NCBI GenBank assembly: GCA_965249625.1
Contig: OZ252246.1
Location: 2,706,236 to 2,770,235, forward strand
DNA length: 64,000 bases
From: Nitrospinales bacterium
GTDB lineage: Bacteria > Nitrospinota > Nitrospinia > Nitrospinales > VA-1
Direction: 5' to 3'
Shown: positions 1 to 64,000 of the stretch, piece after piece
How the letters are laid out: each line of letters begins with the position of its first letter
How positions within the stretch are numbered: position 1 is the stretch's first letter
Program-made: the position numbers and the translations under genes
Notes under the pieces: generated by a model
Seen by the model: only the letters and a program-made list of their open reading frames with translations
Databases searched by the model: none
What the model was told of the DNA's origin: nothing

Positions 1-1341
1 CGAAGAACCGAGTTTGACTTAAAGAAGGCCCGCGAGAAAGAACATATCCTTGAAGGATTGGCCATCGCGTTGGATAACCTGGATGCAGTGGTTCAGCTTA
101 TCCGCAATGCCCAGGACCCGGCCGCGGCACGCGACAGGCTCATGGCAGAGTTAGTGTTGTCAGAAGTCCAGGCCAAAGCCATTCTTGAAATGCGCCTGCA
201 ACGTCTCACCGGACTGGAGCAGCAAAAAATAGTTGACGACCTGGAAGAAACCCGCAAACAGATCAAAGAATTGCAAAATGTTCTTGCCCACGAAGAAGTC
301 AAGCTTAAGATCATCAAAGCGGAATTGCTGGAAATTAAAAACAAGTATGGCAATGACCGGCGGACAGAAATCGCCGATACGGATGATGAGGGCGATATAG
401 ATATTGAAGACCTCATCGCCGATGAGGATGCAGTGGTCGTTTATACCCGAGGGGGTTATATCAAACGGCAAACCGTTGATAATTACCGGGCGCAAAGAAG
501 AGGCGGTAAGGGCATTCGGGGGATGAACCTCAAAGAAGAAGATGTTGTCGAAAAACTTTTCATCGCTTCAACGCTGAGCCATCTCCTGGTGTTTACCAGC
601 ATCGGAAAGATTCACGCATTGCGGGTTTATTCTATTCCGGAAGTGAGCCGGATAGCCAAAGGAAAATCCATCGCCAATCTTTTGCGTCTCCAGCCGGGAG
701 AGGCCATAGCCAGTATCCTTTCTCTCAGGGAATTTGAAGAAGACAAATTTGTCATGGTTGTCACAGAACGCGGTATCGTTAAAAAAACTTCTCTGATGGC
801 ATATAGGAAGCCTCGACAAGGCGGCATTATCGGGCTGACGATCGACGACGGAGACCGGGTTATCGGCGCAGAATTGTGTGACGGGAAAAGCGATATTTTA
901 CTCGCCACCGAAAGGGGTTTTTCCATTCGTTTTAACGAAGAAGAAGTACGTCCCATCGGTCGCACAGGTAGAGGGGTTCGCGGCATCCGTCTCAAAGACG
1001 GAGACCGGGTCGTGAGTGCGGAAATCGTTCAACCCGGCACCAAACTCCTCACGGTAACTTCAAACGGTTATGGCAAGCGAACGCCCATAGAAGAGTATCG
1101 TCAACAAGGTCGGGGTGGACTGGGTGTTATGACGATCCGTTGCAATGAAAAAACAGGAACCGTGGTGGGCGTGCAACAGGTAGATGAGGCAGATCAGCTC
1201 CTCGTCATCACTTCCGATGGTAATATTGTTCGCATGCGTGTCAGCGAAATATCCGTGATAGGCCGAAACACCCAGGGCGTTCGCGTAGTGGGTACCGGCG
1301 AAGGCAACCAGGTTGTCAGTATCGAAAAACTGGTCGAATAA
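1..1341 (+). CDS. gyrA: DNA gyrase subunit A, C-terminal portion (5' end lies upstream of the window)
   Basis: Frame 1 is open from nt 1 (RRTEFDLKKAREKEHILEGLAIALDNLD..., typical GyrA junction). It continues into repeated beta-pinwheel-like blades (GGYIKRQ, GIRGMNL, GVRGIRL, GVRVVG). The track start at 58 is an internal TTG. Confidence 0.92.
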   Translation, partial: RRTEFDLKKAREKEHILEGLAIALDNLDAVVQLIRNAQDPAAARDRLMAELVLSEVQAKAILEMRLQRLTGLEQQKIVDDLEETRKQIKELQNVLAHEEVKLKIIKAELLEIKNKYGNDRRTEIADTDDEGDIDIEDLIADEDAVVVYTRGGYIKRQTVDNYRAQRRGGKGIRGMNLKEEDVVEKLFIASTLSHLLVFTSIGKIHALRVYSIPEVSRIAKGKSIANLLRLQPGEAIASILSLREFEEDKFVMVVTERGIVKKTSLMAYRKPRQGGIIGLTIDDGDRVIGAELCDGKSDILLATERGFSIRFNEEEVRPIGRTGRGVRGIRLKDGDRVVSAEIVQPGTKLLTVTSNGYGKRTPIEEYRQQGRGGLGVMTIRCNEKTGTVVGVQQVDEADQLLVITSDGNIVRMRVSEISVIGRNTQGVRVVGTGEGNQVVSIEKLVE

Positions 1342-1352
1342 AATCCCTCCCT

Positions 1353-2192
1353 ATGGATGTGACCTCCCAGACTTGTCCTGCTCCAATATGGTCTAACCCG
1401 GCGGGTTGGAACAACTTGAGGGCGGGGGTTTTTTTTCTGGGGTGGATCTTCCTGGTTTCCTGTTCAGAACAGATGGCCCCTCTTCTGCAGAAGGCGAATG
1501 AAGAATGGATTCAAGGCCGAAACCATAGTGCTATCGAGATGTTCAATGAGGTGCTGAAAGAGCATCCCTCCGGCCCGCTGGCGGAAGAAGCCCTGTTTCG
1601 CCTTGGTGAAATCCACCACTTCAGCTTAAACAGTAGTTCACGGTCTCTGGTTTATTTCCAGGAGGTCCTGCAAATGAATCGAGGTGGAGAATTTGGTTAT
1701 CCAGCGCAAAAATACATTGCGGAAATCGCCGAATTTGGTTTGAAGGATTATGGTCAGGCGATCATCGAATACCAAAACTTAATCAATCATTACCCAGGTA
1801 AAAATGACACCGGCGATCATCAATACCGCATTGCCTCCATTTATTACAAAAAACAAAATTACGAGCAGGCTCTGGTAGAGCTGGAAATTTTATTGGAAAA
1901 CTATCCCAAGAGTTCCTGGGTGGAAGAATCCAAATTTAAAATTATTGAAATTCTTTATACGTTGAGCCGGTGTCCCGAGGCAAGAGAACAGTATCGGCAT
2001 TTTAATCTGGAATATTCAGAAAGCCGTTTTAAAGAAGACATGGGCTTTATTGTTGCCTCCTGCTTGGAGGAAGAGGGGCATTTACAAGAAGCTTACAACC
2101 GGTTTAAGGTTTTGGAAGGGCATTATATTTACCCCGCCATACTCAAAATGAAACTGGTGGGCATCGAAAAAAGGATGAAAAAGAAACACTGA
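1353..2192 (+). CDS. TPR-repeat protein with signal/lipobox-like N-terminus
   Basis: 279-aa ORF starting 12 nt after gyrA. The hydrophobic N-terminus ends in LVSC and the body shows TPR-like periodicity ([31 protein letters not shown]). Its stop overlaps the serS start by 1 nt (TGATG). Confidence 0.6.
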
Positions 2193-3475
2193 TGCTCGAT
2201 TTAAAAATTATTCGCGAAAATCCTGAGGCGGTGAAAATTCGTCTCAAACGTCGGGGCGGTGATTTCAAGGAACTGGATGAATTGCTCAAGCCCGAAGAAG
2301 ACCGGCGGTTGGGACTTCAGGAATCAGAATCGCTGAAAAATAAAAAAAAGAAACTTTCTGCAGAGGTCGGTCAGCTCAAACAAAAAGGCCGGGACGCTTC
2401 AGAACTTATGGAAGAGATCAAAGTCATTAACAGCTCCATAAAAGAGCTGGATGATAAAATCCGAACCCTGGAACACCAGGTGCAGGAGAAACTGCTTGGC
2501 ATCCCCAACACTCCTGATGACTCCATTCCTGATGGTGCCGATGAAAGCGCCAACCGAAAGGTGCGCGATTGGGGAACGAAGCCGAAACTTTCATTCAAAC
2601 CAAAAAATCATGTGGAAATTGGCGAACAGCTCGGCCTGATCGATTTAAAAAGAGCCGCAAAAATTTCCGGAGCCCGGTTCGCGGTCTATAAAGGACAAGG
2701 AGCAGGACTGTTGCGTGCTTTGATCAATTTTATGATCGATGTGCAAACCCGGGAAAACGGTTATGAGGAATTGTATCCACCCTTCTTGGTCAACAAGGAG
2801 AGCATGCAAGGCACCGGGCAATTGCCTAAATTTGAGGAAGAGTTATTCGTCATCCGCGACGACCCCCTTTACCTCATCCCCACTGCCGAAGTTCCTGTTA
2901 CCAATTTTCATCGTGATGAAATTCTGGAAGAGGAGTCGTTGCCCGTCTGTTATGCCGCTTACACCCCTTGTTTCAGGAGAGAAGCCGGGTCCTATGGCAA
3001 AGACACGCAGGGATTGATTCGGCAGCACCAGTTCGACAAAGTAGAGCTGGTCAAATTTAGCCGACCGGAGGAATCACCCGCAGAGCTTGAAGCTTTAGTC
3101 GAGAATGCGGAGGCCATCCTTAAAAAACTTGACTTGCATTACCGGGTGATGGAGCTATGTGCCGGTGACTTGGGTTTCTCTGCAGCTAAAACTTATGATC
3201 TGGAAGTGTGGCTTCCCAGTCAGGATACGTATCGGGAAATCTCATCTTGCAGCAATTTTACCGACTATCAGGCCCGGCGGGCTCGGATCCGCTGTAAAAA
3301 ACGCACGGGCAGTAAACCGGAGTTCGTCCACACCTTGAACGGTTCAGGCTTGGCCGCAGGCAGATTGTTTGTGGCCCTGCTGGAAAATTACCAGCAGGAA
3401 GACGGAACAGTTGTGGTGCCGGAAGTGTTGCGCCCCTACTTGCACGGGCGGGAAGTTTTAGCAGGGTATCCATAA
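2192..3475 (+). CDS. serS: seryl-tRNA synthetase
   Basis: 427 aa. N-terminal coiled-coil arm ([12 protein letters not shown]...) and class II core motifs ([25 protein letters not shown]). Confidence 0.95.
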
Positions 3476-3622
3476 ATCTATAATTTTCATTTTTGCCATT
3501 CGCGTAACCTTTTTTCAAAGGTCGTGTCAATGCTGAGAGCAGGTTTTCTGTTTCGTTATAAAGCATTGACTTAAAGCAGGAAACCGTCCCTTGACATTTT
3601 CCCGCAAGTAGATAAATATAAA
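3390..3622. repeat. 233-bp direct repeat, copy 1 (serS 3' end plus downstream promoter-like region)
   Basis: Co-linear with 6791-7023, with 5 substitutions visible by eye. Covers the last ~28 codons of serS and 147 nt downstream, including TTGACA at 3591-3596. Confidence 0.9.
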
Positions 3623-3641
3623 AATCAAATTATGAAAGAAA

Positions 3642-4718
3642 CTAAGTTTTAATCATTTCATAAAGTTCTACATTGTAATACAAGTGATGCCTTCCCAACC
3701 AAAGATCGCCCATGATTCCAGCTTCTTTGAGTTCGTGCAAATGCTTACTGGCGGTTTGAGGGTGAATTTTCAGGGCCGTGGAAAATTGGGTTGGCGTTGT
3801 AAAAAGAAATGAAAAAACATGACTCACAGTTTCAATCGCATTCATCTTAGAATGATTTTTGCGAATAGTTTCTGTCAACCTTTGATACAAACTCATCATT
3901 TGAAAAATTTTTGTTTTTGTTTTAATAGCTTCTGACCTGAATCCTTCCAGCACGAATAAAATATATGTTTCCCAATCCTCAGTTTCTGTTACTAGTTGTA
4001 GGGTTTGGTAATATTGAGGACGATTCCTGTTAAAATAAGCGCTGGTATACAAAACTGGAAAACCCAGTAAACCCTCCTGCACTAACTGAAGGACCAGTAA
4101 TATTCTTCCCGTCCTTCCGTTTCCATCGCCAAAGGGATGAATTGCCTCAAACTGATAATGGGCGATGGCACACCTGATCAGTGGGTCAATTTTCAGATTG
4201 TCCGACCTGTTGACAAAATTTTCCCAATTTTGTATTAACTCGCCTATCCTTGAAGCTATGGGTGGTGTATATGTAATCTCTCCGGTTTTTTTGTTTTGGA
4301 TCCCATTTTGTAGTTTCCTGTAACCAACTTTGGTTTGCATCAGTTTTTCGTGTATTCCCAAAACCAATCTTGTTGATATTGAAAAATCTTTGATATGCCG
4401 CATTGCCCAATTGATCGCCTCTTGATACCTCAAAGTTTCTCTGTCCGGGCCTTTTTGCTCCGACACCGGGATAACCTGGCTCTTCAAAACACTTTCTACA
4501 GTCGTATGGATTTCTTCAATACTTGAGCTTTCTACGGATTCCTTAGTCATGGCCACAGACATTAGAACTTTTGCCTCGGGGATACTAGTACAGTACCCCT
4601 TCAGTTCTCCTATCTCCCGGCTTGCAGAATTAAGCGCCTTTAGTATTGAAGTGGTGTCGAAATCTATCTGGGGTGGCAACAGCTTTAAATTATGTGGTTG
4701 ATTGGGATTAAAATTCAT
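3642..4718 (-). CDS. Fic-domain protein (AMPylase-type fold) with Fic_N-like N-terminus and C-terminal wHTH-like tail
   Basis: 358 aa with the canonical Fic motif HPFGDGNGRTGR. The N-terminal SSSIEEI resembles the [S/T]xxxE[G/N] inhibitory helix, with E in place of G/N. Confidence 0.85.
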   Translation of the reverse strand: MNFNPNQPHNLKLLPPQIDFDTTSILKALNSASREIGELKGYCTSIPEAKVLMSVAMTKESVESSSIEEIHTTVESVLKSQVIPVSEQKGPDRETLRYQEAINWAMRHIKDFSISTRLVLGIHEKLMQTKVGYRKLQNGIQNKKTGEITYTPPIASRIGELIQNWENFVNRSDNLKIDPLIRCAIAHYQFEAIHPFGDGNGRTGRILLVLQLVQEGLLGFPVLYTSAYFNRNRPQYYQTLQLVTETEDWETYILFVLEGFRSEAIKTKTKIFQMMSLYQRLTETIRKNHSKMNAIETVSHVFSFLFTTPTQFSTALKIHPQTASKHLHELKEAGIMGDLWLGRHHLYYNVELYEMIKT

Positions 4719-5051
4719 TGTTCTGGAAAATGACGTTTTCTTTGAAATATCCTACCAGAAATATCGAACATTTTGTAATATTTCGACATATTACAGCGAT
4801 GTATCGATTTTATTAGAATATTTCAACATATTGGAGGGTAATATATAGCAGGGGAATAAGATAAATTTCGATAGATTAGCAAAACACATCGAAGTTAAGT
4901 AAAAAATTCGACATAAAGCCACATATTTAAAACCTTTAATTTTAATATATTACCAATAGAAGGGTGAGGACAAGAGATGTTGTGTTAAGGATTAAAGAGC
5001 ATACAAAATTATAGAACTATTTGTGTTTCCTGCTAATTTTCCAGGTTCCCA

Positions 5052-5435
5052 TTAAATAGTTGCGATCAGCTTACAGTCTTTAATGGCCTCCTTGCCTTCC
5101 TCATTCCCAACCAAATAAATATCTAACCTCGCACTTATCCACCCTGTTTTTACTTCTTGTCTGACAAAATAAATTTTTCCGGTTTCAACCGTGTTCTCAA
5201 CTGTTGATTGAACCGTGTGACCTCCTGTATTGGCCTCGACCCTGAAAAAAGTCTGTGCAGCGGTTCTTCCAAGATATATCCCATCTAACATAATGTTCAT
5301 ACCGATAGCAGCCGCAAAAATTTCATCTCTGTAAATATAGATTGTTGCCTTATCGGGGTTTGCGATAAAGCTTTTTGCTTGCAAGTCCAATTTGGGAGAG
5401 GCAGTAGGAACTGTGGCACAACCTGAAAAAAACAT
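5052..5435 (-). CDS. DUF2846-like lipoprotein, probably with a broken or misassembled signal peptide
   Basis: The ORF begins MFFSGCA, a lipobox without an h-region. Upstream in-frame codons read SIFVILIV but lack a start. A GGGAGG SD plus GTG (5467-5465) lies one frame off. One extra nt in the run 5451-5455 would give MKVLFFVILIVMFFSGCA. The body motif ATIYIYRD...LDGIYLG is DUF2846-like. Confidence 0.5.
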   Translation of the reverse strand: MFFSGCATVPTASPKLDLQAKSFIANPDKATIYIYRDEIFAAAIGMNIMLDGIYLGRTAAQTFFRVEANTGGHTVQSTVENTVETGKIYFVRQEVKTGWISARLDIYLVGNEEGKEAIKDCKLIATI

Positions 5436-5625
5436 TACGATTAGAATGACAAAAATAGAACCTTCACTTGCTTCCTCCCGGTTTTAAGACCCGCTTAAAT
5501 GCCTATTAATCACTTGCCAAAAAAATTGACATCGGTAGCTTGGGAGTATACCATCCTCCAAATCGGATAACCTTAATTTTTAACGAATGCCAAATTGCGC
5601 CTGCTTTTAGGGAGGATTCAGGGAA

Positions 5626-6039
5626 ATGATAAAAAGGAGTCTAAAGTCATGGGTTGCTATGTTTGTCTGTTTTATGTTCGTAGTGTCGGGATGTGCTGGG
5701 CGAGCTGCTAATCCTGTAATGGTTGCTCAGTATGGGGATGACAGGAAATCCTGCGAAGCGCTCCAGATGGCAATGAGCCAAACACAGCAAGAAATTTCAA
5801 GGTTAATTCCTGATACTGAAAAAACAGGCTCGAACGTGGCACTCGGTGTTGCAGGATTATTTCTTATAGTTCCATTGTTTTTTATGGATTTCAGTGAATC
5901 GGAAAAAATAGAAGTTAATGCCTATCGACAACGCTACAATCATTTAGCTCTTATAGCGACAGATAAAAAGTGCGGGGATGACATAGCTCAGATACCCGGC
6001 TTCGAAAAACCAAAGGAAGAGGAAAAGAAAGAGGATTAG
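5626..6039 (+). CDS. small lipoprotein, paralog A
   Basis: 137 aa. Signal peptide with lipobox VSGC, then NPVMVAQ..DDRKSC, a hydrophobic segment and EVNAYRQRYNHL...KKCG. Confidence 0.6.
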   Translation: MIKRSLKSWVAMFVCFMFVVSGCAGRAANPVMVAQYGDDRKSCEALQMAMSQTQQEISRLIPDTEKTGSNVALGVAGLFLIVPLFFMDFSESEKIEVNAYRQRYNHLALIATDKKCGDDIAQIPGFEKPKEEEKKED

Positions 6040-6449
6040 GGGAAGATAGTTTTTACCTCTCTTACCGGCATAATGGAGTGCTCAAATCCACAACCATTTT
6101 GTCTTTCAGTTTTAACTAGATGATTGTTCCGTTTTTGTAGGGCATTTAGCTCTACAGCATCAGCCTTCTTGATATCGGAAAAGATTGAAAAAGGAATAAA
6201 TATTGGGAAGAGGCTCCCTACTACACCTACTCCAAGATTATAGTTCTCGGTATCTTTGATTTCTGGATACCGTTCCCAAATCTCCTCACTAATAGTTTTT
6301 AATTCCAAGGCTATCTCTTTGCAAGACTTCTTTTCGTCACTACTTTGAACTATTTGAATAGGATTCGGATGCCTGCCTGCACACCCGGTGGAGAGTAAAA
6401 GAATTACTAAAAGGAACGCATGACTGAAAGTCTGCAAATTGGTCATCAC
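6036..6449 (-). CDS. small lipoprotein, paralog B
   Basis: 137 aa. Lipobox STGC and the same motif order as paralog A (NPIQIVQ..DEKKSC, hydrophobic segment, ELNALQKRNNHL...NGCG). The stop codons of the two genes overlap (TTAG at 6036-6039). Confidence 0.6.
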   Translation of the reverse strand: MMTNLQTFSHAFLLVILLLSTGCAGRHPNPIQIVQSSDEKKSCKEIALELKTISEEIWERYPEIKDTENYNLGVGVVGSLFPIFIPFSIFSDIKKADAVELNALQKRNNHLVKTERQNGCGFEHSIMPVREVKTIFP

Positions 6450-6790
6450 CCTTCGCTCATTTAGAACTTATCCCAACCCATTATGAGACTTGAGTTTGCC
6501 TGCTAATTTTAAATGATGAGGTGAATGTGAAGAATAAAACACAGATCACTGTAAGAGGAACTAAGAGTTGAACTAGGGATTTCATTGAGTGACTCCTTTG
6601 ATGATTTGAAGGCGCGACCACTATATATCGGCAGAGGGAAATTGCGAAGTGAAATTTCTGGAAAGTATTGCTTGGGTATCAGCGTCTATCGCTCCATTTT
6701 TGGTCTTTCTCTTTTAAAGTGTGTGCATTGCTTCTCCTGCTGTGCCATTGAGTGTGCTATGGAGGTCTTTTGGCGACTTTGAGAGAGAGA

Positions 6791-7023
6791 ACCAGCAGGA
6801 AGACGGAACAGTTGTGGTGCCGGAAGTGTTGCGCCCCTATTTGCACGGGCAGGAAGTTTTAGCAGGGCATCCATAGATCTATAATTTTCATTTTTGCCAT
6901 TCGCGTAACCTTTTTTCAAAGGTCGTGTCAATGCTGAGAGCAGGTTTTCTGTTTCGTTATAAAGCATTGACTTAAAGCAGGAAACCGTCCCTTGACATTT
7001 TCCTGCAAGTAGATAAATATAAA
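6791..7023. repeat. 233-bp direct repeat, copy 2 (orphan serS 3' fragment plus tRNA-Ser promoter)
   Basis: Matches 3390-3622. The serS-derived part has no upstream reading frame. The repeat ends 17 nt before tRNA-Ser(UGA). Confidence 0.9.
6992..7020 (+). promoter_or_regulatory. sigma70-like promoter for the tRNA-Ser pair
   Basis: TTGACA (6992-6997), a 16-17 nt spacer, then TAAATA/AAATAT (7014-7020). This places the start about 15-20 nt before the tRNA at 7041. Confidence 0.5.
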
Positions 7024-7040
7024 CGGGTTCACAATATTCA

Positions 7041-7126
7041 GGAGGGATGGCCGAGTGGTTTAAGGCGGCGGTCTTGAAAACCGTTGAACGAAAGTTCCGT
7101 GGGTTCGAATCCTACTCCCTCCGCCA
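7041..7126 (+). tRNA. tRNA-Ser (anticodon UGA), CCA encoded
   Basis: Acceptor GGAGGGA/TCCCTCC, anticodon loop CTTGAAA, long variable arm, T-loop GGTTCGAATCC, 3' GCCA. Confidence 0.92.
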
Positions 7127-7219
7127 CTCGCTAACTTGGCTGCTGGCCGCAGGGGCAGGTTGCAATGGCCCCTCAGGCGGTCAGCGGGGTTTTGAGGGCA
7201 GGATAAAATATTACTTATT

Positions 7220-7310
<91 letters not shown>

Positions 7311-7582
7311 GAGACCTTTGCATAACCCCGGATTACCCCTTCGGGGCACGAGGGCTTGAGTTGAACATCACGTCTTCGTCACCTTGTTCCTCAGAATGAC
7401 AAATAGCCTTGTATTGTCATTCTGAATGCTTCGGCTTCGCTCAGCACAGGCTCCGTGAAGACGTGATATTTTTCCTTAACCTTCGTGCCCCGAAGGGGTA
7501 TGTGATATCCTCTTCCTTAAACTTCATGCCCCGCAGGGGTAATCTCGCTTTTCTGTTTTTTTTCGACTTACGCAAAGCTCCC
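7311..7582. mobile_element. MITE copy (long variant) inserted at the CCA end of tRNA-Ser(GCU)
   Basis: Starts GAGACCTTTGCATAACCCCGG immediately after the tRNA and ends CGCAAAGCTCCC. Carries the central CAGAATGACAA...TTGTCATTCTG hairpin and nested GCCCCGAAGGGG hairpins. Flanks are TCTCCGCCA and TCTCCGCTT (7/9 match). Confidence 0.7.
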
Positions 7583-7646
7583 TCTCCGCTTCGGGGCATG
7601 AAGGCTGATGAGGGGATCATAACATGGGGCCCAAAAGGTAAGAACT

Positions 7647-8246
7647 TTGAGACGTTTAAAATACATAACCATGCTGGCACTGGTTTTCATGGTGAGTTGC
7701 ACTTACGAAAGCAAGGAAGATATCGCTGGCCTGAAAGAGACCGACATCAGCAAACTGAATATTCCCGAAGGGTCCCGGTCCAAGCCCGTCCAGCAGATTG
7801 AAGCTTCATTGGAAGAAGGTTCAGACAGCTATGCGCCTGACGCAAGCCACCCCAATGTTCGGGAGGGGGTGAAAGTCCAGCGAGCGATTGTCGTGCCGGA
7901 GGAAGCAGAAGGCAAGTGGAAAGCGGTCAAGCTTCTGATCAAGAACAAGAAAGACGAGGGACGCAACGAAATGAAAACCATCACCCTGGGTTCCAGTTTT
8001 GAATTGGAAGATTCGGGAATCAGAATTACAGTGGGCCCGTTTTTACCAAATTTTGTGATGAGCCAGAAGGCTTATACATCTGGCGGAAACGAACTGACTA
8101 ACCCTGCTGTTCAATTAGTGGTTGAACAAAATGGCAAGACCATTTATACAGGGTGGGCATTCGCGAAATATCCCACGATGTATGCGTTCGAGCACGAAGA
8201 TTTTGCTCTGCAGTTGATGGATTACATACCCATCGATGTGTCCTGA
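7647..8246 (+). CDS. hypothetical lipoprotein
   Basis: 199-aa ORF with a TTG start. N-terminus MRRLKYITMLALVFMVSC (signal peptide plus Cys). I do not recognise the family. Confidence 0.55.
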   Translation: MRRLKYITMLALVFMVSCTYESKEDIAGLKETDISKLNIPEGSRSKPVQQIEASLEEGSDSYAPDASHPNVREGVKVQRAIVVPEEAEGKWKAVKLLIKNKKDEGRNEMKTITLGSSFELEDSGIRITVGPFLPNFVMSQKAYTSGGNELTNPAVQLVVEQNGKTIYTGWAFAKYPTMYAFEHEDFALQLMDYIPIDVS

Positions 8247-8360
8247 TCTGTTAGCCGCAGGGGCAGTGGGCAAGGGCTAATTGAGCCGAGAAGAATTATT
8301 GCTCGCCAGAAAGAGCGATTGCTATTTACCTGCGGAGGTACTCCGCTAAAACCCAATTAT

Positions 8361-8437
8361 GCGCCCATGGCTCAGCTGGATAGAGCGACGGTTTGCGGAA
8401 CCGTAGGTCGCAGGTTCGAGTCCTGCTGGGCGCACCA
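8361..8437 (+). tRNA. tRNA-Arg (anticodon GCG by my fold), CCA encoded
   Basis: Acceptor GCGCCCA/TGGGCGC, D-arm GCTCAGCTGGATAGAGC, anticodon stem ACGGT/ACCGT with loop TTGCGGA, T-arm GCAGGTTCGAGTCCTGC. Confidence 0.85.
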
Positions 8438-8446
8438 CATAAAATA

Positions 8447-8484
8447 AGCACTTAGAGAAACTTGTCTCTAGGTGCTTTTTATTT
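8447..8484 (+). terminator. rho-independent terminator after tRNA-Arg
   Basis: Stem AGCACTTAGAGA / TCTCTAGGTGCT (one G-T pair), 6-nt loop, followed by TTTTTATTT. Confidence 0.7.
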
Positions 8485-8877
8485 GTATGGTTATAGGTCT
8501 GTTATGGGCCCACTATAAATATAAAATCATATTTAGTATGGGATTTTTTTTATTTCTAGAAGAGTTGGGTTACATTTGGTTTATCAAACCTTTATCCAGC
8601 GCAACCCTGGAAAATGTTAGTATGGGATTTTTTAAAGGACCAAAATCGTGAAAACAGATTTATTTAAAGGGTTTAATAATATTTTGGGCCAAGAGTGAGT
8701 TCCAAGCAAGCCCTACCTTGCTAGGACCTGAGAAGAATGCCAGAAAAGCTGTTTCAGTGCAGTTGAGGGCAGGTTTCGTTGTTCAATGAAGCGTTTTCCA
8801 CAGAAAAATCATTTCACACCTGAGCGAACATATTTTGTAAAATAGAAATAGGCTTTTCTTCGGGAGTAAATTTCATT

Positions 8878-9831
8878 ATGGCAATAATTTTAGGTGATAG
8901 AGAACTTAAAAAGCTACTGGGCTCAGTAATAATCAATGGTGATGAAAGTTGTGTCCGTCCAAATGCCTATGTTTTGCGGTTAGGGGCTAAGGGAGAGTTT
9001 AAAAACACTAACATAGCCTTTAACATAGGAGGTCAAGATAAGAAAGGTATTAAACTGGCTTCAGGCCACGCCGCCGGTTTATCTTCCCATGAGCAACTGG
9101 ATTTTCGTCGTGAAACTGTACATAAAATTTATCCTAACTGCGATTTATTTGCATACTTGAGTCCGGTTACTGATTTATCCCGCGAAGGTATTACTACTCA
9201 CACCACACAGGTGGATGTTGGTTTTAATGGTATTTTATCTTGGACTATCAATAATACTTCCAATGAAGAAAATCAGTTTTTATTTAAGGAAAAATTATAT
9301 CGATTAACTATTTTTAAGTTGGACCAGGATGAGGAAATGCCTGAAAAGCCTTATGAGGGTGATTATCAAGGTAAGACGGATTACGTTCGCTCTACAAGGA
9401 AGGGCGCACCTCGTGGAATGAAAGAAAATGAATGGGCAACGAGTTATGTAGATGGCTCACCCGAGGACCATTTAAAAAACCTAATTAGTTCGGGTTTCCC
9501 ATGGAATATACTAGGAAAGCAACTCAAGGCAATAGATGGAGAATTAAAAACAGTGACGGAAGAGTATTCAAAAATTTATGATTCGTTACATAATTTGTCT
9601 AAAGAAATAGATGGTCTTCCAAAAATGGTCGAAGATAAAATCAATCAAAAGAAACCTGAGTTGGTATTAGCTTTGGGTGCCTTGATTTTTTTTCTTGTAG
9701 GGGGTGGAATTACTATTTTTACAAATGATAGGGCGGTTAATTTCCTAGATAATTTTGGTTCCTTTGTGGGTATAGGAATCATGGTTTTAGTACCAGGTTT
9801 ATTCTGGTTTACAAGAAAAAGAAAAAAGTGA
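8878..9831 (+). CDS. dCTP deaminase/dUTPase-fold domain fused to a coiled coil and two C-terminal TM helices
   Basis: The N-terminal ~180 aa align by eye to Dcd motifs in order: IILGDRELKKLL, VRPNAYVLRLG, DLSREGI, VDVGFNGILSWTINN. The position of the catalytic Glu (Dcd ...LEFYN) appears to be Thr/Trp. Residues ~215-255 look like coiled coil. The C-terminus has LVLALGALIFFLVGGGITIF and FVGIGIMVLVPGLFWF followed by RKRKK. Confidence 0.6.
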   Translation: MAIILGDRELKKLLGSVIINGDESCVRPNAYVLRLGAKGEFKNTNIAFNIGGQDKKGIKLASGHAAGLSSHEQLDFRRETVHKIYPNCDLFAYLSPVTDLSREGITTHTTQVDVGFNGILSWTINNTSNEENQFLFKEKLYRLTIFKLDQDEEMPEKPYEGDYQGKTDYVRSTRKGAPRGMKENEWATSYVDGSPEDHLKNLISSGFPWNILGKQLKAIDGELKTVTEEYSKIYDSLHNLSKEIDGLPKMVEDKINQKKPELVLALGALIFFLVGGGITIFTNDRAVNFLDNFGSFVGIGIMVLVPGLFWFTRKRKK

Positions 9832-9941
9832 TTTTTTGAATTAGAGTTCTCGGGAGGTTACATTTAGGCTCTGTTATGGTTGGTCTACTCCGTTGCAATT
9901 AGAATGTTGGATTGATTTTTTAAATATATAGGAGTGCGTTA

Positions 9942-10139
9942 ATGACTAAAAGAGAGAAACGGCCGAAAATGGTTTTCCGCAAGTTTTTACAGGACAACCA
10001 GAAGCAAATGACCGATTATATAGCACATGTCGAAGCTTCAGAAAAATATGAACGGGAACCCTGGATGTTAGGGTCCGACCCTGAAGGACTCGTCACCCCC
10101 GAATCCATTGTCGAACTCAACCAGCTCGGCGACGGCTAA
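9942..10139 (+). CDS. hypothetical small protein (65 aa)
   Basis: ATG ORF preceded by TAGGAG. No recognisable family. Followed immediately by the post-stop motif CGCTCGCCGCAGGGGCA. Confidence 0.3.
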   Translation: MTKREKRPKMVFRKFLQDNQKQMTDYIAHVEASEKYEREPWMLGSDPEGLVTPESIVELNQLGDG

Positions 10140-10343
10140 CCGCTCGCCGCAGGGGCAGAGTAGGGCTCATTTTCTGATGTTGATTTTCAGTAAAATATTC
10201 AAAAGGTTGAATTTAAAAATCGCAGGTGCTTTATTTTTTAATTATGTAAATTCAAAATTACCAAGGGTATAATTGTATTACACCTTAGCTTTAAGTATAT
10301 ATATGAGGTGTTGATAAATTTTTCTCTGTAAGAGCATTAAAAA

Positions 10344-11086
10344 ATGACCGAACACCCTAACCTTAAAAATGCACCGATAACGGAAGCGGCGATAGAGTTT
10401 AGGTTCCAAAATAAAATAGCAGAATTCCAAATCCTTGAGTCTGTTCATTCAGCATTTGAGAAGGACCTCCCTGAAAAAAAATAATTCACCGTGGTAAAGT
10501 AGACTTCGCTTTTGGGAAAGATAAGCCAGCCGCATCACAAGCCGAGTATCTGGGCCCAGAAGGTATTATTTTTTATTCTGTGGATAAGAAAAAAATAATT
10601 CAGTTAAAAAGGGATAGCTTTTCATTTGTCTGGGTAGGGAAATATTCTAAATGGGAAGAATTTTCATCTAAAGCTTTGGAACTTTGGAATAAAGCAGATA
10701 AAATATTGAAAAGAAATGCTTTAATTAGAATAGGCTCTAGATTTATTAATAATCTTAATATTCCTCACAATGTAGAATTAAAGGAAATTATAGTAAACTC
10801 ACCAACTCCTCCAAAAGGCGCCAGTTTTGAGATGGCAGGGTTTTTAAATCAAATGACCCTTTACGATGATGATAATTCTGTTTCTGCTATTGTTTATTTA
10901 GGTTTAGACCGTAATAGAATAAAAGAACCAAAACTCCCTGTTATCTTTGATATTGACGTGTTTAGCCTGGACGTAATTCAAAATGGAAATACTAAAATTA
11001 ATGAAAACTTGAATAAATTAAGAGTTTTTAAGAATTCAATATTTTTTAACTCCCTTACACCAAAGGGAATGGAGCTATATCAATGA
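10344..11086 (+). pseudogene. TIGR04255-like protein interrupted by a frameshift in an A8 run
   Basis: ATG 10344 encodes MTEHPNLKNAPITEAAIEFRF... (family-typical N-terminus as I recall it) and stops at 10482-10484. The continuation (KKIIHRGKVDFAFGK...; tracked from 10580) is in another frame. One extra A in the run 10474-10481 joins them. Confidence 0.5.
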
Positions 11087-11601
11087 TTACTCTGAAAGAA
11101 AGAAGCATGTTGCCTTTTGAGTCAGACGAAATTAGCTTTTCCGGTTCTTCAGTAGTTACAGTTGATTTAGAAGAATTGATTGAGGATTCCCCTGTTAGGG
11201 AGCCAAATTCATTTGCCGTTAGAGAAAAAATTCATTTGCTTCTTGAAGAAATTGATCAAGTTTATGCAGGTTCTCAAGGGGAAAATGCTGATAACTATGG
11301 AGGTAAAGCAGGTAATATTAATTCCTTTAGAAACATTCGCGCATTTATTCGTTTAATTCCCGAGTCGTTGTTAGAACTAATTCCTACAGTACTTTTAGAG
11401 CCAGATGGTTCTTTTGCCTTGGATTGGGAACATGAAAATGCAGATACTTCCTTCGCGGTCAGTTTTGGCTCAAACGATGAATTATTCTTTGCAGGGCTTT
11501 TTTTAAATGGGGCTAAACAAAGAGGTGTTGAAATTTTTAATAGATTTTGGTTTCCCGATCCCATTAGTAAAAATATATTAAGGGTCATAAAAGGGAAATA
11601 A
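11083..11601 (+). CDS. hypothetical protein (172 aa)
   Basis: ATG overlaps the upstream stop (ATGA at 11083-11086), which suggests translational coupling. No recognisable domain. Confidence 0.5.
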   Translation: MITLKERSMLPFESDEISFSGSSVVTVDLEELIEDSPVREPNSFAVREKIHLLLEEIDQVYAGSQGENADNYGGKAGNINSFRNIRAFIRLIPESLLELIPTVLLEPDGSFALDWEHENADTSFAVSFGSNDELFFAGLFLNGAKQRGVEIFNRFWFPDPISKNILRVIKGK

Positions 11602-11602
11602 T

Positions 11603-11881
11603 TTGAATTTTAGTTCAGTTTCAGATCAAGAAGAGTTGTCTAGATTTCTTTTTGACAATCAAGACTTTACAGAAAGCTCAGGAAATATCCGATGGAATAG
11701 GCTGATGCCAATATTTTGTGAGCAACTTGATAGATTAGAAACCTCAATATTCAGGACAGCTACTTTAAAGCAAGATAAAGAAATATGGGAGTTAGGGGAT
11801 GCTTTTGCAGGTTTAGAGCGAAAGCCCCCAAAAGCTATAGCTGTCCTACAAGCAGAACAAATTAGAAATAAGTCGAACTAG
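11603..11881 (+). CDS. hypothetical protein (92 aa)
   Basis: TTG start 1 nt after the upstream stop. Same strand and compact spacing. No recognisable domain. Confidence 0.35.
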   Translation: MNFSSVSDQEELSRFLFDNQDFTESSGNIRWNRLMPIFCEQLDRLETSIFRTATLKQDKEIWELGDAFAGLERKPPKAIAVLQAEQIRNKSN

Positions 11882-12171
11882 GGGTTCGATAAATATTGCT
11901 TCCAATTTAATTTTTTAGAATTGTTGGGGTCGGGACCAACGTCAGCAGCACTTTATTAGCGGACGTTTTCTCGACTTTTTTTGTTAGAATACCCCTTGGC
12001 AGGGGAGGCTGTGATATTCCCATCATTACCTTTATGCCCCAACGGGGTAAATTGAGTAAGCGTGTGAAACAATGCCGAGACAACTCTTTGCCAGCAAACA
12101 AGAGCTATTACCCCTCCAGGGAACGAAGGCTAAGGAGAGATATCACATGCACATTGGCCCTGCGCCTGGCA

Positions 12172-12261
<90 letters not shown>

Positions 12262-12426
12262 CCATTCGCCATGGAGGCAAATTGATATAGCCTGTTTGGC
12301 TGCGAGGGCAATTGGGCACGAGATAAAGATATTGCATTTTATTAGCGGAGATTCTCCGCCACTGCTCGCCGCAGGGGCAGGTTAAGCCGAAAGAACTTTG
12401 CTAAAGTGGTGCGTCACTTAGAAAAA

Positions 12427-12560
12427 GAGAGATCCTTCTTCGCCAAAGGCTCATCAGGATGACAAAATGGCGTTTCTTGTCATTCTGAACGTGTGATATT
12501 CCCAACACTAGCTTCATGCCCCGGAGGGGTATTAGTGAAGAATCTCGTTTTTAAGGTCTC
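12427..12560. repeat. degenerate MITE copy (both termini eroded)
   Basis: Contains CAGGATGACAAAATGGCGTTTCTTGTCATTCTGAAC, a GCCCCGGAGGGG hairpin and AGTGAAGAATCTCG...AAGGTCTC, but lacks the CTTTGCATAA terminal blocks. Confidence 0.55.
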
Positions 12561-12593
12561 ATATTTTTATTGGTTAAAATATTATTGGCAGTT

Positions 12594-12690
12594 TTGTTGG
12601 GCCTCACGCAACGTGGCTTTGTGAAACCCGTCAGATCCGGAAGGAAGCAGCGGTAGCAAAATCCCATATGTGCTGTGAGTTCCCCAACAA
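12594..12690 (+). ncRNA. ffs: signal recognition particle RNA (4.5S type)
   Basis: Terminal helix TTGTTGGG.../...CCCCAACAA encloses the conserved domain IV sequence GTCAGATCCGGAAGGAAGCAGC. It sits directly upstream of dnaX, a common arrangement. Confidence 0.85.
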
Positions 12691-12764
12691 TTCTGCCTTT
12701 GAATAATATCCCCGGGCGACCCGCGGTCAGCGGTTTGCCTGCAAATCGTCGGTCTTCTGAAATA

Positions 12765-14366
12765 ATGGAATTCCAGGTTTCAGCCCGAAAATGGCGCCCC
12801 CAGAAATTCAGCGAATTGATTGGGCAGGAGCATATTGTCCGAACCCTTTCCAACGCTATTGAACTGAACCGTGTTTCGCATGCGTTCCTGTTTTCCGGAA
12901 CACGCGGTGTGGGTAAAACCACCACGGCGCGGATTCTTGCGCGGGTGCTCAATTGCGAAAAAGGACCGACTATCGAGCCTTGCGGTACCTGCAGTTTTTG
13001 TGTGGAAATTACCGAAGGCCACTGCATTGATGTTCAGGAAATTGATGGGGCTTCCAATAATGGGGTGGCCGAGGTGCGCGATCTCATTGACAACGTGCAA
13101 TACGCCACGTCCTCTGCCCGTTACAAAGTCTATATTATCGATGAAGTTCATATGCTTTCAAAAAACGCGTTCAACGCATTGTTGAAAACGCTGGAAGAAC
13201 CACCCCCTCGCGTTATTTTCATTTTTGCCACCACCGAACTGATCAAGATTCCGGACACCATCCTTTCGCGTTGCCAATGTTTTGAGTTCAAACCGTTATC
13301 GAATGTCCAGATCACCAAACAACTGGAACTGATTTGCGGGCAGGAAGGAATTCAAATTGATGAAAAAGGGTTGGAAGAAATTTCCAAAGTTGGGGCTGGC
13401 AGTATGCGTGATGCGCAAAGTCTATTGGACCAGGTTATTGCTTACAGCGGCAAAAATATCGATACCGATTCGGTAGAGTCGGTGCTCGGTATTGTTGGGG
13501 ACACCACTCTTGAGCTTTTCGCCGAACGTCTCATAAAACGGGAACCGGCTGAACTGATCGCTCTGGTCCAGGAGGTCGCCAATCAGGGTAAAGACCTGGG
13601 CCTGTTTTGCCGGAGTGTGATGGAATATTTAAGAAACCTGCTGATGGTCAAAGTTTCGCGCAATCCGGAAAGCCTGATCAACGCGCATACCTGCAACATG
13701 GAGGCTTTGAAAAAACAGGCAGAGGGATTCGATGCCGATGAGTTGCAACAAATGTTCACCGTTCTTTCCCGTGCCGAAGCGGAAATGAAACGAAGTTCCC
13801 TGGCGCAGATGGTTTTTGAGATGGCTATTCTGAGGCTGACGGAAACCCGGCCTTTTAAAAATATTGATGACCTCATCCACAAGATCAACCAGGTTGAAGT
13901 TCAGCCAGCCCGACTGGTCACGCCGTCACCGACAGCGCAAAATGATTCGAGCGTAACACCCGCGAAAACCCAACCGGATAACGGTTCTTTCGATTCCTCG
14001 ATCTGGAACAAGATCCGCCAGGAAGTTTCCCGAAAACGACCGGCTTTCGAACATTATCTGGATAAATGCCAGGTTCTCGCGCTGAACGAAAAAGAAATTC
14101 AGTTAATGTTTTCAGATTCCTTCACCCTTGAAATGGTTGGGAGTCCGGAAAATGTTCAGTTCATCAAAGATATGGTCAAATCAGCCAGCGGCCATGAGGT
14201 ACAGGTGATCTTGAAGCAGGGCAAGGTGAAGCCCACTTCATCGGGCCCTTCTTCAAGTGCGCAGGAAAAAAAAAACTTAACTAACGAAAACCAGAGCAGG
14301 CAGAAAACAGAATCGGCAATTATTCAGGACGCTCTGGATATTTTCGGGGGCATTGTGGTGAAATGA
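12765..14366 (+). CDS. dnaX: DNA polymerase III subunit tau/gamma
   Basis: MEFQVSARKWRPQKFSELIGQEHI, Walker A GTRGVGKTT, a CxxC..CxxC zinc module, IDEVHML. The track start at 12675 would overlap the SRP RNA, so ATG 12765 is preferred. Confidence 0.93.
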   Translation: MEFQVSARKWRPQKFSELIGQEHIVRTLSNAIELNRVSHAFLFSGTRGVGKTTTARILARVLNCEKGPTIEPCGTCSFCVEITEGHCIDVQEIDGASNNGVAEVRDLIDNVQYATSSARYKVYIIDEVHMLSKNAFNALLKTLEEPPPRVIFIFATTELIKIPDTILSRCQCFEFKPLSNVQITKQLELICGQEGIQIDEKGLEEISKVGAGSMRDAQSLLDQVIAYSGKNIDTDSVESVLGIVGDTTLELFAERLIKREPAELIALVQEVANQGKDLGLFCRSVMEYLRNLLMVKVSRNPESLINAHTCNMEALKKQAEGFDADELQQMFTVLSRAEAEMKRSSLAQMVFEMAILRLTETRPFKNIDDLIHKINQVEVQPARLVTPSPTAQNDSSVTPAKTQPDNGSFDSSIWNKIRQEVSRKRPAFEHYLDKCQVLALNEKEIQLMFSDSFTLEMVGSPENVQFIKDMVKSASGHEVQVILKQGKVKPTSSGPSSSAQEKKNLTNENQSRQKTESAIIQDALDIFGGIVVK

Positions 14367-14393
14367 AAAATTTCTCGAACAACAGGTGTTTTG

Positions 14394-14717
14394 ATGAGTG
14401 ATGATAAAGGCTGGATCTCGTTATTCAAACAGGCTCAGGACATGCAGTCCAAGCTTGCCGAAATTCAGGAAGGCCTCGCTAAAAAAACGGTGGAAGTGTC
14501 TACCGGTGGCGGTATGGTGAAGGTGGTTGCTAATGGGCTCAACGAAATTATTTCGGTCCATGTTGATGACGAACTGATCAACATGAATGATCGGGAAGTG
14601 CTCGAAGACCTGATCACCGGTGCCATGAACGAAGTTCATAAGAAAGTGAAAGATCTGGCGCAGGGTGAAATGTCCAAATTGACCGGGGGCCTGAAAATTC
14701 CCGGACTTTTCACATAA
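14394..14717 (+). CDS. ybaB: YbaB/EbfC nucleoid-associated protein
   Basis: 107 aa with GGGMVKVVANGLNEIISVHVDDELI...DLITGAMNEV. Canonical dnaX-ybaB-recR order. Confidence 0.9.
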   Translation: MSDDKGWISLFKQAQDMQSKLAEIQEGLAKKTVEVSTGGGMVKVVANGLNEIISVHVDDELINMNDREVLEDLITGAMNEVHKKVKDLAQGEMSKLTGGLKIPGLFT

Positions 14718-14745
14718 TGGGCGCGTTGAATAAACACGGGAATTA

Positions 14746-15369
14746 TTGGGAGCGAACCGTCTCATCGTGAAAAGACCTCCCGCAGTTACAAACCTTATAG
14801 ATGAATTGAAGAGGCTTCCCGGCATTGGCCAGAAAACCGCTGAACGTTTGTCGTTTTTCCTGATGCGCGGAAAAGCCGAGCAGGCCAATAAACTCGCCAC
14901 AGCCATTCAGAATCTTAAGGAAAAGATTATCCTCTGTTCGATTTGCCATGGCATCACCGAGTCTGACCCCTGCGATATTTGTTCAGATACTTCCCGCGAC
15001 CATTCACAGATTTGCGTGGTGGAAGAACCACACGACGTTTATGTGATGGAAAACATGGGTTATTTCAAAGGCGTTTATCATGTGTTGATGGGGGTGATTT
15101 CTCCGCTGGATGGAATTGGCCCCGATGATCTGAACATCGAAGTGTTGAAAGAAAAAGTCAGCAAGCCGGGTATCCGGGAGGTCATCCTGGCTACCAACCC
15201 GGATATGGAAGGTGAATCCACCGCCGTGTATATCTCAAAAGTTTTGAAACCTCACGGTAAAGTTAAGGTCACACGCATTGCCCGGGGCCTGCCGGTGGGT
15301 TCAGATATTGAGTATGCCGACTCCGTGACCCTGTTGAAATCGCTGGAAGGGCGACTGGAAATGAGGTAA
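14746..15369 (+). CDS. recR: recombination protein RecR
   Basis: LIDELKRLPGIGQKTAERL HhH, a Cys4 zinc finger (CSICHG...CDICSD), Toprim ICVVEEPHD. The start is uncertain; an internal GTG giving MKRPPAV is possible. Confidence 0.9.
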   Translation: MGANRLIVKRPPAVTNLIDELKRLPGIGQKTAERLSFFLMRGKAEQANKLATAIQNLKEKIILCSICHGITESDPCDICSDTSRDHSQICVVEEPHDVYVMENMGYFKGVYHVLMGVISPLDGIGPDDLNIEVLKEKVSKPGIREVILATNPDMEGESTAVYISKVLKPHGKVKVTRIARGLPVGSDIEYADSVTLLKSLEGRLEMR

Positions 15370-15578
15370 CCACTCGGCGTGGGGCCAAGTAGCCGTGATA
15401 CCCTCTTCCACAAACTTCATGCCCCGCAGGGGTAAATGGCTTGATTTGGCTGGCAAAGATTTATCTCGGCTTGACTTGCCCGCGCGGCTGGCAGCCACGC
15501 CAAGTGGGGAAATCCACTTGACAATATGATACAAAACAATTAGATTTCGGTGTTTTAGTCCTATTCCAAAAAAACCAT

Positions 15579-15653
15579 TCCGGTGTGGCGCAATGGTAGC
15601 GCAATCGGCTGTTAACCGATGTGTTAGAGGTTCGAATCCTCTCACCGGAGCCA
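15579..15653 (+). tRNA. tRNA-Asn (anticodon GUU), CCA encoded
   Basis: Acceptor TCCGGTG/CACCGGA, anticodon stem-loop CGGCTGTTAACCG, T-arm AGAGGTTCGAATCCTCT. Confidence 0.9.
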
Positions 15654-15673
15654 GTTTTAGTCCTCTTTTTCAG

Positions 15674-15801
15674 GAGAGCTTTGCGTAAGTCGAAAAAAAC
15701 AGAAAGGCGAGATTCTTCACTGCGTTCAGAATGACAATACAAGGCTATTTGTCATTCTGAGGAACAAGGTGACGAAGAATCCGGGGTTATGCAAAGGTCT
15801 C
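15674..15801. mobile_element. MITE, 128-bp basic form with perfect 9-bp TSD
   Basis: TIRs GAGAGCTTTGCGTAA / TTATGCAAAGGTCTC. Central hairpin CAGAATGACAA-N11-TTGTCATTCTG. Identical CTTTTTCAG at 15665-15673 and 15802-15810. Confidence 0.85.
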
Positions 15802-15821
15802 CTTTTTCAGGGGCATAAAGA

Positions 15822-15853
15822 CCCTGTCGAACCCTCGACAGGGTTTTGTTTTT
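15822..15853 (+). terminator. rho-independent terminator
   Basis: CCCTGTCGA-ACCC-TCGACAGGG followed by TTTTGTTTTT. Confidence 0.65.
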
Positions 15854-15979
15854 ATACGTGTGAAACATACAAGGGGCTATTCACCAAGGGCAGCTCGTAT
15901 CTTTGAAATTTTTTTCTGATTGGTTTTATGGTTGTTGTATAGATGCCAAATTAGGTCATGAAGTTCATCGCCCAAGGCT

Positions 15980-16198
15980 TTACGGCCAGTTTTTTTTTGA
16001 ACAATCCACCAAAGCATTGAGACGATTGGTGATGGTTTTTTTTATTCCCAGTGAACTTTGCCCACCGCTATTATAAACTTCGAAATACACGTCGAAATAA
16101 TCCAAACCCGGAAAATCCTCATCAACTATCTTTGATATTTGCTTTCCCTCTTGAGCAAGTCGTTGCATCTTTTCTGAATCAGACTGAGATATTGACAT
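15980..16198 (-). CDS. hypothetical small protein (72 aa)
   Basis: ATG ORF in an AT-richer patch. No recognisable domain. Confidence 0.3.
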   Translation of the reverse strand: MSISQSDSEKMQRLAQEGKQISKIVDEDFPGLDYFDVYFEVYNSGGQSSLGIKKTITNRLNALVDCSKKNWP

Positions 16199-16343
16199 AG
16201 CATTTCCCTAAATTTGAGAGTGACAGGATAAGTTTTATTTGTTAATCCAAACGGCTTATCATCAAAGATGCAATTGTCAAAATAACTAATGTTCTGTGGC
16301 CATCGGCCTTGAAACCATATGACATTTGTATTACAATTGTAAT

Positions 16344-16844
16344 ATGATTGTTTTTGATGCTTCCACATTAATTCTGCTGGCCCGGACGGAAATGCTGGAG
16401 ATGTTTATTTCCAGTTACTCGGAGGATGTGCAAATTCCCGAGGCTGTTAAAAAAGAAGTCCTGGGGAAGGACAGTGAAGAGGCTCCACAATTGGATGCCA
16501 TGATTAAGGCAAAAAAAATCCATGTTTCAAAGGTAGTTAATAGAAAGATTTTAAAGAAACTCATTGAAGATTTTAATATCGATTTGGGCGAGGCAGAGGC
16601 AATAACTCTTGCGATGCAAAAAAAGGGAGCTGTGATTGCCACAGATGACAGGAATGCCATCCGGGCATGTAAGCTTTTAAAGATAGATTTTATTACCGCG
16701 ATTTCCATCTTGGTGAGGGCGGTAGAGAAAAAACTTCTCGATAAAAGAGAGGCTCTTTTAAAATTGGATAAGCTCAAATTGATAGGAAGGTATAAAATGA
16801 CCATAATTACTGATGCAAGAAGCCAGATCAGGGAGGCAGGTTGA
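16344..16844 (+). CDS. PIN-like nuclease (DUF3368/COG2405-type toxin)
   Basis: MIVFDASTLILLARTEML... and ATDDRNAIRACKLL, typical of the DUF3368 PIN family. ATG 16344 is preferred over the track start at 16326. Confidence 0.75.
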   Translation: MIVFDASTLILLARTEMLEMFISSYSEDVQIPEAVKKEVLGKDSEEAPQLDAMIKAKKIHVSKVVNRKILKKLIEDFNIDLGEAEAITLAMQKKGAVIATDDRNAIRACKLLKIDFITAISILVRAVEKKLLDKREALLKLDKLKLIGRYKMTIITDARSQIREAG

Positions 16845-16845
16845 C

Positions 16846-17145
16846 ATGCCTGCAAAAACCCTGAGTATACGCATGAACGAAGACGATTATCGCGCCCTCG
16901 TGTCCCTTGCCAAAGAGGGAAAAGAAGACATTTCCAAGACGGTGCGTGAACTTGTTGAGCTCGGACGCACCATGCTTGCCATAGAGAAGTATAAAAGAGG
17001 CGAGGCATCGGCTGAGAAGTCTGCCAGGATAGCGGGAGTATCCATCTCGAAGTTTCTCGACATACTTAGTGAAAATGGTGTTACCGCGAATCTTGAAGAA
17101 GAAGATTATTTGGGGAGCTTGAAGACGGCGAGAAAGATTTGGTGA
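16846..17145 (+). CDS. UPF0175-family antitoxin-like protein
   Basis: MPAKTLSIRMNEDDY... and the C-terminal ARIAGVSISKFLDILSENGV HTH. GGGAGG SD 9 nt upstream. Starts 1 nt after the PIN gene stop. Confidence 0.7.
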   Translation: MPAKTLSIRMNEDDYRALVSLAKEGKEDISKTVRELVELGRTMLAIEKYKRGEASAEKSARIAGVSISKFLDILSENGVTANLEEEDYLGSLKTARKIW

Positions 17146-17258
17146 AATAAACGCGTTGAAAGTATTCCGTCTTTTAAGGAAAGCTTGAAAAACTAAAAGG
17201 GTTTGGTTATTCTCTTTTGGTGAAACCAACTTTAATATCAGTGGGATAACGTAATTTT

Positions 17259-18230
17259 ATGATTCAAAGACCGCGCAGAAACAGATTGAATCCGGCTGTT
17301 CGTGGGCTGATCCAGGAATCGCAAGTGACCCCGGCCAACCTGGTCTGGCCCGCTTTCGTGCAGGAAGGCAAGAACCTTCGTACTCCAGTCGTGTCGATGC
17401 CGGGCATCTCAAGGCTTTCCATCGACCAGCTTGCCGCCGATTGCCAAAAGGCCTTTGAACTTGGAATCCCGGCGGTCGCCCTCTTCCCGGTTTTGGATGA
17501 ATCTTTAAAAAATTCCGAGGGCAAGGAAAGTCTTAATCCCAGCGGACTGCTGCAACGCGCGGTGAAGGAGTTAAAGAAAACCATCCCCGGTATGCTGGTG
17601 ATCACCGATGTGGCGCTGGACCCTTATTCCAGTGACGGGCATGACGGACTGGTTAAAGATGGAAAAATTTTAAACGATGAAACACTTCCCCTGCTTGCCG
17701 GTATGGCGGTGGCCCAGGCCGAAGCGGGAGCCGATGTGGTGGCGCCCTCCGACATGATGGACGGTCGGGTTGAGGCCATTCGCTGGGCCCTGGACGAGGC
17801 CGGGTTTGAGGATGTGTTGATCTGCAGTTACTCGGTGAAATATGCTTCGGCGTTTTACGGGCCGTTTCGCGACGCGCTCGATTCTGCTCCGAAAGAGGGC
17901 GATAAAAAAACCTATCAAATGGATCCAGCTAATGCCCGTGAAGCGATACGGGAAATCATATTGGATGAAGAAGAAGGGGCAGACTGGTTGCTGATCAAAC
18001 CGGGCCTGCCTTATCTGGATATCATCCGATTAACGCGTGAGCATTCGGCACTCCCCATTGCCGCCTACCACGTCAGCGGAGAATATGCCATGCTGAAAGC
18101 CGCCGCCGAAAAAGGCTGGCTCGATTATGACAGTTGTCTGATAGAGTCGCTCCTCAGTATGCGCCGTGCCGGAGCGGATATGGTCTTCACCTATGGTGCT
18201 ATCGACGCCGCAAAAATTTTAGCGAGATAA
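17259..18230 (+). CDS. hemB: porphobilinogen synthase (delta-aminolevulinate dehydratase)
   Basis: RPRRNRLNPAVRGLIQE..., active-site region SDMMDGRV, YHVSGEYAM. Confidence 0.93.
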   Translation: MIQRPRRNRLNPAVRGLIQESQVTPANLVWPAFVQEGKNLRTPVVSMPGISRLSIDQLAADCQKAFELGIPAVALFPVLDESLKNSEGKESLNPSGLLQRAVKELKKTIPGMLVITDVALDPYSSDGHDGLVKDGKILNDETLPLLAGMAVAQAEAGADVVAPSDMMDGRVEAIRWALDEAGFEDVLICSYSVKYASAFYGPFRDALDSAPKEGDKKTYQMDPANAREAIREIILDEEEGADWLLIKPGLPYLDIIRLTREHSALPIAAYHVSGEYAMLKAAAEKGWLDYDSCLIESLLSMRRAGADMVFTYGAIDAAKILAR

Positions 18231-18289
18231 GGCCCCCGACCAAGTTTCTATAGCTCATTCAGTCCAGCGTCACGCTGGTAAGAGGCACC

Positions 18290-19117
18290 GTGTCTAAAAC
18301 TGATTACTGGGTTCACGATCTGGACCCGTTTCTATTCCAATTCACAGAGACTTTTGGCATCCGTTATTACGGGCTGGCCTATGCGTTAGGTTTTCTCGCC
18401 GGGATGTGGTTGCTGCACCTTTTTTGCAAGCATGGTAAAGCAGCGCTCACGCCCGAACAACAGTCGCTCACCATCACTGCCATGATGGTCGGGGTTTTGC
18501 TGGGCGGACGTTTGGGGTACTCACTATTTTACGCGCTCGATGATACCTTGCGAAGACCCTGGATCATTTTCCAAATCTGGAAAGGGGGAATGGCCAGTCA
18601 CGGCGGGTTCATTGGTGTGCTTGTGGCCTGCTGGTGGGTGGCAAAAAAACTGAAGCTTTCTTTTCTGCAACTCGGAGACTTGTTGTGCCCTTTGGTGCCG
18701 CCGGGAATTTTGCTGGGACGCATCGCCAATTTCATCAACGGGGAACTGTGGGGCAAAGTCGCTCATGTTTCCTGGGCGGTGATCTTTCCACAAAGTGCGA
18801 TGCCGGGAACTCCTCTGGAACAAATTGCCCCGCGTCACCCCTCGCAACTTTATGAAGCCGGACTGGAAGGAGCCCTGTTGCTGATGTACAGCCAGTGGCG
18901 GTTGTGGAAAACCGATGCTCTGAATCACCCCGGCAGATTGACCGGCGAGTTTCTCATGATCTATGCGGTGGTGCGCGTTTTCGGCGAACAGTTCAGAGAA
19001 CCCGACGCCCCACTCATTATGGACCTCAGCCGAGGCAGTTTTTACAGCCTGTTCCTGCTCGCAGGAGGACTTTACCTGGTTCTGTGGTCCCGCCGGGCAA
19101 CGCCCGGTAGTAATTAG
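18290..19117 (+). CDS. lgt: prolipoprotein diacylglyceryl transferase
   Basis: GTG start. IRYYGLAYALGFLAG, GGRLGY, GGMASHGGFIG, GRIANFINGELWG. Confidence 0.92.
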   Translation: MSKTDYWVHDLDPFLFQFTETFGIRYYGLAYALGFLAGMWLLHLFCKHGKAALTPEQQSLTITAMMVGVLLGGRLGYSLFYALDDTLRRPWIIFQIWKGGMASHGGFIGVLVACWWVAKKLKLSFLQLGDLLCPLVPPGILLGRIANFINGELWGKVAHVSWAVIFPQSAMPGTPLEQIAPRHPSQLYEAGLEGALLLMYSQWRLWKTDALNHPGRLTGEFLMIYAVVRVFGEQFREPDAPLIMDLSRGSFYSLFLLAGGLYLVLWSRRATPGSN

Positions 19118-19164
19118 CAAAGCCACCTTTCTCTCGACAGGGAGAAGTTCAATCCCCCCCCCCG

Positions 19165-19294
19165 AGAGAGCTTTGCATAACCCGAGATCCTTCGTCGTTT
19201 TCGGCTCCTCAAGGATGACAAACCGGCGTTTCTTGTCATTCTGAACATAGTGAAGAATCTCGTCTTTACCCTTTTTCGACTTACGCAAAGGTCT
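19165..19294. mobile_element. MITE copy with 9-bp TSD CCCCCCCGA
   Basis: GAGAGCTTTGCATAA...TTACGCAAAGGTCTC with a central GGATGACAA...TTGTCATTC hairpin. Flanks 19156-19164 and 19295-19303 are identical. Confidence 0.8.
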
Positions 19295-19305
19295 CCCCCC
19301 CCGAG

Positions 19306-19635
19306 AGAGACCTTTGCATAACCCCGAGATTACCCTTGCGGGGCACGAGGGCTAAGGAAGAGGACATCACAGGCTCCTCAAGGATGACAAACTGGCGTTT
19401 CTTGTCATTCTGAATACTTCGGCTTCGCTCAGCACAGGCTCCGCTTTGTCATTCTGAACGCAGTGAAGAATCTCGGGGTTATGCAAGGCGAGATGCTTCG
19501 ACAGGCTCCGTGAAGACGTGATATTTTTCCTTAACCTTCGTGCCCCGCAGGGGTATGTGATATCCTCTTCATTAAACTTCATGCCCCGAAGGGGTAATCT
19601 CGCTTTTCTGTTTTTTTCGACTTACGCAAAGCTCT
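19306..19635. mobile_element. MITE copy (330-bp composite variant) with 9-bp TSD CCCCCGAGA
   Basis: GAGACCTTTGCATAA...TTACGCAAAGCTCTC. Carries extra hairpin submodules and an internal partial duplicate of the core. Flanks 19297-19305 and 19636-19644 are identical. Confidence 0.8.
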
Positions 19636-19818
19636 CCCCCCGAGAAGGGGGGTCAGGGGGGCTAAACATTCACTCAGCTTTGGACTTCATCCCCATCCGA
19701 TTGCAACCCCGTTATAAACCGATACCACAATAGTTATAATAAAAATTTTATATAGTTATAAATACTAAACATACCAGATATAGGGTAGTTTGATTAAAAT
19801 CTCCGCCGATGATCCCGG

Positions 19819-19847
19819 TTGACAACTATATTACCATTAGTTATAAT
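19819..19847 (+). promoter_or_regulatory. consensus sigma70 promoter upstream of the wHTH-GHKL-STAS gene
   Basis: TTGACA (19819-19824), a 17-nt spacer, then TATAAT (19842-19847), 34 nt before ATG 19881. The -10 lies inside the repeated motif TAGTTATAATAAA. Confidence 0.65.
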
Positions 19848-19880
19848 AAACTTTATAATTAGTGGTAATATAGGGTTAAA

Positions 19881-20912
19881 ATGGTCAAGAATCAGGCAGA
19901 AGAAATTTGCGCCTATCTTTTAGCGAAAATACCGGTGCACCCGAAAAATATCGTCGCCAAAGCCTCGAACGCTTTTTCGTGCAGTCGCACCACCGTCCAC
20001 CGGCACCTGAACCGGCTGCTCCGCGATGGAGCGATCATTAAAACCGGCACCACGAGGCAGGTGCAATACTTTTTAAAGTCGGAAAAAAACAAACAAATTC
20101 TTGTTCCTCTGGAACCGGGAGTTGAGGAGGATAAAGTCTGGAAAGAAAACTTTTTGCAGGACTTTGAAACACTCCCCAAAAACGTGCGGAATATTTGTGA
20201 ATACGGTTTTCTGGAAATGCTCAACAATGCCATCGACCATTCAGAGGGAACAGGAGTAGTGATAAAAACAGAGTGGGCATCTGACTCAATTATGCTAGCT
20301 ATTCGCGATGATGGTGTGGGCATTTTTAGAAAGATCAAGAACGCGCTGAGCTTGGAAGATGAGCGCGAAAGTGCCCTGCATCTCTCAAAGGGAAAGTTCA
20401 CCACCGACCCGGAAAACCATACCGGAGAGGGAATATTTTTTTCTTCCCGGGCCTTCGACACTTTTCACATAACATCAAGAGGAATGGGTTATGCAAGAAA
20501 TAATTGGGATGAAGACTGGTTTGTGGAAACGACGAAGGATGAGAATGTACCCGGAACAGGTTTGATAATGAAAATCGCTCTGGGCTCAAAAAGAAAAATG
20601 CAGGAAGTTTATGCAGAATACTCGAACGAAGGTTCTGATGGAATTCATAGCTTTGACAAGACCCATATTGCTGTGAGTCTGAGCAAATTGGGTGATGAAC
20701 GCTATGTCTCGCGCTCCCAGGCGCGGCGCATCTGTTTGGGGCTGGAAAAATTCAAACATGTGGTTTTAGATTTTAGAGATATATCTACTGTCGGCCAGGG
20801 TTTTGTCGATGAGGTGTTTCGTGTGTTTCGGTCCAAATATCCGAGAATAAAGATTGAATACACCAATACTAATGGCGATGTCCGGTTCATGATTAAACAT
20901 AGCTTGCCCTAA
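19881..20912 (+). CDS. wHTH + GHKL ATPase + C-terminal STAS-like (DUF4325-type) protein
   Basis: N-terminal SRTTVHRHLNRLLRDGAI (wHTH). GHKL N-box EMLNNAIDHS, G1 RDDGVGIF, G2 HTGEGIFF. The C-terminal VVLDFRDISTVGQGFVDEVF is typical of DUF4325/STAS-like domains. Confidence 0.7.
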   Translation: MVKNQAEEICAYLLAKIPVHPKNIVAKASNAFSCSRTTVHRHLNRLLRDGAIIKTGTTRQVQYFLKSEKNKQILVPLEPGVEEDKVWKENFLQDFETLPKNVRNICEYGFLEMLNNAIDHSEGTGVVIKTEWASDSIMLAIRDDGVGIFRKIKNALSLEDERESALHLSKGKFTTDPENHTGEGIFFSSRAFDTFHITSRGMGYARNNWDEDWFVETTKDENVPGTGLIMKIALGSKRKMQEVYAEYSNEGSDGIHSFDKTHIAVSLSKLGDERYVSRSQARRICLGLEKFKHVVLDFRDISTVGQGFVDEVFRVFRSKYPRIKIEYTNTNGDVRFMIKHSLP

Positions 20913-21005
20913 TAGTGGCAGCGGATAGAGCGGTGGTCTTCTTCATTCTCCGATAGATGATTTTGATAATTCACATAAACTTTACTGGCAGGCTGCTTGA
21001 AAGAC

Positions 21006-23576
21006 TCATATAACTATGTAGTTTCTATCTTTCCATAGTTGTTCAATCTTATGCTCATCTTTTAACCGCAATAAGAAATTATGTTTCCATTCATCGTGTT
21101 TTATTAAATGGCTTCCTTTAGGTTCAATGAAAACCTGATAATGAAACGAGGGTTTATTATCTCCAATTAAAAACAATACAAAATCGGGTTCAAATGCACG
21201 TCCATCATCAAAATTAAATAGTTTGAAGTGTCGTTCATTGCGTAGTAAATAAACCTCTGAATATTTTTTATTCAATTGATCTACTATCTTGTCAATATAC
21301 TTGACCAGATGTTTTTCCTCAGAGGTTCCGTAGTTCTCGTTAAATACAAACCAATCCTTGCTGGACAAATCCATATTTAAATCCTGATTGGTTGTTTTGC
21401 TTTGCGCAATACCATATTCCTGATCGCTCTCGCCATCGTTGACAATATTGAGTGTTTTGTCGGTAAAAGTTTGTTTGACCATATAAGGCTTGAATTCCCT
21501 CGTGCCTTTATGCTCAACATTTTCAACCTGTAATTGACGACTCAATTTATCCAGCAAACGGATCACAATATCCAATTTACTCTCCTGGGTTAGATGGTTC
21601 ACCACATCATTAGAACCTTCAACCTCTACTTTGATCCTCCCCAGATAGTCATCAGAGTCAACGAACTCGGACAGGCTGTGCAAATGTGGAAACAGGCGTT
21701 TTAAATTTGAAAACTGATATTCAGGGAATTGGGCCAGTGCTTTTTTGATGACGCAGGAACCAAATGATTTTATAGAATAATCTTTTTGTGTTTTGTTGGC
21801 TTGTCGCTTTCCTTCAAACTCAAACAGGGTTGACGATTGTGAGTAGCCCGATGGCAATGAGATTTTATGTGTCGTTTGAATAAATGAAGCGGTAATACCG
21901 ATCACATCTTCACGCGCATATTTCACCCGCTCATTCTTGAAAACAAAACCCGCCTTATAAAATGGTTTCTCTTTGAAATCTGGTTTTAGTGTTAATTGCA
22001 GCTCACGACTGGTTTTTGCTTTAATACCGATTTCTTCTAAAGCTGTGTGTAACTCTTGAATATATCTGGGATTATAAGCACTGTGATAATATAGCTCCTC
22101 GCACAATTTTAAGTCATGTTCCTTTTGATTATTGAAAATATCATATTTACGCTGATGAAGCGGTTGATCATCTTCTAACCTGAAAGGGCAATATCTCGCG
22201 CCGCGCCCGATTAACTGCGCCTCTGACAAGGTTGTTTTACCCGGTTTGCCAGATTTTGCGTCGCGCGTATCGTACAGGCGTACAATATCAAACAGATTAA
22301 GTACATCCCAGCCTTCGTTCAGCTTATCGACTGCAAAAATAGCACGGTATTCATTATCCTTGTCTTCCAATGTGTTGACCGCAATCTGTTTCCGCACTGA
22401 TTCATCTTTGGAATTGACAGAGATACACTTGTTTTCAGCGAATTCTTCCTGTAATTCTAAAGCCAGATTGTCCAGTGTAATTTGGTTCTCTTCAAAATAG
22501 CGAAACACTCCAGCTAAAACAGCATCCAGATCAGGATTGCTTGCGATTTTTGCCAGATCGTTTCCTTTCAAGCCCTTTATCCGGGCAATAAATTCATCAT
22601 AGAAGGCGTTAGATTCTGCAATTGTTTTTGACTTGAGCAAAATGACAGGTTTTATCAGCCAACCGTGCTTTTCAAATATTTTCCGCCTGAACTGGCTCAA
22701 TAAAATGGCCTGTAATGCTCGTTCAAACGACCGGACTTCGGATTGTAAAACCTTTACCTCTTTAGAATACCCATCCACTCGGAACACCTTTAGCGGATAG
22801 TCAAAAATTATCTTATCCCGGTATTTTTCAATAATCTGTTCATGGGTTAAGTCCATAGTAGCGGTAAATTCCAGCAGGATATTTTGATTGTTGGCCTTGA
22901 ATATTTTTTCAACCGTGGATTCCCAGCTTGTCAAATCAAACATTTCAGATTGATTCAAGTCTCTGGCTCTTTTGGTTTCTGCATTGATGTGATGCGCCTC
23001 ATCCGAAATCAAGACGATTTTCCCGCTTTCAAAGTCATCAAAAGTAATACTGTTTTCTCGCGGCGTATGTAGGCGGGTATGTAAGCCTTGAATGGTTGAA
23101 AACACGATATTTATATCATCAGGGTTGGCCGCTTGGAAATTATCGACCTCCTTGATGCGTATTGACTGATTATTGATTTGTACCGATTCACTAAACAGAT
23201 ATTTTGAAGCAATCGTATTCAGGAAATTATCACGGGTTTTATTGATGATATTGGTACTGTTTACAAAAAACAGGAAATTGCGATAACCCTGATCATATAG
23301 ATAGAGCATCAAACCCGCCATGATCAGCGTTTTACCGCTACCCGTTGCCATGTGAAATAAGGTTTGTGTCGGTACACTCTTCGGGCGAGCGGGATAACTC
23401 TCCATGTAATACTTGAAACGACCAAAGGCTTCAAGCTGGTAGGGCCGCAATTCAAAGTCAGGGTTGAGGTTGCTGGCGATGCAATCGGGAATATTTTGTT
23501 TATAATAATCATAGCCGCCTAAAAATTCTGCGCCTGTGGTTAGTTTTTCGTGGAGCATTTTTTGTTCAGCCATCAA
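21006..23576 (-). CDS. res: Type III restriction enzyme Res subunit (SF2 helicase + C-terminal PD-(D/E)xK nuclease)
   Basis: Motif I MATGSGKT, motif II SDEAHH, later helicase motifs QLIGRGAR. C-terminal EPDFVLFL...VFIEPKG nuclease motif. The first ATG is at 23573 (TTG at 23576). Confidence 0.88.
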   Translation of the reverse strand: MMAEQKMLHEKLTTGAEFLGGYDYYKQNIPDCIASNLNPDFELRPYQLEAFGRFKYYMESYPARPKSVPTQTLFHMATGSGKTLIMAGLMLYLYDQGYRNFLFFVNSTNIINKTRDNFLNTIASKYLFSESVQINNQSIRIKEVDNFQAANPDDINIVFSTIQGLHTRLHTPRENSITFDDFESGKIVLISDEAHHINAETKRARDLNQSEMFDLTSWESTVEKIFKANNQNILLEFTATMDLTHEQIIEKYRDKIIFDYPLKVFRVDGYSKEVKVLQSEVRSFERALQAILLSQFRRKIFEKHGWLIKPVILLKSKTIAESNAFYDEFIARIKGLKGNDLAKIASNPDLDAVLAGVFRYFEENQITLDNLALELQEEFAENKCISVNSKDESVRKQIAVNTLEDKDNEYRAIFAVDKLNEGWDVLNLFDIVRLYDTRDAKSGKPGKTTLSEAQLIGRGARYCPFRLEDDQPLHQRKYDIFNNQKEHDLKLCEELYYHSAYNPRYIQELHTALEEIGIKAKTSRELQLTLKPDFKEKPFYKAGFVFKNERVKYAREDVIGITASFIQTTHKISLPSGYSQSSTLFEFEGKRQANKTQKDYSIKSFGSCVIKKALAQFPEYQFSNLKRLFPHLHSLSEFVDSDDYLGRIKVEVEGSNDVVNHLTQESKLDIVIRLLDKLSRQLQVENVEHKGTREFKPYMVKQTFTDKTLNIVNDGESDQEYGIAQSKTTNQDLNMDLSSKDWFVFNENYGTSEEKHLVKYIDKIVDQLNKKYSEVYLLRNERHFKLFNFDDGRAFEPDFVLFLIGDNKPSFHYQVFIEPKGSHLIKHDEWKHNFLLRLKDEHKIEQLWKDRNYIVI

Positions 23577-24055
23577 TCACCCCCACAAATCTTTTCTAAT
23601 AATGTCCAGCGCGTTTTGCCGCACACTTATATACTGAGATAGAGAAATGCATGAAACCTTATACTCTCTACAGCAACCAACCAGATTCTTCTGCTTATTC
23701 GGATTTTCCTGAGTTACCACAGTTAGCTCTCTTGATTGTGCAAGCGCAATAATCACTGGGTCAGCATTAACTCTGCTTTGTTTTTTCACTAACTTTGGGC
23801 ATCTATTGGCAATATCCGCAATATTGCCTTGTAGCCCAGGTTGCGTAGGAATGAATAAATTGGATTGTTTCTTGACCCACTCGGTCAAGGAGTCATCCAT
23901 TTTTTTTCGAGTTCTTGTTTTACTTCCACTGGAGCCTGGATAAACTGGTTCTCAGTATCTTTTTCGATGAGCTTGAAAACATCTTCAAATGTTGCGGGAG
24001 CATAAATTTCATGCCACCAGGCAATAAACGCGCTGGTATCAAATAGATAGCTCAT
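23577..24055 (-). pseudogene. DUF4411-like PIN-domain protein split by a frameshift in an A8 (T8 on +) run
   Basis: ATG 24055 encodes MSYLFDTSAFIAWWHEIYAP...ELEKK, then terminates after 4 more codons. The tracked ORF 23577-23900 (MDDSLTEWVKK...VNADPVIIALA...) continues in another frame. One extra A at 23900-23907 restores a ~159-aa protein. Confidence 0.6.
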
Positions 24056-25242
24056 GACACCCATCTATGCAGTGGAAATTGCAGCCTTTTGGACAACTTA
24101 CCAAGGTGTTTGAGTTTCATCCCCAATACATCATAAATCTCGGTGGCATTAACACTCCCCTGCTCATAAGCGGCTAATACGGTTTGAGTGAGCAAATTTC
24201 CGCAACGGTCAAGTACCTGCTTATCGGGAGGAGCAGCTCTAACGAAATCGGACCTGTTTTCCAGCCCTTTCAGATAGTGCCGCTTGTATTCATCAAGCAA
24301 CGTATCCAGCGTTGCCTGGCCGATAAGGCCCAGCGCTTTCAATTTCACCGCAATTGCGCTATGGCTTATTTTAAGATTAGAGGCCAGGGCTTGAATAGTT
24401 TCTTCAGGATTGCCGCTATCATTCCATTGAGTTTGAAGATAACCGTCATCAATAAGCACTCCGGAAGCAACGCGATTACACATCGTTTCTACAGGGTCAT
24501 AGTCCGCAGCTTCCTGTCTAAAATTTATTTGGGATACGCCGCTATTATCATCCAGTAACAAATGCGCTAATTCATGCACCAGCGTAAAAATGCGTCGTGC
24601 GGGGCTGTCTGCGGGATTGAGAAGAATTAAGGGGGAGTAGTTATCATAAAGCACCAAACCACTGTATTCATTACGGTCAATTTTGTGTGCCGCGTGGGTT
24701 CCGTTAGCTGAAACAATAACGCGTTTGGCTTCAATCTTTTCTGTCCAATAAGACAGGGCTTGTTTATCGTTTTCCATCTTCGAAATTTTTTGCCTGTCAA
24801 TCTTCAGCCATTGCACGACCCAATCCGCAATATGTTTTACATTTTGTTGACCAGCGAATGAGCCTAACCAATTCAAGGGGTTCGCATTTTCATTTTGCAG
24901 GTATTCCCGCATCCATGATTGGCGTTCACGCGCATCTCGTATGGCAGAGCAAAGCGGGTGGCTGTAAGGCTCTCGGGTTTCGGGGCGGCGAAAATCTTTA
25001 GGTTTCTCCTGTTGCCATTCTTCGGGAATGACTTTCAGGTAAAGAACGGGTAAGGAAACTTTATATTTATCCGCCAGCTTCCTGGCATTGGATAAACCTA
25101 TGCCTTCTTGACCGGATTCCCAGGCGGTTATCTTCTCAACGGATTTATTCAGTTTTTTTGCGGCCTGTTCGATGGACAAGCCGATATCTTCCCGCGCCCA
25201 ACGCAAGGTAGCAGGATGAACAGGGACTGTTTTTATTGCCAT
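24052..25242 (-). CDS. XRE-family HTH fused to ImmA/IrrE-type zinc metallopeptidase (COG2856)
   Basis: N-terminal LSIEQAAKKLNKSVEKITAWESGQ HTH. HEXXH motif in FTLVHELAHLLLDD. ATGA overlap with the downstream DUF4411-like gene. Confidence 0.8.
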   Translation of the reverse strand: MAIKTVPVHPATLRWAREDIGLSIEQAAKKLNKSVEKITAWESGQEGIGLSNARKLADKYKVSLPVLYLKVIPEEWQQEKPKDFRRPETREPYSHPLCSAIRDARERQSWMREYLQNENANPLNWLGSFAGQQNVKHIADWVVQWLKIDRQKISKMENDKQALSYWTEKIEAKRVIVSANGTHAAHKIDRNEYSGLVLYDNYSPLILLNPADSPARRIFTLVHELAHLLLDDNSGVSQINFRQEAADYDPVETMCNRVASGVLIDDGYLQTQWNDSGNPEETIQALASNLKISHSAIAVKLKALGLIGQATLDTLLDEYKRHYLKGLENRSDFVRAAPPDKQVLDRCGNLLTQTVLAAYEQGSVNATEIYDVLGMKLKHLGKLSKRLQFPLHRWVS

Positions 25243-25245
25243 GAC

Positions 25246-27012
25246 CTAACCCCCATAAAACTGCTTATTCAGTTTTTTATCCTCATCCGATATTTGATAA
25301 TCTGCATCGTCAATTTCAGAATAATTGACATAAAGCTGGTTTTTGTCCAGCACGGCAATCAGGAATTGTTTTTGTTCTGCTATTGATAATCCGGCAAACG
25401 CATGGATATTTTTATTGATGGTTTCTGGTTTTATTTTGTGGCTGATAAAGTCGGTATTTTCCATTTCATGCCAGAGGGCAGTCAAGTCTTGGGTGGTCCC
25501 GGCTTGTTCGATTTTATCAATGATGTTGGCATTGTGTTGCGTAAGTTCGCAGTAAGTAAATGAGCCACCGCCTTGCCAGTTTATGCTTTTAGAGATACCT
25601 TTGTTATCCTTCCCTTTCACAACATTATGTAACCTTGGTATTAGCGTTTGAATCCCTCCCTCTAATTGCTCAACACCGATAAATGTTCTGCCTAACTTTA
25701 AACTGGTTACAGCAGTCGTTCCACTACCAAGAAAGAAGTCAAGTACTATATCGCCCGGTTCAGATGCGGCTTCAATGATTATTTTCAACAGACTTTCCGG
25801 CTTGGCTGTATCATAGCTTGCTTCCTTTGAGTTTTTAATTAGAGTATTCCCCCAAACATCTCCTAAAACAACATATTTAGCATCTGGTGCCGTTATGAGT
25901 TTTACAACTTTCTCTCTGTTAAGGTCGATTCTGTCAGAAACATATGTTTTTAGACCTGTTCCAGCTTCTAACTCCCATTCAGCGGGAGTTCTACCCATTC
26001 TACCTCTTGTGTAAAACCACCCCTTCGAATCTTTTTCAATTCTGTTAATAGTGGATGTTTTATATGGTCCTAATGGAGGAACCCAATACCTCGAAACCTT
26101 GTCTTTAGCATAAATAAATATATTCTGATACTCAGTAGGCATTGAAGAACTTTTTGAGTGCGACCTTGAACTCCCGCCCTCTCTCCCTTTATGCCAAATA
26201 ATTTCGTTAACAAAATTTGATCTTCCAAAAATCTCATCCAGCATAACTTTCATGTAGTGAGACTCGTTGTTGTCAACATGTATAAAAATATTTCCATCAA
26301 TACTTAAAATGTTTCTAGCAGTTAGCAGACGACTTCGCATAAAAGTCAACCAGGTAGAATGGTTAAAACTATCATTGTAAGTAAAGCTATCTCGTTCTGT
26401 GTTGAATGGCGGGTCAATATAAATCAGTTTGACCTTACCCGCATACTGCTTTTTCAAACAATGCAAAGCCAGCAGATTGTTGCCCTTGATAATCAAATTA
26501 TCATCAATGCCAATGCTTTCTACTTTATGCTCGCTTTCTTTATCGTATCTCTTGAAACTGGTTAATACCTTCGGGTCAAGCAAGCGGTCAATTTCATCCG
26601 AAGCGAGGGTTTCATTCCAGAATATTTCTTTGCGTTTCTGCTCCTCTTTAGTCTGCCCGCCTTCCAGCACACAATCTTTATACGGCCATGCTAAAACCAC
26701 CTCTCTGCTTTCCGTTAAATATTCCCCGTTCGCCGTTAAACCGATTTTGTTTTTGAATGCGGTGTAGCTGTCGGGTAAAAATTGTTTGTTGCTGACAAAA
26801 CTTTGAAACGCCACCTTATCAAATACCAGTACACCAGCTACATCCTTGAAAAACTGCTTTTTGACTGCCCCACTCCCCAACAACAAGGCAAGCAAACCTT
26901 CATCCATTGCAAGTGCCAGCTCAACAATTTTATTTTTCACCAACTCACCATCAACGACCAGACGCTCATCGCCTTGTAGTGTGGCTTTTAATTCTTCTAA
27001 TAAATTTTGCAT
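25246..27012 (-). CDS. mod: Type III R-M Mod subunit (N6-adenine DNA methyltransferase, beta class)
   Basis: Motif IV LIYIDPPFNT precedes motif I DFFLGSGTTAVTS. The N-terminal region (TAFKNKIGL) is typical of Mod proteins. Confidence 0.88.
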   Translation of the reverse strand: MQNLLEELKATLQGDERLVVDGELVKNKIVELALAMDEGLLALLLGSGAVKKQFFKDVAGVLVFDKVAFQSFVSNKQFLPDSYTAFKNKIGLTANGEYLTESREVVLAWPYKDCVLEGGQTKEEQKRKEIFWNETLASDEIDRLLDPKVLTSFKRYDKESEHKVESIGIDDNLIIKGNNLLALHCLKKQYAGKVKLIYIDPPFNTERDSFTYNDSFNHSTWLTFMRSRLLTARNILSIDGNIFIHVDNNESHYMKVMLDEIFGRSNFVNEIIWHKGREGGSSRSHSKSSSMPTEYQNIFIYAKDKVSRYWVPPLGPYKTSTINRIEKDSKGWFYTRGRMGRTPAEWELEAGTGLKTYVSDRIDLNREKVVKLITAPDAKYVVLGDVWGNTLIKNSKEASYDTAKPESLLKIIIEAASEPGDIVLDFFLGSGTTAVTSLKLGRTFIGVEQLEGGIQTLIPRLHNVVKGKDNKGISKSINWQGGGSFTYCELTQHNANIIDKIEQAGTTQDLTALWHEMENTDFISHKIKPETINKNIHAFAGLSIAEQKQFLIAVLDKNQLYVNYSEIDDADYQISDEDKKLNKQFYGG

Positions 27013-27417
27013 ATCTGTTTGTAGTTCTCTTTATGAATTTTATCCGCTGGATTGATACTTTCAAACGCATAGCACTTGAATTCAGAGAGTGATGCAACCG
27101 TCCGCTGGAGTAATTTATCAGGTTATTTTTTATTATATGCGATAATCTTCGGCCTAAGCGGTTATGGAATAGTTGGCTAACATTTTAGACCAAGGTAATT
27201 TTTTTCACAATAAAAGCCTCTACTTTTTCCTATCTACACGTAAAACTAAGAGAATAGAGCAAGTTTTTGTATTCCTTCTATTTTTACGGTTGGTTAAATA
27301 TCGCGTTTCACCCGTATTTCTTTTAACTTAAAATATCGCCGACTGTTCAAGATGCTTGCGGTTTAACACCCCATTGGTGTAAGCTGAGGGACTCTATAAC
27401 AAAAACGGTAATGAGTC

Positions 27418-28728
27418 ATGATTCCCGAATTATTGTCACCTGCTGGCAGCCCTGAGAAATTAAAATATGCTTTGGCGTATGGTGCGGATGCGGTCTATGC
27501 GGGCATTCCCAAGTTTTCCTTGCGGGCCAGAGAGAATCCTTTCAAAAACGATTTGCTTGAAGAAGCCATTGCCTACACCCACGATAAGGGCAAGAAGATT
27601 TATGTTACGGCCAATATTCTTCCGCCCAACCGGAAAATTGAATCCTTTAAAAAATCCCTGGCTCAACACGCTGCATTGGGGCCTGATGCATTCATCATGG
27701 CTGATCCGGGGATGATTCAGTTTGCTCTAAAGGAGTTTCCCCAGATTCCGGTTCATCTTTCGGTGCAAACCAATACTATGAATTGGTCCTCGGTGGAATT
27801 TTGGTACAACCTTGGAGTTAAGCGGGTCATTTTATCGAGAGAGCTTTCCCTGGAAGAGATTCAGGAGATCCATGACCGGGTTCCAGATATGGAACTGGAG
27901 GCTTTCGTGCACGGGTCAATTTGTATTGCTTATTCTGGCCGGTGCCTGTTATCCAATTATTTCAATCACCGCGATGCCAATCAGGGCACGTGCACCAACA
28001 GTTGCCGATGGGAATTTAATGTTAAGGAGGAAGTAGAAAAAGAAACCGAACAATATCAGCCGCTTAAGGGGCAGTATGCCATTGAGGAAACTTCGCGAAA
28101 AGGCGAAATGATGCCTGTCGATGAAGACGAGCACGGTACTTATATCATGAACTCGAAGGACTTGAGGGCGGTGGAATTTTTAAAACCGCTTCATGAAGCC
28201 GGTGTCATGTCATTTAAAATAGAGGGCCGATCGAAATCCATTTATTATTTGTCCATGGTCACCCGGGCTTACCGTAAGGCCATTAAAGATCTGGCAGAAG
28301 GACGTTCATTCGATCCCGAATTACTTGGAGAAATTGATAAGACGGCGAACCGGGGTTTCACATCCGCGTTTTTAATATCCGCCTCCAATCGGGACACCGA
28401 GCGGTTTGATTCACCGCAGGAGAAAGATCAGGCTCAGATTTTTGGTGGGCAGGTTGTGAATGAGCGGCCGGGTTGGATGGAGGTAGAAGTTAAAAACCGA
28501 ATCGAGCTGGGGGATGAGGTGGAATATATTTCCCCCAGCGGGCAATTCAAATTTTCCATTGATGCTATGGAAACAAGTACCGGGGAAAAAGCAACTGTCG
28601 CACACGGAGGCAATGGAACGATCTGGATTGGAATTGATCGGCAGGCAGAACCGTTCGCACTATTAAGCCTGTTGCAGAGAGAGCTTTGCATAACCCCGGA
28701 TTCTTCGTCACCTTGTTCCTCAGAATGA
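27418..28728 (+). CDS. U32-family peptidase-like protein, with the C-terminal 17 aa encoded by an inserted MITE
   Basis: MIPELLSPAGSPEKLKYALAYGADAVYAG, a U32 signature region and a Cys cluster. From codon AGA at 28678 the frame runs into the MITE (RELCITPDSSSPCSSE*). Confidence 0.85.
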   Translation: MIPELLSPAGSPEKLKYALAYGADAVYAGIPKFSLRARENPFKNDLLEEAIAYTHDKGKKIYVTANILPPNRKIESFKKSLAQHAALGPDAFIMADPGMIQFALKEFPQIPVHLSVQTNTMNWSSVEFWYNLGVKRVILSRELSLEEIQEIHDRVPDMELEAFVHGSICIAYSGRCLLSNYFNHRDANQGTCTNSCRWEFNVKEEVEKETEQYQPLKGQYAIEETSRKGEMMPVDEDEHGTYIMNSKDLRAVEFLKPLHEAGVMSFKIEGRSKSIYYLSMVTRAYRKAIKDLAEGRSFDPELLGEIDKTANRGFTSAFLISASNRDTERFDSPQEKDQAQIFGGQVVNERPGWMEVEVKNRIELGDEVEYISPSGQFKFSIDAMETSTGEKATVAHGGNGTIWIGIDRQAEPFALLSLLQRELCITPDSSSPCSSE

Positions 28729-28869
28729 CAAATAGCCTTGCATTGTCATTCTGAATGCTTCGGCTTCGCTCAGCACAGGCTCCGTGAAGACGTGATATTT
28801 TTCCTTAACCTTCGTGCCCCGAAGGGGTAATCTCGCTTTTCTGTTTTTTTCGACTTACGCAAAGGTCTC
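28679..28869. mobile_element. MITE copy (191 bp) inside the 3' end of the U32 gene, TSD TGTTGCAGA
   Basis: GAGAGCTTTGCATAA...TTACGCAAAGGTCTC. Identical TGTTGCAGA at 28670-28678 and 28870-28878. Confidence 0.85.
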
Positions 28870-28923
28870 TGTTGCAGAAGGCCAAAATGGCTGAAACCGT
28901 TTAAAGTCAACTGGGAATTTTAT

Positions 28924-29229
28924 TTACTTACGGTTGTTTTTGTCATGGTGGGTTTTGGTGATTTGCGCCCAGAACAGGGTGAGAACAACACCAATGGTCA
29001 AAGCCAGTCCTAACCAGCCAGACAGGGTATTGATTCCGTAATCGAAAATATCTTTAGCCAAGGCTCCATCAAAGGCTATTGCTGCCACAATAAAGATTAG
29101 GAAAAAAAGAAGTTTTTTCAAGATCGGTTTCCGATTAATGGGTCCCCTGCCAATATGGATTGATTTTACCAATATATTTGATGGATGTTGTCTTCCCGGC
29201 AGGGATAAAGTTCTTTGCTCCCCAAACAT
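28924..29229 (-). CDS. small two-TM membrane protein (start probably internal, TTG at 29121)
   Basis: The C-terminal 65 aa read (M)KKLLFFLIFIVAAIAF...LSGWLGLALTIGVVLTLFWA. The upstream part of the tracked ORF has no coding-like features. Confidence 0.35.
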   Translation of the reverse strand: MFGEQRTLSLPGRQHPSNILVKSIHIGRGPINRKPILKKLLFFLIFIVAAIAFDGALAKDIFDYGINTLSGWLGLALTIGVVLTLFWAQITKTHHDKNNRK

Positions 29230-29336
29230 ACGGGTCCCATAATCATAATGAGGTTCTCTTGTTCTGGAATTTTAGCAAGAAATTTTGTTGGTGCAATTGA
29301 TAAAATTTTTAAACAATTTAATCGGTATTTAATTTC

Positions 29337-30344
29337 ATGTCTGTCCCGCTGATGCAAGCGTTAAAAATTGGGTCTTATGTCTTTCGGCAAAAATTAAAGG
29401 GCAACAAGCGGTATCCTCTGGTGATGATGCTGGAGCCTTTATTCCGTTGCAATTTAGAGTGTATTGGCTGTGGAAAAATTCAAAAACCCAATGAAATATT
29501 GAAACAGAATATGACTCCGGAGCGGTGCTTTAAAGCCGCCAGAGAATGTGGCGCCCCTGTAGTTTCCATAGCGGGCGGCGAACCATTAATGCATCCGGAA
29601 ATTGTACAAATCGTTGAAGGCCTGGTTGCTATGAAGCGTTTTATTTATTTGTGCACCAACGCCATTCTGCTTAAAAAACATCTGGATCGACTGCCAGTAA
29701 GCCCTTATTTGACCCTTTCCGTTCATCTGGATGGAATGGAAGAGGAGCATGATCGCATTGTTGATCAGAAGGGAACTTTCAAACTGGCTATCGAGGCGGT
29801 TCGAGAAGCGAAGAAAAGAGGATTCCGGGTTACCAGTGCTACCACCTTTTTCGAAGATACGACTGTAGAGATGGCCGAGGAATTTTTGGATTATTTAGCC
29901 TCTTCTGGGATAGACGGAGTGACCATGGCTTCGGCATTTCGTTACCCGGACGCTCCCGATCAGGATCATTTTTTCGGACGTCGGCGCACATTTGAATTTT
30001 TCGACAAATTGCTGGCGAAAAATAAAAAGGGCCGTTGGGATTTGAATCATTCGCCGCTTTATTTAGAATTTTTGCGCGGGAAAAAGGATTATTCCTGTAC
30101 GCCCTGGGGGAACCCGAATTATTCCGTGCTGGGTTGGCAGAAGCCCTGTTACCTTTTGGATGACGGTTATGCGGAAACTTATACGGAATTGATGGAAACC
30201 ACCGAGTGGGAAAACTATGGTCATCAAAATAACCGGAAATGCGCGGACTGTACGGCTCATTGTGGTTATGAGGCCACAGCGGTTGAGGATGCGACATCCA
30301 GTTTAAAAGGTATGTTTGATTCCGCTAAAGTGGTTTTTCAATAA
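29337..30344 (+). CDS. hpnH: radical SAM adenosyl-hopene transferase
   Basis: LEPLFRCNLECIGCGKIQ (CxxxCxxC) and overall HpnH-like length and sequence (YPLVMMLEPL..., WGNPNYSVLGWQKPCYLL). Confidence 0.85.
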   Translation: MSVPLMQALKIGSYVFRQKLKGNKRYPLVMMLEPLFRCNLECIGCGKIQKPNEILKQNMTPERCFKAARECGAPVVSIAGGEPLMHPEIVQIVEGLVAMKRFIYLCTNAILLKKHLDRLPVSPYLTLSVHLDGMEEEHDRIVDQKGTFKLAIEAVREAKKRGFRVTSATTFFEDTTVEMAEEFLDYLASSGIDGVTMASAFRYPDAPDQDHFFGRRRTFEFFDKLLAKNKKGRWDLNHSPLYLEFLRGKKDYSCTPWGNPNYSVLGWQKPCYLLDDGYAETYTELMETTEWENYGHQNNRKCADCTAHCGYEATAVEDATSSLKGMFDSAKVVFQ

Positions 30345-30889
30345 CTACGAGGCGTAGGGCCGACTAGCAAGGGCTCGTTGAGCCGTCTACGTCTCCCGCT
30401 CGGCACTCGCTCCCGTGAGAAGGAACTGGGCAAAGGCTCATTCAGCCGAGACAAGTTTTTGTTTGCCGAGGAAAGTTATTGCGCACTGGCTCCACGCCTG
30501 ATGGGAGTAGCCGAACCCAATCAAAAATAATCGAAGATTGCCCGCAAGTGTGGCTTCGTCCTGGGTTCCGTCCATGTACCAGCCTGATTCCCAAGCCAGG
30601 ACTTTCTAATAAAGATAAAACTCTGTTTGCAAATTCCCCTGCTTTATGAGGGCAACATTTTATGACGGGAATAGGCCGGAATTCTATCACCCATTTGTAT
30701 TTCCGCAAAAAAACATCTTTCCTATACAAGTATTCCAGTAAGAACCTCTTATTAAACAGACCTCCCCCACCTTTAAATTACAATCTTGAAAAGAACTGTG
30801 ATTTGTCCGAGAATGTCAGATTAACGTTTGTTCGCGTTAAACTTTCCTGTTCCTTGAATAATGCCAAAACTAATCGGGTTTTAAAAAAA

Positions 30890-32467
30890 ATGGGTTTATT
30901 TACCGCCAGACCTTCTTCTGCCCAATTCCTTGTGGAAGATCCCTGTTTTCTCGATGTCGGTGAACACCTGGACTGGCAAGGTCAATTCGGAAACGGCCAG
31001 CCGATAAAACTGGAAATCGGTTTTGGAATGGGAGATTTCCTGATTGAAATGGCGACCCGGGAACCCCATAGCAATTTTGTCGGGATAGATTTTTCCCAAG
31101 ATGGTATCCGCAAATTATTGGTCCGGATTAAAGACCTTCACATAAAGAATATTCGTGTTGTCTATGGCGATGTCCGGGAAAAAGTCCCTCTCATTTTCCA
31201 TGATGGCGAATTGGATACAGTCTATATCAATTTCCCCGACCCCTGGCCGAGAAAAAGGCATTTTAAACGACGGCTGATCAAACCAGCATGGGTCACGCTG
31301 ATCGCCAGGAAGCTGACTCTGGAAGGTCACGTTTATCTGGCCACCGACAGCGAACCCTATGCCCATGAAATTCTTAAATATTTTAATGCTGAGCCCTTGT
31401 TGCAGAATAAAAGTCAGGAGCCTGGTTTTCTTTTTCGCCGTGACCAACTGCCCAAAACGAAATACGAAAAAAGTTTTATTTACGCTGGGGATAAAATCCA
31501 TTACCTGGAATATTCCCGACAAGCGGCAAAGGGACAACCCGGGGGAATTGTTTCTTCTGTACAAGAAGAAACCAATGAGCTTGCAGAGGAAAAAACCTTG
31601 AGCAATGACGAAATGATTAAAAAATTTGAACGTGCTGAAGCGAAAGCTAAAGATGCCTGTGACCTTCAACAGCTTGGCGGCCATTTAGCCTGTGCAGGAG
31701 ACAGGCAGTGGGCCGAAAAAGTTTATCAAAAAGCCGAAGCCATGGCCGAAGACAGTCTGGATTTGAATTGGCTGGCCTACAGTGTTTCTGAAACACTGGG
31801 TGATAAAGACTGGGCGAAAAAATTATACGATAAAGCCGAAGCCATGGCCGAAAGCAGTCTGGACTTGAACTGGCTGGCCTACAGTGTTTCAGAAACACTG
31901 GGCGATAAAAACCGGGCAAGAAAACTCTATGAGAAAGCTGAGAACAACCCCCAAAACATTCGTGAACTCTGTGATCTCGCTGACAGCATTTCCGAAACAT
32001 TGGGCGATCAGGAATGGCAAATAAAAGTTTATAAGAAAGCCGAAGCTATGGCGAAAGAGCATTCCGACTTCTACGAACTTGCCGACAGCGTCTGTGCAAA
32101 GCTTGGCGACAAAAAATGGGCCAGAGAACTCTATGAGAAAGCCGAAGACACGGCCCAAGACAGCAGCGACCTCCATAGTCTGGTCGAGTGCCTTGCAGAA
32201 AAGCTGGGCGATCAGGAATGGGCTAAAAAAGTTTATTTAAAGGCCGAAAGCATGGCCCAGGACAGCACTGATTTCTGCTGTCTGGCCGAGAGCCTGTTGC
32301 AAAATTTGAGTGATGAGGAATGGGCCAGGAAGTTATATAAAAAAGCTGAAGACCAAGCTGAGGAAAATTTTGAATACCGCTGGCTGGCCGACAGCCTGAG
32401 TGAATTACTGGGTGATAAAGAATGGGCTGAACGGGTATGTCAGAAAGCGAAAAACCTTTTTAGCTGA
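30890..32467 (+). CDS. trmB: tRNA (guanine-N7)-methyltransferase fused to eight 34-residue TPR-like repeats
   Basis: From ATG 30890: LEIGFGMGDFLIEMA, VGIDFS, INFPDPWPRKRHFKRRL (TrmB motifs). This is followed by a ~270-aa repeat domain. The track start at 30662 adds 76 non-homologous residues. Confidence 0.85.
   Translation: MGLFTARPSSAQFLVEDPCFLDVGEHLDWQGQFGNGQPIKLEIGFGMGDFLIEMATREPHSNFVGIDFSQDGIRKLLVRIKDLHIKNIRVVYGDVREKVPLIFHDGELDTVYINFPDPWPRKRHFKRRLIKPAWVTLIARKLTLEGHVYLATDSEPYAHEILKYFNAEPLLQNKSQEPGFLFRRDQLPKTKYEKSFIYAGDKIHYLEYSRQAAKGQPGGIVSSVQEETNELAEEKTLSNDEMIKKFERAEAKAKDACDLQQLGGHLACAGDRQWAEKVYQKAEAMAEDSLDLNWLAYSVSETLGDKDWAKKLYDKAEAMAESSLDLNWLAYSVSETLGDKNRARKLYEKAENNPQNIRELCDLADSISETLGDQEWQIKVYKKAEAMAKEHSDFYELADSVCAKLGDKKWARELYEKAEDTAQDSSDLHSLVECLAEKLGDQEWAKKVYLKAESMAQDSTDFCCLAESLLQNLSDEEWARKLYKKAEDQAEENFEYRWLADSLSELLGDKEWAERVCQKAKNLFS
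31628..32443 (+). repeat. 8 x 102-bp in-frame tandem repeats within the trmB 3' half
   Basis: Units of 34 aa with consensus KAEamAedS.Dl..LA.SvsE.LGDkeWAkKlY. Units 2 and 3 (31730-31831, 31832-31933) are nearly identical at the DNA level. Confidence 0.85.
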
Positions 32468-32719
32468 GATACCGCAGTTGCAGTTAAGAGTGGGGTCCGC
32501 TCACTTGCACTACGCTACATTTGTGTTTACAAGTTTTGTAAAAACTTTTCTAAACTAGAAGAAGGGAAATTGGCCCTAATCTGCCTATTGGCTTGTGGAA
32601 AACTGCTACGCAGTTTACCCACAGGGCCAACAGGCCCGACAACTACTGCTATTAGTATAAATGTTAATGGTTTAAGGCCGTTTACAAACTTTGTACAAGC
32701 AAATAGTGACTATCCCAGC

Positions 32720-33244
32720 TCACTCGTGACATTCTTCAATGCAGGCCTCTAAACCTTTGCCAATGACTTCTATGATTTCATTTTTCAGGGTTTCACCTAA
32801 CTCATTAATTCCGCCCTCATCGCAAGTTTCTATTTTCCACTCATAACCTTCAGATAGATCTTTTTCGGTGCACATTTTTTTGACTTCGGCAATAGCCTCT
32901 TCCTTTGTGTCAGATTTCAATGGAGCTTCCAGATTGGTGTTAACTGGAATATGTCCGACATTTAAATCATAATGAGCAGTGAATCCATCCCAGAAGATAT
33001 TTTCATCTGTTTCATCCTGTTCGAGTCGTTCTATGATGTTGTCTGTTAATTTATCATCAAAAGTGTTGATTCCCCCGTGCTCACATCCTTCAATTTTCCA
33101 CTCATAACCTTCGAATAATTTTTTTTTGTCTATCATTCTTTCAACTTCTTTGTTGGCTTCTTCTTTAGTGGTTCTGGATTTCAATCGTACTTCCAGATTT
33201 GTATATACATAAATATTGCGAATTTTTAATTTCAAACTACTCAT
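32720..33244 (-). CDS. hypothetical protein with an internal tandem duplication
   Basis: ATG 33244 with AGAGGA SD. Two ~80-aa halves share L(K/E)..LKS.T.EEA..EV..M...K.L.EGYEWKIE.C..GGIN. Confidence 0.5.
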   Translation of the reverse strand: MSSLKLKIRNIYVYTNLEVRLKSRTTKEEANKEVERMIDKKKLFEGYEWKIEGCEHGGINTFDDKLTDNIIERLEQDETDENIFWDGFTAHYDLNVGHIPVNTNLEAPLKSDTKEEAIAEVKKMCTEKDLSEGYEWKIETCDEGGINELGETLKNEIIEVIGKGLEACIEECHE

Positions 33245-33647
33245 TTTTAATCCTCTATTAGCGGTTCCTGCCAAAAGGCTTTATATTATTTAATTTTCGA
33301 TCCTGTTTTCAAGGGATTAGAGTTGGAAATTAAGATAAGGATTTAATATATACTGAAGAATATTACGGGGACCTCTAAAAATTGCTGTTGGCCAGGAACC
33401 GCCCTTATGAATTCTGGACACGAATAGGTATCCACAAGGACGCCGTGAGAGTTGCCCCGGACCGGAATCTTAAATTATTAGAGGCCCCCTTTTTTATTGA
33501 GCCGCTTTTACCCTTTCCACCATTCAAATTCCTTCAAAAATGTGAAGCAAAGAAAAAAACCTCCCGCGACTCTCTAGGAAAGGGGCACCGGGGAGGTTTT
33601 TATTTAAATCAATATAATCACTAAATTAATAACTCTACCAAAAGCTT

Positions 33648-34190
33648 ATGACTCTAGATAATTTCTTTTTAGCAACAATTAAAGACGTTACAGCCCGAAT
33701 AAGGTCAGACGACGAATATAAATTAATAAGAATGGCAGGGTTGCTAAGACACTTAGTTCTAGACGGCCCAAAAAGCTTAATTCATCAAGTCAATAAAGAG
33801 AGGAAAATAAAACTTCAGTTTACGGTTAGACAAATTGATGCCAAGAATAGAAAAGGTGAGAGTATAAATTATTGGGGCTATAGGGGCTTTAAAACTTATA
33901 AGGCATATCCTAAGATTGTTTCATTGAATGGTTTTTTAAATCACCCCTTTGGCTTTGACATAATCCATAAAAGAAACTTAATGATTAAAGATTACATTAA
34001 ACATTTTGCCCATGTTCAAGGTGGGGTTCATTCTGGCAAAGCTAAACAAGCTCAAGATATATGCTTATCGTTTTATATTCAGATGTCAAAAAATGAGTCA
34101 ATACCATTGGACCTCAAAACATTACCGTTGATAGCAAAAACAATTCTTACAGGTCTTAAGCCATTAAAATTGGCCGTTCAAAAAAAATAA
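33648..34190 (+). CDS. hypothetical protein (180 aa)
   Basis: ATG ORF in AT-rich DNA. No recognisable domain. Confidence 0.45.
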   Translation: MTLDNFFLATIKDVTARIRSDDEYKLIRMAGLLRHLVLDGPKSLIHQVNKERKIKLQFTVRQIDAKNRKGESINYWGYRGFKTYKAYPKIVSLNGFLNHPFGFDIIHKRNLMIKDYIKHFAHVQGGVHSGKAKQAQDICLSFYIQMSKNESIPLDLKTLPLIAKTILTGLKPLKLAVQKK

Positions 34191-34413
34191 GCAACAAAAC
34201 TTTTAACGGACCCCCCCCCTGCTTTTTGAAGGGGAGCCGCACTAATTCATTAAAAAAAACCTCGCCTTCATCAAAACCTCAACCCTCTTTCCTTTTCCTC
34301 ACCAAACAGTTAAAATTCAATCGTAAGACCGCAAACGACCCAAAGCGATCATTGAATATTACAAAGGATAACCTAACCATTTTAGACAATCCAATACTTT
34401 TGAATAGCTGGAT

Positions 34414-36075
34414 ATGGATAACAAAAAATTAGAATTATCAGCGCGGTATTATGTTGCTGAAACTGTAATTGGGCTTTTAGGTGCTATTCTAATCGTCTCA
34501 CGTTTTGTCGGTCTGGATGCATCACAGCGTGTACCGGTTCTGAAAATAGTACTTGAGGACATGCAGAATTACCCGCGTGTTGTCGCAGCATTACTTATGG
34601 CCTCTACGTTGTATCTCTTATTTGAATGGAAACAATCACCTAAAGAATCACGCAAATCTTACTGGTCACAAGCCCGTGCTGGTATCACAACTGTTTTTGC
34701 ATTTACATCTCTATGGTTATCCTACCCGGTCATCACAATAAATACAGGTTTTGCAATTTATTCACCGGGATGGTTTTTAGGTTTCCTATTAATCGGATTT
34801 ATACTAGGTGAGTTTATCTCGATTCTGGTATTTTCTTCCTTTATGATTCGAACACAAGAGGAAGCCCGAAACCTTAATCTTCCACGAATACCTGTAGCTA
34901 CTCGCGCTCAATACACAATGTGTATACCAATAGTTATCCTGCTTTTGGTTGCCTTCTTTATACTTCGGCACTACTCTCCAGAAATCATTAAAGAATTTAG
35001 AATTGAGTTTATCTTAATCTGTTTAACTTCCTTTTTTGTAATAGGCGAACAGATTGCTGTCCTGTTCTTAAGCCAGGATGAAAGCGGAAATCGCATTCCT
35101 CTAGCAAAGAAAATTAAAAATATTAAAGAAGCGCATAATGTCCACGATTATTCTTATGACGTTTTTAATATTGGGAAAAAGATAATCGATGAAAAAGTCA
35201 TTGATCTAAAAGCACCACCTCAAGAGATTCAAAAGGCTTTACAGAAAATGAACGCTGAAGAGCCTCAAGCTAGTCCTTATAGAGGCAAACTACTAGAAAC
35301 AATTCAACTTGCCCTTTACTACAAATACAAAGACGGTGATCAAAAAAATAAATCTCCTGAGAACCGGGGGCTAAAAATTGAAAAACAACAAGGAAAGAAA
35401 GACTTGCTTCGTGTGCTCATCACCTTTAAAGACGCAGATAAAGACGCAGAAAAGGAATCTCAAGAGTTAGAGATTCCAATAGACCTTATCGAATCGTGTG
35501 CTGAGGAATATCTTGCGACAAATACCTCCGATGACGATGATTTAGAGTTGGAGAAATTTTTTCCCGTGGCGCTAAATCAGGCAATCGATCAGACCATTTC
35601 TAAAGAGGCTGAACCTTTCTTGTTGCTGATGGCAGCATTGAGAGGTTTAGAGGATCAGGTGGTAGGATTACTGAAGCAGGACATCGATGTCAATAAATCA
35701 CAGAATGGATGGACATCCCTTCTCCATGCCTCGGCAAATGGCTATCCCAGGATTTGTCGAATTTTACTTGATGCTGCAGCAAACCCAGACATTGGGAATA
35801 TCAACAGCATTACACCACTTATGTACGGTGCTCGTTACGGCAATTTGGAGATATGCAAGATCCTACTTGATTTTGGTGCTAATACCGACTTAAAAGATGT
35901 ATATGGAGACACGGCATTAATAATTGCCTCTAGTGGCGGGCATGTAAATATAGTTGATAAACTTCTAGAAGCTGGAGCCGATACAACTATCAAAAATCGC
36001 AATGATATGACAGCCTTAGATATCGCCCATAAGAACAAACAAGGAGAGATCGCGAAAAGACTTCGATTAAGATAA
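34414..36075 (+). CDS. polytopic membrane protein with C-terminal ankyrin repeats
   Basis: The N-terminal ~220 aa contain about six hydrophobic helices. The C-terminus has about four ANK units (GWTSLLHASANGYPRICRILLDAAANPD, ITPLMYGARYGNLEICKILLDFGANTD, GDTALIIASSGGHVNIVDKLLEAGAD, MTALDIAHKN). Confidence 0.7.
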   Translation: MDNKKLELSARYYVAETVIGLLGAILIVSRFVGLDASQRVPVLKIVLEDMQNYPRVVAALLMASTLYLLFEWKQSPKESRKSYWSQARAGITTVFAFTSLWLSYPVITINTGFAIYSPGWFLGFLLIGFILGEFISILVFSSFMIRTQEEARNLNLPRIPVATRAQYTMCIPIVILLLVAFFILRHYSPEIIKEFRIEFILICLTSFFVIGEQIAVLFLSQDESGNRIPLAKKIKNIKEAHNVHDYSYDVFNIGKKIIDEKVIDLKAPPQEIQKALQKMNAEEPQASPYRGKLLETIQLALYYKYKDGDQKNKSPENRGLKIEKQQGKKDLLRVLITFKDADKDAEKESQELEIPIDLIESCAEEYLATNTSDDDDLELEKFFPVALNQAIDQTISKEAEPFLLLMAALRGLEDQVVGLLKQDIDVNKSQNGWTSLLHASANGYPRICRILLDAAANPDIGNINSITPLMYGARYGNLEICKILLDFGANTDLKDVYGDTALIIASSGGHVNIVDKLLEAGADTTIKNRNDMTALDIAHKNKQGEIAKRLRLR

Positions 36076-36172
36076 TTGTTCAAACGTCCGCTTATGGCCG
36101 ATAGCAGACCTTTTGCGCGTGCCCGCTTTTTGGTGCAAAAAGGATTTCAGTGACCAGCGAGAGTTCTCTGCG

Positions 36173-37534
36173 TTAGTGAAGGACCTTAGCGATGAAGACG
36201 ATGCCCACTGCCACAGGGGCGATGTAGCGGATGAGGAATTCCCAGCTTTGCGCCCAGGGAAAGCCGAAAGCGTTTTCGTTTTTTTCGATTTCTTCATGCG
36301 CGTTTTTAGTGCCCCAGACCCAGCCGACGAAAATCGCCGTCAACATGCCGCCCAGCGGCAGTAAATAATTGGAAGCGAGGTTATCGATATGATCGAAAAA
36401 GTTCATGCCGAGAAACTTAACATCTGCCATGACTCCGAACGAAAGCCCTGATGGAATGCCAAACGCAAAAATGGCGGACCCGACAACCAGCACGGCTCTT
36501 TTTCGTTGCCATCCACGCTGGTCGATGAAGTAGGCCACGACCACCTCCAGCAGGGAAATCCCCGAGGTGATGGCGGCAATGGCCAGCAGGACAAAAAAGA
36601 TCACGGCCACGCCATGGCCGAGAGGCATGCTGGCAAATACGGTAGGCAGAACGCTGAAGACCAGTCCCGGGCCTTCGGTAGGTTCGAGGCCCATGGCGAA
36701 CACTGCTGGGAAGATGACCATGCCGACCAGAAGAGCGATGAGCGTGTCGAACATTACGACATAAACGGTGGAAGAGGTCAGGCTTTCCTTTTCCGACAGG
36801 TAACTGCCGTAAGTGATCATGCACCCCATCCCCAGGCTGAGTGAAAAGAAGGCGTGCCCTAAAGCAGTCAGCACTACGTTGGCACTGATCTTACTGAAGT
36901 CGGGAGTTAAATAAAAGGCCACGCCTTCCATCGCTCCATCGAGAGTGAGGGAGCGAATCATCAGCAGAATCAGGATGATGACCAGAGTCGGCATGAGGAT
37001 GTCGCAGACTTTTTCGATGCCGCCATGCACGCCTCTTAAGACGATGGCGATGCAGGTTCCCATGAACAGCGCATGATAGAAAAGCACTTCCCCGGTATTT
37101 CCTGTAAAACTTGCAAAAAACTCGCCCGCTTCCTTAGGGGAGGGGAACGCCAGCACGGAACCGGTGATGGATTTCGCGACATAAGCGAAAGTCCAACCGC
37201 CCACCACACCATAAAAGGAAAGGATGAAGAATCCGGCGAGCACACCCATATAGCCAATGCTGGTCCACGGAGATTTGGGTTGCAGTTGTTCAAAAGCACC
37301 GACCGGATTGCGATTGGTTTTTCGGCCCAGAATGAACTCGGCCAGCACGATGGGGGTGCCGATCACGAAGATGCAGACCAGATAAATGAGCACAAACGCC
37401 CCACCGCCATTCTGCCCCACTATATATGGAAACTTCCAGACATTACCGAGCCCCACAGCAGAACCGGAGGCGGCCAGGATGAACCCCCAGCGACTGCCCC
37501 AGGACCCGCGCTGATTATTGCTTTCGGTCTTCAT
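36173..37534 (-). CDS. sodium-dependent transporter, SNF (neurotransmitter:sodium symporter) family
   Basis: GSRWGFILAASGSAVGLGNVWKFPY, the hallmark NSS N-terminal motif. About 12 TM segments. Confidence 0.9.
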   Translation of the reverse strand: MKTESNNQRGSWGSRWGFILAASGSAVGLGNVWKFPYIVGQNGGGAFVLIYLVCIFVIGTPIVLAEFILGRKTNRNPVGAFEQLQPKSPWTSIGYMGVLAGFFILSFYGVVGGWTFAYVAKSITGSVLAFPSPKEAGEFFASFTGNTGEVLFYHALFMGTCIAIVLRGVHGGIEKVCDILMPTLVIILILLMIRSLTLDGAMEGVAFYLTPDFSKISANVVLTALGHAFFSLSLGMGCMITYGSYLSEKESLTSSTVYVVMFDTLIALLVGMVIFPAVFAMGLEPTEGPGLVFSVLPTVFASMPLGHGVAVIFFVLLAIAAITSGISLLEVVVAYFIDQRGWQRKRAVLVVGSAIFAFGIPSGLSFGVMADVKFLGMNFFDHIDNLASNYLLPLGGMLTAIFVGWVWGTKNAHEEIEKNENAFGFPWAQSWEFLIRYIAPVAVGIVFIAKVLH

Positions 37535-37538
37535 CTAG

Positions 37539-39425
37539 ATGGGAGTATACTTTCAAGATGACTCGTTGCTGGCAACCGGGAGGTTTCCTCTGAAAAAAGT
37601 AGTCGATGATATCATAGAAAATATTCCCAAGCTACCCGGAATTTATATCATGAAGGATTCCCGGTCGGAAATTCTTTATATCGGCAAGGCTAAAATCCTG
37701 AGAAACCGGGTGCGTTCTTATTTCCAGAATTCCCGCACCCTCCACCCCAGGACGAGGATGTTTTTGGACAAAGTCCGCAACATCAAGTTTTTGACCACCA
37801 AGACCGAAGCCGAAGCACTGATCCTGGAAAGTAATTTCGTTAAGAAGCATCAACCCCGCTATAACGTCCTGCTCAAGGACGACAAGCATTACCCTTATTT
37901 GCGTTTGACCACGCAGGAGAAATTTCCAAGGCTGGAGGTGGTGCGCCGGGTACGAAAAGACAAGGCGGTCTATTTCGGTCCTTATACCATGGTCAAGGAA
38001 GTCCGTGAAACGATCCGGCTGATTTATAAAATCTTTCCGCTTCGCCAGAGCAAAGACAAGCTGAGTGGAGAACCCATGCGCCGTCCTTGCCTCAACCACC
38101 AGATGGGCCGGTGCCTGGCCCCGTGCGCCGGAAAGGTTTCTCCCGACGAATACAAGAAAGTGGTTGAGGATGTGGAGCTGTTCCTCAAAGGCAAAAACAC
38201 GTCGCTCTTGAAAAACCTGAAGGCGGGCATGGAAGCGGCGTCTGCAGAGACGCGCTACGAAGAAGCCGCGATTTTCCGGGATAAAATCCAGGCTGTGCAA
38301 ACGGTGCTCGACAAACAGAAAATCATCTCTACCTCTCTGCAGGATCAGGATGTCATTGCCTATTGTTCCGAAAAGGATCAGGCCATGGCACAGGTGCTGA
38401 TCATCCGTGATGGAAAAATGCTGAGTGAAAAAATATTCAAGATGAAATCGCTCAACGAAATGGAAGAAGATGAAACCCTGTCCTCTTTTCTCAAACAGTA
38501 TTACGCTGAAGAGGTGGTTCTGCCCACTGAAATTTTATTGCCCCATCCTGTTGAAGATTCCGATTTGATCGCCGACTGGCTGTCAGAAAAAAAAGGAACC
38601 CAGGTGAGGCTCGAAACTCCTGTAATCGGTAAAAAACGCGATCTTGTGAGAATGGCGGAAGAAAACGCCCGCTTTGCCATGAGAATGGAGCGCGACAAGG
38701 GCAATGTTGGCACCCGCTCGCTGGAAGAACTGCAAACGGCTCTCGGCCTGAACCATTTTCCGGAAGTGATTGAAGGGTTTGATTTGTCCAATATATCGGG
38801 AAGCCACGCGGTGGGTTCAATGGTGGTGTTTGAAAACGCCCTGGCAGAAAAATCTAAATACCGCCGCTACAAAATTGCCACGGTAAAAGGAATTGACGAT
38901 TACGCCATGCTGAGAGAGGTGATGACCCGCCGTTATCGCCGCCTCCTCAACGAGGGCAGTCCGTTGCCCAATCTGGTGCTCATCGACGGGGGTAAAGGCC
39001 ATTTGAACTCCGGCCGGGAAGTTTTTGAGGCCTTGGGACTTCTTGACCGGGTTGATCTGGCCTGCATCGCCAAGGGGAAATATCGCAACAATCTTGATAC
39101 GGATGAGGTTTATTTATTGCACAAAAAAGAACCGGTGCTTTTTAAAGAGAACTCCCCTTCCCGGTTTCTCATGCAACGGATTCGCGATGAGGCGCACCGG
39201 TTTGCCATTTCCCATCACCGTCGATTACGCGACAAGGAGGCTTTGAGTTCGCCGTTGGAAAACATTCCGGGTATCGGCAAAAAACGCCGATTGCTGCTTT
39301 TAAAGCAATTTGGTAGTCTGGAAAATATCCGCAATGCTTCGGTGCAGGAACTGACCACCCTGCCGGGCATCACCCTGTCTCTGGCAGAAAAACTCCGCCA
39401 CCGGCCAGCGGCCAAGGGCAACTAG
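37539..39425 (+). CDS. uvrC: excinuclease ABC subunit C
   Basis: GIY-YIG (PGIYIMKD..ILYIGKAKILRNRVRSYF), a UVR domain, the endonuclease region and a C-terminal (HhH)2. The start is uncertain: ATG 37539 lies 4 nt from the divergent transporter start. An in-frame CTG at 37590 has a GGGAGG SD 6 nt upstream. Confidence 0.9.
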   Translation: MGVYFQDDSLLATGRFPLKKVVDDIIENIPKLPGIYIMKDSRSEILYIGKAKILRNRVRSYFQNSRTLHPRTRMFLDKVRNIKFLTTKTEAEALILESNFVKKHQPRYNVLLKDDKHYPYLRLTTQEKFPRLEVVRRVRKDKAVYFGPYTMVKEVRETIRLIYKIFPLRQSKDKLSGEPMRRPCLNHQMGRCLAPCAGKVSPDEYKKVVEDVELFLKGKNTSLLKNLKAGMEAASAETRYEEAAIFRDKIQAVQTVLDKQKIISTSLQDQDVIAYCSEKDQAMAQVLIIRDGKMLSEKIFKMKSLNEMEEDETLSSFLKQYYAEEVVLPTEILLPHPVEDSDLIADWLSEKKGTQVRLETPVIGKKRDLVRMAEENARFAMRMERDKGNVGTRSLEELQTALGLNHFPEVIEGFDLSNISGSHAVGSMVVFENALAEKSKYRRYKIATVKGIDDYAMLREVMTRRYRRLLNEGSPLPNLVLIDGGKGHLNSGREVFEALGLLDRVDLACIAKGKYRNNLDTDEVYLLHKKEPVLFKENSPSRFLMQRIRDEAHRFAISHHRRLRDKEALSSPLENIPGIGKKRRLLLLKQFGSLENIRNASVQELTTLPGITLSLAEKLRHRPAAKGN

Positions 39426-39637
39426 CAATGGCTTTCATCTGCCAGCAAAGAGTTGTCTCGGCTGATAAGACTATTGCCAGTTTCCTCCCACGGGAGTGGG
39501 TGGCTTTTATCTGCGCTCAATCGTGTATGGGTGATATTTCAAAAATAACGGGTTGTCTTTTGGGCACGATGTTTTTGCTGGTTGCTGTCTCCGAAAAAAG
39601 TTGGGGGGGGGCAGGTGTCCGATATGGGGGAAATTAA

Positions 39638-40003
39638 ATCTCAATAAATGTTAACCTGCCGTTTCATAAAGCCTGGCTGGAGGAAGAGGAACACCGGGAA
39701 GTTGAAGATACCCTGAACTCCGGCTGGCTGACCACGGGTCCCAAAACCCAAAAATTTGAAGAGGCATTCAAAGACTATATAGGGTGCAAGCACACGGTGG
39801 CCTTGAACTCCTGCGCGGCAGGATTGAACCTGGCCCTGCACCTGCAACCTTATTATGTGAAAAACTTCAACACCAAGCCTCAGGATTTCCCCGTCGCTTC
39901 AAATTATTCCGAACGGGTCACCAGCCTGCCCCTGTATCCGAAAATGTCTCCCGATGATGTGGAACGAGTGATCGGAACCGTGAAGGTTCTCGCCTTGCAC
40001 TAA
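39638..40003 (+). pseudogene. DegT/DnrJ/EryC1-type aminotransferase remnant with a large internal deletion and no start codon
   Basis: The N-terminal ~65 aa (LPFHKAWLEEEEHREVEDTLNSGWLTTGPKTQKFEEAFKDYIGCKHTVALNSCAAGLNLALHL) are joined directly to the C-terminal ~50 aa (QPYY...DFPVASNYSERVTSLPLYPKMSPDDVERVI). The PLP-lysine core is missing. Confidence 0.75.
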
Positions 40004-40046
40004 CCTGGGGATTCTTCACTGCGTTCAGAATGACAAGAAACGCCAG

Positions 40047-40181
40047 ATGCCGCTTGCAGACAAGCAATATAGCGGAAAATTTATGGTGCGTATTCTGCCG
40101 GAGCAACACAGAAACCTGGTGATGCAGGCGACAGAACAAGGCATCAGCCTGAACCGTTATATTTCCAGCAAACTCCACTAG
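40047..40181 (+). pseudogene. HicB-family antitoxin C-terminal (RHH) fragment
   Basis: 44 codons: ...YSGKFMVRILPEQHRNLVMQATEQGISLNRYISSKLH*. This matches the conserved HicB C-terminal DNA-binding tail. The N-terminal HicB fold and hicA are absent, and a MITE fragment abuts its 5' side. Confidence 0.6.
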
Positions 40182-40401
40182 GCGTGGGGCCAGCGTGACC
40201 GCCGAAAAGCTTCAATGTTCCCCTCACTTCATAGAGAAGGGCTAGGGGAGGGGGTTGTGTGGTACGCCCTCTTTTTAAAGTACCCCTGTGGGGCAATGAG
40301 GCTAATGTTGGGGATACCACATACACGTTCCGGGCATGAAGGTAGTTGAAGAAATATCACAAGGACTGAGGTAATTTGCATTATTCATATTTTATATTTT
40401 T

Positions 40402-41121
40402 TTGCATAAGATGAAGAATCAATATTTTGGGGATATAAATGATTATCGCAAATATGGCCTAATTCGTATTCTGGCTAATGATGGAATTATAAGAACAGGA
40501 GTTTGTTGGATGCTTACTCCAGACGATACCAGAGCGGATGGAAAATTTACTGAGTACCTTGCTGAACCCAAAAAATATAGAGAGTTTGATCCAGGTTTGT
40601 ATGATTTTCTAGGCCAATGTTTAAAAGCAAATTTAAGAGATATACATGAAATCTCTGGTTCTGATAAATTTCCTAATGCTATTTTTTATAACCCAATATT
40701 AGAAGATGATGTTGCTCGGAGAGAACAATATTTTTCGAGTATGTTTAAGTTGTTTCAAGATGCTGATTTGATATTTTTTGATCCAGACAATGGCCTGGAA
40801 ATTAAATCCAGGTCTCTAGGGCAGAAAGACTCTTCAAAATATCTGTACTGGTTTGAAGTTGCTGAATGTTATGAAGCGGGTCATTCTATTTTGATATATC
40901 AGCATTTCATTCGCGAAAATAGAGATGATTTTATATCAAAAAAATTAAGAAAGATTCATATAGAAACAGGCAGTAAAAATATTATTTCCCTCCAAACGCC
41001 TCATGTTGTGTTTTTTCTCGTTCCCCAAGACAAACATAATGAGTACTTTTTGAAAAGAACTGAAATGGTTTCAAAAGTTTGGAATGGGCAAATTAAGGTG
41101 TCCTTTCATTCTTTTTCCTGA
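40402..41121 (+). CDS. hypothetical protein (239 aa) with conserved-looking acidic motifs
   Basis: AT-rich ORF with motifs YFGDINDYRKYGLIRIL and LIFFDPDNGLEIKS...YQHF. I cannot assign a family. Confidence 0.55.
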   Translation: MHKMKNQYFGDINDYRKYGLIRILANDGIIRTGVCWMLTPDDTRADGKFTEYLAEPKKYREFDPGLYDFLGQCLKANLRDIHEISGSDKFPNAIFYNPILEDDVARREQYFSSMFKLFQDADLIFFDPDNGLEIKSRSLGQKDSSKYLYWFEVAECYEAGHSILIYQHFIRENRDDFISKKLRKIHIETGSKNIISLQTPHVVFFLVPQDKHNEYFLKRTEMVSKVWNGQIKVSFHSFS

Positions 41122-41401
41122 TTTACGCTGTCAATAAAGAGACAAAGAACGGGTGTCAGGCCGAGTTGGCCAAAAAAATGTAAATTACCCCAACCCTCTT
41201 TAACAAAGAGGGAGTTAAAACCCAAATCGCTTTTGCCCGTCATCGCGAACCGCAAAACGGTGTGGCGATCTAGGTTCTGGATTGCTTCGTCATCTTGTTC
41301 CTCGCAACGACAGCAACCCCCTCAGTCCTCCTTGTCAGGGGGAAGATCAAACATCTTCTCATCCGTGTTTATCCGTGTTCATCTGTGGTTGGTCAGGGGT
41401 T

Positions 41402-42373
41402 TCATATGTTCTGGAATATCCTTATCAACTTCTTCACCGAGCCGGATTGCAGAGCTTTGAAAATTTTTTCTACTTGTACGGATAATTCTTTTTCGCTCTG
41501 GAACTTCAGTTCCAGTTTCAATTCGTTACTCTCAAACGTATCCTGAAACCGGAGCTTGGTTTTGTCGTCCAGTTCCATTTCATTGAGAGCGCGGGCGACC
41601 CGCTTTCTCATGTCTGACAGGACCGGATAACGCAGGCCATAAAGTATTTTGTGGATCTGTTCATATTGCTGGGGAGCCGGTAAGTCCGATGCCGCCAGGG
41701 TTTTTTGAAGTTCGTCGCGGGATAAAATTTCTCCCGGTGTGGTGTTTTCCCGTGTCGCGACTTCGTCGACGAGTTCCAGCAGGTCCCGCCATTTGTTGAC
41801 CCCCGGTTTGAGGGCAGAAAACAAATTTTCGGCTTCTTCCAGACGGTCCCATTTATAAAAATTGCTGAAGGTTTTAACCGGAACTCCGGCACGGTGCAGC
41901 AGGATTTGCATCTTGGGGCTTAAGGATTTGACGCTGGACAAGTCCAAAAATATTTTTTTACTGCGTTCCAATTCCAGTAAAGGCATATACTCTTCAATAA
42001 TGGTTTCATCAGAAATTCTAGAATGCTTGAGTTTGTTAAGGATGATTCCCTTTTCAATGTCGCTATAATGCCGCTGCCCGAAATTTTCGTTCAGGTTTAT
42101 GACCAATCGAGATGCATTATCTATTTCAGGTATGATGAAGGCGGGGATGCTGGTTAAGCCTGACCGGGGGGCCGCCTGGAAACGTTTATGTCCGCTGACG
42201 ATTGCATAGCGATTCCCGGATAGGCAGACCGAAATAGGGTGCCGGATGCCGATCACTTTGATTGAGTCCATTAACTTTTCCGGACAGCCGTCCAGCGAGA
42301 AATCCGTCAACTGGTCTTCAGGGTCGATATCTGTTATCGGGATTTCGGAAACATCAGAAAGTTTGATTTTCAT
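41402..42373 (-). CDS. ParB/Srx-fold N-terminal domain protein
   Basis: N-terminal IRHPISVCLSGNRYAIVSGHKRFQAA (ParB box GxxR-type). The long helical C-terminal region has no obvious HTH. Confidence 0.65.
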   Translation of the reverse strand: MKIKLSDVSEIPITDIDPEDQLTDFSLDGCPEKLMDSIKVIGIRHPISVCLSGNRYAIVSGHKRFQAAPRSGLTSIPAFIIPEIDNASRLVINLNENFGQRHYSDIEKGIILNKLKHSRISDETIIEEYMPLLELERSKKIFLDLSSVKSLSPKMQILLHRAGVPVKTFSNFYKWDRLEEAENLFSALKPGVNKWRDLLELVDEVATRENTTPGEILSRDELQKTLAASDLPAPQQYEQIHKILYGLRYPVLSDMRKRVARALNEMELDDKTKLRFQDTFESNELKLELKFQSEKELSVQVEKIFKALQSGSVKKLIRIFQNI

Positions 42374-42424
42374 GCAATCGATCCAATCAAAATTAAGTTG
42401 TGTCCCATTGAGACCTTTACAGAA

Positions 42425-42538
42425 GTTGAAAAAACAGAACGGCGAGATTCTTCACTTCGTTCAGAATGAGAAGAAGAGACCGCTTTGTCATTCTGAGGAG
42501 CGTTTGCGACGAAGAATCTCGGGTTTTGCAAAGGTCTC
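42425..42538. mobile_element. 5'-truncated MITE copy overlapping the predicted start of the FGE-like gene
   Basis: GTTGAAAAAACAGAACGGCGAGATTCTTCAC...TTTTGCAAAGGTCTC. The left terminal block is missing. Confidence 0.65.
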
Positions 42539-43403
42539 TTTATGCCTGCTTTTTGTTTTCATTCTTTCCGGTTGTCTGGAAGAAATTCCTCAAGGCATGG
42601 TTTTGATTCCTTCAGGAGAGTTTACCATTGGAACCGACCAGACGGATGAGGAAAACCACGCGCTTTCTTTAGGGCTAAACAAGCCTTGGTTTGCCGACGA
42701 GTCGCCGGAGCGGCGTATCGACATCCCCGATTATTATATTGACCGGTTTGAGGTGACCAACCTGCAATATTTTATTTTTTGCCAGGCCAGCGACCACAAA
42801 CCGCCACGTTATTGGAAGGGCGAAAAATTTCCCGAAGGGCAGGAGCTCTTCCCAGTCACGGAAGTGAATTATTTTGACGCCAGCGCCTACGCCAAATGGG
42901 CCGGCAAGCGCTTGCCTAATGAAAAGGAGTGGGAAAAAGCGGCGAGGGGTCGGGCGGGATTCATCTATCCCTGGGGCGATGATTTTTTACCAGGCGTTGC
43001 CAACCTAAGTCTTTCCCCCAGAACAAAAACAGGACAGGGATTGAAACCGGTCGGCAGTTTTCCTAAAAGCGCCAGTCCTTACAGGGTGCACGATATGATC
43101 GGCAACGCCTGGGAATGGGTCTGGGAATATTATCAGCCTTATCCTGGCAACAGGCTTAAAAACCCGGCCTATGAAAAAAAAGAGATCGTGGTGCGGGGCT
43201 TGTCGTATATGGGTGTGGGGCATTTCAGTAACAAGGATTATTTAAAGGTTGTCTCGCTCAAGGCCCGGGCTTCTTACCGCGCGCGCCTCAATCCGCTGGC
43301 ACGGAAAAAGGATGTCGGTTTTCGTTGCGCCAAAGATCGCCCGTCATTTATGGAAAGGGTTTTTGGCATCAAATCCGCCGAGCCGAAAGAAACGGCAGTA
43401 TAA
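42504..43403 (+). CDS. formylglycine-generating enzyme (SUMF1/FGE) family lipoprotein
   Basis: FGE-sulfatase domain motifs (FEVTNLQY, YPWGDDF, GNAWEWV, VVRGLSY). A TTG at 42504 gives MRRRISGFAKVSLCLLFVFILSGC (signal peptide plus lipobox). The longer tracked ORF (42246) overlaps the ParB-like gene. Confidence 0.75.
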   Translation: MRRRISGFAKVSLCLLFVFILSGCLEEIPQGMVLIPSGEFTIGTDQTDEENHALSLGLNKPWFADESPERRIDIPDYYIDRFEVTNLQYFIFCQASDHKPPRYWKGEKFPEGQELFPVTEVNYFDASAYAKWAGKRLPNEKEWEKAARGRAGFIYPWGDDFLPGVANLSLSPRTKTGQGLKPVGSFPKSASPYRVHDMIGNAWEWVWEYYQPYPGNRLKNPAYEKKEIVVRGLSYMGVGHFSNKDYLKVVSLKARASYRARLNPLARKKDVGFRCAKDRPSFMERVFGIKSAEPKETAV

Positions 43404-43525
43404 AAAATTGCTTGGAATGGTGGTTGTTTTCACTGATTTTAATGGAGTAGTATAATATTATCGTCCTGTTTAATTCCCCGTTTTGTTCGGAATGTTAACC
43501 CGCAATTTTAAGGTTAGAAAACGTT

Positions 43526-46500
43526 TTGAAATTTGAAGATGTATTGGGAACCCAGGTTCTTTTTCTGGATGGCGCCATGGGCACCATGGTCCAGAACCTG
43601 GAGTTGGAAGATTCTGCTTTTGGCGGTCCCGCGTTTAAAATGCTGACCGATCTGTTGATCTTTTCCCGCCCGGATGATCTGGAAGGCATCCACCTGAAAT
43701 ATTTAGAGGCCGGGGCCAACCTGATCGAGACCGATACCTTCGGCGCTTCTCCTTTCCGTCTGGCCGAATTCGATTTTAAGGATATCGACCTGGCCGATAT
43801 CAAGGCTATCCCGCAAGCACTCGATTTAAAAAAATCCGATTATGATGCGATCACTCACCATTTGAATGTTGAGGGTTGCCGCATCGCCAGAAAGGCGATC
43901 AACCGCTATAAAGCTTCGCCGGATTATGACGACCGGCCCTTGTTTGTTGCCGGTTCCATCGGGCCTTCCAACTATGTTCTTTCCAAGACCGAAGCCGATC
44001 TCAAAAAAGCGACCTGGCCGCAGATTGTTGATAACAACAAAAAGCAGGTGTTGAGTTTGATCGAAGGTGGTGCCGATGTACTTTTGTTTGAAACGCAGCA
44101 GGACATTCTGGAGCTAAAAGCTTCACTGGTCGGTGCCCGCGAGGCATTCAAGGAAACCGGAAAAAAAGTCCCTATTATCGCCCAGGTCACAGTGGACGGG
44201 TTTTCCAAAATGCAGATTTTCAATACCGATATTCATGCGGCCTATGTGGCGGTGCAGGGCATGGGGATTTCCGCCTTTGGCATCAACTGTAATACCGGCC
44301 CGGAGCTGATGGAAAAAACGGTGGAAAAACTAAGCCAGTTTTGCCATCACCCGATATCCATCGTGCCCAATGCCGGGCAACCCGTCTCCGAAGACGGCAA
44401 AACCTGTTACAAGCTTCAGCCTGAAGAGATGACAGATTATGTCGAACGGTTTGTGAAAGATTCTGGAGTCGCCATTATCGGCGGTTGTTGCGGAACCACG
44501 CCGGACCATATTCGCGCCTTGTCGAACCGTTTGAAAGGCGTAGTCCCCAATAGAAAAAAAATAGAGAAGCAGGTTTATGTCTCCGGCCCGCAGGAGGCGG
44601 TGGTTCTCGACAGTTCTGGAGCATTGCTCCGCATTGGTGAAAGGCTGAACGTCAGGGGCAGTAAAAAGGTTCGCGAAGCGGTGGAGCGCGACGATGGTAT
44701 CCAGATGTCGACGCTGGAAGAGGTGGTCGAAGAGCAGGTCAAGGATTTGGGAATCGAAATCATCGATGTTTGTATGGACAGCAACATCGTTGAAACCGAA
44801 GCGGCATTGATCAAAACCATTTATGAGCTGACCAGCGATTTCAAGGGTGTCATGTGCATCGACTCGTTTTCGGTTGAGGCGCTCAAGATGGCCATCGAAG
44901 TTTATCCGGGCAGGCCGATCATCAACTCCATCAGTCTTGAAGAATATGAGGCTGGGGTGAGCAAGCTTGATGCCGTGTTGTCTCAAACGGCGGAACATAA
45001 TCCGGTCTACATCGCTTTGGTGAACGGACCGGAGGGACCGGGCCAGACCGCTGACGAAAAATATGAGTTGGCTGCAGAAATTGTGAAACAGGCAGGGGAA
45101 AAATTTAATGTTCTGCCCGACCAGATTATTATTGATGTCAATGCTTATCCCATTGGCTCGGAGTCCGTCGAGGGTCTCAACTTTTGCGCGGAGACTTTAA
45201 AATGTCTGCCGCGTATCAAAGCCATTCACCCGGATCTTAAAACCAGTATGGGTGTGGGCAACCTGACCAACGGGCTTGCCGCAAAGCCCTATATGCGCAA
45301 AGTGCTGACCAGTGTGTTTCTCGATGAGGCTGGAAAGGCCGGGTTGGACTGTGCCATTTTGAATCCGCATCATTACGTGCCACTTGAAAGCCTGCCGGAA
45401 AGTGATGTGGTTCTGGCCCGAAAGGTTATTCTCGGTCACGACATGACCTCCTTTGAAGAATTGGAGGAGATTGCGTTGACCAAGAAAACAGGAGTCCAGG
45501 CCAAAAAGGTTGTGTACGAAGACCTTCCTCTGGAAGAAAGTATTTGCCAGCGCATCAAGGACGGGTTCAAGCAAAAGCAGGAAGGAAACATTGAAAAAGC
45601 GGGCGGGATTTTCCCCTATCAAGACCGCATTGTGGAAGACGTTGCCAAAGCCATCGAAACCCACGCACCTTTGGAATTTATAAGCGACCATCTCATGATT
45701 GCCATGCGTGAATTGGGCGATGCTTTTGGTCGTGGGGAAGTGAGCCTGCCGCATCTTTTAAAGAGTGCCGATGTCATGCGCCATGTGATGCAGTTTCTCG
45801 AAAGTTTCATGCGTTTTCAAAGTGGTATCGAGCCCGGTGCCGAGATTGACTATAAAGGGGTGGTGGTGATTGGCACGGTCTATCAGGATGTGCACAGCAT
45901 CGGTAAAGACCTGGCGAAAACCTTGCTTGAAAATTATGGTTACCGGGTGATTGACCTGGGCGTGCAGGTTCCGCTGGACCGGTTCATCGACACGGCCAGG
46001 CAGGAAAATGCCGATGCCATCGGACTGAGCGCATTACTGGTGCAAACCTCCAACCATATGATAACGATCAGCCGAATGTTGCTCGACCAGAAATATTCCA
46101 TTCCCATTCTCATTGGCGGGGCTCCGGTTAGCTCCCGGCACGCCGGGTATGTGGCCATGCATGGCGGAGATGATGTGCAAGCGATTCTGGATAATATTTT
46201 TTATTGCGGCAGTGGAATGGATGGTGTCAACACCATGGGACTTCTCATGGACAAAAATCAGCGTTCCGGTCTGCTGAAAGAAAATAAGGAAAAGTTGTTG
46301 CGTGAATATCAAAAGGCAAAAGGAATTCGGGAAGAGAAAGACAGACTATTGCAGACCCTGCCCAGAAGAAAAGTCAATTTCAGGCATCATGAAAGTCCTT
46401 CAGACGGATACGGAATTCACAAGGTCGAGTTCAAACTGCATAAGCTTGCAGGAAATATGGATCGCAAAAGTTTGTATTCGCTGAATTGGAAGTTCGGTAA

Positions 46501-47143
46501 AAAATCAAGCTGGATCCATAAGGGAGTGACCCTGCAACAACTTCAGGCTTTGGAAAAAACCTGGATAGAAAAAGCCGAGCAGAGAGGGTGGGTCGTTCCT
46601 AAAGCCCGGTTTGCACTATTCCCGGCGCAATCGGATGGCGATGAAGTCATTATTTATGATCCGAAAAACCGGGAGAAAGAATTGGCCCGGCTCCGATTCG
46701 ATGTCTGCATTGGCAGGGGAAGAAAAGATATCTTTTCGGTGGGGCAGTATTTTTATAGCAAAGCTTCTGGACAGTGGGATGTGATTGGATTGCAGATATC
46801 GACCGCAGGCGACAAGGTTGAAGCGGGCGTCGAAGAGTTCAAGGCGCAGAATGACAGCGAATCGGCGTTATACCTTCAGGGTTTGAGCGATCGGGTGGCT
46901 GAAGACCTGGCCGAATACATCCATCAATTGCTGCGTCAGCGGGTTGGGGTGAACAAAGACAACCGGGGCCAGCGCTACAGTCCGGGTTACCCGGCCATCA
47001 CCGACCTGACTTACAATCGTGTTATCTGGGAACTTCTGGGTGCCGAGGATATTGGTGTGACCCTGACCTCGGCGAACGAGTTTTACCCGCCCAGTACCAC
47101 TGCCGCAGTGATCTGTTTTCACAAAGATGCTGGATACAGTTGA
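43526..47143 (+). CDS. metH: cobalamin-dependent methionine synthase
   Basis: 1205 aa. Hcy-binding, pterin-binding, B12-binding (DVHSIG = DxHxxG) and AdoMet-activation modules appear in order. TTG start. Confidence 0.95.
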   Translation: MKFEDVLGTQVLFLDGAMGTMVQNLELEDSAFGGPAFKMLTDLLIFSRPDDLEGIHLKYLEAGANLIETDTFGASPFRLAEFDFKDIDLADIKAIPQALDLKKSDYDAITHHLNVEGCRIARKAINRYKASPDYDDRPLFVAGSIGPSNYVLSKTEADLKKATWPQIVDNNKKQVLSLIEGGADVLLFETQQDILELKASLVGAREAFKETGKKVPIIAQVTVDGFSKMQIFNTDIHAAYVAVQGMGISAFGINCNTGPELMEKTVEKLSQFCHHPISIVPNAGQPVSEDGKTCYKLQPEEMTDYVERFVKDSGVAIIGGCCGTTPDHIRALSNRLKGVVPNRKKIEKQVYVSGPQEAVVLDSSGALLRIGERLNVRGSKKVREAVERDDGIQMSTLEEVVEEQVKDLGIEIIDVCMDSNIVETEAALIKTIYELTSDFKGVMCIDSFSVEALKMAIEVYPGRPIINSISLEEYEAGVSKLDAVLSQTAEHNPVYIALVNGPEGPGQTADEKYELAAEIVKQAGEKFNVLPDQIIIDVNAYPIGSESVEGLNFCAETLKCLPRIKAIHPDLKTSMGVGNLTNGLAAKPYMRKVLTSVFLDEAGKAGLDCAILNPHHYVPLESLPESDVVLARKVILGHDMTSFEELEEIALTKKTGVQAKKVVYEDLPLEESICQRIKDGFKQKQEGNIEKAGGIFPYQDRIVEDVAKAIETHAPLEFISDHLMIAMRELGDAFGRGEVSLPHLLKSADVMRHVMQFLESFMRFQSGIEPGAEIDYKGVVVIGTVYQDVHSIGKDLAKTLLENYGYRVIDLGVQVPLDRFIDTARQENADAIGLSALLVQTSNHMITISRMLLDQKYSIPILIGGAPVSSRHAGYVAMHGGDDVQAILDNIFYCGSGMDGVNTMGLLMDKNQRSGLLKENKEKLLREYQKAKGIREEKDRLLQTLPRRKVNFRHHESPSDGYGIHKVEFKLHKLAGNMDRKSLYSLNWKFGKKSSWIHKGVTLQQLQALEKTWIEKAEQRGWVVPKARFALFPAQSDGDEVIIYDPKNREKELARLRFDVCIGRGRKDIFSVGQYFYSKASGQWDVIGLQISTAGDKVEAGVEEFKAQNDSESALYLQGLSDRVAEDLAEYIHQLLRQRVGVNKDNRGQRYSPGYPAITDLTYNRVIWELLGAEDIGVTLTSANEFYPPSTTAAVICFHKDAGYS

Positions 47144-47188
47144 CCCCCACTCGCCGCGGGGGCAAATAGCACCCACTCCCGTGGGAGG

Positions 47189-47430
47189 GAGACCTTTGCG
47201 TAAGTCGAAAAAAACAGAAAAGCGAGATTCTTCACTGCGTTCAGAATGACAGACAACGAGATTACCCCTTCGGGGCATGAAGTTTAAGGAAGAGGATATC
47301 ACATACCCCTTCGGGGCACGAAGGTTAAGGAAAAATATCACGTCTTCGCTGCGTTCAGAATGACAATACAAGGCTATTTGTCATTCTGAGGAACAAGGTG
47401 ACGAAGAATCCGGGGTTATGCAAAGCTCTC
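47189..47430. mobile_element. MITE copy (242-bp composite) with 9-bp TSD CGTGGGAGG
   Basis: GAGACCTTTGCGTAA...TTATGCAAAGCTCTC. Identical CGTGGGAGG at 47180-47188 and 47431-47439. An internal block of CCCCTTCGGGG hairpins lies between two GCGTTCAGAATGACA segments. Confidence 0.85.
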
Positions 47431-47868
47431 CGTGGGAGGGCGTGATATTTTTCCTAAGTTTTCCACCCGTTCCGGGCATGAAAACAAACGAAGAGGACAT
47501 CACACGTACCCCCCGCAGGGGTAAAAAAAGCTCTTGCCATTTTCCACCCGGCGTGGCCCGGCATTTTTGCTCAAACCTTTGCTCAAACCAAGGTTTCAAG
47601 CCCTTTCAATTTTTAGCCAATAAGAAAACACTCGCCGGATCGGGATTTGCTGGTTTGGCGGGTTGCGGAATGATAAGGTAAACCCATGAAATGTAAGGTC
47701 TTGGCCGATAGAAGCTGGGAGGGAATAAAACCTTTGTATAATTGACATCATTTGTTAGAATTAACGAGAGCATTTACCCAAATAGAACAGAGATGTTGCC
47801 TGTCAGTTTTTACCCCTGCAGGCCTCTTTTCAGATTATAAATCCGCTATTTTTGAGGCAAGTTGAATC

Positions 47869-50298
47869 ATGTTTAAGCGATTCACAGAGAGGGCGCGAAG
47901 AGTCATCATCCTTGCTCGCGAGGAAGCTGAGCTTTACCGCCATGAATATCTAGGAACAGAACATATTTTGCAGGGTGTTATTAAAGATGGCGGGGGTATT
48001 GCTGTTGCCATCGTTCAAAAAAGCGGAGTGGATCTGGTTCAGTTGAAAAAGGAACTGGAGAAAAACCTGCCCCGCAGTTCAAACTCCCTGATCATTGGGG
48101 ACATCCCCTTCACCTCCCGTGCCAAGAAAGTTTTGGAATTCGCGGTGGAGGAGGCGCGAGCCCTGAATCATAACTATATCGGCACCGAGCATCTTCTTCT
48201 GGGACTTTTGAAGGAAAAAGAAGGCGTTGCTTGCCGGGTACTGAATAGTTTCGGCATGTTCTTTGATGATGTCCGGGAAAAAATTGTGGAAATGTTCAAA
48301 GAACCCACCGAGAGCAGCCGCGAAGTGGGCAAAACCCCGACGCTGGATGAATTCAGCCGTGACTTGACGAAGATGGCAATAGACGGGAAGTTGGATCCGA
48401 TCATTGGCCGAGCCAAGGAGATCGAACGGGTGATTCAGATTCTCAGCCGTCGCACCAAAAACAATCCGGTATTGATTGGCGAACCCGGTGTCGGTAAAAC
48501 CGCAATCGTCGAAGGTCTGGCCCAGCTTATTGTGGAACGGGAAGTGCCGGATACGCTTTTTGAGAAACGCGTGGTCTCTCTGGATTTGGGTTCCCTGATT
48601 GCGGGCACCAAGTATCGCGGTCAGTTTGAAGCTCGCCTCAAAGGCATCATGAAAGAAATCATCCAGAATGACAGCGTTATTTTGTTTGTTGACGAGTTGC
48701 ATACTCTGGTAGGAGCGGGAGCCGCCGAGGGTTCGGTGGATGCTTCCAATATGCTCAAGCCGGCTCTTTCCCGTGGTGAGATCCAGTGCATCGGTGCCAC
48801 CACTCTGGAAGAGTATCGTAAATACATTGAGAAGAACGGCGCGTTGGAAAGACGTTTTCAGCCCATCATTGTGAATCCGCCAACAGTGGAAGAAACAATT
48901 GAGATCATCAAGGGGCTGAGGGTTCCGTATGAACTGCACCACAGAGCAAAAATCTCCGATGAAGCGATTGTCACTGCGGTCCGGTTTGCCGAGCGGTACA
49001 TCAGCGACCGGTTCCTCCCTGATAAAGCTATTGATGTGATCGATGAGGCGGGGTCCCGGGTGCGTCTGCGTGAGATCACCCAATCTCCCGAGATGAAAAA
49101 AATTCAGCGCGATATAGATGTTGTCATTCGCGACAAGAAAATCTGCATCGAAAATCAGGAATTTGAAAAGGCTGTTGAGTTGCGCGATAAGGAAGAAGAG
49201 TTACGCGATAAGCTGGATGCGGTGAAGGCAGACTGGGATAAAGGCCGCGATACCAGTGAACCCAGTATTACAGAAGATGATATCGCCGATGTTGTTTCCA
49301 GCATGACCGGAATACCGCTCTCTAGAATTGAGGAGAAAGAAAGTGCCCGCCTGATGAATATGGAAAAAGAACTGGCTGGTAAAGTGGTTGGGCAGGGTGA
49401 GGCCATCAAAGTTTTGACTAAGGCGATTCGCCGGTCCCGCTCAGGCTTGAAAGATATGAAAAGGCCGATTGGCACTTTTCTTTTTCTTGGCCCTACCGGT
49501 GTTGGTAAAACCGAGCTGGCAAAAGTTCTGGCCGAATTTCTGTTTGGCAATGAGGACGCGCTCATCCGGTTGGATATGTCGGAGTATATGGAAAAATTCA
49601 ACGTGTCCCGTTTGACAGGAGCACCTCCAGGATATGTCGGCTATGAGGAAGGCGGCCAGTTGACAGAAAAGGTACGCCGTAAACCTTATTCGGTGGTCCT
49701 CTTTGACGAGATCGAAAAAGCCAATCCGGATATCTACCATCTCCTGCTGCAGATCATGGACGATGGTCGATTGACCGATAGCTATGGTCGGGTGGTGGAT
49801 TTCAAGAATACAGTTGTGATTCTTACCTCCAATATCAGTTCCCGGATGCTGGAAAAGGGAACCAGTCTTGGATTTCACAAGGATGACGATGAACTGAACT
49901 ACGACAAGATGCAAAAGGAATTGAAGCAGGACTTGAAAAAGACCTTCAATCCTGAGTTTCTCAACCGGTTGAGTGAGACGGTGGTCTTCCGTCCCTTGGA
50001 ATTGGAAAATATTGTCGAGATTCTCGATGTTCAGTTGAATATTCTCAACGAGCAATTGATTCAGCAGGGATTGACCATTGATGTGACTCCTGATGCGAAA
50101 AAATGGCTGGCTAAAAAGGGCTTCGATGCTAATTTCGGTGCTCGGCCCTTGAAACGAGCAATTCAAAAACATTTGGAAGATGTCTTGTCCGACGAAATGC
50201 TCAAAGGTCGATTCAAAAACGATGGGTTCATTGAGGTTAGCTTGCAGGATGACGCCCTGGTGTTTGTTGAGAAGTCCGAGGCTCTCAATGTTGGCTGA
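47869..50298 (+). CDS. clpC: ClpC-type AAA+ chaperone (Clp ATPase with N-domain repeats and UVR motif)
   Basis: Two Clp_N repeats, Walker A GEPGVGKT and GPTGVGKT, and a middle UVR-like [18 protein letters not shown]. Confidence 0.9.
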
Positions 50299-50459
50299 TG
50301 GATTTTTCTTTGCTTAAACGGAAGCAAAACAACAAAAAATATTTAAGGTATTAAGTTTAAGTAGGTTGTACTGCTGAAGCTTAATACTTTTTTTTGCCTG
50401 GAAATGCAGGCGGGGTTTTACCTCTGATAACTCGAAAAAATTTAGATAGTTCTGGCCGA

Positions 50460-52724
50460 ATGTTGAAAAAAAACCACATTTTTTTTGCGGCCCTGATTGG
50501 TTTTACTCTTCTTATCTCGGCCCCCTTTGTGTCTGCTCAAGAAGGTGAAAACATCCAGTCCGTGAAGGTGCAAGGGAACAAGCGGATTGACGAGTCAACG
50601 ATCCTCTATTACATCAAATCCAAGCCCGGCACCGTTCTCTCCAAAAAACAAATCCGTGAGGATATCGAGCAAATATACAGCCTGGGGCAATTCAAGGACA
50701 TCCGTGTTGAAACGCGAGAGACCCTGAAGGGGCTGGAGGTTGAATTTTTTGTCGAAGAGATTCCTTCAATTGGGGATGTTGAAATCGTGGGTACTGACAA
50801 GGTTGACGCGAATGACATCCGGGAAAAAATTGGGCTCAAGCGGGGAGCGACTTTTAGTGATCACCTGGTTCTGGAAAACAGTGAGGAAATCCTCAAGCTT
50901 TATCGTGAGAAAGGATACTTTTTTGCCCAAGTAAATATCGATACCCAGTCCGGTCAGGAAAACCTGGTTAACGTTACCATCAGGATCAAGGAAGGAGAAA
51001 AGGTGAAAATTGAAAAGATCCGTTTTTCAGGAAACAGATCCTTTCCGGATAAAGAACTCCGTGAACAGATGGAAACCCGGGAAAGGACCTGGTATTCCTT
51101 TCTGGATGATTCAGGAGTGTACCAAAAAGATATCTTGAAGCTGGATATGTTCCGGGTAGAAGGTTTTTACCACGATCACGGTTTTCTCAGGATCAAAGTA
51201 TTGGAGCCTCGTATAGAGATCAACAAAAAATCCAGGGAAGTTCATATTGCTATCCCGGTTGAGGAAGGCCCGCAGTTTCGCGTGAAGACTTTGGACTTGA
51301 GTGGTGATGGTTCGGTTTCTCCGGATAAAATTCAAAAAAGCATTCGGACGAAGGTTGGCGACGTCTACAATGTGTCCCAGCTTCGTCAGGATATTTTAAC
51401 GATCACTGATTTGTACTCCCAAAAAGGTTATGCCTATGCTGACGCGAACCCGATATCCAAGTTAAACGATGAAGATCGCACCGTTGATTTGTCCATTGAA
51501 GTCGATAAAGGCAAAAAGGTTTATGTTGGCAATATTGAAATTCTGGGAAATATTAAAACCCGGGACAATGTTATCCGCCGTGAATTCCGGCTGAAGGAAG
51601 GGGAGTTGTTTGACGGTTCCAAATTGAAGCGGAGTAAACAACGGCTCAACAACCTCAACTTTTTTGAAGATATCAAGATTGATACCCATAGGGGCCAGGA
51701 TCCTGACCTCATTGATATCCTCACGACAGTGACGGAAAGGCCGACCGGGTCGTTTTCGGTAGGTGCTGGTTTCAGCTCGGTCGAGAATTTGATTTTTACT
51801 ACCTCCATCACCCAGAACAACCTGCTCGGAAATGGTCAGAGGTTGAACTTGACTGCCCAGTTGTCCTCTATCCGTTCAGATTTTAGTTTAAGCTTTACTG
51901 AGCCACGTTTGTTTGATTCCGAAATATTATTGGGAGTCGATGTGTTTAATGAGGATCAGGATTTTCTCAGCTTCGATTCCCAATCAATCGGAGGCGGTAT
52001 TCGCCTGGGTAAAAATATTTCTGAGTATGATGCAGTTAACCTCAGATACCGATTTGAGAATGTAGAGGTGACGGGGCTGGCTGATGAAACGGAATTTTTT
52101 AAGAATGAGACCCGCGTGACCAGCAGAATTGCTCCCACCTATGTTCATGATTCGCGGGATAATTTTTTAAATCCTTCCAGGGGATGGAGGCATGTGGTAG
52201 GACTTGAACTCGCTGGTCTGGGAGGTGCTAAATTCACCAAATCCTCTTATGAAGTGACGTACTACCACCCCCTTTTTGGAAAGCTTGTTGGTGCGGCGCA
52301 TGCCCGGATTAATTACGCGGCGGGGTATGGTGGAGAAAAACTTCCGGGTTTTGAAAGGTACTTCATGGGAGGGCCGACTTCCCTCAGAGGCTTTACGATT
52401 GAAGATGTCGGGCCAAAAGATAGTGATGACAAGCCAGTAGGGGGTGAACAGGCACTTCTTTTGAATTTGGAATTGCAGTACCCCTTTACCAAATCTTTTC
52501 GCGGGTTTGTGTTTTATGACCGTGGTAATGTTTATGGCAGTGGTTCTGACACCAGTAATACATCCGATAATTTTGACTTGGGAAAAATGCGTAGCAGCAT
52601 AGGTGCTGGTATTCGTTTTATCAGTCCTTTTGGCCCACTGGGTTTTGCTTATGGCATCAAGCTGGACAAGGAAACTGACGAAGAGGCGGCAGAATTTCAT
52701 TTCTCAGCGGGAAGCGCATTTTAA
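50460..52724 (+). CDS. bamA: outer membrane protein assembly factor BamA
   Basis: ATG 50460 gives the signal peptide MLKKNHIFFAALIGFTLLISAPFVSAQEG. POTRA repeats and a C-terminal beta-barrel ending FHFSAGSAF. Confidence 0.92.
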   Translation: MLKKNHIFFAALIGFTLLISAPFVSAQEGENIQSVKVQGNKRIDESTILYYIKSKPGTVLSKKQIREDIEQIYSLGQFKDIRVETRETLKGLEVEFFVEEIPSIGDVEIVGTDKVDANDIREKIGLKRGATFSDHLVLENSEEILKLYREKGYFFAQVNIDTQSGQENLVNVTIRIKEGEKVKIEKIRFSGNRSFPDKELREQMETRERTWYSFLDDSGVYQKDILKLDMFRVEGFYHDHGFLRIKVLEPRIEINKKSREVHIAIPVEEGPQFRVKTLDLSGDGSVSPDKIQKSIRTKVGDVYNVSQLRQDILTITDLYSQKGYAYADANPISKLNDEDRTVDLSIEVDKGKKVYVGNIEILGNIKTRDNVIRREFRLKEGELFDGSKLKRSKQRLNNLNFFEDIKIDTHRGQDPDLIDILTTVTERPTGSFSVGAGFSSVENLIFTTSITQNNLLGNGQRLNLTAQLSSIRSDFSLSFTEPRLFDSEILLGVDVFNEDQDFLSFDSQSIGGGIRLGKNISEYDAVNLRYRFENVEVTGLADETEFFKNETRVTSRIAPTYVHDSRDNFLNPSRGWRHVVGLELAGLGGAKFTKSSYEVTYYHPLFGKLVGAAHARINYAAGYGGEKLPGFERYFMGGPTSLRGFTIEDVGPKDSDDKPVGGEQALLLNLELQYPFTKSFRGFVFYDRGNVYGSGSDTSNTSDNFDLGKMRSSIGAGIRFISPFGPLGFAYGIKLDKETDEEAAEFHFSAGSAF

Positions 52725-52745
52725 ATTTTAAAAAGGATCAGATTT

Positions 52746-53288
52746 ATGCGATTAACAATTTTTCGGAAGTTCAGAATCATCTGCCCACTACTCATTTTGG
52801 GTTTTTTAATTTGCGGACCTTTTGCAGTTTCGTCTTTTGCTGCGGATAGCCGGATAGGGTTTTTGAATATTCAAAAAGCGGTTTCCAGTACCAAGGAGTG
52901 GAAAACCAAGTTTAAAAAATTTAAAGCGGATTTCACTAAAGAGAAGAAAAGAATCAAGGTTAAGGAACGGAAGATCAAAAAAATGTTGGAGGATTTGAAT
53001 AAACAAAGCTTTGTTCTGGATCCGGAGCTGAAAAAGAAAAAAGAAGATACATTTAGAAAAGAAAAAGTTGCTTTTGAAAGATATGTCCAGGACCAGAACG
53101 CGGAGTTCGGTAAAAAAGAAAAAGAAATGACCCAAAAAATCCTGCTTAAAATGATGGAGATCATAAAGAAAATCGGCAAAGAAAAGAAATATACAATGAT
53201 CCTGGAGCAGAAGGTGGTTCTATATCATGATAAAGGAAACGATTTGACGGGCATTGCGACCCGGGCCTATAACAGGGCTAATAAATAG
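52746..53288 (+). CDS. skp: OmpH/Skp periplasmic chaperone
   Basis: Signal peptide, a Lys/Glu-rich helical body, and the position after bamA. Confidence 0.8.
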   Translation: MRLTIFRKFRIICPLLILGFLICGPFAVSSFAADSRIGFLNIQKAVSSTKEWKTKFKKFKADFTKEKKRIKVKERKIKKMLEDLNKQSFVLDPELKKKKEDTFRKEKVAFERYVQDQNAEFGKKEKEMTQKILLKMMEIIKKIGKEKKYTMILEQKVVLYHDKGNDLTGIATRAYNRANK

Positions 53289-53395
53289 TTTCTGGTTATG
53301 CTCCAGCTAAAATAACCTGCTCGACTCCCGCGCTTGAACTCGCTGAAATTTCCAGAAAAGCCATAGGCATTCAACAGTAAGAATGGGCTCCTGAT

Positions 53396-53827
53396 ATGAT
53401 GGATATTAATGAAATCAAGAAGATCATACCCCATAGATATCCTTTTCTACTGGTTGATAAGATTATCGAATGTGATATGGACTCCCGAATTGTCGGCATC
53501 AAAAATGTGACAATCAATGAACCTTTTTTTCAGGGTCATTTCCCGGAGTTTCCCGTCATGCCCGGTGTGCTGATTATCGAGGCCCTTGCTCAGGTCGCCT
53601 GCATCTTGGGAATTAAAATTATGAACAAGGAGGGCCAGACTTCTGTGTTCTTCACTGGTATTGATAAGGCCAAATTCAGGAAGCCTGTGGTCCCGGGAGA
53701 TCAATTACGGCTGGAGTTGACTAAAATCAAGCAAAGGGGAACGCTTTTCCGGTTCGAAGGCAAAGCCTATGTAGGCGATGCTTTGGCTACTGAATGTACT
53801 ATTCAGGCAATGCTCGGTAAAGACTGA
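53396..53827 (+). CDS. fabZ: 3-hydroxyacyl-ACP dehydratase
   Basis: IPHRYPFLLVDKI, FFQGHFP..PVMPGVL hot-dog motifs. Confidence 0.93.
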   Translation: MMDINEIKKIIPHRYPFLLVDKIIECDMDSRIVGIKNVTINEPFFQGHFPEFPVMPGVLIIEALAQVACILGIKIMNKEGQTSVFFTGIDKAKFRKPVVPGDQLRLELTKIKQRGTLFRFEGKAYVGDALATECTIQAMLGKD

Positions 53828-53905
53828 TATTGTAGGGCGGGCTTCACCATTTTTCATTCGCGTCTTTTCCTGGCCAATCAGTAAGATGGCTTTATCCTTT
53901 AGAAC

Positions 53906-54676
53906 GTGAGCATTCATTCCAGCGCAATCATTCATCCAGATGCCGAATTGGCCCAAGGGGTTGGAGTGGGTCCTTTCACCACCATTGGCCCCAAGGCCCG
54001 GATCCGCGAGGGAACGGTTATAGGCCCCAACGTATTGATTGAAGCGGGGACGATCATTGGCAGGAACTGTAGGATTTTTCATGGTGCCTCGCTGGGCGGA
54101 GAACCTCAGATTCTTAACTTTAAAAACGTTCCGGCCTCACTGGAAATTGGTGATGGAACTGTAGTGCGGGAATATGTCACTGCTCATCGATCGGGTTTCG
54201 AAAATGGTGTTACCCGTGTCGGCAAGGGTTGCCTGCTCATGGCCTATTCACATGTGGGCCATGACTGTGAAATAGGTGACGGGGTGGTGATTGTAAATAG
54301 CACGGCTTTATCCGGTCATGTTACGGTGGAAGACAAAGCGTTTATTTCGGGCTTGGTGGGTATCCATCAGTTTGTCCGAATAGGCAGACATGCTATGGTT
54401 GGGGGAATGGCCCGGGTGAATCAGGATGTACTGCCCTTTTCCACCGTGGAAGGAAATCCGGGCCGGCTTTACAGCACCAACGCAGTGGGACTCAAACGTG
54501 CAAACTTCAAACCGGATGTTCGGGCTGCGATAAAAAAAGCTTTGAAATTCATTGCCCAACCAGAATTAAATACCAGGCAGGCTGTGGAAAAGATCGCAGC
54601 TGAAATTGAAATGTTTGACGAAATCAAGCACTTCATCGACTTTATAAATAATTCCTCCAGAGGAGTGACCAAATAG
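53906..54676 (+). CDS. lpxA: UDP-N-acetylglucosamine O-acyltransferase
   Basis: GTG start. Left-handed beta-helix hexapeptide repeats, MAYSHVGHDC, and a C-terminal helical domain. Confidence 0.9.
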   Translation: MSIHSSAIIHPDAELAQGVGVGPFTTIGPKARIREGTVIGPNVLIEAGTIIGRNCRIFHGASLGGEPQILNFKNVPASLEIGDGTVVREYVTAHRSGFENGVTRVGKGCLLMAYSHVGHDCEIGDGVVIVNSTALSGHVTVEDKAFISGLVGIHQFVRIGRHAMVGGMARVNQDVLPFSTVEGNPGRLYSTNAVGLKRANFKPDVRAAIKKALKFIAQPELNTRQAVEKIAAEIEMFDEIKHFIDFINNSSRGVTK

Positions 54677-55641
54677 TGGCAAAGGTAAGAGCTGGTGTGG
54701 TTGGAGTAGGCAGAATGGGTGAATATCATGTTGGAGTACTATCCGAGATGCAGGGGGTAGATCTTGCCGGAGTGGTGGATGTCGATCCTCAGCGCCGAAA
54801 GGCCATCCAGGATACCTACCACATCCCCAACTATGCGAACCACAAGGATCTTTTTGGCCAGATTGATTTCGCAGTAGTCGCAGTACCGACAAAGTTGCAT
54901 TATCCTATTACCAAAGACCTGCTTAATAATGGCATTCATGTTCTACTGGAAAAACCCTGTTCCAACAACCTCAATCACGCCCGCGAGCTTTTTCAGTTGG
55001 CTCAGGATAAGAGCCTGACTTTGCACATTGGTCATGTGGAACGTTTTAATGGGGCGGTGCAGGAACTCCACAAAATTGTTGAAGCTCCACTTTTTGTAGA
55101 GTGCAAGCGCATGGGGCCTTTCACCGAAAGAATCATTGATGATGGAGTGGTCTTGGATATCATGATCCATGATATAGATATTATTCTTAACCTGATCAAA
55201 TCCAAGGTGGTCACATGCCATGTTCTTGGGGCTTCGGTTTTTTCTGAAAAAGATGACCTGGTGAGCGCCCAGCTCGAATTTGAAAATGGGTGCATCGCCA
55301 ATATCGTTGCCAGCCGGGCTTCGCAGAATAAGGTCCGAACCTTGTCAGTCACTCAGAAAGATTCTTTCGTGGTTTTGGACTACACTGATCAGGAAATTTA
55401 TGTTCATCGCAAATCGTCTTCGGAGCATCAAGTGGGCAAGGGCTCACTGCGGTACAAGCAGGAATCGCTGATCGAAAGAATTTTTGTCCACAAAGATAAT
55501 CCCCTTAAGCTGGAGCTCCAGCATTTCATTGATTGCGTGAAAAATGGAAGCACTCGGAATGTTGCGGTGGATGATGAACTTTATTCGCTGGAAATCGCCT
55601 TGGATATTCTGGATCAGTTCAATAAAAAAAGAAAAAATTAG
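54676..55641 (+). CDS. Gfo/Idh/MocA-family NAD-dependent oxidoreductase embedded in the lpx cluster (GnnA-like by context)
   Basis: N-terminal Rossmann VGVVGVGRMGEYH and EKP motif LLEKPCS. GTG start overlaps the lpxA stop (TAGTG). Confidence 0.75.
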   Translation: MAKVRAGVVGVGRMGEYHVGVLSEMQGVDLAGVVDVDPQRRKAIQDTYHIPNYANHKDLFGQIDFAVVAVPTKLHYPITKDLLNNGIHVLLEKPCSNNLNHARELFQLAQDKSLTLHIGHVERFNGAVQELHKIVEAPLFVECKRMGPFTERIIDDGVVLDIMIHDIDIILNLIKSKVVTCHVLGASVFSEKDDLVSAQLEFENGCIANIVASRASQNKVRTLSVTQKDSFVVLDYTDQEIYVHRKSSSEHQVGKGSLRYKQESLIERIFVHKDNPLKLELQHFIDCVKNGSTRNVAVDDELYSLEIALDILDQFNKKRKN

Positions 55642-55743
55642 TTTCGCAGCCTGTACAAATATCGCATCGCATTCCCATATATTACTGCTAACCTATAGCG
55701 GCAACGGTCGCACCTTCTATAAATCTTCTTTTTGCCCATCATT

Positions 55744-56550
55744 ATGGATGCCACCCATGGGAAAATAGGTCTTGTCGCTGGAGCGGGAGAAGTTCCCGTA
55801 TATTTTGCGCGCAAAGCCAGCCAGGTGGGGATAAAAATTATCAGCGTGGGTTTCACAGAGGAAATCAAAAATGGTCTTGCGCCATTTTCGGAAATGAGTT
55901 ATTCGATTGGAGTCGGCCAGGCGGGGAAAATTCTTGAGACCTTTAAAAAGAACAATGTCAAAGATCTGTTGATTCTCGGCAAGGTTGAAAAAAGCGTCAT
56001 TTTTAAATTGCAGAAATTTGATCTTAAGGCCCTTCAATTTTTAAAAAATATTGTGACCTATGAAGACAAGGTTTTATTGTTGGGAATGATTAATGAGCTT
56101 GCAAAGGAAGGTTTCAGAGTTTTAAGTCAAAAAGAATTTTTGTCGGATATTTTTCCGCCAAAAGGAAATCTGGCTAACCGAGCACCCAGCAAACAGGAGT
56201 TGGCCGATATAGAATTTGGACTGCCCATTGCCCGAAAACTGGCGGATATGGAAATCGGCCAGACTCTCATAGTAAAAAACAAAACGGTGGTGGCCGTTGA
56301 AGCTCTGGAAGGAACAGATGAGGCCATTCAAAGAGGTTGTGAACTAGCCCATGGAAAATGTGTGGTGATCAAGGTCAGCAGAACCAATCAGGATTACCGT
56401 TATGACAGCCCTGGCATTGGACCGCAAACCATTCGTATGCTGAGCGAGGGATCGGTTCTGGCACTGGAGGCAGAGCGAGTTATGGTGGTGGAACAGGAGA
56501 AAGTTCTTGAACTGGCTGATGCGGCAAAAATCGTCGTGACCTGTTACTAG
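55744..56550 (+). CDS. lpxI: UDP-2,3-diacylglucosamine pyrophosphatase LpxI (DUF1009)
   Basis: GKIGLVAGAGEVPVYFARKA at the N-terminus and GQTLIVKNKTVVAVEALEGTDEAIQRG at the C-terminus. Lies between lpxA and lpxB. Confidence 0.85.
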   Translation: MDATHGKIGLVAGAGEVPVYFARKASQVGIKIISVGFTEEIKNGLAPFSEMSYSIGVGQAGKILETFKKNNVKDLLILGKVEKSVIFKLQKFDLKALQFLKNIVTYEDKVLLLGMINELAKEGFRVLSQKEFLSDIFPPKGNLANRAPSKQELADIEFGLPIARKLADMEIGQTLIVKNKTVVAVEALEGTDEAIQRGCELAHGKCVVIKVSRTNQDYRYDSPGIGPQTIRMLSEGSVLALEAERVMVVEQEKVLELADAAKIVVTCY

Positions 56551-56717
56551 GTCTGGCGAGCCGCCGGTGGCAAAATGCAATATCTTTAACTTCCGGGCAA
56601 AAAGTTATCTCGGCCTGAGATGCTGATTGAGAACAAAATAAAGATAATGGAAATTACCAGCGGAGGTTCTCCGCCCACTAGCCGTGGAGGCAGGAGCAAT
56701 GCCCATGGAGCGAGAGC

Positions 56718-57923
56718 ATGATTGATAGCAGTAACAAGACATTGCATCCTGAGTCCAGCGTCACGCTGGAGTTTTTAGTTATTGCTGGCGAGGCCTCCGG
56801 AGACTTGCATGGCTCGAATCTGGTATCGGCTTTAAAGGCTCTTTTGCCGCAGGTCCGTTTCAGCGGAATGGGTGGGTCGAGAATGCGGCAGGCTGGGGTG
56901 GAAACACTCTTTGGTATTGAGCGTATGGGCGCAGTCGGGGTGGTTGAGGTGCTGGGAGAATTCGGTTATTACTACAAGGTCTATCGGACATTGATGAAGG
57001 AAATCGCCTCGCACCGTTATGATGCGGTGATTCTCATCGACTATCCCACACTGAATCTTAGGTTGGCAAAACAGGCACGACGTTTTGATTGCCCGGTATT
57101 CTTTTTCATCAGCCCGCAGATTTGGGCCTGGAGGAAAGGGAGGATCCGGGATATCCGGGAGTCTGTGAGCAAGATGTTCGTCATTCTCCCGTTTGAAGAA
57201 AAACTGTATCTCAATGCCGGGGTGGACGCAGAATTTCTGGGGCATCCGTTTGTGGACATGGTCCATCCTAGCCGGACTCGTGAAGAGAGCCGGGTAAAAT
57301 ATTCCTTGAATTCCAAGATCAAGACTATCGGGCTCTTGCCCGGAAGCAGGATAAACGAGATCAACTCCCTTTTAGATGTGATGGTTCAGGCGGGAGAAAA
57401 AATTCGCGATGAACTGGGTTCCTGCCAGTTTCTTCTTCCCGTTGCCGACTCCATCGATCCCGATCTGATCCGTCAGCGTCTGGGTACCAACCCGCTTGGC
57501 ATCCAATTGGTTGAGGGAGAACCTTATGATGTGATGAATAGTTGTGACATGCTGATCATTGCATCCGGTTCCGCCACGCTGGAAGCGGGAATTCTTGGAT
57601 GCCCCATGGTCATCATCTACAAGTTGAATCCCTTGACCTACTTGCTGGCACAGTTGTTAGTTGATGCCCCATTGGTAGGTCTGGTGAATATTGTGGCGGA
57701 GGAAGAGGTGGTGCCCGAATTAATACAGGATAAAGTGACAGCAGAAAATATCTCTGCCGAAGTGCTTGCAGTTTTGCGGGTTTCTGGAAAGGAACAGGCT
57801 GTTCGCGAGCGTCTTCTTGAAACCAGAAAAACTCTGGGAAAACCTGGGGTCATGAAGGTTGTCGCGAAACGCATTGCCGATTTTATGGATAAATTGAACA
57901 CCAATGAAAAAACTCCTGTTTAA
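56718..57923 (+). CDS. lpxB: lipid-A-disaccharide synthase
   Basis: VIAGEASGDLHGSNL, IDYPTLNLRLA, LLPGSRINEI. Confidence 0.9.
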   Translation: MIDSSNKTLHPESSVTLEFLVIAGEASGDLHGSNLVSALKALLPQVRFSGMGGSRMRQAGVETLFGIERMGAVGVVEVLGEFGYYYKVYRTLMKEIASHRYDAVILIDYPTLNLRLAKQARRFDCPVFFFISPQIWAWRKGRIRDIRESVSKMFVILPFEEKLYLNAGVDAEFLGHPFVDMVHPSRTREESRVKYSLNSKIKTIGLLPGSRINEINSLLDVMVQAGEKIRDELGSCQFLLPVADSIDPDLIRQRLGTNPLGIQLVEGEPYDVMNSCDMLIIASGSATLEAGILGCPMVIIYKLNPLTYLLAQLLVDAPLVGLVNIVAEEEVVPELIQDKVTAENISAEVLAVLRVSGKEQAVRERLLETRKTLGKPGVMKVVAKRIADFMDKLNTNEKTPV

Positions 57924-58548
57924 ATACGCACTCCCGTATCTCCTTTTTGGATTGGTGTATCTCTGGTGCCTGACTCTTCGCTCAAGAAACCTGAACGAGG
58001 AAGAAGAAAACCATTTTAAGGATCTTACCGGACCCTATATCCTCGCCTTGTGGCATGGAAGAATCTTTTACCTGTTTTATTATCTTCGCCGACACCCGGA
58101 TTATTTCCTGCTGATCAGCCCAAGTGAAGATGGCGATCTTCTGGCCCGGCTCGCGCAATTGATGGGCTATTCCGTGATACGGGGATCGACCTTTAAAAAA
58201 GCTGTTCCCGCAGCCCGATCCCTGATTAAAGTTTTGCGCAGGAACCAGAGGATTATTATAATTGCCGATGGTTCCCGCGGCCCGCGATGTGTGGCTCAAT
58301 CGGGATCGGTGCAATTGGCCGGAATAACCGGAGCGCCCATTTTCCCCATGACCTTCGGAGCCCAAAATAAAATGGTCTTAAATAGCTGGGACCGGTTTGT
58401 CATCCCCTGGCCTTTTGCCCGTTGTGCTCTTAACTTCTCATCACCCATTTCTTTGCCCCGCAAATCGTCTGAGCAAAGTATCGAGGAAAAGCGATTGGAG
58501 CTGGAAAGTGCCCTCAATCTTATAACCCAAGCCAGCGACGAAAGCTAA
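57904..58548 (+). CDS. DUF374-family (lysophospholipid acyltransferase-like) protein
   Basis: ILALWHGRIF, ISPSEDGDLLARL...IRGS, DGSRGP. The 20-nt overlap with lpxB indicates the same operon. Confidence 0.8.
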   Translation: MKKLLFKYALPYLLFGLVYLWCLTLRSRNLNEEEENHFKDLTGPYILALWHGRIFYLFYYLRRHPDYFLLISPSEDGDLLARLAQLMGYSVIRGSTFKKAVPAARSLIKVLRRNQRIIIIADGSRGPRCVAQSGSVQLAGITGAPIFPMTFGAQNKMVLNSWDRFVIPWPFARCALNFSSPISLPRKSSEQSIEEKRLELESALNLITQASDES

Positions 58549-58561
58549 AAAACGCTTTCCT

Positions 58562-61348
58562 CTAACTACCGTGATATTCCAGTTTCTCACAAATGTCGGA
58601 AGGCGTAAGCGATACGTCCCATGCCCATTTACCAAACCCGCCGTGCTGGTTTACAGCCTTAACCCACTCATCTAAGGAATTTCTTTTAGCTTGATTCTGT
58701 TCGTTATCCTGTCCCTTAACCTCCAACACAAGCATAGTTTCGTTGGCTAATTTGATTAAGAAATCCGGCCGGTATTTGTGCACGATACCCCTGTAAATAT
58801 AAAGAATTTCAAACCCCAGATGATCGTTCTTGACCCACGAGGAAACATTTTTTTCATCTTTATCAATGCGGAAAGCTTCGACCGCTTCCCATGTGCTGTC
58901 AAATATGCAAAAGTTAATATGGGACCTTTTGGTATGTTCGCAGGCTCTTCCGCTATACCAGGGCAACATATCTCCGGTAGACCGTATCGGTTTTTCCGCG
59001 TCAAATATTGGAGTCAACTGTAATGAATTTTCATAACGAACCGCCTGCAAAACATGGCGGACCAGCCTGCTCATATTCAGGGTGAGCAATACCCGCTTGT
59101 TCATTGCAAGTCGATAAAAAGAAGGGCTGATTTCTATACGGTCCGAGTCAATGAATTTTTCCACTGACCGAATGACCTGGCCCAGCAGGTACTCCCGGTT
59201 TCCCTTCCAGTTTAATTTCATCTGGTCAAATACATCGGCAGAGGTTCTAAATATAATTTTCTGCAATCGGGATTCCAGGCCCAGCTTCTTCAAACTAATT
59301 TCAGTCAATTTAGACACATCCGGTTTGCCGCTGATGACAGGAGCCATCTCTACCAGTTTCATGTTTTCCGTGGCATCCATCTTAAAGGGTTCTACCTTAT
59401 CCAGGTCAAGCTCTAACACAGGTTTGTACACGTGATCGATCCTGATTATATTGGGCCATGAAATTTCATAACATTTCTTCTTCGGAGCCGGTTCAATTTT
59501 GGTCTTGGGCGATGGGGGAGGAGGGGGCGGGCCGTCTCCTTCTTCATGAGGAAGAAAAGTGAATGGGATGCCAAAAATGTTAACATGTTCCGCCTGAAAT
59601 AATTCTGTTATCGGGTCTACTTCATAAGAAGTTCTTCTTAAACCACGCCCTACGACCTGCTCGCATAATAACTGGCTGGAAAATGCCCGCAAGCCCATGA
59701 TATGGGTAACGGTTTTGGTGTCCCATCCCTCTGAAAGCATGCCAACGGAAATTACATTTTGAATCTTTTCGCCGGGCTTCCCGATATTCCCAATCGTGTT
59801 AACTTGCAGGCGAAGCTTTTCCGCCATTTTCTGCTTGGTAAGTTTTGGTTTAGCCCCATCTCCCTCAGAATCCCGATCACTGCCATTGACCGTAACGGGT
59901 TCCTCAACCTCTTCCGCCTTTTTCAATACATTTGAATCAATGTGAAGGGTTAAATCAGGATTTGATAATTCTTCAATATTAATTTTTGATTTATCGAACG
60001 CGTATTTTACTCGTGCAGCCGTTTCGGTTCTGTTGGCTATGGTTATCATTACCGGTGGAACTTTAAACCCATTCTTTTGCCAATCCTGTGCGGTTTCCCT
60101 CCAGTCCAGCCCCAATAAATAATACGCGTTCAATACCAGGTCGGGCAGTGGCTCATGCTCCTCGGCTTTTCTGTTCAAATCATCTTTAACTTCGGATGCC
60201 ATATAAAGATGATATAGCTTTGATTTAAAAGTTTTGGTGTCGGGCAGGGCATCATCACGCACAACCACTCTGGGCGTCTTGACCAGTCCGGACTCTATCG
60301 CATCGTTCAATCCGAAATCGCTGATAACCCATGAAAATAACGCCTCTTCTTGCGCTTTTTTTCCGGAAGGAGCAAAAGGAGTGGCCGAAAGATCGTAGCA
60401 GGTCATGATGCTGCGGGCGTTATGAATGCGGTCCAGGCCTCCTACCCATTTAGTGGCCTCCTCAATATCTTCCTTTTTGATACCCGCCATTTTGGATTCT
60501 GCGGGAACCCGCCAGGCATGATGAGCCTCGTCATTTATTACAAGAATATTACGTGCATTTGCCATGTTGCCCAAAACTTTCCTGACATAGGCCTCATCGC
60601 TTTTGGCACCCCTCTTGTCTACACCCTTTTTCTTTTTAATTTTTTCCGCGTCTTCCCAATTAAGCGTATGCCAGTTATGAATCAGTATTTTCCCCTGTCT
60701 CAGCTTTTCAAGAAGGCCGAGAGGAACAATATTGAACTCGCCATAATAATTGTCTTCACCGGAATGATTTAAAACCCGCAACCGGTTTTTGACCGTCAAA
60801 CCGGGAGCTACGATAAAAATATGTTTTGAGAATCGTTTGTCCTGCGGATAGGTGATTTTGTTGATGACCTGCCAGGCAATCAGCATTGCCATGACAATCG
60901 TTTTTCCGGAACCGGTCGCCATCTTGGAACAAAGGCGCGTGAATGGCCCGCCGTCACCAGGAATGTCAATTCCCTGTTTTTCTGCGGATGAGGCTTCGCG
61001 GAGCCAAATTAATGTTTCTATGGCTTCAATTTGACAGAAAAAGAATTTTCGATACTCCCTTTCCTCCTCATTTTGCCAATGGTCCAGCAACCGTTTGGTT
61101 ATTCCAGTAATCCCGGGATATCCAGCTTCCTTCCATGCTCTGACGCGGGGGCGAATTTTATTGACCAATGGAAGTGGAACAAACTGCCCGGGATCATCAA
61201 AGGATTTAGAACCGGGAGTGGCAACAACATATCCGGCAGGCCGCCGTCCCTCTTCCTTGGAGAACAAGCGGCTTTCACGATCATATTTCCAATAATGAGA
61301 GGGTTCTTCATAAGGAGAGTTGATAATGAGTTGGTCTATGCTTTCCAT
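58562..61348 (-). CDS. Res-like SF2 helicase fused to a C-terminal PD-(D/E)xK nuclease (Type III restriction-like)
   Basis: 928 aa. N-terminal INSPYEEPSHYW...FFFCQIEAIETLIWL, motif I MATGSGKT, motif II INDEAHHAW, motif VI VVGRGLRR, a poly-Pro linker (GPPPPPPSP), and C-terminal RPDFLIKL...LVLEVKG. Confidence 0.85.
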   Translation of the reverse strand: MESIDQLIINSPYEEPSHYWKYDRESRLFSKEEGRRPAGYVVATPGSKSFDDPGQFVPLPLVNKIRPRVRAWKEAGYPGITGITKRLLDHWQNEEEREYRKFFFCQIEAIETLIWLREASSAEKQGIDIPGDGGPFTRLCSKMATGSGKTIVMAMLIAWQVINKITYPQDKRFSKHIFIVAPGLTVKNRLRVLNHSGEDNYYGEFNIVPLGLLEKLRQGKILIHNWHTLNWEDAEKIKKKKGVDKRGAKSDEAYVRKVLGNMANARNILVINDEAHHAWRVPAESKMAGIKKEDIEEATKWVGGLDRIHNARSIMTCYDLSATPFAPSGKKAQEEALFSWVISDFGLNDAIESGLVKTPRVVVRDDALPDTKTFKSKLYHLYMASEVKDDLNRKAEEHEPLPDLVLNAYYLLGLDWRETAQDWQKNGFKVPPVMITIANRTETAARVKYAFDKSKINIEELSNPDLTLHIDSNVLKKAEEVEEPVTVNGSDRDSEGDGAKPKLTKQKMAEKLRLQVNTIGNIGKPGEKIQNVISVGMLSEGWDTKTVTHIMGLRAFSSQLLCEQVVGRGLRRTSYEVDPITELFQAEHVNIFGIPFTFLPHEEGDGPPPPPPSPKTKIEPAPKKKCYEISWPNIIRIDHVYKPVLELDLDKVEPFKMDATENMKLVEMAPVISGKPDVSKLTEISLKKLGLESRLQKIIFRTSADVFDQMKLNWKGNREYLLGQVIRSVEKFIDSDRIEISPSFYRLAMNKRVLLTLNMSRLVRHVLQAVRYENSLQLTPIFDAEKPIRSTGDMLPWYSGRACEHTKRSHINFCIFDSTWEAVEAFRIDKDEKNVSSWVKNDHLGFEILYIYRGIVHKYRPDFLIKLANETMLVLEVKGQDNEQNQAKRNSLDEWVKAVNQHGGFGKWAWDVSLTPSDICEKLEYHGS

Positions 61349-62529
61349 AGTGTTACTTTGAAATGGTCTTCAGTGGATTTAAAATCGGGCTCCCTGCCGT
61401 TGTGCTCCAACATCAATGGAATGACCTTGAGCCGAATGCCCATTCCTTGCTGTTCCAGATAGCCGTAATCTCTGAAAATTCTGGCTGACAATGGATTGCG
61501 TGGTACAGACTCGCCACTTTTTATTTTCTCCACTGTCATACCGTTGGGTAATGCGCCGGGGCTGGTTATTTCAAAGCGGTTGGCATAAATAACAACGCGC
61601 ACATAATCCTGCTTTGTCCAGTCTCGATGAATGAGCGCATTGATGACTAATTCCCTGATTACTTCCTGGGGATAGTCCCATACTCTCTTACGAGTCATGC
61701 CTTCCAGCCTCTCTTGGATAATATATTCTGCAAAATGTATATTTTCATGCAACGCAGTTTCAACAGGGTTAGTTATCTGGTTTGAACCTCGATACTCCAC
61801 CATCGGCATATCAAAGTCTCTATCAAACCGGGTGTTGTAATCCTTGTCTTCCCCATCATAAACGGTGAGTCTTAGTCCAGCCTGTGGCAACCTTACTTGG
61901 GGTGTTTTCGCAAACAGGGCATAGGCAAAATAGCTACAGCTTAAATTTGGAGACTCGCCCACCAGAAAGCCACGGTCAATAAGCAACTTTTGCAAATCAT
62001 CTACTGACGGATGTTTTAGGACATTGTAGAAATATTCTTTGTAGCGTCGTTTATCCAAATCTGCAATTGTGGAACCATGTACAGGAAATTTTTCTGCCGA
62101 CAGAAGACCGCCGGTATCAAACAGCCTGGCTTGTTGTTCGCGTGTTGCCAGTTGGCAGGTGTTCCCATAACGAACATAGATATCCTCGCGGTCGTTGAGT
62201 CTGAGCACATATGGCTTGTTATTACCCTGGGGAATTTTCACAACTGCTATTTTTTTGTCTTTAAAGGTGACTTCTTCATAGTCTGGCAAGATAAAAGGGT
62301 GAACATATCTACCGACAACCGTATCCATCAACCATTCGTGAAAGTTATCTCTTTGAATGCCACTGACGCTGCCATCGTCTTCAATACCCATTAAAATTTG
62401 ACCGCCATTCATATTGGCAAAGCCAACTATTTCTTTCGCTAACGACTCAGGGCGGATATTATCCTGCTTATATTCAAGCTTGGGACCCTCTCCCTGGTTA
62501 AGAAGTTCTAATAGTTCACTTTTTAACAT
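61336..62529 (-). CDS. AlbA_2/Schlafen-type DNA-binding domain + HATPase_c_4-like protein (COG2865 family)
   Basis: N-terminal EGPKLEYKQ...LAKEIVGFANMNGGQILMGIEDDG (AlbA_2). C-terminal EVIRELVINALIHRDW...ITSPG (GHKL-like). 13-nt overlap with the downstream helicase gene. Confidence 0.8.
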   Translation of the reverse strand: MLKSELLELLNQGEGPKLEYKQDNIRPESLAKEIVGFANMNGGQILMGIEDDGSVSGIQRDNFHEWLMDTVVGRYVHPFILPDYEEVTFKDKKIAVVKIPQGNNKPYVLRLNDREDIYVRYGNTCQLATREQQARLFDTGGLLSAEKFPVHGSTIADLDKRRYKEYFYNVLKHPSVDDLQKLLIDRGFLVGESPNLSCSYFAYALFAKTPQVRLPQAGLRLTVYDGEDKDYNTRFDRDFDMPMVEYRGSNQITNPVETALHENIHFAEYIIQERLEGMTRKRVWDYPQEVIRELVINALIHRDWTKQDYVRVVIYANRFEITSPGALPNGMTVEKIKSGESVPRNPLSARIFRDYGYLEQQGMGIRLKVIPLMLEHNGREPDFKSTEDHFKVTLWKA

Positions 62530-62544
62530 TTCATGCCCGCATCC

Positions 62545-64000
62545 TTAAAAACCATACTTGTCTTTGCGTATATTAAAAGCCGCTTTGCCGCCTTCCAGTA
62601 TTTCTGCTGCCTGACTACTCACTTCTGGTTTATCAATAGATCCGATATTTTTAACCGATCCCGTGCCCTGGTTACTATCTAACACAACGATTAACTCGGC
62701 ATCACCAAACACGGGGATATTGGCATTGTGAGTGGCAAACAAAAATTGCCGGTTGGTTTTGAATTGCCTTAAATCCTGCACAATGCGTTCGGCGATAAAG
62801 GCATTGTCCAAATTATCTTCTGGCTGATCGATAATCAAAGGATCATCGCAGCTTAATAATAGTAAATTTAAGATAGCCGTACATTTTTGACCAGTGGACA
62901 GATCTTCAAGCGGTACATAGCGAACGTCATTGCCCTCGTGTGCTGTATTTAGCTCAATGTTAACTTTGTCTTTTAATTCAATCTCTTCTAATTCCAATCG
63001 CTTAGATAAATTTAAACTGATTAGTTTTGCAACAGTACCTTGAGCCAATCCGGATGCTTTGTACTCATCCATGAAAGCACTTGCATTTTGTTTCTTTATC
63101 CATTGTGACCATTGCACTAAATCCAATTCTATGTTGTCCTGTTCCAGCCATTGTATTTTGGACCGACCAATGCCGTCAATATCGTGCAGAAAGTCTTTTA
63201 AAGATGCCGAGTTCCCACAACGCTCCACGCTGATTTTCACCTTGCCCTTTAAGTCCCCTTTGTTCAATTTTTGTACTGATTTATTCATAGCTTCATAATG
63301 ATTAAATGCAGTAGTACGATACTCTTCCAGCAGGGTCATTCTCTCTAACTCAATCTCAGTCATGATTCTTTGCTGATTTTTGTGTGCCTGTTTTTGTTTT
63401 TTTATCAGCGTCAATTGTTTAATGATGGTTGTATATCCCTCCCCTAATTCTTTGCCGGTCTTACCCGCTTGCTCGGGCAGTTGGGCAATCGCCTGATTTA
63501 ATGCGTCTCGAATCTTGTTTGATGATTCTTGCCATGCCGGTTGCATGGCTTGATAGCTGCTCCTGGCTTTTTGTAGTGCTTTGCTGGCTTGTTCAGCTAG
63601 ATTCCCGAGTGTTTTTTGTAAATCCTCAAGAATTTTCCGTGTTTCGACTATGCTTGCCTTATTGGGAAGCTCTGCAAGATGAGTGTCTTGTAAAAACGCC
63701 AAATCAAATATTTCTTGATAATCCATTATCCATTTTTCAACCAAATCAAACTGTTCTTTAATTTTTATTTGAATGGCCTTTTCTCTTTCAAGCAGTGGGG
63801 TGTTTTTTAATTTATCCTCTATGCCTAGCTTCCTAAATTGCGTCGCTTTTTCTTTAAGTGTATATTCTTTGCTGACTGCTTCATCTAACAGTTCAAACTC
63901 CTCATTCGCTCTTATCAATTTATCTCTGTTGATTTCTAACATGCGTTTAATTTTAGCCATGTCGGCATCAAATTGAGAACTGTCTGGTAGAAAGTTATTG
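62545..64000 (-). CDS. SMC/RecF/SbcC-like ABC ATPase, C-terminal ~485 aa (5' end beyond the window)
   Basis: Long coiled-coil region, then signature LSTGQK and Walker B/D-loop LIIDQPEDNLD, and FATHNANIPVFGDAELIVV. The frame stays open upstream of the tracked ATG (63960) to the window edge, and no Walker A is seen, so the N-terminus lies outside. Confidence 0.75.
   Translation of the reverse strand, partial: NNFLPDSSQFDADMAKIKRMLEINRDKLIRANEEFELLDEAVSKEYTLKEKATQFRKLGIEDKLKNTPLLEREKAIQIKIKEQFDLVEKWIMDYQEIFDLAFLQDTHLAELPNKASIVETRKILEDLQKTLGNLAEQASKALQKARSSYQAMQPAWQESSNKIRDALNQAIAQLPEQAGKTGKELGEGYTTIIKQLTLIKKQKQAHKNQQRIMTEIELERMTLLEEYRTTAFNHYEAMNKSVQKLNKGDLKGKVKISVERCGNSASLKDFLHDIDGIGRSKIQWLEQDNIELDLVQWSQWIKKQNASAFMDEYKASGLAQGTVAKLISLNLSKRLELEEIELKDKVNIELNTAHEGNDVRYVPLEDLSTGQKCTAILNLLLLSCDDPLIIDQPEDNLDNAFIAERIVQDLRQFKTNRQFLFATHNANIPVFGDAELIVVLDSNQGTGSVKNIGSIDKPEVSSQAAEILEGGKAAFNIRKDKYGF

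Follow-up and report, generated by a model that had tools for sequence, protein, structure and literature searches.

The window analyzed here, a 64,000-nucleotide stretch of a Nitrospinales genome, ends in three tightly packed genes on the minus strand: res (58562–61348; 928 aa), a trlG-like gene (61336–62529; 397 aa), and the 3′ part of trlF (62545–64000; codons 415–898 of an 898-aa TrlF-family ATPase). The trlG and res genes overlap by 13 nt (61336–61348), a 15-nt gap (62530–62544) separates trlF from trlG, and a 13-nt spacer (58549–58561) lies between the stop of res and that of a convergent plus-strand DUF374 gene (57904–58548). These ORFs and spacings agreed with those given in an earlier note on this DNA, and every motif quoted there was found in the translations. 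All three are real genes, with homologues numbering in the thousands. The GC content of the trlF region (0.39–0.42) was lower than that of res (0.44–0.47), and a search of the res/DUF374 spacer revealed no terminator above chance level. The trlF frame was open and stop-free from 62545 to the window end, over at least 484 codons; its start is expected near coordinate 65241, outside the window, as are the N-terminal PHP-like domain and the Walker A motif.

The res product was assigned to the BPTD_3080 family of Type III-like restriction endonucleases, since it matched the NCBIfam model NF046055 over its full length (residues 5–924; 1089.6 bits, cut-off 800). It also matched Pfam ResIII, and the earlier reading of this gene as a Res-like helicase-nuclease was thereby upheld. 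From its N-terminal domain, the protein runs through an SF2 helicase core and a conserved poly-proline linker to a PD-(D/E)xK motif at the C-terminus (D862…E876-x-K878), with KMATGSGKT (Walker A), NDEAHH (DEAH), GPPPPPPSP, and RPDFLIKL…LVLEVKGQ present in the translation. The motif residues were invariant among the 13 sequences aligned (alignment A1), and it is by this invariant motif that a putative nuclease fold was assigned; the AF2 model had a pLDDT of 39. The helicase core aligned with that of the window's other Type III Res at 96% probability (hhalign). By sequence, the BPTD_3080 family is distant from EcoP15I-type Res: a search of solved structures (PDB) gave zero sequence matches, PRK15483-type Res aligned over motif VI only, and the match to PADLOC REase_III was limited to a 43-residue stretch. 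As the window Res reached none of the classical Type III Res models, "Type III-like" is to be read as a class-level call.

By its domains, the second gene appears to be TrlG-like. An N-terminal SLFN_AlbA_2 domain (PF04326; residues 14–128, 3e-23), predicted to be a Schlafen RNase, is combined with a C-terminal GHKL-type ATPase (HATPase_c_4, PF13749; residues 310–394, 6e-21), a combination named "Schlatpase", and the HMM matches bore out the AlbA_2/Schlafen-like plus GHKL-like assignment made earlier. Residues E14, E19, K21, and E50/D51, together with the GHKL N and G boxes, were conserved among 47 TrlF-linked homologues. The closest solved sequence was 3LMM, an uncharacterized AlbA_2/HATPase protein. 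TrlG of Photorhabdus laumondii carries AlbA_2 at the same residues, 14–128, and likewise HATPase_c_4 (Hapeshi et al., 2020; PMC7554251).

Of the trlF product, the window covers the coiled coil plus the ABC head's C-terminal half, including the H-loop, with the motifs LSTGQK (signature), IIDQPEDNLD (Walker B), and THNANIPVFGDAE. This fragment, the C-terminal 484 of 898 residues, matched Pfam AAA_21 and the NCBIfam TrlF-family model NF045780 (260 bits, model positions 462–944), and was 100% identical to residues 415–898 of a full-length TrlF (P0123) that scored 494 bits against the same model (cut-off 350). The full-length AlphaFold (AF2) model had a pLDDT of 82, and with its long coiled coil it matched the heads of SMC, MukB, JetC, Rad50, and RecN, the first four being its best Foldseek hits, in accordance with the SMC-like ATPase with coiled coil proposed before. 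Canonical PHP domains carry a metal-binding HxH motif. In TrlF, the first PHP strand reads CALQVN at the position of the canonical HxH, and Pfam recognized the PHP domain only weakly, one homologue having E = 0.15. TrlF resembles Ppl (NF042955, PADLOC PDLC02208) in joining a PHP-like N-terminus to an ABC ATPase with coiled coil, and its alignment with the Ppl model spanned residues 68–892. It scored, however, only 150 bits against the Ppl cut-off of 1000, so the two are different families. Moreover, Ppl is listed as a system consisting of one gene, whereas TrlF was usually accompanied by a Schlafen-GHKL partner in 55/73 loci.

No mod gene for this operon was present within the window, because the window stops 1,241 nt short of the trlF start. 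An intact Type III-class Mod of 815 aa (P0243; PADLOC MTase_III, 8e-144), with DPPY at position 151 upstream of DPTCGSGTT, was encoded on the same contig of 2,862,702 bp as TrlG, the full-length TrlF, and a Res identical to that of the window (P0001; contig of 2.86 Mb). In a sister locus (L001), the order was Mod, TrlF, TrlG, Res, followed by convergent DUF374/LpxB/LpxI, matching the window; Res there was 88% identical to the window Res, and mod and trlF were 143 bp apart. By synteny with this locus, mod probably adjoins trlF in the window genome also. At its 3′ end, the inserted restriction-modification (R-M) operon is bounded by the 13-nt spacer, and the same junction recurred in L001 and in one further locus (L087). 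The order Mod-TrlF-TrlG-Res was also found in other chromosomal neighborhoods (L177 and L178), and TrlF-TrlG-Res in three more loci (L176, L034, and L090). Between P0243 and the L001 Mod, a central block shared 22–42% identity and the flanks 85–98%. The window thus most probably (probability about 0.8) contains the last 5.4 kb, at the 3′ end, of a co-directional four-gene operon, mod-trlF-trlG-res, in which a Type III-like R-M system carries TrlFG as a nested guest. This supports the first alternative of the earlier note, a Type III variant with its mod located upstream of position 64000, and a mod gene next to the three genes, as the synteny implies, was what that note had named as speaking against their novelty as a trio. 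The features that the operon shares with the BPTD_3080-family systems combining a PF01555 Mod with such a Res (NF046055) are the end-to-end, above-cut-off match of Res, a beta-class N6/N4 Mod placed upstream of res on one strand, and a target-recognition region that varies between near-identical alleles. It differs in that guests of ~4 kb separate mod from res, compared to 16–210 bp in about a third of the family members.

That this gap is a variable cargo slot was seen across 80 loci centered on Res. Mod lay upstream on the same strand in 70 of them, or 70/73 of those with enough upstream sequence, and only 2 or 3 such loci lacked it. In 24 of the 70 loci there was no insert between Mod and Res (180–211 bp), while in 46 the gap measured 357–5564 bp and accommodated AAA_15/AAA_21 ATPases (OLD-like), HepT+MNT toxin-antitoxin pairs, PIN, CAP12-type TIR, Uma2, SIR2+HerA, Fic, HTH-M78, Bro-N, an IS66 transposase, or TrlFG. 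Guest genes also lie between mod and res in the window's other R-M locus, so the parallel drawn earlier between the two loci was apt. The distribution suggests that Res is coupled to Mod rather than to TrlFG, which was present in 1/80 of the Res-centered loci; conversely, a BPTD-type Res occurred in only 1/55 TrlFG loci from metagenomes. The earlier note had also considered a self-contained, modification-independent trio, in which an SMC-like ATPase, a Schlafen-type sensor, and a helicase-nuclease act jointly. The tight packing and common orientation of the genes would fit such a trio, as would L176, where TrlF-TrlG-Res occurred without Mod within 7 kb of upstream sequence. We consider it highly improbable, given the Mod found on the contig of the other three genes, the position of mod immediately before trlF in the syntenic genome, the counts above, and near-identical Res genes without TrlFG: a Res 86% identical to that of the window directly adjoined its own Mod, and one 77% identical had MNT-HepT in the gap. 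Failure of the three genes to co-occur across genomes, named beforehand as evidence against a trio, was thus largely what was found, and the idea of a conserved unit did not hold. Nor did the statement that the system could not be matched to a named one, as its parts carry the names BPTD_3080 restriction endonuclease, TrlF family ATPase, and TrlG/Schlatpase. The reading as a new three-gene system was rejected on these grounds; trlF-trlG-res is most probably the end portion of an ordinary R-M operon of the Type III-like class, joined by an accessory pair that already has a name.

TrlF and TrlG themselves form a separate, horizontally mobile two-gene module. TrlG lay directly downstream of TrlF in the 55/73 loci mentioned above, and the pair was found in BREX-1 between pglX and pglZ (13 loci), in Type I R-M (7 loci), in classical Type III systems (4 loci), and in a DUF499 system (1 locus). 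The order hsdM-hsdS-TrlF-TrlG-hsdR was seen on an IncC plasmid. Relative to the window, L177 encoded a TrlG with 80% identity and a Res with only 57%, which indicates different histories for the module and the R-M backbone. The lower GC content of the trlF region fits a separate module as well.

Enzymatic activities, the trigger of TrlFG, and any functional coupling to R-M are what we infer from here on. The Mod of the four-gene operon, a beta-class N6/N4 methyltransferase with a swappable central target-recognition region, would methylate host DNA and give sequence specificity, and Res would cut unmethylated incoming DNA with the aid of its SF2 ATPase and of the PD-(D/E)xK nuclease at its C-terminus. 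The Ppl-like TrlF, in which a PHP-like N-terminal domain is followed by an SMC/Rad50-like ABC ATPase with coiled coil, would detect an infection-linked DNA or protein cue; ATP-driven oligomerization of TrlG via its GHKL domain would then yield an active Schlafen RNase, and the cleavage of tRNAs would stop growth. TrlFG would most likely be a second-line, abortive tRNA-cleaving module. Prokaryotic Schlafen domains in Cash (type III CRISPR) and SLFN-pAgo cleave tRNA, with the GHKL domain driving tetramerization (PMC13462974; bioRxiv 2026.05.29.728809). TrlG shares with these effectors the AlbA_2 + GHKL combination and the acidic catalytic residues, but lacks Csx15, Argonaute, or a NACHT sensor; in its case a separate protein, the SMC-like ATPase, would serve as the sensor. 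There are published reports of stand-alone Schlatpases within R-M operons.

PrrC, encoded in the Type Ic R-M operon EcoprrI, and PARIS (AriA/AriB) are abortive tRNA-targeting modules within or backing restriction, with an ABC-type ATPase sensor. The resemblance of TrlFG to such an embedded module is a lead by analogy, as is a possible binding or monitoring of Mod/Res by TrlFG. Their effector folds (anticodon nuclease or TOPRIM) differ from the Schlafen domain of TrlG. In its full form, TrlFG would be wired to the host methylation system, silenced by or monitoring Mod/Res (or HsdMSR, PglX/PglZ), and unleashed upon phage inhibition of the complex or by restriction-made DNA ends. We regard this as possible but unlikely. 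It would account for the recurrence of TrlFG in four classes of methyltransferase operon (classical Type III as well as BPTD-type, Type I, and BREX-1, the last three with the methylase gene on one side of it and the nuclease or phosphatase gene on the other), and for the BPTD-type Res found downstream of all five TrlF relatives with at least 65% identity, despite a mutual Res identity of 57–88%. Surveys, moreover, name Schlafen-ATPase genes as backup effectors of BREX and R-M (PMC12839542; PMC13462974). However, TrlFG stands alone, without nearby R-M, in Photorhabdus and L179, plasmids can carry TrlF by itself, and the Mod-Res slot takes unrelated cargo including a transposase, so that co-location of TrlFG with R-M requires no coupling.

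The Photorhabdus laumondii trlR-trlF-trlG locus (Hapeshi et al., 2020; PMC7554251) encodes both proteins in the same order and with tight linkage, its TrlF carrying the annotation histidinol-phosphatase-like ATPase. It lies alone between polA and dsbA with the small regulator trlR, whereas the window pair sits inside an R-M operon; trlR was not seen in the syntenic L001, with its mod-trlF gap of only 143 bp. Mutations in trlG relieved growth arrest at 36°C, trlF mutants were not recovered in the same screen, and this temperature-dependent restriction of growth is the sole phenotype known for TrlFG (PMC7554251). A non-immune role, either in regulating growth in response to stress or temperature or as a selfish addiction module hitch-hiking in a recombination-prone gap, could be argued from this phenotype, from the classical toxin-antitoxin pairs and the IS element held by the same slot, and from the single full-length TrlF among 2.9 million viral contigs. 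Such a role seems improbable here: TrlF is homologous over its full length to Ppl, named an anti-phage protein by NCBIfam, Schlafen domains are effectors in three characterized prokaryotic defense systems, and TrlFG was strongly enriched inside defense operons.

The operon comprises three minus-strand reading frames: gene 3 (58562–61348), an ORF of 928 aa; gene 2 (61336–62529), an ORF of 397 aa; and gene 1, an open frame of at least 484 codons running from 62545 to the window end. The ORF coordinates returned the 13-nt overlap of genes 2 and 3 and the 15-nt gap between genes 1 and 2 described in the earlier note, along with its 13-nt spacer between gene 3 and the convergent DUF374 gene, and every motif it had quoted was found in the translations. 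Its domain readings were borne out by HMM searches, in which gene 1 matched AAA_21, gene 2 matched SLFN_AlbA_2 (3e-23) and HATPase_c_4 (6e-21), and gene 3 matched Pfam ResIII (8e-9). A scan for promoters and terminators gave nothing above chance level, and PADLOC returned no named system for genes 2 and 3, only weak domain-level matches.

Gene 3 was assigned to the BPTD_3080 family of restriction endonucleases based on its full-length match to NF046055 (NCBIfam), a curated equivalog HMM with a cut-off of 800 bits, which it matched at 1089.6 bits (residues 5–924 against model positions 2–967 of 970). This family is very large, with more than 8000 matches, and keeps 60–70% identity throughout many bacterial phyla and in some archaea. 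In an alignment of 13 Res sequences, the SF2 helicase/ATPase core was invariant at K142–T150 (Walker A), D273–H276 (DEAH) and Q564–R572 (motif VI), as was the PD-(D/E)xK motif P861-D862...E876-x-K878. The helicase core also aligned to the Res of the window's other Type III locus with 96% probability (hhalign). No nuclease domain was matched in a Pfam search of Res. An AF2 model built from the 13-sequence alignment had a pLDDT of 39 overall and of about 70–80 over residues 830–928. The poly-proline run DGPPPPPPxPKTKIEP (window 59500–59530, residues about 605–614) is a family-wide feature rather than a quirk of this lineage, with P609, P611, P612 and P614 invariant in the same alignment.

In Type III systems, Res needs Mod for recognition, and cleavage depends on ATP and on two inversely oriented unmethylated sites. 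Assignment of gene 3 to the classical EcoP15I/PRK15483 type of Res was rejected: PADLOC REase_III covered just residues 530–572, the alignment to a PRK15483-type Res (locus L091) spanned only 47 columns, corresponding to motif VI, and no PDB sequence was matched in a profile search. Because the protein is not a member of the classical Res models, the locus was filed as "Type III-like", a distinct family.

Two readings had been offered for the operon, namely a Type III variant with its mod gene beyond position 64000, or a modification-independent trio of ATPase, sensor and helicase-nuclease. The evidence supports the first. In a syntenic locus of a sister genome (L001), whose Res (P0003) is 88% identical to gene 3, the order was N6_N4_Mtase (802 aa, with a PF01555 match), TrlF (898 aa, 505 bits on NF045780), TrlG (399 aa) and Res (928 aa), followed by the convergent DUF374, LpxB, LpxI and the remainder of the window's lpx neighbourhood. 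A search with this Mod recovered a homologue of 815 aa in the source genome (P0243; 75% identical), and exact look-up placed Mod, TrlF, TrlG and Res all on one contig of 2,862,702 bp. From the synteny with L001 and the shared contig, we infer that mod adjoins trlF in the source genome as well. The modification-independent trio was wrong, as Mod accompanied Res in 70 of 80 loci (upstream and on the same strand) in a census of species-representative genomes and the parts already bear names. Seven of the 80 loci ended too soon upstream to judge, and two or three informative loci had no Mod. Res thus accompanies Mod, not TrlFG (the TrlF/TrlG pair). The locus is most probably a BPTD_3080-type R-M operon carrying a TrlF/TrlG accessory pair. 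As a candidate new defence system it does not stand: a named restriction family is combined with a named accessory pair.

The source-genome Mod is intact and has the features of a Type III Mod of the beta-class N6/N4 methyltransferases: motif IV (DPPY at residue 151) ahead of motif I (DPTCGSGTT at about 455), which is the beta-class motif order, and a variable central region. It also matched PADLOC MTase_III (PDLC03632) at 8e-144. Compared with the L001 Mod (L001 3560–5968), residues 241–440 were 22–42% identical and the flanks 85–98%, the hallmark of an exchanged target-recognition region; this implies a recent swap between the sister genomes and hence different methylation specificities. Some Mods of the same family, of 1000–1300 aa, are fused to DUF559/MTES_1575, a Vsr-like endonuclease (L085 4357–7362, P0255, P0258–P0260). 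The core mechanism, in which Mod would recognise and methylate its site and Res would cut unmodified DNA using ATP and the PD-(D/E)xK site, has good support as far as family membership goes, from the invariance of D862...E876-x-K878, Walker A, DEAH and motif VI in Res.

The gene 1 fragment matched the C-terminal half of NF045780 (TrlF family AAA-like ATPase) at 260 bits, a low score that reflects the missing half of the protein, with weaker matches to the Spaf_1101 and anti-phage protein Ppl models (NCBIfam). Residues 415–898 of a database protein of 898 aa (P0123) were 100% identical to the fragment, and this protein shares the 2,862,702-bp contig with a Res (P0001) that is 100% identical to gene 3; it is therefore the complete gene 1 product. 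At full length it scored 494.3 bits on NF045780 over residues 9–897, above the cut-off of 350 bits. It also aligned to the Ppl model (NF042955) over residues 68 to 892 at 150.6 bits, below the equivalog cut-off of 1000 bits, and is accordingly a full-length homologue of Ppl and not a member of that family. In its AlphaFold model (pLDDT 82), an alpha/beta domain forms the N-terminus, the ABC head is split and the coiled coil is long and antiparallel; the best PDB matches in Foldseek were the heads of SMC, MukB, JetC, Rad50 and RecN. A PHP domain was detected by Pfam in one homologue only (E = 0.15), and all matches in the PDB profile search and in Foldseek were SMC/Rad50-type heads, with no PHP among them. 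The PHP assignment is thus weakly suggested by full-length homology to Ppl and by the annotation of others. Strand 1 of this PHP-like domain (residues 12–20, FYKCALQVN, beyond the window) was invariant in 20 TrlF homologues. In canonical PHP domains, an HxH motif for metal binding stands where the TrlF strand reads CALQVN, and the domain may be catalytically altered. With its SMC/Rad50-like ATPase and putative PHP-like head, TrlF is likely a sensor or regulator.

Gene 2, which encodes an AlbA_2 plus HATPase_c_4 protein, lies directly downstream of trlF across the 15-nt gap, and its domain positions match those of Photorhabdus TrlG. The acidic residues of its AlbA_2 domain (G-E14, E19-x-K21, E50-D51) were present, with a conservation of 90% or more across 47 TrlG homologues, which also kept the N and G boxes of the GHKL domain. 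The acidic residues were equated with the catalytic E17/D22 of Cash from their place in the motif rather than from a structural alignment. The name TrlF derives from the "temperature restriction locus" trlR-trlF-trlG of Photorhabdus laumondii, in which TrlG carries AlbA_2 at residues 14–128 and HATPase_c_4, and point mutations in trlG permit growth at 36 °C (PMC7554251). The Photorhabdus locus includes a small upstream regulator, trlR, which is kept in few taxa only (PMC7554251), whereas in L001 the 143 bp between mod and trlF held no called gene; the corresponding interval here lies beyond the window. Identification of TrlG as RecG is an old misannotation, already dealt with in PMC7554251. 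The combination of AlbA_2 and GHKL has been described as the "Schlatpase" supra-domain, found in 60,692 proteins; stand-alone Schlatpases are reported within R-M operons, and in SLFN-pAgo an ATP-dependent tetramerisation driven by the GHKL domain assembles the tRNA-cleaving Schlafen nuclease (bioRxiv 2026.05.29.728809). Additionally, CRISPR-associated Schlafen proteins cleave tRNA, and links to R-M systems and other nucleases are seen in more than half of the prokaryotic Schlafens associated with defence (PMC13462974). By comparison with SLFN-pAgo and Cash, TrlG should be an ATP-gated tRNase. The Photorhabdus phenotype, a growth arrest that trlG mutations lift, is consistent with a toxic effector.

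In the Res census, the distance from Mod to Res fell into two classes, 180–211 bp (24 of 70 loci, in which the gap is empty) and 357–5564 bp (46 loci). Guests in the longer gaps are of many kinds, unrelated to one another, and their genes run in the same direction. AAA_15/AAA_21 ATPases with small partners occupied 11 loci; other cargo comprised HepT with MNT (toxin-antitoxin), PIN, CAP12/Pycsar-type TIR proteins, Uma2, SIR2 with HerA, Fic, HTH-M78, Bro-N, DUF5131, an IS66 transposase, a Schlatpase without a partner and, in one locus (L034), TrlF with TrlG. OLD-like ATPases are among the cargo of these gaps. Cargo turns over fast among close relatives of the window's Res: a Res 86% identical to it lay 16 nt from its Mod in an integrase-linked element, and one 77% identical had MNT-HepT between Mod and Res. 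Between mod and res, this very widespread R-M family has a cargo slot that turns over between backbones with 77–91% identical Res, and the finding could guide the mining of such gaps for new effectors. In the set L002–L081, examples of the gap are L056 7127–10803, which carries both SIR2-HerA and MNT-HepT, L032 7072–9931 and L018 7492–9966. Several inserted ORFs with no Pfam match (L015 8582–9961, L057 8428–9276, L005 281–1192, L032 9350–9931) may be unknown effectors.

The parallel drawn earlier with the other R-M locus of the window held, as guests lie between mod and res in both. That locus, a classical Type III system on the minus strand (21006–27012), comprises Mod (TypeIII_RM_meth and N6_N4_Mtase; 25246–27012), an ImmA/IrrE-like HTH-M78 guest (HTH_3 and Peptidase_M78; 24052–25242), a small guest ORF that is apparently split (23577–24064, in pieces 23885–24064 and 23577–23900) and Res (ResIII; 21006–23576), all on that strand.

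TrlFG also occurred away from BPTD-type backbones. In a census of 80 TrlF loci from metagenomes, TrlG was directly 3' of TrlF in 55 of the 73 with room for it. The pair was found in BREX-1 systems between pglX and pglZ (13 loci, the downstream 780-aa protein being PglZ type B at 883 bits), in Type I R-M systems (7 loci), downstream of classical Type III mod-res (4 loci), adjoining a DUF499 system (1 locus) and in a BPTD-type mod-res gap (1 locus, L090). A Citrobacter IncC plasmid is annotated hsdM-hsdS-TrlF-"RNA-binding domain-containing protein"-hsdR, TrlF occurred without a partner on Staphylococcus and Xanthomonas plasmids, and TrlFG was very rare in viral contigs. In the loci of the nearest relatives of the window's TrlF (65–69% identity), TrlG and a BPTD-type Res came next without exception; in two of these loci (L177, L178) Mod also preceded TrlF, in unrelated chromosomal neighbourhoods. 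The backbones of these loci are divergent: between L177 and the window, Res was 57% identical and TrlG 80%. Module and backbone must therefore differ in their histories, and TrlFG has ended up in the same slot repeatedly. The lower GC content of trlF (0.39–0.42 vs. 0.44–0.47 in res) fits a guest origin.

A functional tie of TrlFG to the R-M enzymes, like that of PrrC or PARIS, rather than mere co-residence, is in our judgment unlikely. In a BREX survey, at least 1017 taxa were listed with backup effectors of the Schlafen-histidine-kinase-like kind (PMC12839542). A proposal that joins coupling to mobility would have TrlF/TrlG as a guard of methylation-based immunity and the mod-res gap as a conserved-flank exchange site, to which we give a probability of about 0.25. 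As a guard, the SMC-like ATPase would monitor the state or products of Mod/Res, and likewise of HsdMSR or PglX/PglZ; once this first line was inhibited or overwhelmed, the ATPase would license the Schlafen-GHKL tRNase and the infection would be aborted. As an exchange site, the BPTD_3080-type gap would have its backup effectors swapped by homologous recombination. The interest that remains lies in the biochemistry of TrlF/TrlG and in the cargo-slot behaviour of the gap. Together with six others, the locus is a clean example of the uncharacterised TrlF/TrlG pair inside a Type III-like R-M operon, and it could guide experiments on the activation of bacterial Schlafen-GHKL proteins.

Two further loci showed variant arrangements of the module. 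In L179, TrlFG stood alone and TrlG was split, with AlbA_2 and HATPase_c_4 as separate ORFs (11755–12956) beside a TrlF 60% identical to that of L001; the split could be a frameshift, a pseudogene or a naturally split version. Upstream of TrlF-TrlG-Res in L176, two more AAA_15/AAA_21 ATPase genes and a small partner were present (2811–6857), with a ThiF/JAB/Multi_ubiq cluster just upstream and no Mod within the 7 kb covered. These ATPases and TrlFG may form a multi-guest array in the same slot.
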